Of a DNA stretch of 64,000 nt, positions 1 to 64,000 are shown in pieces (position 1 is the stretch's first letter; the number at the start of each line of letters is the position of its first letter). The position numbers and the translations under genes are program-made. Under the pieces are notes generated by a model. That model did no database searches and was not told the DNA's origin. It was given only the letters and a program-made list of their open reading frames with translations. Source of the DNA: Gnetum montanum (taxonomy: Eukaryota > Plantae > Gnetophyta); the NCBI GenBank assembly GCA_015680685.1, contig MNCI01000312.1, positions 489,164 through 553,163 of the forward strand, read 5' to 3'.

Positions 1-58
1 AAAACCAGAATCTAAACACTTTAAGAAGTTGATAACTTGAACAAAGAAGAATATCAAG

Positions 59-3000
59 ATGAGTAAATGGAAGCTATACTTTGATGGTTCTTGTAACTCT
101 AAAAGTGTAATAGTTGGAATAACTCTAGTAAAAGATAACTCCCCAAAAATATTCAAGGCAATTCATCTATCCTTTCCTTGTACTAACAACAAAGCCAAAT
201 ACGAAGCTTTGTGTATTGGAATTAAAACAACATTGGAAAAAGGTATTAAGGTACTCACCAGAAAGGGAAAATCAAGATTAGTATGTGATTAGATTAAAGG
301 TAATTGTGTGGTAAAAAGTTGTGATCCTATAAATAGCTCATCTGCAAAATGTTGGATTAGTTTCATCACTACCAAGTAGAACATATAGGTAGAGAAGATA
401 ATTATATAGTAGATGACTTCGGAAAAGTAGCTTCATCATTAGATGTGAAAAAAATAAAAGGCTATGAAGGTATAATGATTGAAAAAGAACATCAACCTTT
501 AATACCAGATAACATAAAATATTTACAAGTATTCAAAGATGATAATCATTTACTTAGATTCTTGAGAAATAAGTGAGAATTCAAAAGTTAAGTTATACCC
601 AAAACAATGTCAAGGTTTAAGAAAAATTCAATTCCCAAAAAGGTGATTGATCATGAACATGAATTTAGTAAAAATTAGCTTAATGGAAAGGATATACAAA
701 ATCCAAATGATCAAACTTATGAAGCAATGAATTTAGATCTATTGAGATGCCAAAGATGTTAAATATCATAAAGGAAAAGGATTCAATCTTCAAAAAAAAT
801 CTATTATTACTCTTGAAAAATAATTTGGAAAATTTTTGTTGGTCTTATGACAGTCTTGAAACTTTCAACCAAATGTGATAGACAGTTGTAAGGTAGTTAA
901 ACAAAAGTAAAGGATATTTAATACACCATTTGAGCCAACTATGTAAGCTAAAATCAAGAAGTTATTACAAGCCCAAATCATATATCTGGTTCTATATTCA
1001 ACATGGCTTGCTAATCTTGTACCAATAAGAAAAAAGAATGGTGATATTATACTTTGTATGGATTTTAGAAATTTCAATGAAGTCTTGGAAAAAGATAAAT
1101 ATCCACTTCCTAGAATTGATGATATGTTAATTAAAGTATCAAGTTATTAGGTATATTCTTTCTTAGATGGAATTTCAAGTTATAATAAGATCATGGTAGA
1201 TAAAGGTGGCAAATATAAAATAACATTTATCACTAAGTGGGGAACTTTTGCTTGCCAAAGAATGCCATTTGGATTGTCAAATGCTAGAGCTACTTTTCAA
1301 AGAGCAATTAATAGGTGAGTTCATTGTAGTTTATTTGGATGATATCACCATCTTTTTAAAAAATAAGGAAGATCATATTGGTCATCTCCAACAAGTTTTT
1401 GAGAGATGTCGTGAGTATGGTATTTCATTAAATCCAAAAAATATGTATCTTTGGGGTTAAGTTTGAAAGTTTACTAGGCCATGTAATTTATCGAGAAGGA
1501 ATTCCCATAGATAATTCTCAAATTCAAGTAGTACAAAATATCGAGCATCCTACAAGTAAAAAGTCTCTTAGATCTTTCTTCTAAAAGATAAATTTTGTTA
1601 AGGAATTTATCCCTGGGTTTACCAAAATCACTAAACCTTTGATGCATATGCTAAAGAAAGATGTCTTGGTAGAGAAACATAAGAATCAAAGAGAGCTTTT
1701 GCAGAAATTAAGAAGCTATTCAAGAAGCTTCATACTTGGTAAAGCCAAAATTAAAAGACTTTTGGTTATATACTTTTGCTTCAAATGATTCAGTTGCTAC
1801 TATTTTAACTCAAAACGATAAAGGTCAAGATGAACTGATTGGACTTTTAGGGTATCAGTTGAAAGGCTCAAAGCTAAATTATTCAAACTTAAAGAAATAA
1901 GCATTTTTAGTTATTAAGACACTTCAACATTTCAAATATTACTTGGAAAACTCGTTAGTTCATATTATGCTAACAGAGCCTATAGCCAAACAATTCTTGG
2001 CCCAAAATGAAATTGTATTAAAAAGAGTGAAGTGACTCATTAAGCTTCAAAATTTAGGATTTTCATTAGAAATGCACAAAAATTTTAAAGGAATTGGATT
2101 AGCTAAGTTAATGGCTAGAGAAGATGAAGCATGTGCATTTAAGACTTATGAAGGGAATTGGTATGATGAAATTCTAGGATTCTTTGATACAGGTAAGGTT
2201 CTGAATAACCTAACTACTAGTTAGAAGAGAGCTTTCTTCAAAAAGAAAAATGAATTTGTAGTTAAAAATTGAATTTTATATAGAAAGGATTTCAAACTGG
2301 TTTTTATTGGAATATGTTCACAATGATTAAATTGATCCTATGTTAGAACAATGTCATGATCATTCTAATTTGTTCTATGAATCTCCTAAATCTACTATGC
2401 AACATATACTTTGTTATGATTTTTAGTGGCCTACTATGCACCATGATATTAGTTTGAAAATTTAAAGATGTTATAAATATTAGATTCATGGGCCAAAAAT
2501 CAAAACTACTAGAGCTCCTTTAAAATTGGTAATTGTAGATAGACCATTTCAACAATGGGGCTTAGAATTTATTGGTACAATTACTCCTTCAAGAGTAGGA
2601 CATAGGTTTATTCTCATAGCTACTGATTACTTTACCAAATGGTTTAAAGCAAAAGCTCTAAGGAAGATTTCAACATTAGACTTGATTAAATTCTTGGAAG
2701 ATTAGATTCTAAGTTATTTTGGTTTACCTAAATGGTTGGTATCTAACAATGGACTTGCTTTTTAATTTGAAGAATTTATAACATAGGCATTGGAAAAATC
2801 CATCTTTCTATTTTCTTCTTCAAGTTATTATCCTCAAGGAAATGGCTTAGCTAAATATACAAATAAAAATCATATTTCCTATATTAAGAAGTTAGTGGAT
2901 GGAAATCATGGAAACTGGATCAATTACTTACAATCTGCATTATGGATTCACCATATCAAATTTAAGAAGGCTATTGGAACATTAGCCTCTAACTTGGTCT

Positions 3001-3265
3001 ATGGTTTACGTGCTATAATTATGAACAAGATTATAAATTTAGCCTTATATTTTGTGCAAAAGTATAGTGAGAAAATCGATAAAGATGGAAATTTTATGAC
3101 CTTACTCATCAAAAAAGAAGTTGAAATGGATAGAGCTAGAGATAATTTACTAAAGAATGCTTCTCAAGTTAAAAAGTGTTTTGATAGAAAGAATTTGAAG
3201 AGAACTTTCAAAGTGCATGACTTGGTGTTATTATGGAACATGAAGAAGCCAAATAAGTTTTTGAG
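59..3265 (+). pseudogene. Decayed Ty3/gypsy Tat-type pol, domain order aRH-RT-RNase H-integrase; runs into the gap
   Basis: 59-292 WKLYFDGS...FPCTNNKAKYEAL (archaeal-type RNase H); ~1000-1450 RT motifs WLANLVPI, MDFRN, YPLPRIDD, MPFGLSNA, YLDD; ~2550-3250 integrase motifs QWGLEFIG, ATDYFTKW, SSYYPQGNG. Many stops and frameshifts. Confidence 0.9.
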
Positions 3266-3496
3266 NNNNNNNNNNNNNNNNNNNNNNNNNNNNNNNNNNN
3301 NNNNNNNNNNNNNNNNNNNNNNNNNNNNNNNNNNNNNNNNNNNNNNNNNNNNNNNNNNNNNNNNNNNNNNNNNNNNNNNNNNNNNNNNNNNNNNNNNNNN
3401 NNNNNNNNNNNNNNNNNNNNNNNNNNNNNNNNNNNNNNNNNNNNNNNNNNNNNNNNNNNNNNNNNNNNNNNNNNNNNNNNNNNNNNNNNNNNNNNN
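3266..3496. other. Assembly gap (N run)
   Basis: Run of n. Confidence 1.
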
Positions 3497-5707
3497 ATTA
3501 GTTTTAAAATATTAAATTTAAAGCATTAGTTCAATTATTAAATTTATATTATCCTAAGTAATCATTACCTGTGATGAGAGTAAGTGGGAGTGATGGTTAG
3601 ATAACTACTTAGTGGTGAATTAATTTCAACAACCAAGTAGTGGAATTCAAATTAGGATACCATATAATGATGGAAAGATAATTAATTTTGGCAAAGTGGC
3701 AAAACTAATTAGTAAAATTGGTGGAAATTTCAAACTTTCTTTACACTATAAAAAGAAATGTGGATTACTTAGAATTGCATCATTTCACAATTAAGGCTTA
3801 AGTAGAGAAAGTAAGTAAGGTGTTTATGTATGAACTAGAAGATGGTTCTTGAGGAAATAGCAAGAAGAAGGCCATTTATTCCATATGTCATGGGATGTTG
3901 TCTAGAGCATGTATTAAAAGCCTATTGTAAGGCAATAGTTCATGGAGCATCAAGTGAAAGCCATTTCTTACCTCAGCTTTCAGATGAGTTTAGATTTCTC
4001 AGTAGGGGAGTTTCCATACATTCTAATATTTGGGGTATCTTTCATCAATGTAACACTCAAGATCAAAGAGGGTCTAGTAGAGATGATTCTTTGGGAAAGG
4101 CTTTTATGTCTAAAGACACAAAAGCATCTCATTAGGAAGAGTCTCAAAATCAACAGCTAAAGGGATGGATGCAAAAAAGACAAAAAACTATTGTGGAAAG
4201 TAAAAGTGAAGACCAATATGAGGCTTCAACTATGCAAGAGGAAGGAAAAAAGGCATTCATATCAACTGAAATTACATATGAAAGGACTCTCAATATGAGG
4301 ATCCCTAAGAGAGTTACTCTAACTATTCTCTTTCCACCTACAAATTAGTTTGTATCAAGCTTTGTTTGTATAATTTCTTAAGTTTCATTAGGAATGACAT
4401 TTTTATTTTATAAAGTAAGATCCATGAAATGAAATTGCTTAATTAGATTTTCAAAGATGATTGAAAATGAGAGTTAAATTGTTAAAGAGGGAAATTTCAT
4501 GAGTAGCTTAATAGAGAAATGTGTTCTTTATGTAAATGTGCTTATTTTGAGTTCATAAGCTTAGTAAAGTGTTCTCAGCATATGTTATGAAGAAATTGTA
4601 GTATTCCTATATGCATTGGAGGAGATGAAATCTGGAAATTAATTTGAAAATTACAAAAGGAATTATTTGCTATTGTATTTCCATTAGTTCCTACAATTTG
4701 TAATTCCATTAGTTTTTCAATTAAGTGTAGTAATAAATCAAATGTTTCACAAGAATAATGAAATGAAGTGCATCCATTTTCTTTGTACATATAGAAAGAA
4801 CTCTATAAAAAACCAATGAATAACTTCATCATGTGGAAATCAATTACTAAGCTATATATTTCAATTTGTAGTGGTTTTCAAATGATGGTAGAAAATTAAG
4901 TTTCAAAGCCAAGAATCTTAAATTAAACAAAGGGAAAAATACCCAATCCAAGTGCTCATCAACATTTGGTTAAACATTGGAAGAGCAAGACTATAATTTT
5001 GATACAAAATTAACAAAATCCTTATTAAATGGTGTTTAATAAAACAATCAACAAAATTGCTCAAAAATTCATTGATATTTCTAACAAAAACACATACCAA
5101 AAAATGAAATTATGGCAATATAAAGTATAAGCATAAACAAATGAGAATTTCACATTTATTGAAGAACAAGTCCAGCAACTATGCAAAAGGGTAAATCCAT
5201 ACAAATTGGTATTCCAAAAAAAATCAAAGCTATGTCCATCAACAATTTAATGTTTTAAATAAAATCCCTAAAGTAACAGCTATCGAATACTAAAAATTTT
5301 TAGGTCTAAGAACCCTAAATGGAGGGTATCTATCAAGGCATCCTTCACCATAGCACTTGAGTTTGAAAGGTAGCTCCTCTCCTACAGCATGTGTGAGAGT
5401 TCCATTCTATAGGGGATTACACAATTGTGTGGCATAGATGCCACAAGTCACAATAGGGCATTAATGCCACAAAGCCAAAGTAGGGCTTGAATCTGCAATT
5501 TCTTCTTTGTGATGGAGGAAGTAGTTATTAAGTAGCACCAAGCAATGATGAGTGTAGGAACCAAAGATGATGCTAGTTGAAGTATCATCTTGAGCCATAG
5601 TATTAGGATCTACAAATGAGGAATGCAAGACACACCAGGAATGCATGCAACAGAGGTGGTACAACAGTGAGCATGGAGGCCCCAAAGATAAGCATCAACA
5701 TGGGGCT

Positions 5708-7236
5708 TGTTAAAAATCAACCACATTTGTTAAGGTCATATAACCTTTCTAATGATTTAATTCAAAAATAAAATGAATTATTATAAACAAAGAAACAAGG
5801 ATTATTTAAGTTACAACCCTTTTTTTAGAAAGGTGGAGGTTTAAGATTCCAAAATGGGAGAATTTATAATCATAAAACTTTACTTTTAAAAATTTAAAAT
5901 TTCTAATTGAAGTTATCATCTTTCATGAAGATTATAAATAGATCTCCTTGATATTTGTAGGTTTATAACTAATAAGGAGACACTTGCCAAATGTGGCTTA
6001 AAAGTCTCATAAATTCCATGGAAGTTATAACTCCCAAGGAAGGTATAAATTTATATTCCTAAGATATTTGTAAGATCCTTAACTCCTCATGATTAATGTA
6101 ACTACCTAAAGACACTATAAAACGGCTCTAAGATATAATGAAGAGTGGAGAAGAGGAAGATACTTACCAAGACATATGAAGAATTATTGTAAGATGTCTT
6201 GCTAAAGACATCAATTCGACTATTTTGTTTTAATTCATTAAGTTCATTTCTTCCCATTTTGTTTTAGTTGCTTAGCTAATTGTTTAAATAGTATCATGCT
6301 TGGAATTTAATTTTGGAATCTATCCTACATTTCTTTTATAGCTCTATTTTTGCACAATATTGGACTCCTATTAATATTTTCCATAAAAGAGCTTATCTTG
6401 TTAAAAATCCTCAAGAGTAATTTAATAGTAATGTTTTAATGAAATTTCCTATTTTGAGCATAGGGAATTTAAGAAAATCTTTGATACTTTGATGGGACTA
6501 AAATAGCTTCTTTATTTTTAAAGTTTATTACCTTGGTATTTCAATCAAAAATTGTCAAATCTTTGAAAGCTTTGTTGAATGCAATATTTGAAAACTATTA
6601 ACTAGCTAAAATAGAGACTTGTGATTTGTAGTTTACACAGTGATTTTTTGTAGTATAACAAGATTGCCTATATGAAATTGCTTGTTGAGCTCAGAAATGT
6701 TGGACATTTCATAGTTATTGAATTAAGAATAGCTTTCTTACAAAGTGTTTACTTATATCAATTATCTTTCTTAAATATTTGAGTTTTCACACAAATCTAC
6801 TTTCTTTTTTTTCCTATTTCTAAGTCGATTGAATCTCACTTTATTTATAGTTTTCTTGTGGAACTTTCTCTTTGGGGGAAATTAGGAGTAGATTGATAGA
6901 ATTATTCTCAAATGTTTTTGTAAAATTTTATTTATTACAAGTAGGTATTTTAGGAGTTGTATAGACTAAGTGATTGAACAAGATAGGAATCTCCAACAAC
7001 TCATAGGTATTTGACAAGGATAGCCAAATTTGTTTTATGATAGTTGATTATAGTTTCATACATAACCTAATAATTTTAACATTTACAACAATAAACACAT
7101 ACTCACATTTAGTACATTTTATAACTACTAAATCTATTTGGAGGTATCTAGCCCTTGGTGTTGCAAGAGACCAACAAGCACCTAAAACCTATTTAGAGAA
7201 GCTCATTGGTGATCTAGTTCCAAATGGTCACCAACA
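5708..7236 (+). mobile_element. Possible decayed LTR (TGTT...AACA)
   Basis: Preceded by G-rich atggggct; TATA-like ctataaaa near 6115; ends ggtcaccaaca followed by a degenerate tgg PBS-like start. No second copy or TSD found. Confidence 0.3.
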
Positions 7237-8105
7237 CTTTGGTCTCTATCTCAGGTTCCTCCTATTTACTAGGATAGATTATGGTAGCTATAGAAGAAGA
7301 GCTCATTCGTTTTCAGTATCTTGGTCAATGGATCACAAGGAACACACCCTACTTTGTTCACGAGCAAATCTATCACATATGAGAGTCCTAATCATGTGAC
7401 TTCAACCTAATTCATGTGACTTCAAGGAAGACTATGAATTGGTGCAGGTTGGTGGTCCATCATCTTTCCATCTAATTTCTAAGGATGCTTTGGAAGTTGT
7501 CAAAAATCTGGAGCAACTATAATCAAAGAGTGCCACATGTCTTGCCCATTATCTATTAACTCATGAGTGGTTTCTTCAAGTGGAGACTGATCAAGTTTGG
7601 GTGAAGAGTTACACTCTTTCTTTTTCTTTCTTCCATTTGATCTTTTTATTCATAATTCATAATTTTAATGTTGTTTTTGTGAATGTAGAAAAAGGAAAAT
7701 AAATGACAAGATGACATGAACAATTGATCTTTTCAAATGAATTTTTTGAGAGTGCACTTAAAAAGGGGGAAGAGGTAATGGCTATAGCAAAGAGTGCTTC
7801 CAAGTACATCAAACAATTGTATGGTGGTTTGGCAAGATGCAAGGTGATACTAAGTAAGAAGGACTTCATCAAGGAAGAATGAGAAGCCTAGTTGAAGATA
7901 GTCTCAGATCTTGTTGATGCCTTTTAGGAAAATAACTAGTCATAGTCTTGCTTCCATTGTTATTCTATCCCACTTCTTCTCTATTCTTCTTCTTTTCTAT
8001 TCCATTTCTTTTTCATTACATGTATTCCACTTTGATGTACTCCTCTTTTTTAATAATAATAATAATATAATATTTTCTTCCACTGTGGCTCTTGAATCAT
8101 GTTTT

Positions 8106-8125
8106 GCTTTGATACCAAATGTAAC
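8106..8125 (-). promoter_or_regulatory. tRNA-Met(i) primer-binding site next to an LTR end; remnant of a minus-strand LTR element
   Basis: Reverse complement reads gttaca-tt-tggtatcaaagc; canonical PBS is TGGTATCAGAGC. Confidence 0.6.
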
Positions 8126-11100
8126 ATCCTATTCCTAGATGTTGTTAAAACATAATTGTTCCATGCTTAATTCATTGCATTCATGAGCATGATAATGGAA
8201 ATATCACAAAATAACTTAATGAATGAATAACTTGGTAAATTACTAGTAAGTTTAATTTAACAATAAGGAAAAATAGAGGAAAACTTTTATTAATTAGAGT
8301 GGTACACTGTAATGCCATTTAGGTTGTCTTCCCATGCCACTTAACTCTCATTGGCAATCCAACACTACCACCATGGTTAGGCTTTCCAACCAAAGGGGCG
8401 ATAAGTCCCTCCTTGTCCCACTTCACTTGGCTCCTATCACTTCCCAATTCAAGGTTTGCAACTACATGCTTGGCATGACGTCTAAACTAGACCTTAAATG
8501 GCATAGGTCAAAACCATTCCCTAGGGGTACATGAATAATTTTAAAAACCCATATTGAGACATCCCTTCTTTTGAAGGTTAATTACATTGTTTACAATACA
8601 TTTTCATCCTTAACAAAGGATGAGATGTTATAGTTTTCACACATGTGAATAAATCTAGTAGACCTACTAGCACAAGGATAATTTGATGTAATCTTATTTC
8701 TCATAAAAATAATATCTACTAAACCTACATAAAAGCCAACAACTATTATTACTCTAACACAAAACATAAAAGATGAACCTATCACTATGGAGAGACAAAA
8801 AAATTCTATGCATTACTAATAATAATAAAGGGTGCAGTTGTAAGATGAAAGTTTAAAGTATTAACATGATCCCTATAGTAATCCATAACAAACTTGAGAA
8901 ACAAGTGTGTGTGAAAAACTATGTCTACATAATAGCCACTGAACCAAAAGATACGCATTGGTTAGAAAAGAAGAATACTAAACCATTCAAAAGATGCATG
9001 GAAACATCCAAATCACTTATTCATTCTTGTCATAAGAAAATGAACCAAATAGAGAACTTAGATAAGGACATTTTACACTTTGACTATACACAAAAAGAAA
9101 ATGTTAATCAAGAAGATGTAAGAACTAAAATAAAAAATCAAAAAGGAAACATATCTAGACCCTCTAAAAGGTAAATACCTTTGATTCTAGCTAAATATAT
9201 GTCTTCAAATGATTGAATACTAATTATCATTAACGTTAAATGTGCTAACCTGGAAAAACTTAGATCACTAAAGATGATAAATGGAAAAATTATGGTGTAT
9301 AATCAAGAGAATGTAGAGTCCATTTTTTGAATGCCCATCCATGAGTTTAATCATGGGAGAGATTTCCCATCTTAAATCAAGAACTAATCAATGCATTTTC
9401 ACTTTTTATTTTACAATTTTTTATCAATTATCTATTTCATCAAATTTTTTCAATTCTTTTTATGTTTTCCATTTTTTCTTATTTTTGCTTTGGGAAGGAT
9501 CTACTTGCATGACTTTGAAGAAACATCATATTTTCAAGAATATCATGAAATACATGAAACAAAGAATTGAAAATTAATGTTATAATGCATAGATTCAAAT
9601 AAAATTTTGTAATGCATGACTCAAGTTTTTTAATGGATGTCAATATAGTCTTGGTCACCACACAATTTTTATAATGGAACTTTATCCATTTATATATAAC
9701 TCAAGGACAAGTTTTTGGTCAGTTATGGGGGTATGGTCAAACCTCATATGTTGGGTAGCTAAGTTGTAAAGATATGATGACCCATCATTTTGTCAACTAT
9801 ATCAATTGGTTGAGATATCCTAAATGCTATATAATAGATGCTACATCAATCTACATTGTAGCATCCTTACATCTACTATAACTTAGCTACATTGATGCAT
9901 CCAAAGAAGTTAATGAATCCCCATTGACGCATCCCCATTGACATAGCCAAATGAGTTAATGGATCTCCATCAATGAAATGTCTATATTTACCTATAAATA
10001 TGCAAGCACCCACCACATATTTGACACTATTTGATCAATAATGTAGCCAAACTCTTTCAATTTTATTCTATAATTTTAGCAAATAGTTAATGAGTGCTCA
10101 CAACATTAACATGAGTCAATTGTACAACATCTTATTTATACCTGATATATTCCATGAATGGTAATAAGATTGAGATTGATTCATATTCATTTTAATACTT
10201 TGAATTAGAATAGATTTACTTTTAATAAAATTTACTTTCTATGTACTTAGTTACTATTTACATTTCCATACATGTTGATCAATTGGTGGAATGAGTGTGA
10301 CTAGTTTCAAGCATAATCATGTATTTACTTGGCAATCCCAATAGCATTATTGCTTGGTTCACCTAGTAGCATAATACTTGGTAATCCCAATAGTGTATAC
10401 GTGAATTTAGGACGTGTATGGTAAGTTGGAAATGAACACTCATTACCCTTAAGATAGTTTTAGATTTAATTTTATTATTAATTATATTAGATAATTAATT
10501 TATATACTATTATTCAGTTAGTTTAAGACCCCAACAACATCAATAATCATATGTCTCATTTTAACTAAATCATACATGATAAAGCTACCACTAGTCCAAA
10601 TGAGAAGACAAAACCCTATGATCAATGCTTAATAATCTAGATACCACACTAGTTCCATCAATAGAATTCAATCAGATTCCATGTTGATGAGCAATAAGTA
10701 TCAACTACGCCCAACCATATGAATCACAAGTGTGTATGCATGATCCAATTAAATTCTATGGAAGAAACAAGTGTGGTATCTAGATTATTAAGCATTGATG
10801 ATAGGTTGTTGTCTTCTCACTTCGACTAGTGGTAGCTTTGTCATGTATGGTTTAGTCCAAACTAATGCATATGATTATTGATATTATTGGGACCTTAAAC
10901 TAACTCAATAATAACTTAGAAATTAATTATTTAATCTAATTAATAATAAAATTAAATCCTAAACTATCCTAAGAGTGATGAGTATCCATTTCCAGCTTTT
11001 TATACATGTCTTGATCTCATGTACCCATTGATGGAATTATCAAGTATTATGCTACTAGGCAAACCAAACAATAATGCTATTGGGATTAGCAAGAAAATAC

Positions 11101-11579
11101 ATGTTTATGATCGAAACTGGTCATGCTTATTCCACCAATTGATTAACATGCATGGAAATGTAACTATTAAATAAGTACATTGAAATTAAATCTATTCTAA
11201 GTTAAAGTGTTGTAATGAATATGAATCAATCTCGATCTTATTGTCATTAACAGAATGTGTCTAGGTACAATGCCACTTGAATAAGACACCATACAATTGA
11301 CTCAAATACACATTACAAGAATTTAGGAACTATTTTCTAAGATTACAAAGTAAAACTACAAGAGTTTGACTACACTGCTAACCAAATGATGCCAAATACA
11401 CGGCATGTGCTCGCATATTTATAGGCAAATATAACCAATATGTCAATGGGGATGCATTAATGCATCTAGCTACGTTGATAAGGATGCACTGATGAGGCTA
11501 CATTAACAACGATGTGTCAATGCAACTAAGTTATAGTAGATGAAATGTAACATATGCAATATAGTAGATGCAATATAGC

Positions 11580-14500
11580 GGGGGGGGTGTCAGACCCCAA
11601 TAAGAGAATTTTATTAATTAAATGAGAATAAGTACATGATCAACAGCTGAACATATTGATGGGTAAATAGGGAGGAGGACAAAGACAAATGCGAGTGTTA
11701 AAAGAAAACATCTTGAAACATAATCTTTCTCAGGGTGTGGGAGTACATGCCCGAGAAGGGAGTACATGCCAAAGAGCTACCAAATGCTGGGAATCCTTAG
11801 GAATTGCGAGTTTATAAGACTAGGAGAACAATAAAGAGCTCGAAATGCGCAAAGTTATGATGAGAACACATTCCGATGTAGTAGCTCGAGACTGGAAAGA
11901 GTGCACGAGTTGGTGTATTTGCTCCAAGGCTGCAAACAAAAAAACAACTGATTAGTATCCAACTTTAACGTAGAAGTATGAGATAAAATTTGGAAATGCA
12001 CAAGGCGAAGAATTTGAGATTTTTCCATAATATTTAAATGGTTAGAGTTGGACGAATTAGTGTTCTGGAAAAGAGCAGTGCATCTGCGCTTCCATATAAA
12101 GTAAAGAACGAGGGGCCTAATAACTTTCCAAAGAAACAGAAGGTCTGAAGAGGGGGTGGCCAAAAAGCCGAATAAGATATCCTCATGGGAAAATGTGCAC
12201 AAAGGAAAAACCTTAGAAACCCATTCCCATGAAGACTGAGCGAAAGGGCAATGCCAAAAAACATGGACAAAATTTTCAGGACCTCCACAGAGAGGGCAGG
12301 TAGGGTTTGAAATCCCAAGGTATTCACGACGTTTGCCGATAGGCAGGCCTTGATGCAAGAGGCACCAAAGAAATTGCTTAATTTTTGGAAGAGTCGGAAG
12401 GCTCCAAACTCGTGAAAAGAGAGAGAGCCAAAACTGTTCAGACTCTTCTTTGTGCCATGATCGATTGCAACGGTTAACAATCGTAGAGGAATCATGCAAC
12501 AATTGAAAGGGCACATGAGGTTTATAGGGTAGAAGGTTCGATCCATTAGTCCATTGAAGACCATGGAAGAGACTAGGAACCGAAGCTTCCACATGCAAAT
12601 TCTGATGAATGAAGTGATAAAGTCTATCAAGGCAATGGTGCATAATTCTGGAAGCCCCATATAAGTTTTCGAACATATCCCAAGTAATCCACTGATTGGT
12701 GAGACGAAGACAGCTAAGGGAAACAACTCCCTTTTGAAACCAGATGGTGGCTACCCTGGCATTTGAGGTGGCTAGAGGAGCAGGACATAGGGGCAGCCAC
12801 CAAGGGCAAATCTTAGAAAGAAGAGTAGGATTGATATGTATATTATTCCAATTCACATGAGAATGTAAGACTTGCCAAGCCTTCCAAATGCTTTTGAAAA
12901 CATGTGTTCCAGGAATGATAATGTCGTGAGGAGAAAGGATCCAATTAACAGGGTGGATACCCTTCCAGATAGACCTATTCTTAGGAAATGCTTGTCGAAG
13001 CCTTAACTGAAGGAGATTCCCAATAATATTGGGGGCATCTAGGTGCTGAACCAACCACTTAGCGACAAGGGTGAGACCTTGCTTAAAGGAGTTCAAAAGG
13101 CCCAATCCGCCTTTGTTCTTAGGAAGAGTTACTATATTCCAGGCTACACGATGAAAGCCTTTTTGAGAGTCCTTAGATGACCACATGAAGTCTCGAAATA
13201 AACGTTCAAGCTTTTGATAAGAAGCATGGGAAGGGGCCCAACATGACGAGTAATAAACATGGGTAGAGGCACAAATAGACTTACAGATTAGATACCTTCC
13301 GGCAAGGGTGAGGGGTTTGGTTTTCCATTTTTCCATTTTTCTGTGAATTCGAGCAATTACTTGGTCCCAGAGCTCGGACGTTGGGCCTCTAAAGCGAAAG
13401 GGAATTCCCAAGAGCTTAATGATCTCATGATCTTGAGTACGCTTCCAACTATAATTGGGCAAATGACTGTAGTTATTGGTGAAGCTATAAACAGAAGATT
13501 TTCGCCAATTTATGACAGATCCCGAGAGGGAGCAATATTGCTCTACTCGAGACAAGAGACACTGCACATTATCCGCATTGTTTTGAATAAGGAAAAATGA
13601 GTCATCAGCGAAATGCATATTGAGGAGCTGATGTTGAGGAGAAGATAGAGGAACCCCAAATAAAACATTGTTTTGAATATCCAAGCTGATTTGATGACAG
13701 AGAAAATCAGCCGCTATGATGAAGAGATAAGGAGCGAGAGGGCAACCTTGCCTAACAGACCTATGAATAGAAAAGGGAGAAGTGATGCCGAAGGTAGTCG
13801 CGATTCGCGCAGTAGCATCTGAGAATAAGCATTCTACCATATGAATGAACTTAGGGCCAAAACCCAATTTAGTCATGGTTTGGATAATGAAGTCCCACTT
13901 AATGTTATCATAGGCTTTAGCGTAGTCAAGCTTCATCAGGAGGATATCCTGACCCTCATCCTCAGCCCACTTAAGACCTTCCCAAGCAGCCACCACATTA
14001 TTTAATATGTATCTTCCCGGAACAAAGCCGGTCTGCTGGGGGGAAATAATAAAGGCAAGGACTTTCTTTAATCGCAAGGCCAAACACTTTGCCCAAATTT
14101 TGTAAACCACATTAAGTAAGGTGATAGGTCGCCAATTGGAGATACAAGTAGGATCTCCTGTTTTAGGGAGAAGACGAATAATCCCTTGGTTTAAGATTGG
14201 TCCCAAAGAGCCAGTAAGCGTAGCCTCTTTGATAACATGGAAGAGGTCAGAACCAACCAGATCCCAATGCTTTTGGAAAAATTCAACTGGAAAACCATCA
14301 TAACCCGGGGCTTTCCCAGGGCTTAGGTTAAAGCAAGCCTGTCGAAGCTCAACTGGAGTAATATCGGCTTCTAAAATTGTCAGCATAGAAGAATTAACCA
14401 GTTTAGGATAATTTAGAGTGGCTGCCGCGAAGGATGCAGGATCCATAGGAGTAGTGGTGAATAAGGCCTCAAAGTGTTCTTTAAGATAAGAGAGAAGACT

Positions 14501-15410
14501 ATTTTGGTCAGTGATAATGGAACCATTTATGGAGAGTTTATCTAAAGAGGGTGAAGGGGGGGATCGGTTAAGGTACTTAAAGAATTCCTTACAGTGCTCG
14601 TCTTGTATGTTTAGCCAAGTGAGTCGACTTTTAATCAAGGCACCTTGTGCCTTATATACTTCCCAATGTTGAAAGGCAATACGGGCTCTGGCAAGCTCCC
14701 CTTGAAGGTGACTATTGAAGGGATCATCAGTTAGTTTAGTCGTAAGGTGCTCAATGGTAGAGCATATGTTGGTGTACTCTTGCCTAGAGCGAGAGGCTAC
14801 TTCCTTACCAAAATGACGGGCGAAATTCCTAACTCTACTAGTAGTTCGAAGCCACCAGTGGATCCAACCCGTTGAACCTAAGGGTCTTGGTTCAGCATTC
14901 CAAAGGCTAGAAAGAAGTTGTTGGGCGGAAGGAGAAGAGAAACATTGGCTATGTAACCTAAAGAGATGATAATTCCGTCGTTGGTGGTCATTATGGATTT
15001 GCATAGATAAAGTAATAGGGAAATGATCAGATAAGGTTGCGTGTTGGTGGACTTTAGTAGTAGAAAGGGTCTGCCAAAAAGAAAGGGTGGAAAAGTAATA
15101 CCTATCTAGCCGACTATAAATGCAAGCCTGCCCCTTACGAAGATTGTTCCAAGTGAAGCTGTTTAGAGAGCCACTAGCAGTGTTTGCGATGCCGTCTGAA
15201 AGATAGAAACGTTTCTTAAAATTTGACCAGGCTTGAAATTCTTGATGCGGAAGTTGAGAGAAAACACCCCCGAGCTTGTCATGAGAGAATTCCATCATGT
15301 TAAAATCACCTCCAAAAATCCAAGGAATAGAAGGGAGGCTATGAGTGAGTTCATGCCACAGTTGGGCGCGTTCGATAGAGTCATTGGGGGCATAAATAGA
15401 ACAGACTCCG
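11580..15410 (-). mobile_element. Young 5'-truncated L1/Tx1-type LINE inserted in an LTR
   Basis: Open ORF2; ~270-bp 3' UTR with AATAAA; CpGs retained unlike the flanks; host LTR sequence on both sides. Confidence 0.92.
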
Positions 15411-15496
15411 ATATAAATAGAGATGCACCAATATAAATGTTGTAATGCAAATGTGATGTAGCACCTACGATATAGCATCTGCGATATCTCAACCAA
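11855..15496 (-). CDS. LINE ORF2p: partial APE endonuclease, reverse transcriptase and C-terminal zinc knuckle. The first ~29 codons are probably read-through from the host LTR
   Basis: IYAPN, GGDFN, SRLDR, SDHFP (endonuclease); KAPGYDG, WRPITLLN, LDYAKAYD, VRQGCPLAP, FADD (RT); CPLC...HVFWHC; 1213 aa with no stop. Confidence 0.93.
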   Translation of the reverse strand: MVEISQMLYRRCYITFALQHLYWCISIYIGVCSIYAPNDSIERAQLWHELTHSLPSIPWIFGGDFNMMEFSHDKLGGVFSQLPHQEFQAWSNFKKRFYLSDGIANTASGSLNSFTWNNLRKGQACIYSRLDRYYFSTLSFWQTLSTTKVHQHATLSDHFPITLSMQIHNDHQRRNYHLFRLHSQCFSSPSAQQLLSSLWNAEPRPLGSTGWIHWWLRTTSRVRNFARHFGKEVASRSRQEYTNICSTIEHLTTKLTDDPFNSHLQGELARARIAFQHWEVYKAQGALIKSRLTWLNIQDEHCKEFFKYLNRSPPSPSLDKLSINGSIITDQNSLLSYLKEHFEALFTTTPMDPASFAAATLNYPKLVNSSMLTILEADITPVELRQACFNLSPGKAPGYDGFPVEFFQKHWDLVGSDLFHVIKEATLTGSLGPILNQGIIRLLPKTGDPTCISNWRPITLLNVVYKIWAKCLALRLKKVLAFIISPQQTGFVPGRYILNNVVAAWEGLKWAEDEGQDILLMKLDYAKAYDNIKWDFIIQTMTKLGFGPKFIHMVECLFSDATARIATTFGITSPFSIHRSVRQGCPLAPYLFIIAADFLCHQISLDIQNNVLFGVPLSSPQHQLLNMHFADDSFFLIQNNADNVQCLLSRVEQYCSLSGSVINWRKSSVYSFTNNYSHLPNYSWKRTQDHEIIKLLGIPFRFRGPTSELWDQVIARIHRKMEKWKTKPLTLAGRYLICKSICASTHVYYSSCWAPSHASYQKLERLFRDFMWSSKDSQKGFHRVAWNIVTLPKNKGGLGLLNSFKQGLTLVAKWLVQHLDAPNIIGNLLQLRLRQAFPKNRSIWKGIHPVNWILSPHDIIIPGTHVFKSIWKAWQVLHSHVNWNNIHINPTLLSKICPWWLPLCPAPLATSNARVATIWFQKGVVSLSCLRLTNQWITWDMFENLYGASRIMHHCLDRLYHFIHQNLHVEASVPSLFHGLQWTNGSNLLPYKPHVPFQLLHDSSTIVNRCNRSWHKEESEQFWLSLFSRVWSLPTLPKIKQFLWCLLHQGLPIGKRREYLGISNPTCPLCGGPENFVHVFWHCPFAQSSWEWVSKVFPLCTFSHEDILFGFLATPSSDLLFLWKVIRPLVLYFIWKRRCTALFQNTNSSNSNHLNIMEKSQILRLVHFQILSHTSTLKLDTNQLFFCLQPWSKYTNSCTLSSLELLHRNVFSS

Positions 15497-18400
15497 CTAA
15501 TACACTTGATAAAATAATGATTCATCCTATTCCAATGATCCAACTACCTGACATATCAAGTCTCATTATACCCCCATGACTAACTAAAAACTTGTCCTCG
15601 AGTTATATATAAATGGACAAAGTTCCATTACAAAAATTGTGAGGTAACCACAACTAGATTGGCTACCATTACAAAATTAGAGTGTTTCATTACACAATGT
15701 TATTCAAGTGGATTTATTACAAAATTAAAAAAAAGACTATATAGATATTAAATTTTACAAAATCCCAAAAGGTTTTTTTTTTTTCAAAATATCTGCTAAA
15801 GATGAATCTTCTTGTTGTTGTTAATAGTGGTAGTTATTCCAACCTTGATTATTATGTTGATGCTTCTCTTTTATGTAAAAAATTTTTAAAGGATGGACTA
15901 AAATTTCTCCTCATCATACCATGGGTCCAATAAATATGTGGTGTTTGAGCTTTAATCCTTGTATATTCTACTATTTGTCCATGGTCATATCCTCCTCTTA
16001 GCCTCTTTTTCTTTCCTTGCAAGAGACCTTCAATCTTAGGCATTTCATTTGGCATCACCTAAAATCACCAAAGGATCAACATTATTTTTGATAATTTTTC
16101 ATTAATAATTAATCCTTTCTAAATCCTTAGCTAGCTTAAAATTAAAAAAATTTTGCATTTAGGTGTAAAGGAATTTCATAATAATGTTTTCCAAGGCTCT
16201 AATGTAACTAAAATCATCAAGTTGTTAAAGTTATTTTAATTATTTTTACTATTAGTTACCAAAATATTTAAAAAGAGGGAGCCAAAAAAATTTCAAAAAT
16301 TACATCTGTAGCCCCCATGATAAATGAACTTAACTTTGGAATCTCATAAGTTCTTGAACAACTAAAACCAAAGGTCTAGTTCATAAGATGGCTAAGACAA
16401 GTAGTTAATATTCATTGAAATTGATGAGAAGTAGTCCCAAAATCATGCAAAAAGTTCAAGAAGTTTCCCATGATATCTTGAAAGATGTGATGTTGGTTCA
16501 AATCCATGATCAACAAAAGTCATGAAAGTGGGTCCTTCCCAGAGTAGGCTCTTGCCATAAAGCCCTTGCCTAACCACTTTTTTAGATGTTCATGGGCACC
16601 TTCAAATTTAAATATAGATCATGCCTTTATTCCAAACAACATACAACCACCTTGCTTAGGATCCTACAGTATACTATACAGAACCATTAGAGTCATAATT
16701 GCATGTACCAATGAGATGAATAATGGGATGAGAAGGAATTGCAAACATTAGGTTCTTGTGTCAATTATGATAGGTTCTTATGTCAATTATGATTAAAATG
16801 ACCATCATACCTATATATCCAAGTTTTAGACCAATTTCATACCATTAACAATGGCCTCTCATTGATGTGCCCCTTCATGCCCACCATCATGAGTTCACAA
16901 CAACCATAGAGAATGAACTTCACTCCAAAAAGAGAAGAATAAAGGAAGGAAGAGCCTTAGTTAGAGGAGTATCTTCAAGCATGGGTAACATGTCTTTCCA
17001 ACCCTATAACTAGTTTTGTAGCCCATTATGAGGTCTAAGGGATGTGCTTTGAATTCCCATTGTTTGTTTTTTTGTTTTTTGTTTTTTATTTTTTTCTTTT
17101 TCTCTCTTTTTCTTTTTTTCAATTTATGTTTTTTATTTTTCTTTATTCTTGTTTTTTTCATGGAAATCACACCATGCAAAGACATTTTTCCTATTTATTA
17201 GTAAATGATAGGAGTGATGATATGTTCCATGAGAAGCATAGACCACAAGAAGAAAGCTAAGAATAAAATCAACAAATCTCCTTGAGGTCACACCCTTTGC
17301 CATTCCCACTTGGTCTTTTCCTCTTTCCTAAAGGAACAAAGATATATAATTAATTTTATTTTTGTATGAGAAGAACCATATTGTTTTCATAATAAAGAAA
17401 TTTTATTTAGAGAAATTGGAGGGATGAGTGATGTGGTCTCACTACAATATCTAATTATTTACCCGATCATCTTGATAGCATAGAACAAAGACCCAACACA
17501 TAGCATCGACTTTTGCATCATGATTGGTAACATCATTATTAGCAAATACATGGTAGACATTCATAAAACATGAAGGAAATGAAGAAAAGATAAAATTATA
17601 AAGAAAAGAAAAATAACAAGAAATGGAAAACATGTTAAGAATTGGAAAATTTTGAAGAAATAGAAAAATGATAAAAAATTGTAAAAAAAAAAGATAAAAA
17701 TACACTTATTATTTCTTGACTCAAGATGAGCATCTCCCCCATGGCTAAACTTACAAACGAGCATTTCGAAAATGGACTACATTTTCCCTTGGTTATACAT
17801 CATAAGTTTTCCATTTATCATCTTTAGTTATTTAATTGTTTTCTTAGTAGCACATTTAACATTGGTGTTAATCATGTTTTGATCATTTGGAGACATATCT
17901 TTAGTTAGAATAGAAGGTGTTTCCTTTTTAGAGGGTCTAGATATGTTTCCCTTATTTTCTATTTTAATTCTTATGTCTCCTTGTTTAACATCTTCTTTTG
18001 ATGTATAGTTAGAGTGTAAGATATTCCTCTCTAAATATTCTATTTGGCTCATTTTCTTAGGACAAGAACTAATAAGTGGGTTGGATGTTTTTTTACATCT
18101 ATTGAGCAATCTGGTATTCTCATTCTTGAGCCACATGGTGTCTTTTGGTTTAGTGGCTATTGTGTAGATTGGTTTTGCACATACACTTATTTCTCAAGTT
18201 TTTTTGTCGGTTGATATAAAGATCGTGTTAATACTTTGAACTTTAGGCCCACAATCACATCCTTTATCATTATTAGTAATGTATATAATTTTATATCTAT
18301 CCATAGTGATAGGGTCATATTTTATGCTTTGTGTTGCAGTGGTGATGATTATTGGCTTTTGCGTAGGATTAGGAAACACTATTTTTATGAGAAGGGGGTT

Positions 18401-19399
18401 GCACTAGCTTGTCCTTGTGCTAGTTATGATGAGGTAGCGGGTCTACTAGTTTGATTCACATGTGTGGGAACTATCCTAAAGAAAGGACATTTTTTAGGCT
18501 TGTTCTAAGATCTACTAACATTATCATTTACTTGTATGTTCATGACATATGTGACATTCTTCTATTAAGGTATTGTTAATGGCGACATGTTGGAGGAAAG
18601 TATGAAAGTATTGAGGATGTGATGGATGCTAAGAGACATGAGATGGTGATATTGTAGGAGATGCTATGGGTTGATCGTATTTAGGAGAGTAGTAATAATG
18701 AGTTGAGGAAGTGGAAGTAGAACCATTATGAGTAATAGGTTGTTGAACATAATATCCATAAGATTTTAGCTGACTATAAGAGTATTTCTTGTTAGTTGAT
18801 GGCATCCCTCAGGACTATGGGTTTTTCCACTATTGCCAATGGTAGTCATGAGGTTGATAAGAAGTCCCATTGTGATAGTATTGTTGATTGTAGGACTGTT
18901 TATAATTACCTTGTGGATAAGGCAATTTCTTAGGCATTTGCTTTTCTACAAACTTTGAATTCAAAGCAAAAGCTTGAGACACTTATATATGTAACATAAT
19001 TGGGCAATAATCCTTTGGATGTTTGTATTGGAAAATGTCACATCCTTCCTCTTCCTCTGTATCTAATTTTGCAACCTCTTCTACTATAGCTATTTTTCCT
19101 TTTTTCCAATAAGTATCCTTAGCTATTTCCTTGTTCTCTTTCCTTTTCTTGTTTATATCACTTGATCCTATTTTCTTTACATTCTCATCTATGATTTTCA
19201 TATTAGTTGAAATGTTTTTATTCATCAACTCCCATTTCTTATCTATCCTTTCTTCAATCTTAGTCATATAATTTTTTATCAATAAGGTTTTGTGTGAAAT
19301 CAACTCATAAAGAACTACCTCTTTTTCCTGATCCTAAATATGAACCTCCCTTTTGTGAAAAGTTGGTTTCAATTATATTTCTCTACACTTTCCCTTTTA

Positions 19400-20502
19400 C
19401 ATAGCTCTTCTTCTTTTGCCACTTGCTTAATTAGCCTTCATATTCGATGGACTCTCAATTTTGATAATCTTCCTTAGGCATAGATCCTAAGGATCTCCCT
19501 TATTTTGTTACAAAGCCCATCTATGATGGCACGAAGTTTCTCTCCTTGAGAAAATCTATGGCCTAGGCATCTATGTACTAGAAAATAGTATCTATCCAAG
19601 ATTGCATCAAGGAGGTCATGGTTTTCTTATTTTCACCCTTGGATTTATTTTCTTATATTAGACACTCTTGAATAGGTTTGGTATTTTTCATTAAAGAGCT
19701 TAAGCATTGTGGATCACTAGTAGATTGAATCTGATTCCAATGATCTATACCAACTTTTAGCTTCTTCTATTAGTTTTTTGGGAAAGATCTTAAGTTTTTA
19801 TCACTTGCATTCAATGTTTTGTAAGGTGCAGGCATCATGGAAGGCTTGTAAATGATGTTGTGGATCAAAATTATAGTCTCCCTCAAATTTACAAATGTTA
19901 TTCATACCAAGCCATTTGATGTGAATTTCCCTCTAATGCTTGTGGGGTATTCTAACTATCTCCTTGATTTGTATCATGCTTCTAGTAGCCAACAAGGGTT
20001 CATCATCATTAGACATATCATAGTGATAATTTCTATTTTTATTTATTTTTTTATGATCATCTCATCTATGCTTCATTTGATACCTTGTATCTTATCTTTG
20101 ATGTTCATTTCTATATTTATTTCAACCCCTTAATGTATCTCTATCATGATACCTACATTCATCTTTATTAGAACTAGACATTAAAGATGAAGAGGAAGAT
20201 GGTAAACTGGGAGAATTGTCATGGAGCCCATATCTCCCCCTATGATCCCTTGATTCATCTCTTCTAGGTTTGGAGGAGGTCCTAGGCCTTGAAGCCTTGC
20301 TTATTCTCAAATTGGTTCCATCCCCTTTTGGACTATCTGTGATAGTTGAACATAGTTCTTGAATATAGTAAAGGTTAAAATGAGCATATGAGACTTTTTC
20401 TTGTAGTGTTTCACTCCAATTCTCTTCAATATAGATCCTATCATTACTACTATTAGTGTTTTCATCATGTGATGGACTATAGACCCTATGTGAAAGAGAC
20501 AT
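19400..20502 (-). pseudogene. gag: Decayed gag of the old Athila-like element
   Basis: Minus strand reads KFEGDYNFDPQHHLQAFHDACT...KLKIFP...AKSWYRSL...LFNEKY, which aligns with the gag at 40680-41438. Confidence 0.8.
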
Positions 20503-23279
20503 GTTCTTAATTAATAATGTGTATGTAACCTAAAATATTAATATTTTCTAAAATATAAATCACTAATGATTTTACAATGATTTATTATGATATAACTAAT
20601 CTAGATTTACTAGCACCATTTCTAGTAATGGCAATAATAATGAGTAGTAGGTATTACCTATGCTCAACCATACAAATCATAAGCATGTATGCATGATCCA
20701 CTTGAATTCCATGGATGGAACTAGTGTGGTATCTAGATTTTTAATCATTGATTGTAGGTCATTATCATCTCACTTGGACCAATGGTAGCTTTATCTTATA
20801 TTATTTAGTCCAAAGTCAAACACATGATTATTGATGTTGTTAGGGCCTTAAAATAACTGAATAATAACATAGAAATTAATTATTTAATCTAATTAATAAT
20901 AAAATTAATTCTTAAACTATCCTAAGGATGATAAGTGTCTATTCCTAGCTTTTTGTACATGTTCTAAACTCACATATCCACTACTAGGATTACCAAGTGT
21001 TATGCTATTGGGCAAACCAAACAATAACAATGCTAGGATTACCAAGCAAATATGTGTTTACACTTGAAACTAGTCATGCTCATTCTACTAATTGATCAAT
21101 GTGCATGGGAATATAAATATTAAATAAGTACATAGAAAGTAAATTGGATTAAAAGTAAACCTATTCTAAGTCAAAATGCTACAATGAAAATGAATCAATC
21201 TCAATCTTATTTTCTTTCATGAAATGTGTCTAGGTATAATGCCACTTGAATAAGACACCATACAATTGACTCAAATCCACACTATAGATACTTTCTAGCT
21301 ATTTGTTAAGATTAGAGAATAATGTTGCAAGAGTTCAACTATACTATCGATCAAATTGTGCCAAATACATGGTGGGTGCTCCCTTATTTATAGGCATATA
21401 CAGGCATGACATCAATAGGGATTCGTTAATGTATTTTGTTGTATCAACAAGGATGCATTAATGGGGCTATGTCGATGAGGATGCATTGACATAGGTAAGT
21501 TATAGCAGATGTGATATAGCATTTATGATGTAGCAGCTAATTGAAATGAATTGACAGGAATGCTACAATGCAGATGTGATGTAGCATCTATGATATCTTA
21601 GCTGACTAATACACTTAATAAAATGGTGCTTCATCCTAAGCCAACAACCTAGCTACCTAAGATATCAAGTCTCATCAGACATGAATGCTTGTGATTCATA
21701 TGGTTGAGTGTAGGGAATACTCACTACTCATCAAATAACAATAATATTCTAAAATTCATAATATAATTTGTATATCTTATACAATAGTAAAGATTAAGGA
21801 AGCATCATTTGTATATAGAATAAGATTCACTACTTGGGATCCAACTTTGTTAGTGTTACTATCTTACCCAAGGTATTTAGAGTTCCAAGTGAACAACTTA
21901 AAAAATCCCAACATGTAATCATTAAGTTTGAGTTAAAGAAAGAGTAACAAAAATTTCTTTTTGAAAGAAATTTAAGGTGATAGTCCAAAAAATGTCATTT
22001 TAAGCAAATTTTAGACCTTTTTAATTTGAAACTTGTGTGTTGAATTATTAAATTTTCTTTTTTTTTTCAATAATTCTCTCTTTGATTTCTAGCATTTGGA
22101 ATAGGGTTTAGTAACTTTAGGATAAGTTATTTTCTCAACAAATAGAAATTGAATGATAGCTTATTTTTTCTTTCTTGTATGATTGAATAGATCTTTTAAG
22201 TATTTATTTTGAGTTGAATTTAGCTTAATTAGATGTTATTATCATAATGGTTTGAATTAATTTTTCATTATCAAATCTTTAAAAGCATGGCTCTTTTTAT
22301 CGTTCTTGTAATTATCTAATTGGAAAGGAACATAGGAAAATGATTTAAAATTTTTTCTTTAGTATCTCATTAAAAAGCTAATATTTTGTTGTTCAAGTTT
22401 GTTTTTCTTAAATGATTAGAAAACTAAGAAATTGATAATTATTCCATCATTAAAGGAAGCTCAATTTTTCTTATAGTTCCTAACTAAAAGGATGCTTTTT
22501 TTCTTTTTTTTTTTTGCTATTCCAACATTTGGTTATAATCTTGTATATCTTTACTTTAACATATCATTGATATAACACTTAGTAATATTGAACTTAGCAT
22601 ACATTATATCATTGCCTCTTAATACTAGCTATAGCTATCTTGTAATATCCATGCCTTAGTGGTATTAGGAACTAGAAACCACATAAAAATAAGTTTTATA
22701 AGGAGTCCTCTAGTGGCTGTGAACAAAATTATGCCTAACACATCCTTCCTTCAAGGCTAACAATCATGGGTTAATTTCAGTTTTAAGTATGATAACAATC
22801 ACACTTATCTAGTGATAAGGACATTATTAATAGAAATGAAAGGATGGATGATTTGATCTCACTACTTTGCAAAATTAATCCTTTAATAATTTGATATTAT
22901 AGAACAAAATTTCAATAATGAAGTTAACTCCTACACATAAGTGACAATTTTTTTAACAAAAGTATTGAAATTATTTGCAACGTAGATAGAAACAACTCAA
23001 AGAAAGTAGAAAGTAAAAAATAAAAAATACATTAAGAAATAAAAACTCATATAATATAAAGAAATGTAAAACATATAAAAAAGTGTAAATTAAAAAGTGA
23101 AAAATTTCCTTATAAAATTTTTAAGTTGAATGGGTATCTACCATATGAATAAGGTTCATCATGAAGATACAAAAGATGGAATAGGTCTTAGCCTTAGTAG
23201 AAGTTAAGAATGAGTTGGTCACTACATGGGAGTGTTTAAGTGTTTTAATTTATTATGTGTTAACTAAAATGAGTTTTTG

Positions 23280-25100
23280 TGGGTAGGTAGGATGGTATAT
23301 TTTTTGAGCTTCAACCTCAAAGATAGGAAGGCTAATATAAGGTCTTTTTAATAATGTTTAAAATTTGATGCATTATGGCACATGAGTGGGATTTCAATAT
23401 AGTATCTAATATTATAGTTTAAATTTTTCACATCAAATTTTACCATCATAAAATTGCATAGTATGCCCTTTCTAAATCTCATTTATCATTAGTACTATTC
23501 TTCAATTCTCATCTACTATATTAAGATTCATTAAATGTTCTTTTATGCTAAGCTAATGTCAAGATCAAGCTCATAGGTTGTATTTAATATTAAGAGTTTC
23601 TTTTGAATGGGTATTTTAAGTAACTTACCATACAGTAATTCATATGTAGAATAACCTACAAAAATTTTTCACATGGAGCATTAAGCCCATAAAGCATCAT
23701 TTAGTTTCATGCTTCGATCATTCCTAAATTTTCTAATAGTTATTGTAAGGATACTTGTAATTGTTTTTACTAGTTACTTATTCTTAACAATTCTCTTGGG
23801 GATGATAAGGTATTATTAATTTATGCACAATCCCTAAACATTGCATTAGTTTTTTGAAGATAGCACCCATGAAATAGATATCATTATCTAAGACAAGTAT
23901 CCTAGGAGTACCACCTATTGCTAAAATAACTTCACAATTGTTGCCATGGTACACTTAGAAACTATAGCAACAAGTTCTAGATCATGCATTTGGTATATGA
24001 TCTTATCAGGTTTCACTTTCTAGAAGCATAAGTCATCACCTTTTCTTCTTATAGAAGAACTCCTCCAAATCCTTCTCTTCAAGAATCTATGTAGATATCA
24101 TAAGGCTTCCCAAGAGTTGGTGAGATTAAAATAGATGTTGTGATTAATATCTTCTTTAATATCTCAAAATAATTTTGATAAGTATCACTCAAACTAGATA
24201 CATAATCTTTCACTTGCAACTTATGTAGGACTATTGTTGTCTTAGAGAAGTCCTTCACAAGCCTCCTATAATAGCATGCTAGATCCATGAAGCTTCTAGC
24301 TTAATTAACTATGATTAAAATGGGCTAATTCTTAATCACTAATACCTTAAAATGGTTTATTTCTATTTCTACTTTGAATACAACATCACCAAGAAACTAT
24401 ATCTCTTTCTTCCAAAAGGCACACTTAAAAGGATATGCAAAATGTTATTATTCTCTCAAAGATTGTAGCACTATTCTCAAATGTTTCTCATAATTCTCTT
24501 TATCTATAGAGTAGACCAAAATTTCATCAATAAAAAAATAGTAAATTGATTTAAGTAAAAATTTAGTAAACTATTCAGCAAGTGCATGAAAATTAGTGTA
24601 GGATTAGTAAGTCAAAAGATCATGGCTAAGAACTCATAATATCCATACCTTATCATAAAGGATTACTAAGGTACATCCTCTTCTTTAATCCTAACTTTGT
24701 AGTACTCAAATTTTAAATATACCATAAAGAACACTTTAGCTTCTCTTAATTGCTTAAAGATCATCAATTATGGGTAGATGATATTAATTCCTAACTATCA
24801 CCTACTTTAACTATCTATAGTCAATGCACAATCTTAAGCTATCATCGTTCTTCTTAAAATAGAGCATTGAAACATCCCAAGGTGAAACTCTAAGTCTAAT
24901 TAATCCCTTATTCATGAAATCTTGAATCTCTATGCTAAGATTCATAAGTTTCATGAGAGAAATCCTATGAGATACCTAGAAAATTACTAAGTTTCCAACC
25001 TTGAAAGAGATCTAAAACTCAATCTCTCTATTATGAGGCATCTCAGGAAGTTCCCTCTTAAATAGTTAATTATATTTAACAAATTTGACTTCATAAATTT
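23280..25100 (-). pseudogene. Decayed, internally deleted chromovirus-like Ty3/gypsy pol (RT, RNase H start, integrase tail)
   Basis: LACYYRRLVKDFSK...YIDS (24079-24288); HDLEL motif ~23975; RT-like sequence 24350-24900; integrase-like GTPRILV.DND ~23890. Confidence 0.75.
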
Positions 25101-26399
25101 ATTCAATATCATAACCTAGTTTGTAATGAATCAAAGGATTGTAACAAATATCATGATAGATCTTCTTCATGTTCTCTAGCAAGGTGCAATGGTGGAATTT
25201 AATGGAAATAACATCTTGAGTTGACAAAGGCTACCAAACATTTTAGACATGTATGAGTATGTTTAACATGTTTCAAAGATAGAAAATAAATTTTAGACTA
25301 GTAAAATTGGATAGCTAGCCATGGTATAGTTGGCTTCAAAGCTCAACTATCAACTTTAGTGCAATATAGTCAATATTAATAAGGTTTTTCTTAATACATG
25401 ATCTTGTTGGTGAACACTTTGTATAACCTTTTTAATCATCAATGTTATTGGTTTTGGTTTAGTAACTAAAACCACCTAATTATGGATTCTTTCAAACTTG
25501 AATTTTAACACTTTCTAGTCTCTAGTATCACTAGGGCTTGGATACCTTTAAATAAAACTTAGGAGCTACATGAACAATGTGTTTTTATATTTACACTTAA
25601 TATAATTATTATACTATCTTATCATTTTAATAACAAATCATATTTTTAAAGAAAGATTCAACTTTCAAAAATTTATTCTAAGCCAAAATATTTTCCAAGT
25701 TTTTCAGAGCAACCTAGTCTATATGGTACTGATCACACGTTACTTATACCCATTATTCTTTCATTCAATGTTTAAAAGAAATTATACAAATCTACTACCA
25801 ATCTTCCTTGGATAAAATTCCACAAGAAAAATAAAAATAGAGAAATATTCAATGGGTTTGTAACATAAAATAGTATAGTCACATGAAATCTTAAATACTG
25901 AAATGAGATATCATGAATATGAAAGAACACTCTGAAATATGAAGTCATCTTAATCAATCAATGATAACAAAAATTACGAAACCCTTGGCTATGACAAATG
26001 ATTTAGACAATTCCAAGAAATGAATGCAAGGTATGTTATGATTTTTACCACTAGCTAAGACAATGATAAAAAGGAAAAACAAAGATAACTCATAGATTAG
26101 AGGAAAAAGATGAATCAAATCTTACTTTAAAATACCATTGTATAAAATCCATCAATAATACCTTTAGGATTCTTTCTCCCTCCTCCTCTCTTTTATAAAA
26201 ATGAACCCTATCTTTATATATCAAGATAGAATTGAATTAGTTATAGTGGTAAAGAAGTTATAAAAAATAGTTATTAGGATAAACTACTGGTCACTATTTT
26301 CTCAAAAGCATCTTTAATGAACTGTACATGCACTAACTACTACTAAGTCTCTATCACTATTGGAATTTCTACTAGGAACGCATTGGCATGTTCTTCCTC

Positions 26400-28100
26400 T
26401 CTCTAAACTAGGTACTTGTAGTAACTTTGTATATATAACAACAATAGTGCTTTAGTCACTTCCTTTGTTTCAAGGGTAGAAATTGACTACACTATTTTTT
26501 CTCCTAACTATTCATCATCATTTACCTCTGTTGTATCAATGCTATTAGCTATATTCTTATCACACTCCTAAATATCCTAAAATTTTACATCTAGATCTTC
26601 CCTAACTTTTCGAATTCATTAAACTAGATGCATGCCATCATTCATGACATCATCAAGAAATACAACCTCTTGTTCAGGTAACTAATCCCTCTTTGCATTG
26701 GTCCAGTCTATAAATTCAATGGTTTTAGCTTGCTCAAAAGGTTCTCTCATGCCTTAAATTTCATTAATGTTAGCTAAGATTGCTTCTACTTATTTCTTCA
26801 TGGCCATTAATTCATTTATAACAAATTTAAAGTTGGCCTCTTGTCTTAAGCTATCATTTGAGATCTTGTTATTCCTTTTTTCCAATTTTTACTATAATTC
26901 TACATTTTTCATTTTCAGCACTTCTATGTTGGCTTCCTTGATTTGAGCAATCTTAATTTGATATTTATATTTCTTCATTAGTATTTTAAATTCTAATTCC
27001 ATTAAAAGATGTTGACTTTTCAAATTGTTAATTTCTTACTGTGGATCTCTAATGATGTCATTAGCAATTTTTGAATAGTCCACAATAATAGCTAACAAAT
27101 TTTCTACTAAATCATGGGGTGGCATAGCTATTTTTGTTTTGTTTGTTTCTCAATCTATAGTCTTATACTAAAATATAACAAATTTTTCAGCTCCTAGCCT
27201 TTCTAAATGATATTTTTTAAACATTAGTCTTCCTTTAGTAGTCTTCACTTTCATTAATTCTTGCCCTCCTTTGATGATGTACTTTGATGGAAAATCAAGT
27301 AATGTTAAGCCCTTTTGAGATGTCAAAGGAAAAGAGCTAGTGTTAATTATGTTTGGAAATAAAGGATCCTTTTCAAGTTGTAGTGTTTTTTGGCTAGAGA
27401 GAGATTTAAATTTCCTTATTCTTCATTGTTTGATCTCTTTATGTTAAGTAAAGTCTTCTAGATCTAAAGCTTCATCAGGCTTATCAATCTACCATGAGAA
27501 ATAATTATCCTTCATTTTATTTAATTATTCTTGATTGAACCATTTGGCCAAAATCAAACTATCATCTCTAAACTATCCTCTAGTAAATAATTCCTTTCTT
27601 GAATATTGCTCTTTTGGTAGAATGATGGAAAGAGTCCTTTGAAGTTCACCCTTTGCTTGCTATTTGGCCATATTTACCAATTTATCATTTATCAAGGAAT
27701 AGATAGCATCATTTTCATGGTGATCATGGGCCATTCTAAAATTCTTTTTAGGATTAAAGAACCTATGCCTTGCTTCTAAAAATATTCTCCTTTTAAATTT
27801 GGCTTCTATGTTCATCATATAAGGGGCATTCTCAAAATACCAAAAGCTGATTTGTAGTGAAATTCTTGATCTGCCATGTAGTCATGTCACAATGGGCTAT
27901 TTTGTAGTTCGTTCCCATTTTAGAGCTACTGAATAGGAAGCCATAAATGAAGGCAATTTTCTTGGCCTTCCTTCAAATCCTCCTATAACAATTTCTATGT
28001 AGTGGACATGGAAAAAGACTCCTCCTTTGCACTTGGCCTTGATTTCCTCTACCACAACTTGCTTAACCCTTGGTACAACTTTGTTTGTTAGAAATTAACA
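26400..28100 (-). pseudogene. Highly decayed ORF, possibly a retrotransposon accessory ORF (plant-mobile-domain-like plus coiled coil)
   Basis: Coding-like purine bias on the minus strand; fragments such as FWYFENAPY and KKIAFIYGFLF; Glu/Lys-rich tail. Family assignment is a guess. Confidence 0.3.
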
Positions 28101-28419
28101 TAAGACCAAATAAAAAACATGCATGAAGAATTTAAGGGTTTGAACATTAAAATAAGCTTTATGATATATAATAGGGTAAAAGTCATTATCGGGCCATCTT
28201 TTGTCTATTTTTTACTCTATAGTCTTCCAATGCACAATGTGTTGAAATGAAAGTTATGATAGGCTTTTGCAACAAAATCAACAATAAAACCTTTAAAACC
28301 TAAACACTCAATCCTCTACCCCTATTAACAATTTTGTGCACTTGAACTCAAAGTGCACGAAAGTGCAAGGGAGGAAAGCCTTCTCTATGATAGAAATGTT
28401 GGAAAACAAAATACCAAGT

Positions 28420-30241
28420 TCAAATTTTTGAATTCTAGATAGTCAGTCCCATCATACGCTCCCATTCATGCTATTCTAACCTAGGAAACTCCATCAACAC
28501 TAGGGTTTTGACTTCAAAAGGGGGTTAGAACCTTATAACATTTAACATTTTGGGCATCCACACTGGGACAACCCTACCCAACATGGAGCAAGAGGGTAAC
28601 ACTCATACTTATTCCCAAGTGCCCATCAAGCCTAGATCTTACCCTTGGGGTGGGCCCACATGACCTAGAACTTTTCTAGTCACCTTCGACAGCCTCAAAA
28701 CCTCATCAAACCTAGTCGAAATTGTTCCAAACTTTTAAATTTGGTTAATCCATGCTAAGAGGGGCTTCCTCTATGCTGGCCAACATGGATGTGTAGGGGA
28801 AGACCTTGAATAGCCAAAATTAACCACCTAATTACCACTTTTTGACTTACAAACCCCTTAATAGCCTCCAGTAGCCTAACTTTGCCTTAAAATAAGTTGA
28901 TTTCAAACCTATACTCATCTCCATGTTGGTTAACCCCTCCTCCACACTACCCAACATGGAGCCAATGTGAAAACCCTAGGGGTATGCAATAAAACCTATT
29001 TTATAGCCAAAATAGCCTAATAACCTACCCTAGTAACTTCTAAATCCTATCATAGCCTACAAGAGCATTCAAACATCCCAAAATAGACCAAAATGGTAAA
29101 AATTCCATCACCCCTCTCCCATCCATGGTGGGGTCATCCTATCCAACATGGTGAAAAGGTAGGGATGATCACATGAATACTTAGAAGCCTTAAAATTGAA
29201 GGATTTCAATGTCAAATCTTAACCTTCAATCCTCTAGAACACTGGTAGCCTCAAAACCTCATCGAATCTTGTCAAAAGTGGCCCAGAACATGAATCCAAG
29301 TTCATCCATGGTAAGGGAGATCCTCTTCCATGTTGTCTAGTGTGGATGGAGAGGAGGATAGCTAACACTTCCAAGATTGACCGTGAAATTAACTTTTGTT
29401 GACTCTTTAACCTTCTTAGAGGCTCTAGCAGCTAAAACTTGATAAGAAAATCATCCCATTTTTAGATCTTTCTAGCTTCCATGCTAAGCATCCCTTTCTT
29501 CCACATTAGCTAGCATGGAGCCAACATGGATGCTAATAGGAAGGTTCTTGAGAGATCATAAACACTTCAACATAACACCAAATTTCCTTGTATCAACCCT
29601 ACAACACTATCAACACTTTTGAAAGCCACCAAACTAGCTGAAAATGATCAAAAACTACAAAAACCTAACCCTTTTAGGTCCTCCACATTGGTCAACATGG
29701 AGCCAACATGAAATTAGAGGAGTAAGCCCAAAAACTATCTAAAAACCCTCAAAATTACCAAATTTTGTTCCTAGGCTTCAACCATCAACATCAGTAACCT
29801 TAGAGATGTGCACACATAATCAAAATTAACCAAAAATAGTTAAAATTTGATCCCTTCTAATCCTCCACATTGGCCAACATGGAGCTAGCATGGAACCAAG
29901 GGAATAGCTCATGAAACCACATAGAAATCCTCCAAACAGCCTAATTTTGATCCTAAACCCTAGCCCTCAACACTAGTAACCTAAGGAGGTAACATGCATG
30001 GTCAATTGCTACCAAAATTGGCCTAGATCTAAAAATTATAATCTATCCATGTTGGAAACCCCCTCTTCCATTCTAGTTAGTGTGGAGCCAATGTGGAGGA
30101 GTTGCCTTTTTCCCTCCAACAACAAATTGACATTCCAAAAGATAAAAAACCTATATCAACAAAGCCTAGCCCCAAGTTTATGCCTTTTAGACTCCATTTT
30201 AGCCCTTAAATCTCATCAACTTCCATCTTTCATGTGGGAGC

Positions 30242-30281
<40 letters not shown>

Positions 30282-31110
30282 NNNNNNNNNNNNNNNNNNN
30301 NNNNNNNNNNNNNNNNNNNNACGAAATGTAGAATAAGAGGTAGATAACCTTGCATGATCTTAAATAGCTTCTAAACTTGACCAAAATTAATCAAAAACTT
30401 TGAAATTCAAAGCTTGTAGCCCTAAGAGCTAGGAAACCTAGATGATTTTCTCTGCAAATCATCCTAAGAAAAAAAGGCAAAGGCACCCCTCTCCTCCACA
30501 TTGGCTTCATGCTAGCCAATGTGGATCTAGCGTGGAAACTACCCTAGACTTAATTTAACCCTCAAAACCCATCCAAAATGGCCTTAAAATGTAGCTAGGA
30601 GATGCACCATACCAAATATTAATCCCAAATGTCCATCCTACCCTGTTTGATCCTATTTTGGCCTATATTTAGATCCTCTACATTGAGCCCCTTCCTAGCC
30701 ACACTAGCTATCATGGAGACAAGGGGGTGTAACTTCAAGACCTGCTGTTTGGCCTTTTCAACCTTCAAAATGATCATTTTTGAAAGAATTTTCCCTACAC
30801 TACCTTGGGAAGTCCCTACAACCATAACTTTAACCCTCTAGATACTTTCCTTAGTTTTCACACTAGCTCCATGATGGCTAGCGTGGATCCAACATGGAAG
30901 ATATTTTTAGGCTTAAAAGAGGGGTTCCATGGATTGAAACTAACACAAAACATAGCCTACTCCCTTCCCTAGCTAACTGTTTTAACATTCAAGTCATCAA
31001 AAGTTGAAAACTAGTCAAAACAAGCCTAGGAAACTATATGGATACTTCATCCACATTGGGAGTCATCCCTTCCACATTGGCTAGTGTGGAACCAACATGG
31101 AAGCCTTAAA
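28420..31110. repeat. Degenerate tandem array, period ~180-190 bp, with palindromic core
   Basis: Core ccacattggc(c/t)a(a/g)catggagccaacatgga or variants at ~28578, 28779, 28951, 29143, 29328, 29501, 29683, 29864, 30068, 30496, 30680, 30860, 31070. Confidence 0.85.
30244..30320. other. Poly-C run followed by assembly gap (N 30282-30320)
   Basis: Homopolymer abutting an N run. Confidence 0.95.
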
Positions 31111-31445
31111 ATCATTTCTTTTTCATTCCAAATAACCCAAAAATGGCCTCTGTTGATGCCTAACCTTATCCAACAACCTTGTAGCCTTAAACCATGGCCC
31201 GATAAGGCCTAAAACTAGTATATTCTAATCCTTTTTTATTATGGTTTGACCTAAATTCATCATGCCTATCCTACTTTGTCATATTTAGCCTTGTTTCATC
31301 ATATTATGACATGTTTTCATCATTGTTGCATTGTTGACCTTAGTTAGCCTCAAACCACCTCTATCTCAATATGTTTGCCTTTATTCTCTATATTATAGCC
31401 ATATATAGCCTTGATTAACCTTTGATTGGTATTGAATGATGGGGT

Positions 31446-34400
31446 TTGACCTTCCTCGACCACCATTTGGCACCATGTGACCATGGCCCACTAAGGTCTA
31501 AAATTGAACCTCTAGGATGGCCTCTAGGAGGGCCTAAAAGCCTAGTTAGAACCCTTGACCTAGAGGCTGGCGACATTACTGAAGACTCTCTAGTTGAGCT
31601 TCCTTTCATGACACACAAGCATGAGGAGAAAACCCTAAAACTAAGTTCCTCATTGGAACCTCAACAAGCTCAAGACATCGCCAAGGTCCTACAAGATAAT
31701 ATTAAAGTCTTTGCTTGGTCATATGAAGATATGCTAGGTTTATACCAGTGCCTAGTACAACATAACATCACACTTGATTTGAGCATTAGACCAGTCAAGT
31801 AGAAGTGAGCAAGATTACAATTAATCTAGCCCTAGCAGTCCATGAGAAAATCACAAAACTCTATCAAGATAGTTTCATTAAGGCTATTCATTATGTAGAA
31901 TGGGCGTCCAACATAGTGTTAGTCCCCAAGAAGAATAGGAGTGTTCATATTTGTATAGATTTCTAGGACCTAAATAAGGAAACTATGAAATATGACTTCC
32001 CTTTGCCTAGTATTGATCAACTTATCAATACTATAGTTAGGCATGTCTTATTGTTCTTTATGGATGGGTTCTTAGCATATAACCATATTAAGATGAATCC
32101 AAAGCATCAACTTTACATGACCTTCATGACCCCTTGGGGTACCTTTTGCTATACCATGATGCCCTTTGGCCTTAAGAAGGCTAGATCAACCTATCAAAGA
32201 GCTATGATGTATATCTTTAGTGAATACATTTTAGGTTTGCTCAATGATTATGTAGACAATATAGTCATTAAGTCCAAAGTGGTCAACAACCATGCACATG
32301 ACCTAGACCATGCACTTAAATGATGCCTAAAGTGTGAACTTAGGCATAATCCCAAGAAGTGTGTCTTCGGTGTCAAGATCAGTAAGATTCTTAGCTTTGT
32401 AGTATCTAATGCAAGGATACGTGTCAATCCTAATAAGGTTCAAGCCATATCCAAATTAGCATTTCTTGCTAACCTTAAGGAGTTTTGGGGATTACAAAGT
32501 AGATTACAATTTATCCATAGGTTTATTAATAGGCTTATAGATAAGTTACAACCCATGCAACACTTTCTTAAGAAAGGGGTTAAGTGTGAGTTGATGGCTC
32601 AATGCCAAGAGGCCTTTGAAAATCTTAAGCAAGAGTTCACACAACTACTGACAACCTATCCTCTGCAAGAAGGAAAACTATTTTATATCTACCTTGCTAT
32701 CTCTAACATGTCTATTGCCTCTCTACTCTATCAAAAACGTGATGATGGGGAAAAGATGCTAATATACTACCTTAGCCATGCATTAGTTTCCCATGAGACC
32801 TACTACACAAAAGTGGAGAAATATTTTTTATCATTAGTCTTCTCATTGAAGAAGTAGAGATACTACCTCTTTAGATGCCAAGTCAATGTCATTTGTAAAG
32901 ATAATGTGCTCAAAGCCATAATGGCCAACATCTATAAGAGTAGTCATATAGCCTAATGAAAAGTCATAACAATAGAGTTTGACCTTCATTATATCTCTCA
33001 ATCCTCAATGAAAGGTCAAGCTATAGTTGTACAACTCACTATTTCTCCTATTGATGACCAAGCAACCATAGATCTTGATTTTTCTAATGAACATGTCAAT
33101 GCTATTAGCCAAGTGCTTGAGGATTATGAGGCAATCCTGCACTTTGACAAAGCTTCAACTACCCATGGGGCCAATGTTGCTACCATCATAACATTCCCAT
33201 CTAGTGAAATCCAGCCCTTCACATATAATTTTTAGTTTCCATGTACCAACAACATAGTGGAGTATGAGGGTTTAATCAAAGGATGATGGTAGCTCATGAC
33301 CTAGGAATCAAGTGCTTAACAATTGAAGGTTATTCATAGCTTATCATCAACCAAGTAACTGAAGTTTATGCATGTAAACCCAAACATTTACAACCTTACT
33401 ATGACTTAGGAAAGCAATTTCTACAACAATTTATAGATGTTGATATCCAACATATACCCCAAAATGAGAATGTCATAGTTGATGTCACTGCCACATTAGG
33501 CCTTAGTGTTACACCAGTTTTTTTAGTAAGTTTTCCACCTTGACTATGGACTATGCTATCCCTATCATGTAGAGTGCTAAGGATACCTTTTTGGTCATAG
33601 TTCATACTGCTCCCACCAAGGAGTGGTATGATGATATCAAATTTTACATTATGCATGGTGAACTTTCAAAAAGCGTAACTATTTCTCAAAAGGACATCAT
33701 ACATAAATGATCAAAATAATATGTTGTAGTAGGTGATAATACATTATGTCAACACTTATACAATTACTTATTATTAGTGTGCTTAGGTAAAATTGAGGCT
33801 GGAACAATCCTAGAGTAGGTTTATGAGAGTGTTTGTGGAGGAAATATAGGACCTAGAGCCATGGCCATTAAAATTAGATAATTAGATTACTATTGGTCTA
33901 TATGGAAAGAAACTATCTACAGAAGGTTAACACTTGTGACACATGCTAGTGGCATAGAAATCTCATACATGTACCACCAACATAGTTGTACACTACTCAA
34001 ATCACTTGGTCATTCCAATGATGGAGGCTAAATATCATTGGACCTATAACACCTAAGTCTTCCATAGGCCATAGCTTCATCATCACTACAACTGAATACT
34101 TTACCAAGTGGGTTGAAGTTATTCCCTTGAGAAGGGCAACATCTAAGCAAGTCTGCAAATTCATTTTGGACAACATAGTAGCCTGTTTTGGCGTACTTAT
34201 GATCATAGTCACAAACAATGGACCATAATTTAGATGCTAAGAAACAATGGATTTTTGTCATAACCTAGGCATTAATCATTATTTCTCATCATCTTATTAC
34301 CCTCAAGCTAATTGGTAAGTAGAAGTGAGAAATAAGGCCATCATCAACTTGCTCAAGAAGATGCTCAACAACAGCAAGCGTAAGTGGCATGAGCAACTTG

Positions 34401-34860
34401 TCCATGCACTTTAGGCCTATCAAACAACCTACCATATAGTAACTAGTGTAACATCTTATAGCTTGGTTTATAGTTTTAAAGCCATTCTACCTCTTGATTT
34501 GCAAGTGCCATCACTCTAAGTAGCCTTGACTAATTTTATTAATGATGAACAAAGTAAGGAGTTGCGAACCACTCACCTAGACTTGGTGGAGGAGCAATGT
34601 GTGCAAGTGCTTGCTCATGTCAAGCTGTATTAAGAGAGGTAGAAATGGTAGCACCACCATAACTTGACCAAGTGTAAGATCAAGGAAAGTAACATGGTTC
34701 TCAAAGCCATCTGTGAGCATGTAGATAAATTCTTAGCCAACTAGAAAGGGTCCTTCCTAGTCACCAAAGCCTATGGTAATGGAGCATTTAGGATTGCAAA
34801 CATGGATGGGAATGAGTTACCTAACCTAGTTAATCATTCCTATCTAAATTCATATTACAT
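31446..34860 (+). pseudogene. Decayed Ty3/gypsy Tat-type pol, domain order RT-RNase H-aRH-integrase
   Basis: VFAWSYEDM, FPLPSIDQL, FMDGF.AYNHI, MPFGLKKA, YVDN (RT); YIYLA...YYLS (RNase H); LHFDKAS...FPCTNN.VEYEGL (aRH, ~33130-33490); TEYFTKWVE, YYPQAN, GPF.V (integrase). Confidence 0.92.
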
Positions 34861-34914
34861 GTATCCTACAATTACCTTCATAGCCAACATCAATCGATCC
34901 TACATGAATCTTTC

Positions 34915-35060
34915 GATGGCTTGCCAAGGCCTTAAAATAGCACCATGGCCTGCCAAGGCCTTAAACCAAAATGACAATCTACTACGACCTTAAATTGGAA
35001 ACATGGCCTGCTAGGGCCTTAAGCTAATACCTTGATGTTCCATGTCCTTAAGCTGGTAAC
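34915..35060 (+). repeat. Short tandem repeats (~29 bp) just 3' of the Tat integrase
   Basis: atggc(c/t)tgccaaggccttaa twice, plus 2-3 variants. Confidence 0.7.
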
Positions 35061-37199
35061 CTTGGCATCCTAGGTGGATTTGGCTTTTTTCATCATCTCA
35101 TCATGCTATGTGGCCTACATGAACTATAATATTATATCATGCTCTTTTTACTTGGTTTTCTTGTCCTCTTGGAGTCATGTGTGTAGGATGAAGACTTGAG
35201 TCATTGCAAAGGTGTAACCCACCATGGCAACAAGCCACCACATGACCTTGATGTGCAATATTTAGTGAGTTTTTACTACCTTGTCAAGTGTTCTTGTACC
35301 ATTGTCCTCCATTTAGGATGACTCCTTAAACTCAACCCCATAGCTTGATTATAACCTTCCATACCTTGAGAAACAATGATTACCAATGTCTGACATGTAT
35401 GCATTTATGGTCATAAAATATTATTTCATCATGCTTCACCTCCAACTCCACTTAAACATAACACATCTCATTTAATGAAAAATCATTAAGTGCATAGAAC
35501 ATAACATATCTTGTTCAATGGGTAAACCCCCAAGTCTATTGGGTGTGACACAACTCACTCAATAGGAAAACCAAACCAAACTAGGCCTTGTCAAAGAAAC
35601 CTAATGAAGGTTTCAGCCCACAAAAAAATGGGGATCCAAATTGCCAAGTTGGATGGCTAGTAAAGAAAAATGGCTCTAAACATAAGGGAGGAGTCCAATG
35701 GCTGAGGAAACCTTGGCACAAAGTGTTGGTTTCTAAAAAACAAGTTCATAACCCTAATTGCCTAACCTACATGTTAGTGCCACACTACAACCATGGTGTC
35801 AATACTTGGAATGCATTGTTAGCCTCCATGACCATTTCCCTATGACCTCATTGCCATCTCATCATCATAGCCTTACTCCATCATCCTGATCACTCTTCGA
35901 CATGGTTCGACACAATTGGATCAAGTGCAAAAAAGGAATGTTGGTGGTGGACGTACTATGATGTTTTGTATATTTTTTGCTACCTCTCGAGTCAATCCTC
36001 CAAACACCAACAAAGAGAGGCCATTGAATCACCACCAACTTTTGCATGTAATCATTTTAATCATGTAGCCTCCACCCCATGAAAGCCAAGGCAAAACTTC
36101 ATTGTAAACATGAAGATTGTAATCCATGAGGGGCAATCTCATGTATCTCATACTTTTGGGGCTAAAAATGCCTCATAAGTGATCAAATCCTCATCCCTCA
36201 AGTGGAAAAAGTCATGTAATATCTATGTTTAGGCTTGGGGAGGTTAAAATGCCTTTTCAGATGTCAAAAAATGGCAATTTGATGGGTTTTATGGGGGGTA
36301 TAGCACTATCTACACTAGAAATGCATGTATGGGGGATATTCTTCACCTACCCCTATTGTAGAGGGGTAGATCTCACCTACCCCAACATGGAGGGGAACAA
36401 CACACTTACCCTCAACATGGAGGATGTGGCTATCATTATGTATAGAGTGGAAGGTGGTTTGACCTTCTTCCCCAGTGTTGAGCTCCATTCTCCCAACATT
36501 GATGTGCCTTTCCCTCCCCTCCCCCCTAGCATAGAAACCACATGCACTATACTTCAACACTCCATTGATTTCAATGTTGACCATGCACTCCAGCTATTAA
36601 AGAATAAAGCTAGTGTGGATGGTGTGTCCCCATTACTATTTATAGTAAATAGAATGGCCATAGGGGTGTGGCATTTTCCATACATAGTAATCTCCTAAAC
36701 TCATTCTTTATTTTTTTAATAATCTTTTAAGATTTCAAATTTTTGTGTAATTTGTATTTGCTCTTGGTTATTCATATTTGTATTTTTCTTTTCTGCATTA
36801 TTCATTTTGCTCTCTCTAAGTCCTTGGGTGATCTAATAGACCATACAAGGCACCATGAATCCCATTTTTTGGAGGCCCTAGGGATTCAAGGTTGAGGTTG
36901 CTATGTCAGGACTTTCAATTTTCCAGCAATCAAATTTTTTGATTACAACACAAGTAAACAAAATAATCACATGAAGTGGTTAAATAGCAAATAAATCCCT
37001 ACACATAATAAAGCCCAAAATTGTACCTTCCATCTCCATCACTATCTTTGGCTACACATCTAAAGGTTGGTCTATTAAGGCATACATACATCCTTAAGTC
37101 CTCTAGTCACCTCCTCCAAGCTAAGTGATTGGTGCTCCATGTTCACCCTAAATTGAAGGTCATTGTTCTCTGCCTCTACCTCCTTCACTAATACCTTCT

Positions 37200-38200
37200 T
37201 ACTTTGGGCACTTCCAAGCCTAATGCCCTAGCTACCCACATGCAAAACAACTCTGGCAATCCCTCTACATATGACTAAGTTGCCCATATCTATAATAAAT
37301 AATAGCTCCATAACTAGCTCCAACAATAGGACCATAAGTAGGTGTTGGCACTCTCCTCCATGGCCACAAGCTTGCTTAGAGGGTCAAAGCCTCTCTCTAT
37401 ATGTTAATTCTCTCTTTTGCACCTACACCTCTCTCTACGCATTATATCTTCCAACTAAATCCACTCTAAATCCATGGCTACTACTTTAGCTTCATCATAG
37501 GACGTCAATCTGAGAGGTAATAGGTGATCCTTCAAAGATGGTCTCAAACCTTGAACAAACTTGTTCATCCATGCCTAAGCATCTATCTGCATTTGTGGTA
37601 CATAACTATTTAGCTCAAAGAAATGAGCATCATACTTTTCCACAAATAAACTATCCTAATACACATGATAGAACTCATCCTCCTTGGCCTGTACATATTA
37701 GGTAGACACATAACAACCTCTAAAAGATGCCAGAAAATCATCCCATGTCACCTTTTAACCATTCCATCCCTTGGCCTACTATTCAATCATCCACCAATGA
37801 TAGGTAGTACCAACCAATTAATAAACTATCAAGTGAGTCTACTGAAATGATGAATAGCCCATCAAATCAAAAGCCTTTTGCAATTTATCCAACCATTCTA
37901 TAGCTACAATGGGATCCTCAGTGCCATCAAATTTAGGAGCTCCAAAATTCTAAAATTTTTCTAATAGTTCCCTATTGATAGGCTGCCTATTTTATTCTCC
38001 TAAGCCTCCACTACCACTACCACTTCCCACTTCCCTGATCGTGGGAATGGGAGCATCACTAGCTACAACATGCTAATGTAGGATCTATAACAATTGTTGT
38101 ATAAGCTCTGGTTGCTTATTTGTAGGACCACTACTAGATGTTTGAGGAGGTTGCTCCTATCCATCATTAGGCCCTTTTGGTCTACAAGCCCCACCAACAT
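37200..38200 (-). pseudogene. gag: Decayed chromovirus (Tekay-like) gag
   Basis: Minus strand FGAPKFDGTEDPIVAIEWLDKLQKAFDLMG (~37850-37950); zinc knuckle CFACG*LGH*AWKCP (~37205-37255); Met-type PBS tggtattggacc at ~38287-38298. Confidence 0.8.
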
Positions 38201-39654
38201 CATGACCATGTCTACTATACATATCTATAACCTAAAATCACAAATGGGTGAATACCCCAACGATCATACAACATCAAAGTAAACTAGGTCCAATACCACA
38301 ATGTAACACCCTGCCCTTGCTAGGGCAGGGTGATGCCTAGGATTAAGTAATCTCACAACAAAACCATGATAAATAAAAACCAATGATGTGTAGAATACAT
38401 GATATTAAGGAAGGTCAAACTACACTAAAATTTCCTACCACACCAAAAACTAAACATACATTTCAATTTATAAAAATGCATGTCTCTACATAAATCAAAC
38501 TATGTTGCTAAAATACAAAAACACATAAACATCATCATCATATATATAAGAGTACAAAGAGTTTCATACAATGATACATAGTCCATACTACTATACATGA
38601 AAATATACATTAACCAAGCACTGAAGATTTTTCCCTCCTCTACTCTCCCTCTCCATGCTCATCTAGACTCCTACACCTTTCATCTATAATTAAAGAAATT
38701 CACTACATAACTCAGTGGGAAGCCTTTACACTTTCCCTACTAAATGGTCAACAAGTGCTGCACTAGAGGAGAGGAGTGGGGTACAAGGCAACCTACAAAA
38801 ACTATTAGTATTACGCATGTGCAAAATAACACACACACCATATCACCCATAATGCTAACATAATCATTATCAAAGAGGATAGATGACTATCATACAATCA
38901 CAAATAAAGCCATTGTCTGACATCGTCTATCATGCCCATGTCATCATACCCACAATATACCATCAAACAATCCATGATCCACACGATAATAATCCAATCA
39001 TAACATATATTATCAATGATATGACTCACAAACCGATACTATCATATACATAGTCCATGAGGTTGTTAGCATATCTGGACTCAGTGTAGCATGTGAAATG
39101 TTGTAATGAGTACTCATAACAACCATTCCCTATAGCTCTTTTATTAGTCTTTTATTTATCCAACCAATGTAATCGTTTGTCAACCTTTGACTCATAACCA
39201 CTAGACTTTTAGATGACTGGTGATAGGGATGAACACACATATGCCACATACCAACCATAGGGATGAACACACCTATGTTCTTCCACTCTCAAGGTGAGGC
39301 CTAATATAGGAGCCTCATCAATGCATTATAGTGGGGGTCAATCCATACTACCTCCAAGGTGTCTCATCACCAACTGATCCACACCCTCATGCTAGCACCA
39401 CTCACCAACGACCATCACAAGCATCATTGTGAAGACATGTACACATTCTAGCTAGCTTAAGTCAATGCATGTCATAAGCACAACACATCTAAACATAACA
39501 TAACATAACCACATATATCCATATCTAATAGTTACAATCATTCCATGAAAACAAACCACAATTTGACAAAACAACATTAATGCCAAGATATGACAAAACA
39601 ATACCATATTTCTTAGACTGCATGCAATTTCACACAAATGATCACTATAATAAC

Positions 39655-40548
39655 TGATGAGACGCTATTCGCATAGGCTGCGATATCGCGTACGCGATAT
39701 CGTGTCTTCCCTACGATATCGCGTACGCAATATCATAGTCCATCGTCATATCTATAAATAAGACGCAGCACTCCCTTGTTTGGGGATCCAAGTTTTAGAG
39801 TAGTGAAGCTCTAGTAGTTTGATCCCTCCAGAGTTAGATTTTTTCCCGTGTTTACCCACAGTGTGGTGAATGTAATTGTACGGTGTCTTTATTCGAGTGT
39901 GCCGTACTTGGACACGCACATGACCAGCAATAAAGATCGAGATTACTTCATCATTGCAGCATTCACTTTGTTATTTATTTATTTGTTATTTATTTAAATT
40001 TATTTACTATTTTCTCTCTCTCATCCTTAAACTCCTAGAATGCAGAAAGAGTACGACTTGATTACAAGCATTTAAGTGTAACTACTTGGTAGCCCAGTGG
40101 TGTAGCTAGGATCTACGCTTGGTAACCCAGTGACGTATTTGGGATCTACGCTTGGTAATCCCAGTGGCGTACATAGAATCTACGCTTGGTAGTCCAAGTG
40201 GTAGTCATGCACGAAGTCCAAGATGTGTACGGTTGATCAAGGAATCGGTTGCTTGTCGCACTTAGGCTAGATTAGATTCTCTTACCCTTTTCCTCCTAGC
40301 TTAGCTTAGTTAAATATTATTTTCCACTGCCTTCACGAGTAGCATAGATTAGGAAACACATCATACACCTCATTTGGACTAAACCATATGTGACAAATGC
40401 AATACTAGTCCAGGTGGGAAGACAGCGAACTACGACCTAAGGATAACTATCTAGGTGCCACAACTAGTCCATCTACGGAGTTTGATTGGATCGCGCGTGC
40501 GACGCTCATTTTGTATGGTTGAGTGTAGGGGTACCTCGCCACTCATCA
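39655..40548 (+). repeat. 5' LTR (894 bp)
   Basis: tgatgag...ctcatca; direct repeat of 47263-48178. Confidence 0.95.
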
Positions 40549-40549
40549 T

Positions 40550-40567
40550 TGGCACTGTTGCCAGGGA
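40550..40567 (+). promoter_or_regulatory. Primer-binding site, tRNA-Asp type
   Basis: tggcactgttgccaggga differs by three transitions from the Athila PBS TGGCGCCGTTGCCGGGGA. Confidence 0.85.
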
Positions 40568-40679
40568 TGGTGCTAGTTATCTAGATTAGTTATATCATAC
40601 AAGGTCACTGTAAAGGACTTAACAATATATCTCGTAAAAAGAAGAAATTATAAAACGTCACATAAATTCACACACAAAA

Positions 40680-42375
40680 ATGCCTCTCCTACAAGATGAT
40701 AATGAAGCCACACTTAGTGAGGAAGTTCATTGGAGGACCAATGAGCTATATGATGATGAAGATTGGAGTATACAACCTGAAGTGGGAGTTTCCTATAAGA
40801 ATAAACAAAAACAACGTCATCCTAACACACAAAAGCCTAACTTACCCGATGACGATGAACCCCCACTGGCCACTACAACCTTAACACAAATACAAGAGGC
40901 CATTCAAATCTCAAGTAGGCATCGTAAAGAGAGCCATCTACCCAGGCTCGATTTAAATAATTTTCCCAAATTTTCAGGAGGCTATGACTTAGATCCGCAA
41001 CAACACTTACTAGCCTTCTACGATGCCTGCACATGGAATAACATTGATAACAGTTGGCAAAAACTTAAGCTCTTTCCTGTGACACTCATTGACCAAGCTA
41101 AAGTATGGTATAGATAGTTAAAACCAAATTCGATACAACGCTGGTCAACAATGGTAGAAGTATTTAATGAAAAATATCAAACCTACACAAGAGTGTCAAC
41201 CTTGAGGAAACAAATCCAAGGATGGAAACAAGAAAAACATGAACCCTTGGACATGGCCTTAGAAAGATATTATGCACTGTTAAACAACTATCCAGGCCAT
41301 GGGTTTTCTGAGGAAAGGCTAATGTACCATATCATTGATGGGCTACGTAATGAAACAAGAGAGACCTTAGGAACGTATCCCAAGGTCAACTATACAACCT
41401 ACGAACCCATGAAATTCAAGAGCTTATTAAGTGGGTAGCAAAAGAAGAAGGAGAATTAGTTACATGGGAGAGTGTTGAAAAACATCAANCATATGCCTGT
41501 ACAATCACCCCAAAGGCCAATGCATAATCTTGTTACATCTACATGAGCATTGAGAAAACACGTTACATCCAGAGTTTGTACAGAAATATTGTGTTCGATC
41601 ATAGTGGCAACAATCCCAGTCATGGGGGAATCCACCCTTAGACTGGAGGCACCCTTCATACCATCTGAATCTAAATGCTTATCACGTTCAACACCCTGCT
41701 TCTTCAACTGGGCCAACATACTCTATCCCACCACCATACCATTCTCCACAATACTATCAGCCCATACCTCTAACACAAACACCACCTTGTGCACCTTACA
41801 TTCCTCCTAACTTTCAACATTCTCATCCTTTCCCTCCTTCCACAATGCCACCAACTATTCCTAAGGTGTTTGTACCATTGTAACCCACGAACAACACTTG
41901 TGCTGCTGCTACTAACAGTAGTGAAAAGCCTCCTCAACCTCAAAGGTTCCCTTTCTTTAAACACAGCCATAGGAAGGGACAACATAACTCTGAGGCCACT
42001 ACATCTTCCAACATAGCACAAGTCCAACAATGTGGTGCACCCTTACCTTCAAACCCAATGCCTCATGTAACTTCATCAGGGCCACCAACTTACACTCCAA
42101 TAACCATATGGCCCAATGAACACAACCATGGGAGGCATCAGCCCAATCCTTGCATACCATCTAACGGTCCTAAACATCATAGTGGGTCAACTTGTTATCC
42201 AGGAACTACATTGTATGAAGTACCCCATTGTGTTTATTATAAAGTGTGTGAAATTCAAGGTGATAAGTATGGACTAGTTTCAATATTTCCAATATGCAAG
42301 GATCCTCATTTCCCATTTATTAATCCTTGCCATACTCAACCATTTAGTTATGGGGGATATCCCCCATTTCAATAA
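40680..42375 (+). pseudogene. gag: gag with Pro/His-rich C-terminal extension
   Basis: FPKFSG...DPQQHL..F...LKLFPVTL...AKVWY...W..M...FNEKY...KQEKHEPL...ERY...PGHGF (Athila-like capsid); in-frame stop and later frameshifts. Confidence 0.85.
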
Positions 42376-43756
42376 CAAGCAAGATTAATAAATATTTTTC
42401 ATTTTCTTTGATTTTACAACTTTTTGTTTTTCAGTTTTTCATTTTTCAACTTTTTGTTTTTATCTTTTTATGTGTTCTTTTTCCATTTTTTGTAAGTAAT
42501 CTCATCTACGAATAAAACACTCATGTGGATCGTTGGTTGAGGTGTGTTTTATGTTATTAAGTCATGAGTGGTCAATTATTGGAAACAGTGAGCCCATTTC
42601 ACCCACTCATCCACTCTACAAATAAGAGGTTCTGTTCGAGGGTACAGTGATATTCTTGAAATTTCTAGAACTTAACATTAATTTTGTGTTCATTGTACCT
42701 AGAATGAAGAAGGACGGACCAAGAGGGAATGATTAGGGTGTGACATCAAGGGGACTTGTGGATTCTTCTTGGTGACGTCTGTGGGAGTTATCATGCAATA
42801 TGGTTGTACTAAGATCCTTGTAGATCTAATGAAAAATGGGAGTAAGAGTAATCAAAAGGGCACTTGAAAATCAAATGCTGTTCTATGGGGTCCCACTAGA
42901 AAGACATGCACCCATGCCTGAAGGTTGGCGGCTTCTCTGGATTCATTAAAGTGATAAAAAAAAGAGAAAAGAAGAAGAAAACAAAAAGAAGTGCCATAAA
43001 ACAAAAATCACTCCTCCCTTGTACTAAATGCCAAGTGATCGTATGCCTTGTTGTTATGGTCCTCTCATAGTTGTTCATCATGGGATGAAACAATGCGATG
43101 TCACTGATTAGAAGGATGGACTTGGTCTTGATCTTGGAATGATGGGTTAATGACACCTTAATCATGCTTTACACGTAGGATCATTGTGCCTTGGGTCAGT
43201 TACCTCATGTCCCGATCTCTACGATCCCTTTCTCTACTTCGTCTCATCTTACTGTTTATGTAATTGTTGCTCGTGTTCTGTGTAGCATAGAATTTTCATC
43301 TCATTTCAGTGATATTTATATGTGTGTGTTTTGTGGAGTTAGTGCAGATTACATTTAACCCTTCTAGTGCCCACGAACACTTTAAGTGTGATTACACAAG
43401 GGCATAATAGGTTGAAACCTACTTTGGGGAGGACCCACTTGTGTAATTTTTTGTAATCTTCACTAATTCTCTAGTTCAAACACACAATTTCTTACCCTTA
43501 GCTTAAAATTTCATCATTTTCTTTCCCTTTTATTAACCCTCAAAATTTTAACGTTCCAACGTACCATTACATTCCCTTTTCTTCATAACCGCCAAATTTT
43601 TAATTGCTAAATTCACATCCTTATCATTAAGCGTGCCTCTCGAATTAATGAAATTACCCTATGATATCTTCATACTTGCCCATGTCCTCATCTTACACCA
43701 TTAATTTCAAGAAAATCATTAAAAATTCGATATTTGTCTTGTGTCCCACATCACTG

Positions 43757-43836
43757 GGGACGAGATATCACATACGCGATATTCCGTCCCACGTGATATC
43801 GTGTACGTGATATCGCGTCCTATTTACCTATAAATA
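43757..43836 (+). promoter_or_regulatory. Putative internal promoter: GATATC palindrome array plus TATA box, matching the LTR U3 module
   Basis: gagatatcac-atac-gcgatattcc...gtgatatcgt-gtac-gtgatatcgcg followed by ctataaata (43828-43836); compare 39680-39760 and 51399-51467. Confidence 0.7.
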
Positions 43837-44304
43837 GAAACCCCCGCTGCAACACTTAGCATCATTTTGCCATTTACATGAGGGGAATTTTTGAAATTTT
43901 TCTCTACAACTTGCAATTGCATGACCCTTGTTTTTTCACTCATATCTCGCACGCTGGTGCTTCGATTTTAATTCCGTTTCAACCTGTTTGAACCTGAAGT
44001 GTTCAGTTTAGTCGTGGGAGAGGGACACCTACTGAAAAGTGCCTAACTTTTTTGAAATTTATCATCGCCCAAAGGACATTAATTAGGGTAATTAATATTA
44101 ACACTTAGAGAAATTGTGCCAAAAATCATACGACCTTAAGTATACCGGGAGATTAAATTGAAATCCACCTAAGTCATAGGACCCCTTATTATAATTTTCG
44201 GGCACAATCACACGATAACATAAGATCTTTAATTAAAGGCATGTAGTAAGGTATAACTTAATTTTGAAAACCACCTTACTAACGTTTGGCCCGTGTGATT
44301 GCAA

Positions 44305-47094
44305 ATGGCCCCGAAACGTGCTCAGCGAGAGGGTCCTGCTCAAGGTGAAGCGAAACAACCTCGGAGAGGTGGAAGACGAGTCCCTGCCAGACAACATGCA
44401 GAATAGGAGGTGCAATCATTTAGCATCCATCAAGAAGAACCTCCTATAGGATGGTCTGGGTAGGCAGAAAGAGGAGCTGTTGCTGCCCCTAAACTGGGAC
44501 AACAACTCACGTTGCCCCTGGAATGTGTTCAGGCTATCCATATGAAGTCCACAATTGCTGCGGTGATCGTGGAGCTTAACTTCAAACCTTTTGCAGAGTT
44601 TGCTCCTAAGGCTGTTAGGGATCACCTTAAAGGATCTCCCTTATGGCTTGTCCTCTCTGAGTGCGGTGCCTGGTACTTAGGTGAAATGTACCTGTTCTGG
44701 CACAATAAGCAGCAAGGCACCATGGTTAACATTTGTGGTGTGACAGTTGACTTTTCTGCACAGGCAATTTCGGAAGTTTTAAACCTTTCGAATTCAAGCC
44801 CCCATGTTGCTCGGTTATCTACACGATTAGACCCTGATGTGCAAAAGGATTGGTTAGAGAAGGCTTATGGCAGAGATAAAGCTTTTGGTGAGCTGATAAT
44901 GGAAGAGCAGGTTTATTTCAAAATTGGAACCTATCACCTCTTCCCCACAAAAGGTTTAAAAAGAATATCAACGTATGCGATGAGAGGATGTGCAATGTTG
45001 ATGGGAAAGGTTAATGCCAACCTTCCCCATCTATATTTGACAGAGAAACTAAGCCGATTCGAAGAACAGAAGTCAAGGAAGATGGTGTTGCCTTTTCCCT
45101 GCCTTATCAGAAAACTGTGCCAACAGGCTGATATTCGGGGATACACAAATGACGTCCTCTGAAAGGCCTAAAATGCTTCTTATGTTGAATTATTAAAGGT
45201 GCCAGCTCCAAGAAAGAGCATTGGCGAAGAGCTAAGACTAGATGAAGAAGAAGAACAGATGACTAGATCACCTGCAACTCAACTTGCAGGACCCAGCCAA
45301 CCTCCAGCCACAGGTCCCAGCCAACAATAAGAAGCAAGACCCAGCACAGGCCATGATTAGCCGCCGTAGCCGCAAGACTACAGACCATCGATAAGCCATC
45401 TTAGGACCATCGCCAAGACGGTTAGTTGGGGAACCCGTGATGATGCAAATCTCTTCCACGTCATCGATGATGTCGACCAGCCTACTATTTCATTAGATCG
45501 CACAAGAGGAGAATTATCCATTCAAAAAGGAGGAGGGGAAAGTATATGGTCACAATAGATCTCAGGAAATGCGGCATCTTTTCAAGTGCAGTTATAGACT
45601 AGTAAAGGGGCCACTGTGGTGGTCATGCAACACCAGGATGCCACAGAAGCTACTGAAGTGGTCGCTGACCACATCAAAGAATCTTTCAATGTACTTGTTG
45701 TGCCACCGGTAGATCTTTCAGGAGCATGAGATGCTCAAACTCTTGTCAGAACCTCAATGACTCTTGCAGAACATGAGGATGTAATGGACAAATTGCTTCA
45801 AACAGGACAAGTTTTGACATCTCTGTTTAACATCTCTCAGCATGTAACAGCAATTCAATCAGACCTCATTTCCACAAAGGGGAAGCTGGTCATATCCAAA
45901 GTAAGGGCAGAGCATGCTAAAGCTGAAGTGCAGAAATTACAAGAGTAGCATGTAGCCTTACAACCAGCACAGCGGGATCCTTTGCAATTTGTTCCCGCAC
46001 ACCAGCTAGACAACTTTACAATCGAGAAATTAACAAAGTTAATTACAAAAAATAAGAAGGTGGTAGGAGAAAAGGAGATGGCCACTTGGGATGCCTCCGC
46101 AGCTCAAGCACAAACTCATGTGCATCTTAAGGCACTCATGGCCTTAGAAGAAGAAAATAAGCAGCTAGTTGCAGATAACCTTAGGTTGACTTCTGTGGAG
46201 AAACAAAAGAATGTTCTCGATGAACACTTTCATCAGTTACGAGAATAGTTCATTCAAGTCAACTGAGATGTAAGCTATTTAGCTAGAGAAAATTGAACCC
46301 TCTCAATGGAGGAGGTACGTGCTGTTCGCCAAAAATCAACCATCGAGATCAGCACATGGCAGAATGAGGCTAAACGACACGAGAAGCTGAAGGAGCATTT
46401 CCGTGATTAGGTGGGGATGTACAAACAAATCCTGGAGAAGGAGATCCATATGGCCAAGGCTCAAATCAACAACATCAGCGCTCAGAACACTGATTGGAGG
46501 GCCATATTGGACACTTACGCCTTTGCCCACCAAGCGGAAATTAAGAACCAGGACCTGCAGATCCAAGACCTGATAGAGTACATGGAGTTGGCAAACCTTA
46601 GATATGCCAACCTCGCCATGTTAACAGCAGGATGCCCGAGGTCAGAGTTTGAGCAGCAGGTAGCTTCCACCCATATCAAATATGAAGCAGAATTTGTAGA
46701 GCGAAAGAAGCTAGCTGGGGAACTAGATGTCGCAAATTCTAAACTTGCGGTGGTAAAAGAAAGCTACCAAGGATAAAAAGATGTTGCAACCGACTTGGCT
46801 CGATGGCTAATAGAGCTTCATGAATTTAAAGACAAGGCCAGAGCCTATGAAGAGGAATGATGGGTGTTCGCAGCATGGTACGTCAAAGCTAATCAAATGT
46901 TCCTGCAACTACCCTGTCCGTGGGAGGTGCCAACTCCATCAAACATTGGAACATTAATATGGACGGCACAAGATCCTCAGACTAAAGAGGAGAAGCTCCA
47001 GGCCATTCTTTAGCATCATCAACCTTCCAAGCTCGGAGTACGTGACAAGGGGAAAGCACCCATGGAGGAGCCACCGCCACAAGGAACTACATGA
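44305..47094 (+). pseudogene. Accessory (env-position) ORF, ~929 codons: basic N-terminus, putative plant transposon protein domain, low-complexity linker, long coiled coil
   Basis: Starts MAPKRAQREG, ends DKGKAPMEEPPPQGTT*. ORF-track pieces at 44512, 45757, 45982 and 46411 share one frame; roughly 20 internal stops, no frameshift. Motifs VNICGVTVDFSAQAISEVLNL and LPFPCLIRKLC resemble Athila extra-ORF proteins. Confidence 0.8.
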
Positions 47095-47250
47095 GTTCCA
47101 CATTTTTGTAGTTGTAGTATTTTTTCTCTGTGTTGTGTCTTCCCACACTGCAGCATTAGTCCATTTCTTTTTCCAGTTAATAATCCCATACCTATCCACT
47201 ATGTAATCAATGAAGCTTGTTCTCCTAACTCGAGGACAAGTTTTTATTCA

Positions 47251-47262
47251 GTCGTGGGGGTA
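47251..47262 (+). promoter_or_regulatory. Polypurine tract
   Basis: gtcgtgggggta immediately before the 3' LTR; same context at 9722-9733 and 15569-15580 (minus). Confidence 0.75.
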
Positions 47263-48178
47263 TGATGAGACGCGATTCGCATAGGCCGTGATATCACGTC
47301 TACCGCAATATCGCATCCCCCGCGATATCACGTACGTGATATCGCATCTTTCCTAAGATATCGCATACGTGACATCGCAGTCCGCCATCATATCTATAAA
47401 TAAGATGTGGCACTCCCTTTTTTGGGGATCCTAGTTTTAGAGTAGCAAAGCTCTGGCAGCTTGATCCCTCTAGCGTTAGATTTTTTCCCATGTCTGCCCG
47501 CAGTGTGGTGAATGTAATTGTACGGTGTCTTTATTCGAGTGTGTCGTACTTGGACACGCACATGACCGGCAATAAAGATCAAGATTACTTCATCATTTCA
47601 GCATTCACTTTGTTATTTATTTATTTTTTATTTATTTAATGTTATCTCTCTCACCCTTAAACTCCTAGAATGTGGAATGAGTACGACTTGATTACGAGCA
47701 TTTAAGTGTGACTACTTGGTAGCCCAATGGTGTAGCTAGGATCTACGCTTGGTAACCCAATGGTGTATTTGGGATCTACGCTTGGTAATCTGAGTGGCGT
47801 ACCTAGGATCTATGCTTGGTAGTCCTATTGGTAGTCGTGCACGAAGTCCAAGATGTGTACGATTGATCAAGGAATCGGTTGCTCGTTGCACTTAGGCTAG
47901 ATTAGATTCTCTTACCCTTTTCCTCCTAGCTTAGCTTAGTTAAATATTATTTTCCACTACCTTCAGGAGTAGCATAGATTAGGAAACACATCATACACCT
48001 CATTTGGACTAAACCATACATGACAAATGCAATACTAGTCCAGGTGGGTAGATAGCGAACTATGACCTAAGGATAACTATCTAGGTGCCACAACTAGTCC
48101 ATCTGCAGAGTTCGATCGGATCGCGCGTGCGATGCTCGTTTTGTATGGTTGAGTGTAGGGGTACCTTGTCACAAATCA
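47263..48178 (+). repeat. 3' LTR (916 bp)
   Basis: tgatgag...aaatca followed by the TSD. Confidence 0.95.
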
Positions 48179-49496
48179 ATAACCTTTAAAATGATATATG
48201 CCCAAAGAAAAAACCAATCTCACAATTAGAAATTACTTCCCCAAATGATCTTAATGACACTAATTTTACCTAAAGTGAACTCTTGGAAGCAAAGTTCTAC
48301 ACTTTCAAAGTTTGATTAATAAAATAATATTAGTCTCATCAACATTGCATATCATATTCTACAAGTCAACATTATACCATACATCACATATATATTACTA
48401 TACAATTCATTCCCAAAATCATACAATTTTGAGAAATAGGCAAAATAACATGTCCAACCTTAATCTTTGAGCTATGCACCCCACATGCCCACATAGCATA
48501 ATCATATACACTAATCTAGCATAAAAATACAGGAAAAAGGTAAAGAAAACCCACAAATTAAAATTGTTAGACAAAGAAAAGCCAAAACAAGGAAAAAACA
48601 CTCAAATTTTGGTAGAACTCCATTTCACTCCCAACAAGTTCTGCACCCACATAGATATGACTACAACAATTCCAAATCCAGGTTCAAAGCAAGCAAAAAC
48701 CATCCACAAAGCTCAAAATTTAGAAAAATGTGAAATAGAATAATAGAGAAGAAAGAAAAATGAAAGAATAGGCTCATGTGCATTTCTATTAACATGAACA
48801 GAAAAAAAATAGAAACCCAAAATCCAATTTCTATGGTTAAGCAGTGGTGAGGCGCTGGATCAGAAAAACAAACATATAACCTATACTTTTACTATATGAT
48901 TTTCCTTAAAATAAAAAAAAAACCAATGATGCATTTCTTTTCTCACGTGATGTGAGTTCACTTTTTCTTTTCTTTTTTTCTTCACTTTGAATTGTTTATT
49001 TTTTTTTTAAACGAACTATTTTCATAAGCTATCTTTATTTTTTTCCTCTACAACTAATGTCATGAACTTTAATCATGCGTAACAAACACACTAAGACTCC
49101 AAATTAAAATTTCTTTGAACCTATGAGATCCTTATCATACACTCTACACATTCACATGTCAAAACAACACCCGAACATCACATAACATAGCACTATAGTG
49201 CAAATGCATAAATATCAAAATCACACATAAAGCATAAAGACATACCAAATACGTGCTCTTGTACCCCAATCCAACACCCCTACCAGCAGCATCACTTTTC
49301 TAACACATCAAAAGAGCTAGTATACATAATCACGTTAGCTAAGCATGTAAAGACATCATAATTGTAACATAAAGACAAAGCCTCATAACATATAAAATAC
49401 ATTAAATCATCCCCAACAATCCACCAGGACTCCACATGTAATGTATAAATTGTAAGTGTATGACCATACCTAATGTCTCTAGATGGGGATGTAACA

Positions 49497-49960
49497 AGGA
49501 CCTGGTCATGGTCCTTCATAGTGAAAAAAATGAAGAGGAGAAGATCCTCAGAGAGACACCTAACACCGACATTCTCTAAACCCCACAAAGCCACAATCCA
49601 CTTTCAAATCAAGTCAATCTTAGGTTGAACCACCTTACACACAAAATGACTAGTTAGGCTACGTTTGGTAGTTTGAATGCCCTTCGATGGCAAACTCTAA
49701 ACCTTAATACAAGGAGAGTCATTCGTTCGGACCGATAACCCAAAGAATCAGCCCTGTTGCCCATCACCCCATACTCTTTCTCTCTGACCATCGCCCCTAT
49801 CCGAGGCCACCATCCCCATGCATTGAGCTACTTCTACCAAAGCCCGCACAAGAACTAGACCCACCTCCAATGCCCATGACCACTTCACTCTTGGACTCAC
49901 CTCCAATTCCCACTCCAGCTCCCATTTAAAATTCCAGTGTTCTCTCATAGCAACATTAAA
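49497..49960 (-). pseudogene. L1 LINE ORF1 remnant, cut by the Tekay LTR
   Basis: WIVALWGLENVGVRCLSEDLLLFIFFTMKDHDQVL, homologous to the ORF1 at 56560-56680. Confidence 0.65.
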
Positions 49961-51373
49961 TGCCTTGGGAAAATCTATAAATATATACTATTGATGCATC
50001 AATTCTTAGAAGTATGAAAAGTAGAAAAGTCCCACCCTATCTACATATTAAGATTAATGAGGGAAGAAGGTATATAGGCCTTTTAATCAATCCACCATTA
50101 TATTAAGTCATATGCTTATTAGTTGCTAATAAAAGTAGAGTCCCATGTTCTAAGAAGTGGAGGAAAAAATTGTGGTGAAATTTTAGAGGGTGCTTATTAG
50201 GGTCCTATAGAGAACATGGAACCCTAGGATTTTTTTAAAGAGCCTCTCCTTAATCAATATTGTTGAGAATTCATTTGTGTTTTGAATAATCAAATTCTAC
50301 AATACCTACTAGTAGCACTAGACCCTTTCTTTTCCTTGGGATGCTAAATCTATCAACAAAAAGTAACACTGCTTATGTCATGTTTGTCATAGAATGTTTA
50401 GGATTGTATTACTAAAGGAAAATTCTATACAATTTGTTGATTTACATTATGGTGGAGAAGGAATAGCTCCTTCCCCAGGCAAGGGGGGTAACAACCCTCC
50501 TCCCCCCCATCACCCAAGACCCAAAAAAAGAAATCAAAAATAAAAACATAGCCCAGATCCCTAACCTCCAAGTCATATTCATGGACAAACTTCCCCAGAC
50601 AACCAAGTTATCAAAATCAAGGTGTTACGAACCACCCCCTCATCCCCCCATCAAGACAAGACCACTAAAATAAAATAGCTAACACTATATGGATTCCTAG
50701 GATTGCCAAGAGTCAAACCTACTACAGGCATTTAGACAAGTTCTGACATGCACAATCAAGAATTTCTTAATTATGAATATCATTGAGCACTTCTCAGTGG
50801 TGCATAGAATTAACAAAGGTCATCACCTCCTAAAAATCCTAAATGTAGCTTCCTTTCTAGCATAGTCATCAACTGATCCTCTTCGATCTGGATGTAGCCG
50901 AAATGATGTTCTACGGATATGTTTATGCAAAACCAACCATGTAGTATCTCTGTGGATATCCAGTGCCAAATAAGGGCATTGCCTTGCCCTAAGCCACATC
51001 TAGGCATTCTAAGCATGCACTCTATCCACCTACCAATGTAGCTGTGCTGCTTCCTCACATTTCCACTCCCAAGCCACCTCCTCTAGCCACTTGCATTCTT
51101 AGTGCTTCTCCTCCTCACATTGCAACTCCTCCATGATTTGGCACCATATCTCATCAATCAATGTTACCTAGTGCTCTATTCATGGAGTGCATGTTGCCTC
51201 ATCAACTCCTTTTCTCTCTCCTAGAATTAAGCCTCCATTTGGGCCTACACCTATTAGAAGGCCTCTTTCCAAGCTCCCCATTTGGCCTTCCAAACCTTAC
51301 ACTCATCAACCCTAGCCTTTGTCATCACTTCCTCTACCACACATAGCAACATAGCTAAAGCATACTCTCTCCC

Positions 51374-52418
51374 TGATGAGACGCGACTTACACTAGGCCG
51401 CGATATCGCGTCTTCTCCTGCGATATCGCGTACGCGATATCGCGTCCCGCCGCCATATCTATAAATAAGAGGCGGCACTCCCTTCATTTCCCAATCCTGG
51501 CTAGTGTAGCGAAGCTCTGGCAGATTGATCACTCCAGAGTTAGAATTTTTCCCCATGTGCCCGCAGTAGGAGTCCTAGAGTGAACGGCTCTTTATTCGAG
51601 CAGCTTGTAACCTGAACCCAAGTTGTGTACGACAATAAAGACAAACTTGTTTGGATAAACCTTGCAGCACGTGGTTTCATTTATTGCTTTCATTTCCTGC
51701 TTTCCTAGTGCGTTCAAGTACGACTTGATTACGAGCATCTACGGACGTGTACGGCTAGTCAAGGAATCGGCTGCTTAACGCAATGCATGAGTACAACTCA
51801 ATTACGAGCATTGGCTGCTTGGTAACCCAGTAGCGTATTCCAGGATTCTGCGCTTGGTAACTCCAGGGTCCAATGTGTACGGCTAGTTGAGGAATCGGCT
51901 GCTCATTGCTAGGCTAAGAACGTGTGATAAGTACGACTTAGTTACGAGCACCCACGGGTGTGTACGGCTGGCTAAGGAATCAACTACTTATCACACGTAG
52001 GCTAAATAGGTGCCTTAGTACGACCACTTCGAGCACTTGCGTTACGTGTGGCGATCCCAGTAACGATTAGCGTTTGGTAAGCTGCAGTTGCATAGTTCAG
52101 GGTGTGTCTAGTAAGTGGGAACGGATGCTGACGCTAGTTAATTTAGACTTAGATCTTAGTTAGAGTTAGTTTAGTTTTCTCAACCCTTCCTCTCACATAG
52201 CTTAAGAGATAAAACTGAAAAATACCAAAAAAATCACATACCTCAGACTTGCTTAACCATACACCATGACACATACAAGCAACCCTGGGAAGACAACGAA
52301 CGATTAACCCCAAGTGTTTCTTGTGGCGTTAAGGCATTTAGTCTGCAGAGTTTGACCGGATCGCGCGTGTACGCTTGTATTCGTATGGTGGAGTGTAGGG
52401 ATACCTCGCCACTCATCA
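51374..52418 (+). mobile_element. Solo LTR (1045 bp) of a sister subfamily of the Athila-like element
   Basis: tgatgag...ctcatca; TSD CTCCC (51369-51373 and 52419-52423); no PBS or PPT. Confidence 0.95.
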
Positions 52419-52849
52419 CTCCCCAACAAGTAGAAACCCTTAGGGTCCTCAACAATCTTCACCGCCATACCAGGTGTGTGATAACTCAGCCACCTCCGTG
52501 GTGTTGGCTAACGTAAGTAAACTAGCTTATATGTTGTTGTAAGCCCATGTGACATAACCCCAGGTAGTAGCCCTTGTGGTTGCCCCAACAACACAACCCA
52601 CCAAAAGACAAGAATTAATCCTAAATGGCAACATTTGCACTATTTTTGCAACACTTCTAGGAAAAATTTAGGAAGTTTGACTTATCGCTCGTGATGCATG
52701 CATTTCAAGAATGCAAAGTACACACTTTAAAGTTTGGAAGCATTTCTAGACTAGACAAAAAACCAATCCACCAACTTAGTCGCCTATTGCCAGATCAGCA
52801 ACAATGCTGCTTTTGGTACTTGGCCACTGCTGGTACATGGCACAACACT

Positions 52850-55800
52850 ACTATAGAACATTTCCATGTCATGTAATCCATGCGTCATCAATAAAACTAT
52901 TTCTTCCATGGCCGGGGTCCCCAATTATAGGGCTAGTGCCACCTTAGTTTACATGATCCTAGTTCCATAGAACTTTGTGGCATCCCCACTCCAATTTGAG
53001 AAAAAGGATTCATTAGCCAGCATTGGGTCCCCTTCCAAGCATGGTAGGACCTCATTCTAGCTAATCTGCTCAACCAGCCTCCATAGCTCCTGATTTACCC
53101 AATATGCCACGTAAGCTGGCTCATATGTAGGCGTTACTCCCATAGCAGTAGTCACTTCCTACCACGCATGCTCCGCATTAAGCAAGGCCTATCCAAGCAC
53201 TGGAATATAGTACAATCTGAAGATAGAACGATTGAAAATTTTTCAAACCTTCCATAAAATAAGCACTACTTTGAAGTCCCTCATTAACTACACAGGGCCA
53301 TGTGATCTCACAGCTTGCCAACTATCCTACACATACAAGCATTAATAAAAAATGCATTATCATCTCAGGGCTATTGGAGCATAATGAGCACTCATCATTA
53401 ATGTGTAGCCCTCACTACCTTAATAACACATGAATAGGAAGCATGTTATGCTCAATTAACCAAATGAAGACCTTAATCTTCTCTAGTAGCTAGCCCTGCC
53501 AAATGCATTTCCATCCATCTACCAGCATATACAAGCTCTGAATAACCAACCGTAGAGACTCCCCCATCAAACCTTGCACCAGCGTGAATTATGCATGTTC
53601 ACAAAGTATCTGCCATAGAATCAAGTCATGGGGCCCCACTTCCCAACATTGATATTTATGTGTCATTATCCTAATCCATTGGGTAGCCCTTGCATCCTGC
53701 TGAAGAAGTCATATTACTAATTGTTGTTACTCCATCAGAAATTCATTTTCAAATTTAAAATACCTAACTCCCTACCCCTTGAGCTGCACAATAGTGCCCC
53801 AACTGATTAAATGCACTTTGATATCCCCTCTTCCCTAGAACACACAAAATTACTTATTAATTGATTCAGTTTCTGAATGATAATCTACAAAGAAATAACC
53901 ACCAAGGCCACAAATCTTGCAATAGCCAAAAGAACCCCTGACACCAAGGTAATTCTACCCTTTCTAGTGAGGAAGTGATTAACCCAGTACCCCATCCAAG
54001 TCTCCATTTTCTAGATAAGTTTATGCCACATTTGTTTCCTCCCCCAATCAAACAAAAAGATGTCAAGATATGAATCCTAAGAGAAGGTAGAATCTCCATA
54101 CCTGTGATATGTGACTCCCCACCCTAGGGTCAACATTGATAAAGTGAATTGAAGATTTTCCCTAATTTATCTCCAACCTGATTTCCAAGGCTAGATGCCT
54201 AAGAGCCCAATCAATCCTCTGCACCTGGAGAATAGTTGCTCTAGAAAGCAACATGGTATTATCAGCATAGTGCTCCATCAAGCATTCAACCCCTACAACC
54301 TCAAGACCGCAAACCCCCTAAGCCTTACAATAGTATTGAAGGAGATCCATCATGATAATGAAAATCCAAGGTGAGAGTAGGTCCCCTGCCTCAACCCTTG
54401 TCTAGGGGAGGAGAGCCCCCACAATCTCCCTCCAATATCAAAGGAAAAATCTGCTGACACCTGAATGTGTATGCATAGGCTAATGAAGGTAGGGTCAAAA
54501 CCTTTTAGGTACATAATAGTAGATAGTGCCTCCCAACTTATCACATCATAAGCCTTAGTGATATTGAGTTTCAGGCATAGTCTTGGGAATTTGGTGGTTT
54601 GCATAGCATGAATAATCTTTGGCATTAGTATTGCTTAATCCTATAGGAATCAGCCCCAAACAAATCTAGCCTAATGTTCACCAACAACTTTTGGCATCAA
54701 TGGCATTAACTGTCATATGAGTAACTTTGAAAAGATCAAGATCAACACATTACAAACCCTAATAGGGCTAAAATGGGCCGAATCAAAAGCATTAGGCAGC
54801 TTAGGAATAAAAAAATTATGGAACAATTAATCTCCCATTGCACGCGCCTCCTAGCCAACATCAAGGATATTTGGCCCAAGAATGTCTGCAAACTTCCTAA
54901 AGAATTTTAGTTTGAGCAATCCATCCGGAGGAAATTTTCGGGGCCCCTCCTTTTCTCCCTAGTATCCTCCTCAAATCTCTTATACCAAAGGGCATAACCA
55001 AGGCTTAAGTAGCAAAGAACATTCAAACCGAAATAGGGGAGGAGGCCCCTGATGAGGCTTGCTAAGACAACAAAGAATGGAACGGTGATTTGATGCTTGT
55101 CATTCCTTGCCTAACACTTGCACGTCAAATTGTAATAAAAGTTTAGAATTCATCCAAACTTGATCTATCCTAGAAAGAAGTTCATCCTTTTCCTGTCTCC
55201 TATTGCTCCACATGAAGCAGTAGTTTGCAATATCCATATCCACCAAGGAGTGGAGATCCAAGAAGTTCTGAAATTCTTAGGCCCCCAAATGGCCAAGGTA
55301 GTTTGTTTCTAATTTCTCCTAAGGGTGCAGGTGCTAGTTGAAATCCTTGACAATGATCCAATGCCATTTGTTAGGAACCAACACTGCCATCCAATTTAGC
55401 TCATGCAACCTCAACTCCCACATTTGGGCCCTATAGAAATTGGTCAACTAGATGACACTTGAAGGCAGAATCATGGTAATACTCCAACTGAAAGAATCTA
55501 TCAAGGTCATCCATGGCTTCGCCAAGATCACCAAACCCCTCACATGCCCCTAGTATAGCACCAATTGTAGATTCCACCCTCCAATTGTAGGTGGTAAGCC
55601 TCTACACTCTGTAGCTTTGTTTCCTGCAAACAAAGAACATCATAGGCCTCACTTTGCATAATCTCTTTCAGGTTATTCCTTTTATAGGGTGTACCTTGAC
55701 CCCTATAGTTTCAAGATAATGTCTTCATGCATGACCTACAAAATGCTTCTTATAGACCTCTTTCAAGGTCGATTGCATTCCCAAGTTAATATCCAACTAC

Positions 55801-56980
55801 ATCTTCTTACTACGAGCAAGCAAACTAGAGGGTTGGCCAAGCCTACCCAATCCTAAAGAATCAAGGAAACTTCTAGGTCCTCTAACTTGCATGGCATCAT
55901 TTCCAACATAAGGGGTAAGGGTCCCTCACAAACAACTGAAATCCAATCCCCCAATGGGAGGAGCTTTACCCCCTTTTTTGTTGGGGAGGTAATGGAAGAG
56001 ATAGCATACCCTTTCTAAGGATTATCCCCAATAGCTGTGAGGGCCTATGGACATCCTCGACACCTCACCTAAATCCACTCTCCATCTTTTGGTGTCTGTG
56101 CTTTTGGAAGTGCCTTGGCTTTACCCCAAAAATAACAAGTAGCTGCCCCATGCCCGCTCTTCCCACAAATGGGACAACCATTCCCTAGTGGAGTGACGTC
56201 TAGTTGCTCCTCAACCATGTTCTCATACTAGACTCGAACTATCTCTTCATCTGCCGAGAGTTCCAAAATGATTTCCTTGACCAAATCTTTGGAGGATAAG
56301 GACATCCACACATAGAATTGAGCAAACCCCATCTTCTCCATCGAGGTCATGAAATCTATCAAAAGAGATGAACTCCACAAATAAATCGGCAAGAGTTCTT
56401 AGAAAATCCGAACTCCACATCTCCCAAGGAATCCCAAAGATGCAGATCCAGATTGGCACCTTCAAGAAGAGGTCCACCTCCCAATGCACCTCTAGTCTCC
56501 ATTGCGTAAGCACAAGCCCTCTGGCACCGTAAAACCATAGTCCCCCAGAAGCCCCTTGTCACGATCCTCTAGAGATTTAAACACAAATAACAAGAGGTCC
56601 TTAGAAAGACTACGAACCTCCACCTCTTTTAACCCTCGAGTGTCAAAGACACACTTCCTAACCAAATCCAATTTAAGTCAAGCCCCGAAGGACACAAACT
56701 TGCCTATTAAGCTAGGCTCCATGGTATGAACCCCATCCCCTAAAGGTTTGTGCACCTGAAGCCGCATCGCCCCCTCTTGGTAGGAGCAAGCCTCAATGCC
56801 CCAATTCCCTGGCCACCAACCAGCCCCCAACAAACCCAAACCTCACCATCGCCTCTAGTTCCACCACCATGTGCGCTAAGGCCACCCTCCTCAAAATCGC
56901 CAACATGGGCCCCCTCGTTGGACCCAGCCCTTGGACCCAAGCTCATGTCTACGCTTGCTCAGCCTCCCATTCAAACAAGT
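52850..56980 (-). mobile_element. Decayed near-full-length L1 LINE (ORF1; ORF2 with endonuclease, RT, zinc knuckle and probable RNase H)
   Basis: ORF1 VPIWICIFGIPWEMW and CPICGKSGHGAATC; ORF2 starts MKTLS*NYRG (~55728); RT KLNITKAYD, GLRQG; boundaries approximate. Confidence 0.8.
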
Positions 56981-59379
56981 TCTCTTTGCCAGGATGATGA
57001 GATTATCATCAATCACACTTCTTATGTCATTAACACACTTACATTGGAACTATTTGTTTTTGTAATATAGTTCAATTGAGGAATATTACAAACATCAAGA
57101 TAACAACGGTCTAATCCAATTCATAACCAAACGATAAACCAGTTACAACATCATAACAAACAACAATTCATCTGGTTTATAGTTTATAGTTTTGGGGACA
57201 ATGCAACTTTTATAAAGACATAATATATTTTTAGAAAACGCTTAAATGTCTATCATATATGTGTACTTCTTTACATTGCCACCTGGTCTGCTCCATTCAT
57301 TTTTTTGGTAACCTTTAACTGTAGGGTAACGGTATGTATTTAAGATTGCAATAAGTATTGCATTGTATCTGGAATAAAGTTTATGCATCCATATATTAGC
57401 ATTTTACGGTTCCGGAATTGTCATTTAGCAGCACATTAGACCTGGATACGTCGAACATCACACAGTAGTAAAATATGGCGCACCTTACTTGTATATGTGA
57501 TTTATGAAATTTGGAAAGAAAGCAACAGTGAATTTTCGAGGGTACTGATAGCAGAGTAAAGAGAGTATCAGTTGGTCAGAGAGAATGTCACTTATATTGA
57601 AGGAGATTTAACTACCCAAGTCTTTGAAACTAGGAAGATCAGAAAGCTGTAACTTGAGGTGTAGAATGAGTTGGTACCATTAATGATGGTAATTGTTTTT
57701 GGTTTTTCAAAAAATATTAGATTATTATGTAATGGGCCTCCCATTATGTTCCTTGTTTGATCTCTAAGATCTCAAGAGATTTCTTTTTGGACTCCAAAAG
57801 TTTTACTAGTGATAAAAATCTTCTTTTTACTTGCTCAACAAAACCATAAGCATTACTGAAATATTACAATCTTTTTACAAATGTTTTTATGAATACAATG
57901 AACATGGAGACGATACTTTGCACAGATATTTTTAGAATACCAATTTCAGTTATGTAGGGCTTCCTATCATGTGGTGTAAATTCTGAAAAATAATTTTGCA
58001 AAATCTTCTCTCGTTTATTGACGAAAGTCTCTTTCATTGTTTCAGGCATCTTTCACTCTCTCATGGGTATGTAAGGGCAATAAAAATACACAGCATGAAC
58101 ATGATATTGTTTCATTTGAACGTGGCAACATTACCACAGCTATGCGTAGGACTAAACAGGTGAATCAATAAATATTCATGTTTTTTTTAATACCCATTTG
58201 GTTAATCCTCGCATGGCCTGAGGAATGCCAACTTATAATATCTTGTTCGAAAATTAGCAACTTTGCTTTAACTATTCAGTTAATGAGTTTGTTAATTTGG
58301 AAGTTACCATTAACAGATTATTGTGAAATGGGACTCTCCTCCACGGTCGGTCCTCATCTTAACAAAACCAAACTCCAAGTCGGTTGAAGTTATATGTCAA
58401 AAAATGGTTATGTATGTGTTCTGATTTAATTTTCAACGTCCACTGTCCAGAGCTATTTGTTGTCTTTTATGTTACGTGTATGGTTGAAGGGATGGTTGAT
58501 GTTATTGTTTATTATTCTTTACTTGTATGCATGTAACTTTGGAACACCGATCTATTTTGTATTTGAGTTTCAATACCGAAAGCACATGATGCAAAATGCT
58601 AGGAAGACGGCAAAATGATTTTATTAATTAAAGCTGGTTGTCAGACACGAAAATTACATACCAGAGGTGTATATTATTGAAACTTTGATGCTTTCCAGAA
58701 GGTTGAATGTATGTTCAAAACAACCTTTGGCTTCTTACCCACAAATCTTAATTATATTTCTCTATAATTTTAATAGAAATTGTTAATTAAGGTTTGTATA
58801 TAACTTAAGGAACACGAAACGACAAATACAGAGACCTGTAAACATAGCAAGAGAGCCTTCTAAGCGATGCCAATAAACGTAATTCTTGTCAGAATACAAG
58901 CCATGTAACATATACAACTTTATTCTTCATGGTCTCACTTCAAATCTATTTTCACATTCCTGTGTACAGATAATAGATTCTAAGGGACAACACCTTTATG
59001 GATTTGTGTCAAGCACCACACCTCTTTACTAATTAATTATTAAACTATAACTAATCATTATTTAAATTGACATAGTTTCACGTCTATAAACTAAAACCTT
59101 ATGGTGTTGAGATGGATACAAACTTTTCGTATTCTTTAACACCTCGCCACAATTTCAACGTTTGAAACAGGGTTAGAGATTTTACTTTACCATTGATTTC
59201 TAACTTTGTGGTCTTTTAAGTCAATCTCCCTTATAATATTGATCAAAAAGATTTATTAGAGTAATTACTTCTCCATTAACAAAATTTATGGATTGTCGAT
59301 TCTGGAGCTTCATGATAACATATAGGCAACAACCCTTTTGCAACTAGTGGCGGGCATTTGATTCATGAACTTTATCTTA

Positions 59380-60700
59380 TCTGCGCTTCATCTATAGCTC
59401 TTCTTCTAGCTCCCTAGCCTGCTGCTCCACTTCTTCTTCAGCTCTTATTTTTCATTCCTACTCCTCCTTGAGCTAGTCTTCTCGAATATGAAGATACAAG
59501 GCATCTTCAAGCTCACTTTTGATGAAAGCTTCCCTTAGCTCCCATTGGTGCATGGCCTCCTTGCTCACCTCTTGTCAGCATTGCTCCTCCTACTTAGCCC
59601 ACTCCCTATGCTCTTGTTCCATCTTTTGTTGTATCTCTTCCTACTTGGCATGTTCTTCTACTACTACCCTCTTCTCAATCTCAGCTATGGCCTTAAGCAA
59701 ATCTTTTGCATATATATTCGGAAGCTCCTAGTAGAGTGCTTCTATGGCATGTGAGATTTGCTCTTTAATAGAGACTTGTTGATTTGAAATAGAGCCTAGC
59801 GAGTTTGTGCTCAACCCTTTTTCCGCAATACCCACCCCACCCCTGTCCCAATCATGAGGCCCCTACACCAAGGAGGAGGAGCCCCATCAAAGAGCTAATG
59901 CCATTCACAAACCATTATGAACTATGACAACCTAGTGAATGAAGAGGCAACAAGATGCATGACCTTCTAGAGGGCCAAAATAATACCTGAGTGGTATGCC
60001 TTGCCCAAACAAGCAAGCAAGTAGAAACTTGGGGATATTAACATTGCTAGACTAGATGAAATACTTCTTAACCAACTTGGCGATGTCTTGCCAAAGCTGT
60101 GGTATGGTAGATTTTGAAGCTTGCCTACTACCAATTTTCAACATTGGCCCTTCAAAAAAAACCCTCAATATCTTGCAACACCCAACCAATGGGTAGAATG
60201 ACCTTTCCCACATTCAACACACCTAGGTAGTCAGCCATAGTAGTCTGAGTAAGGTGGATGCAGACACCCTGAAATGTCTTAGCCTTACCCCTCTAGAACC
60301 TAAAGAAAGCATCATCCACCAAGTTAGGATCACCTACAAGCTAGGGCAGGAGGTTCCCCCAACTGATGCAAACCACCAAGCTCCAACATTACGCATTGGA
60401 CTGAAAAACCCCGCACTCTAGTTCATACATGGGCATTACTTCCATGGTCGTGGTCACCTCATACCATAGGAGGGCACCAAGATCCATGACCGTAGTAGGC
60501 AACAATAGTAGAGAAGATTGGAAGATACAGTCATTCCAATGATAACAAATGCACCAAAGCACAACAACCATATGTGTGTCACCATGCATATGCAAAGGCA
60601 ACTTAAGCTTAACCTCCTTCTGCAAAGTGGTGAATGATTTTTGCAGCTATGCCACATACTAGACAAGTGTCTTCAATTTGTAGCCCATGGGTTCTTAGTA
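59380..60700 (-). pseudogene. Decayed ORF, possibly plant-mobile-domain-like plus coiled coil (TE accessory ORF)
   Basis: VLWCICYHWNDCIF...LLPTTVMDLGALL loosely resembles the PMD N-terminal motif; Glu/Gln-rich tail at 59400-59750. Confidence 0.3.
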
Positions 60701-60749
60701 CTACCCTCATTGAGAGTGCCCCCCTATACATAAACCACAGAAAGCATTT

Positions 60750-62080
60750 AATTTTCTTAGGTAGATGCTCCTTCTAGGTGGTCAGCAACCCATGTGTGGT
60801 GGGATATTTAAATTTAATGATGTCTCGAGGTCGTGCTCCCAGTAACCCCCAGTGAGTCATCTTACTGGCATGAGAATAGAGGTTCTATCATATGTGAGAG
60901 TCTTGGACATCTATAGCCCAAGGCATATTTATTTTGGAGGATGTTGACCCACTGTGCATAAGAGTCATCCTACTACATGAACTAGTTAAAAATGTTTTGA
61001 TGTCCCATTAGGATGGCATCCTCAAACTTCAGTACCATCAACCCTCAGATAGACTTTGGTTTTGCCACCCATTCCTAGTGAACGATGTGCATGTTTTTCT
61101 ACATTCCCCCTAGACCAAATGAAGTTCTTGATTATCTAATCAATCTTCTCAATAATCCCTCTTGAGGGGATGGCCACAAAAGTAGTGAAGTAAGCCATGG
61201 AAAAAAAGAATAGAGGTGGCTAGAATGATCCTTCTTTTCCTTGTGAGCAAACATGTAGTCCAATGGCCTACACACGATTAAAGTCTCTAGATAACCTAGA
61301 TCCATGATGTCTTTTTATTCCATGCAAACATTAGTATTCCAAGGTAGGAATCCTCTACCTTATCTTGGATGATTCCAAGCTCCTAGTAGACCTGCCTTTT
61401 CACCACCTCTTTAGTGTAGAAGAAGTAGATAGAGGATTTTCCCTTGTTAAGTTCTAGGCCAATCTCCTTGGCCATTTTTTTTTGAGTGTCTTATTAATGG
61501 CTTGTTCCTATGGAATTGCAGCCTAACTAGTTAGAATTGTGTCATCTACATAATGAATAGTGATACATGTAACACCTTTAATGTTCAAGCCTCTAACCCC
61601 ATCCATCCTATGGTACAACTTAATGGTATTCATCACAATAATAAAAAGGTATGAAGCCTCTGTCAAGGGAGGAAAACCCCTGAAGATGCTTGTTGATGTC
61701 AAAAGAGTACACTCCTATCTCTTGGAGGTTGATGCAGAAGTTAACAAATTGTGGGTGAATTCCCCTTTTGATCATAATGTCCTAGAGAGTGGTCCAATGC
61801 ATGATATAGTATGCTTTTGTGATGTCAAGCTTAATACACATTCCTAGGAATTTGATGCTTTTTATGGAATGCATGAGTTCTTATAGGAGAAGGATCTAAT
61901 CTTGAATATATCTTCCTTTGATGAACCCCACCTGCTTTGACCTAATCAAGGTTGGCATCATAGGTTGTATGCACTTAACCAAAATTTTTGTAAAATGTCT
62001 GAGAAGTATGTTGCACACTCCAGTAGGCCTAAAAATGAGATTGCTTTGTTGGATTTGTTGTCTCTGGGATAAGAACATGT
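60750..62080 (-). pseudogene. L1 LINE RT remnant
   Basis: FRPTGVCNIL...TKILV...LI...QVGFIKGRYIQD; further RT motifs downstream. Confidence 0.8.
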
Positions 62081-62559
62081 TTTGAACAATTGATCTCATG
62101 TCTCACTTGCTGCCATTACTAAGTTTTTGTTTCTTATTTTAGCATCACTATGAAATTGAATTCATTTTTTTTAATCAATGTAGCTTTTTAAGAACTTATA
62201 TTTTAATTGTGATGGTTTACTTATCCTCCTTCATTAAACAATGCAATGGATTTAATTTTCTTATCTAGTAATGTTTCCTGAAATGACCCAAAAGAAAAAA
62301 AGGACAATGAAGAATATGAAGGGAGAATTATATTTTTCATGAGATTTTAAATGAAAGTCTTTTAGGAAACAACAAAAGTAAGATTCAACCCTTGAATTCA
62401 ATTGAATAATACAACCATTATAACATATCATAATTGAGTTTACAATGGATTTGTTTAATAGTAGAACACATTACACGGATGGTGGAAGGCAAGGATGCAT
62501 GGAAGAGCAAGGGCAAGGGTATGAGGGAGGGCAAGAAGGATCACAAGAGGGTGTAGGTA

Positions 62560-63600
62560 GTGGGTCAACAGTGCATGGCAACAAAAATGCTAGCGCTATG
62601 GCAGAACTAGTTAGATGATGGGAGAAGGCATGAAAACCAAGAGATGGTGGCCTTGATTCTTATGCTTGGCAAGATGGAAAGATGAGGTTGCACATGCAGG
62701 AGGTGCCACTTGAGGGACTAAGGACCATTGAAATGAGCCTAATGGACAAGTTTGTGTCCTTAGGTGTATAGCCTAAGATGGAGCTAGTTAAGTGATGGAT
62801 CCACACTTTGTGGGGGTTGAGCAACGTTTAGATTCTTTTGCTAAACTGGGATTTGTTGTTTTTCATATTCCAAAGTTAGGAACATAGGGATTGTGCTAGC
62901 TAGTGGGCCATGGTTTTTTAGTGTGGAGGGCTTAGCTCTTACACACTAGTGGCTTAGTGCCCACTACGACCTTGATTTGGTCTCCAAGGCTCTAGTCTGG
63001 ATCTAAGTATCTAGGATGCCCTAGGAATTGTGGACTAAAAACTTCTCAAAAACCCTTGCTAGTTTTTTTTTTTTTTTTTTTTTTGAGAGAGAGCTTATTT
63101 CCTTTGCAAAGTTTACAAATTCAAAGGAACAAATGGATTTTGTGCAATTCTATGTATGGAGGTCCCTCACCTCCATCAACATTCTATGGGAAGTCATTTT
63201 GGACTTGCCATCTAGAGAAGAAAAGCTTACCATTGAGTACAAGAACATCTCAACAATCAGGTCATTGCTTGCCCCAAAGAAGATTACCAAGCTTAGGTTA
63301 ACTTAAGTGGTGTAGAAGCATGCACCACCTATGGAAAAGGTAATCACACCACAAAGGAATGTAGGGTCTAGAGCATGGCTCAGGGGAATCTAGATGTTGA
63401 TGCCAAGGATGGATGGATACTGGTGAAGTGAAAGAGTCAATCGGCCAAGGTTGATGTAAATGGATAGCAGAAATAACCCCACTTTTTGGGTTTAGGGGTG
63501 AGTGAACCCCCCTTTTCCTTAGGTTTTGCAAGGCTTTGGTCTTCCCCTAGTTCAGCCCATTTACTAAGGGTACTCCACTACCTCTTGAGGGGCACTACCT
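62560..63600 (+). pseudogene. L1 LINE ORF1 remnant
   Basis: GPWFFSVEGLAL...ALVWI*V..MP*ELWT; homologous to the other two ORF1 copies; internal poly-T. Confidence 0.65.
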
Positions 63601-63647
63601 CTGCTAGGGAACCAGGTTTTAGTTCTGTGTGGATCAGTTATGCTAGT

Positions 63648-64000
63648 TGATGAGTGGCGAGGTACCCCTACACTCAACCATACGAAACGAGCATAGCACA
63701 CACGATCCGGTTGAACTCCGCAGACTAAATGCCCAAACGCCACAAGGAACGCTTGGGGTTAATCATTCGTTGTCTTCCCAGGCTTGCTTGTATGTGTCAC
63801 GGTGTATGGTTAAGCAAGTCTGAGGTATATGATTTTTTTGGTATTTTTTGGTTTATCTCCTAAGCTATGAGGGTGAAGGGTTGAGAAACTAACTAACTCT
63901 AACTACAACACTAAGTCCTAGCGTCAGCATTCGTTCCCACTTGTCGTACACACCATGAACTGTGCAACTGTGGCTACGAAACGCTAATCGTTACTGGGAT
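63648..64000 (-). mobile_element. 3' end of an LTR of the same subfamily as the solo LTR; runs off the window
   Basis: Reverse complement closely matches ~52053-52418; no PBS adjacent. Confidence 0.93.

What the first reader, a model, noticed from the sequence alone, without database searches (positions are those of the whole stretch)
43757..44307. The LTR's GCGATATCGC palindrome plus TATA module is re-used internally ahead of the accessory ORF
Seen: U3 carries 3-6 (G)CGATATCG(C) palindromes directly before ctataaata, including a perfect 24-bp palindrome at 51420-51443. The same four-unit array, with gtac/atac spacers and ctataaata, recurs at 43757-43836 without other LTR sequence. About 440 bp later come a branch-point-like tactaac (44277-44283) and an acceptor-like tgattgcaa immediately before the ATG. 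Inference: a second, co-regulated promoter giving a spliced subgenomic mRNA. If the accessory protein binds the CpG-rich palindrome, this would form a positive-feedback or anti-silencing loop, analogous to VANC proteins of VANDAL transposons.
Basis: partly seen in the sequence, partly recalled or inferred. Interest (0 to 1): 0.75.

Follow-up and report, generated by a model that had tools for sequence, protein, structure and literature searches.

The report
Retrotransposon reuses its LTR promoter internally
A plant-type retrotransposon carries a second copy of its end-repeat palindrome array and TATA box ahead of an extra gene whose splice site appears to be used in related copies; the copy likely works as an internal promoter, an arrangement with known parallels, and binding by the element's own protein is untested.

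Summary
Inside a decayed, pol-less, Athila-like Gypsy element (39655-48178), four 14-bp palindromic units and a TATA box (43757-43836) repeat the LTR U3 module with the same paired spacing (14/17/14 against 14/19/14; 76-78% identity; 0 of 1000 shuffles). It is a family trait: DNA contigs from many other copies cover it without a dip, and one contig from a second species label spans flank, array and TATA. This copy's acceptor lacks AG, but 88% of DNA depth from other copies has it. RNA reads join mixed upstream sequences exactly at the ATG, so the acceptor is likely used. No transcript start was seen, with no working positive control, and no read links the internal exon to the ORF. The accessory ORF is PF20167-like, with no VANC domain. 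LTR-array CpGs decayed as fast as the rest of the LTR. Best reading: an old LTR-promoter paralogue driving a spliced accessory mRNA (0.55). The self-encoded feedback loop is unsupported (about 0.15). Precedents: Sirevirus repeats before env, the Athila6A ENV promoter, Tor Penv and the foamy-virus internal promoter.

The parts
39655..48178 (+). Element A: pol-less Athila-like Gypsy LTR retrotransposon, 5-bp target-site duplication at 39650-39654 and 48179-48183
   Evidence: LTR identity 89.5%, K2P 0.10
39655..40548 (+). 5' LTR; four-unit array 39678-39738, TATA 39752-39760
40550..40567 (+). Primer-binding site (begins TGG one base after the LTR); likeness to tRNA-Asp is recalled, not tested
   Evidence: for the tRNA-Asp PBS of Calypso and Diaspora
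40680..42375 (+). Decayed gag with proline-rich tail, broken by stops and frame changes; no pol follows
   Evidence: PF03732, E 1.2e-14
43757..43820 (+). Internal array of four 14-bp palindromic units, spacing 14/17/14; also folds as one long imperfect inverted repeat
   Evidence: present in other copies
43828..43836 (+). Internal TATA box, 22 bp after the start of the last unit (26 bp in the LTRs)
43837..44304 (+). Predicted leader and intron; best donor-like GT at 44088 lies in the segment with the highest DNA depth (44055-44104); donor use not seen
44277..44283 (+). Branch-point-like tactaac, 22 nt before the acceptor
44302..44304 (+). Splice-acceptor position directly before the ATG; no AG in this copy, AG in most other copies; RNA records join here
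44305..47094 (+). Accessory ORF, 929 codons in one frame with 18 internal stops; basic N-terminus, PF20167-like domain, likely coiled-coil C-terminal part (judged by eye); no membrane-spanning stretch
47250..47262 (+). Polypurine-tract position before the 3' LTR
47263..48178 (+). 3' LTR; six-unit array 47286-47380, TATA 47394-47402
51374..52418 (+). Solo LTR B of a related family, 5-bp target-site duplication; three-unit array 51398-51445 holding the 24-bp palindrome, TATA 51459-51467

Best explanation
The internal module is a second copy of the LTR's palindrome array and TATA box, shared by many copies of this element family, and it likely acts as an internal promoter for an accessory-gene mRNA that appears to be spliced at the acceptor just before the ATG. 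Shown: same unit, same paired spacing and TATA as the LTR; presence in other copies; AG at the acceptor in other copies; RNA records joining at the ATG. Inferred: the module arose long ago by duplication of the LTR promoter (U3 end and start of R), since the sequence after the TATA has drifted as far as LTR families have from each other while the array stayed close to the LTR's. Inferred: transcription starts about 25-35 bp after the TATA, a leader intron is removed, and one DNA-binding factor, most likely a host transcription factor, switches on the LTR and the internal promoter together. This copy is dead and shows methylation-type decay.
For: Array cluster in 0 of 1000 shuffles. Internal against LTR modules 76-78% identical in the three comparisons that include the TATA (74% for 3' LTR units 2-4), LTR modules among themselves 80-83%. 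DNA run X1: 10,355 contigs laid, 7,867 under 95% alike; summed depth 16,410 on the upstream flank, 16,979-30,399 over the array, 19,848 and 15,902 downstream; one skipping contig at depth 5.5. X15 record 9 (organism B) spans 43699-43841 with 22 differences. At least half of the sampled words are held by 8 runs, 4 organism labels, 3 studies. AG at the acceptor in 53,740 of 61,421 DNA depth, 24 of 29 X21 reads and 11 of 12 X24 reads. X15 depth rises from 26 to 282 exactly at 44305 while DNA depth falls from 88,456 to 34,456; loose ends lie before 44305 in 3 X15 contigs and 12 X24 reads. Relative C2 lacks both the ORF and the array. An ENV ORF promoter is described for Athila6A.
Against: No pile of RNA starts near 43860. 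None of the 3 joints and none of the 15 of 49 shown ends at 44305. The letters before 44305 in joined reads agree at only 0.55-0.56, so they come from several upstream exons, possibly host genes or diverged subfamilies. X21 shows no rise at 44305 (32 to 25). LTR-derived contigs add to depth over the array. The array and TATA stretch is among the lowest-depth parts of 43680-44304, so most relatives sharing the downstream leader (depth up to 290,052) have a different module or none. X15 is only guessed to be RNA, and 395 loose-end rows were not shown. Two ATGs (43878, 43921) lie in the predicted first exon of this copy. The literature also has Athila ORF2 spliced from the full-length RNA.
Confidence: 0.55

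Rival explanations
1. The array is an enhancer-like or chromatin element, or a leftover, and the accessory mRNA is spliced from the LTR-started genomic RNA, the classic env model of Athila and Bagy-2.
For: Acceptor use fits this equally well. Described for Athila and Bagy-2. No internal start was seen.
Against: A TATA box is kept at promoter distance behind the array. No joint from the 5' LTR to 44305 is among the 15 of 49 shown. Athila6A has a described ENV promoter.
Confidence: 0.2
2. Self-encoded loop: the accessory protein binds the palindrome in both promoters and activates them or keeps them unmethylated, like foamy-virus Tas or VANC.
For: The architecture matches (array in the LTR and before the ORF). 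The ORF stayed in one frame in a pol-less element. 9 of the first 30 residues are basic and there is no membrane stretch. A PF20167-bearing Athila ORF in sunflower is predicted nuclear. PMD-type domains occur in related Ogre elements and resemble VANC's DUF1985.
Against: No DUF1985, PMD or DNA-binding family at E up to 1. Array CpGs decayed like the rest of the LTR (7 of 15 against 18 of 34, p 0.76), and 5 of 7 internal departures from the 10-mer are C>T or G>A. The older family C keeps decayed units of the same period although its LTRs are only about 60-68% alike to A's, whereas VANC targets turn over fast between families; this fits a stable host factor better.
Confidence: 0.15
3. Neutral relic: an old LTR fragment captured by template switching and carried along passively, with the acceptor used only by host transcripts reading through intronic copies.
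For: The sequence after the TATA resembles an older LTR family. Joined reads have mixed upstream exons.
Against: The array stayed 76-78% alike to current LTR arrays while its flanks are at shuffle level, and other copies hold more perfect units. Passive decay would not spare the array alone.
Confidence: 0.07
4. The array matters as RNA: a hairpin for dimerisation, packaging or small-RNA production.
For: The internal array folds into one long hairpin, z -7.0 as RNA and -6.2 as DNA.
Against: Any tandem palindrome folds this way, and the LTR arrays do too (z -3 to -8). It does not explain the TATA box kept behind the array.
Confidence: 0.03

Closest known systems
Sirevirus (Ty1/Copia) repeated motifs, Bousios et al. 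2010, PMC2829016
   Same: CpG-rich palindromic repeats cluster just before the LTR TATA box and again upstream of the env-like gene; elements without that gene lack the internal copies; an internal promoter was proposed.
   Different: Other superfamily; CGG-CCG core in 12 of 13 motifs, absent here; those authors could not conclusively identify an internal promoter, whereas here a TATA box follows the internal array at LTR-like distance.
Arabidopsis Athila6A ENV ORF promoter (PMC4977677) and spliced Athila ORF2 mRNA (PMC7197481)
   Same: Probably the same clade; 3' sense accessory ORF with its own promoter region and a spliced subgenomic RNA.
   Different: The passages read do not describe that promoter as a copy of the LTR promoter or as a palindrome array.
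Oikopleura Tor3b/4b Penv (PMC4402516)
   Same: LTR element with a RACE-mapped second promoter for the third gene.
   Different: Animal element; env RNA unspliced; true membrane glycoprotein; no shared array in the passages read.
Foamy-virus internal promoter and Tas (PMC13220597, abstract)
   Same: Best model for the loop: accessory proteins come from an internal promoter, and Tas activates both it and the LTR.
   Different: A retrovirus with no homology shown to this ORF; binding is demonstrated there and untested here.
VANC of VANDAL DNA transposons (PMC5735166)
   Same: Short motifs in tandem in non-coding parts of the element, next to an accessory gene.
   Different: DNA transposon; the 9-base motifs quoted are AT-rich or not palindromic and change fast between families; DUF1985 protein; demethylation shown. 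None of these was found here.

Membership tests
Athila clade (Ty3/Gypsy, OTA) | RT/RH/INT phylogeny, and no extra RNase H | not testable with these tools
   The element has no pol.
Athila clade (Ty3/Gypsy, OTA) | LTRs, 5-bp target-site duplication, retrotransposon gag | tested here: met
Athila clade (Ty3/Gypsy, OTA) | PBS complementary to tRNA-Asp | tested here: inconclusive
   A TGG-starting PBS sits at 40550; the match to tRNA-Asp is recalled, no tRNA sequence was compared; one search gives tRNA-Asp for Calypso and Diaspora.
Athila clade (Ty3/Gypsy, OTA) | 3' sense extra ORF with an Athila-ORF-related domain | tested here: met
   PF20167 E 2.8e-11, 44.1 bits, just under the cut-off of 45; the same family occurs in a sunflower Athila ORF.
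env-like membrane proteins | Transmembrane helix | tested here: not met
   Highest 19-residue hydropathy 1.18, none above 1.6.
Sirevirus RM system | Palindromic repeats before the LTR TATA and upstream of the extra ORF | tested here: met
Sirevirus RM system | CGG-CCG core signature | tested here: not met
   The core here is GATATC.
Sirevirus RM system | Copia/SIRE lineage | tested here: not met
   gag family and accessory domain are Gypsy/Athila-like; no pol to place.
VANC anti-silencing system | DUF1985 or PMD-like protein domain | tested here: not met
   No such Pfam hit at E up to 1. A remote fold relation stays open: models had mean pLDDT 33 and 47.
VANC anti-silencing system | Local protection from methylation at the motifs | tested here: not met
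   Indirect test on one old copy: CpG loss 7 of 15 in the array, 18 of 34 elsewhere, p 0.76.
VANC anti-silencing system | Sequence-specific binding of the motif by the encoded protein | not testable with these tools
   Needs a binding assay.
Foamy-type internal promoter and transactivator | Mapped transcription start at the internal TATA | tested here: inconclusive
   No pile of starts there, but none listed at the LTR start either.
Foamy-type internal promoter and transactivator | Encoded protein activates both promoters | not testable with these tools
   No data.

The most novel reading that the evidence does not exclude
This Athila-like family runs a foamy-virus-like circuit in a plant: a duplicated LTR promoter drives a PF20167 protein that binds the 14-bp palindrome in both promoters, so pol-less copies keep the gene to switch on or shield their own family. 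That would give the first molecular function for Athila-type accessory ORFs.
Probability: 0.15. Interest if true: 0.85.

Novelty: new variant of a known kind. Interest (0 to 1): 0.5.

Why it matters
The function and expression route of the extra ORFs of plant LTR retrotransposons are a long-standing open question. Here one element family offers a defined 14-bp site, repeated in both the LTR and a TATA-bearing internal module, and an acceptor that RNA data suggest is used. That makes both the internal-promoter idea and the self-regulation idea directly testable. The parallel with Sirevirus repeats in the other superfamily suggests a convergent design.

Tried and rejected
No genome is held for this window, so full-length copies could not be compared. 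A degenerate array pattern gave 11 metagenome loci; 4 of the 11 match the window, each only over the motif itself (24-33 bp), so they were treated as chance. Protein searches: 0 of 651, 0 of 135 and 0 candidates; 2 fragments among cluster representatives; 0 of 3 viral stretches. Two AlphaFold models were too poor for a fold search (mean pLDDT 33.1 and 46.9), so none was run. The protein atlas gave no answer. A weak PDB sequence hit to the oomycete effector PSR2 (E 1e-4) is a sum of four stretches, none significant alone (best 10.7 bits), and was rejected. One X15 contig's letters before 44305 resemble 43977-44006 at 18 of 30 positions by eye; the chance over 440 offsets is about 0.06, so this is a lead only. 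The bacterial promoter scan and tRNA scan were uninformative. Three look-ups of earlier findings returned nothing. PMC3817159 and PMC3276544 gave no start-site mapping in the passages found.

Full report
Context. The window is a repeat-rich eukaryotic stretch, inferred to be plant from the element types; the host was not identified and no genome is held. Self-comparison and end inspection define element A at 39655-48178, with 89.5% identical LTRs, a 5-bp target-site duplication, a PBS and a polypurine-tract position. It holds a broken gag (PF03732), no pol, about 1.9 kb of non-coding DNA and a 929-codon accessory ORF. The ORF lies in one frame with 18 stops and matches PF20167 just under the cut-off. 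A solo LTR of a related family lies at 51374-52418.

Observation. A cluster of three or more units arose in 0 of 1000 shuffles. The true unit is a 14-bp palindrome arranged in pairs: spacing 14/17/14 inside, 14/19/14 in the 5' LTR, 17/17/14/19/14 in the 3' LTR and 20/14 in the solo LTR. The TATA follows the last unit start by 22 bp inside and 26 bp in the LTRs. Over the last three units and the TATA, the internal module is 76-78% identical to the LTR modules, which are 80-83% identical to each other. Its flanks match the element's own LTRs no better than shuffles (8 of 8 comparisons). The 90 bp after the internal TATA match the LTRs of an older family C in the window (p 0.002, 0.016, 0.016; these three are not independent) but not the own LTRs or 4 unrelated TATA sites (7 of 10 comparisons, p above 0.1). 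I infer an old promoter duplication in which the array stayed in step with the LTR.

Other copies. Eight public runs from 4 organism labels and 3 studies hold at least half of the sampled words of 43300-45200; X1 may be the source sample. On 43680-44400, run X1 laid 10,355 contigs, only 395 of them 99% alike or more. Summed depth is 16,410 just upstream, 16,979-30,399 across the array and 19,848 and 15,902 just downstream. One X1 contig at depth 5.5 and one X15 contig at depth 3.4 skip the array. An X15 contig spans flank, array and TATA (43699-43841, 22 differences, 2 gaps). The second unit, imperfect here, reads as the full palindrome in most of the depth (15,929 and 18,266 of 20,450 at two positions), though LTR contigs contribute. 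Limits: depth is no copy number, and the array and TATA stretch is among the lowest-depth parts before the ATG, against up to 290,052 at 44080-44104. Most relatives therefore carry a diverged module or none; which of the two could not be told. In the window, relative C2 shares gag and non-coding DNA with A up to about 43470 and then lacks both the ORF and the array; it is one heavily decayed example.

RNA. This copy has no AG before the ATG, but other copies do: 53,740 of 61,421 DNA depth, 24 of 29 X21 reads, 11 of 12 X24 reads. At 44305 the depth of X15 (guessed to be RNA) rises from 26 to 282, X24 from 16 to 23, X21 falls from 32 to 25, and DNA falls from 88,456 to 34,456. Loose ends lie before 44305 in 3 X15 contigs and 12 X24 reads, and not among the 6 rows shown for X1 or for X21 (395 rows not shown). 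This points to splicing at the acceptor. The first exon is unknown: the loose letters agree at only 0.55-0.56, none of the 3 joints ends at 44305, and none of the 15 of 49 shown does. No pile of starts lies near 43860. None of the 8 of 12 begin/end rows shown lies at the LTR start either, so the test has no demonstrated power.

The feedback idea. The ORF has a basic N-terminus and no membrane stretch, but no VANC, PMD or DNA-binding family, no usable fold and only two fragmentary relatives. If the arrays had stayed unmethylated, their CpGs should have decayed less. Between the two LTRs 7 of 15 array CpGs and 18 of 34 other CpGs were lost in one copy (p 0.76), and 5 of 7 internal departures from the 10-mer are deamination-type. 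This is a small test on one old copy and cannot exclude a loop that worked while the family was active. Family C keeps decayed units with the 14-bp period, which suggests a long-lived site and so more likely a host factor.

Comparison with what is known. Sirevirus elements have palindromic CpG-rich repeats before the LTR TATA and upstream of env, with an internal promoter proposed but not identified (PMC2829016; passages and section 9; its additional files were not seen and may bear on this). Athila6A has a described ENV ORF promoter (PMC4977677; passages), and Athila ORF2 is also described as spliced from the full-length RNA (PMC7197481; passages). Tor elements have a mapped Penv (PMC4402516; passages). 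Foamy Tas activates both the internal promoter and the LTR (PMC13220597; abstract). VANC features come from PMC5735166 (passages), PMC13547354 (passages and section 10), bioRxiv 10.1101/2024.09.27.615353 (passages) and PMC12844716 (passages). Accessory-ORF background comes from PMC7264820 (first third of the text), PMC11728184 (passages), PMC6317226 (passages) and PMC1142308 (passages); PMC4728375 was seen only as a listing. Ten searches showed no paper describing an LTR-like palindrome array with TATA in front of an Athila accessory ORF, or this motif in a transposon; the library lacks most subscription journals, and no supplements were read.

Verdict. A real, family-wide feature and a new variant of a known design. 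An internal promoter is likely (0.55), acceptor use is well supported in related copies, and the self-encoded loop is possible but unsupported (0.15). Interest 0.5.

Noticed in passing
window 10687-21700 (minus strand) and 8630-10677: Older related elements (family C; gag 51% identical to A's). C2 lacks the accessory ORF and internal array and has a LINE (ORF 11855-15496, RVT_1 and zf-RVT) inserted in its 3' LTR. Its U3 keeps decayed units with a 14-bp period.
   Followed up: partly
window 44055-44104: Highest DNA depth of the leader (260,006-290,052, about ten times the array), so shared by many more relatives; it holds the best donor-like site at 44088.
   Followed up: partly
window 39708, 42794 and 43814, runs X21 and X23: Loose ends that look like a library adapter (recalled, not tested) attach at or near GATATC-like sites, probably mis-priming; such chemistry could fake transcript starts in the arrays. 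The 9 reads at 43814 could instead mark an antisense 5' end near 43821.
   Followed up: no
window 43758-43820: The whole internal array, including a few flanking bases, forms one 63-bp imperfect inverted repeat.
   Followed up: partly
window 63647-64000 (minus strand): Another LTR end of family B, 85.6% alike to the solo LTR, cut by the window edge.
   Followed up: no
window 28690-31100: Degenerate repeats with a period of about 560 bp (families D6 and D13).
   Followed up: no
window 44632-44913 (ORF stretch): Weak sequence hit to the oomycete silencing suppressor PSR2 (E 1e-4), made of four individually non-significant stretches; judged chance.
   Followed up: yes
window 40490, 48120 and 52360: A half-site of the palindrome recurs near the 3' end of each LTR.
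   Followed up: no
window 1-3265 and 53000-62000: Decayed Gypsy pol-like and LINE-like remnants, judged by eye from the sequence.
   Followed up: no
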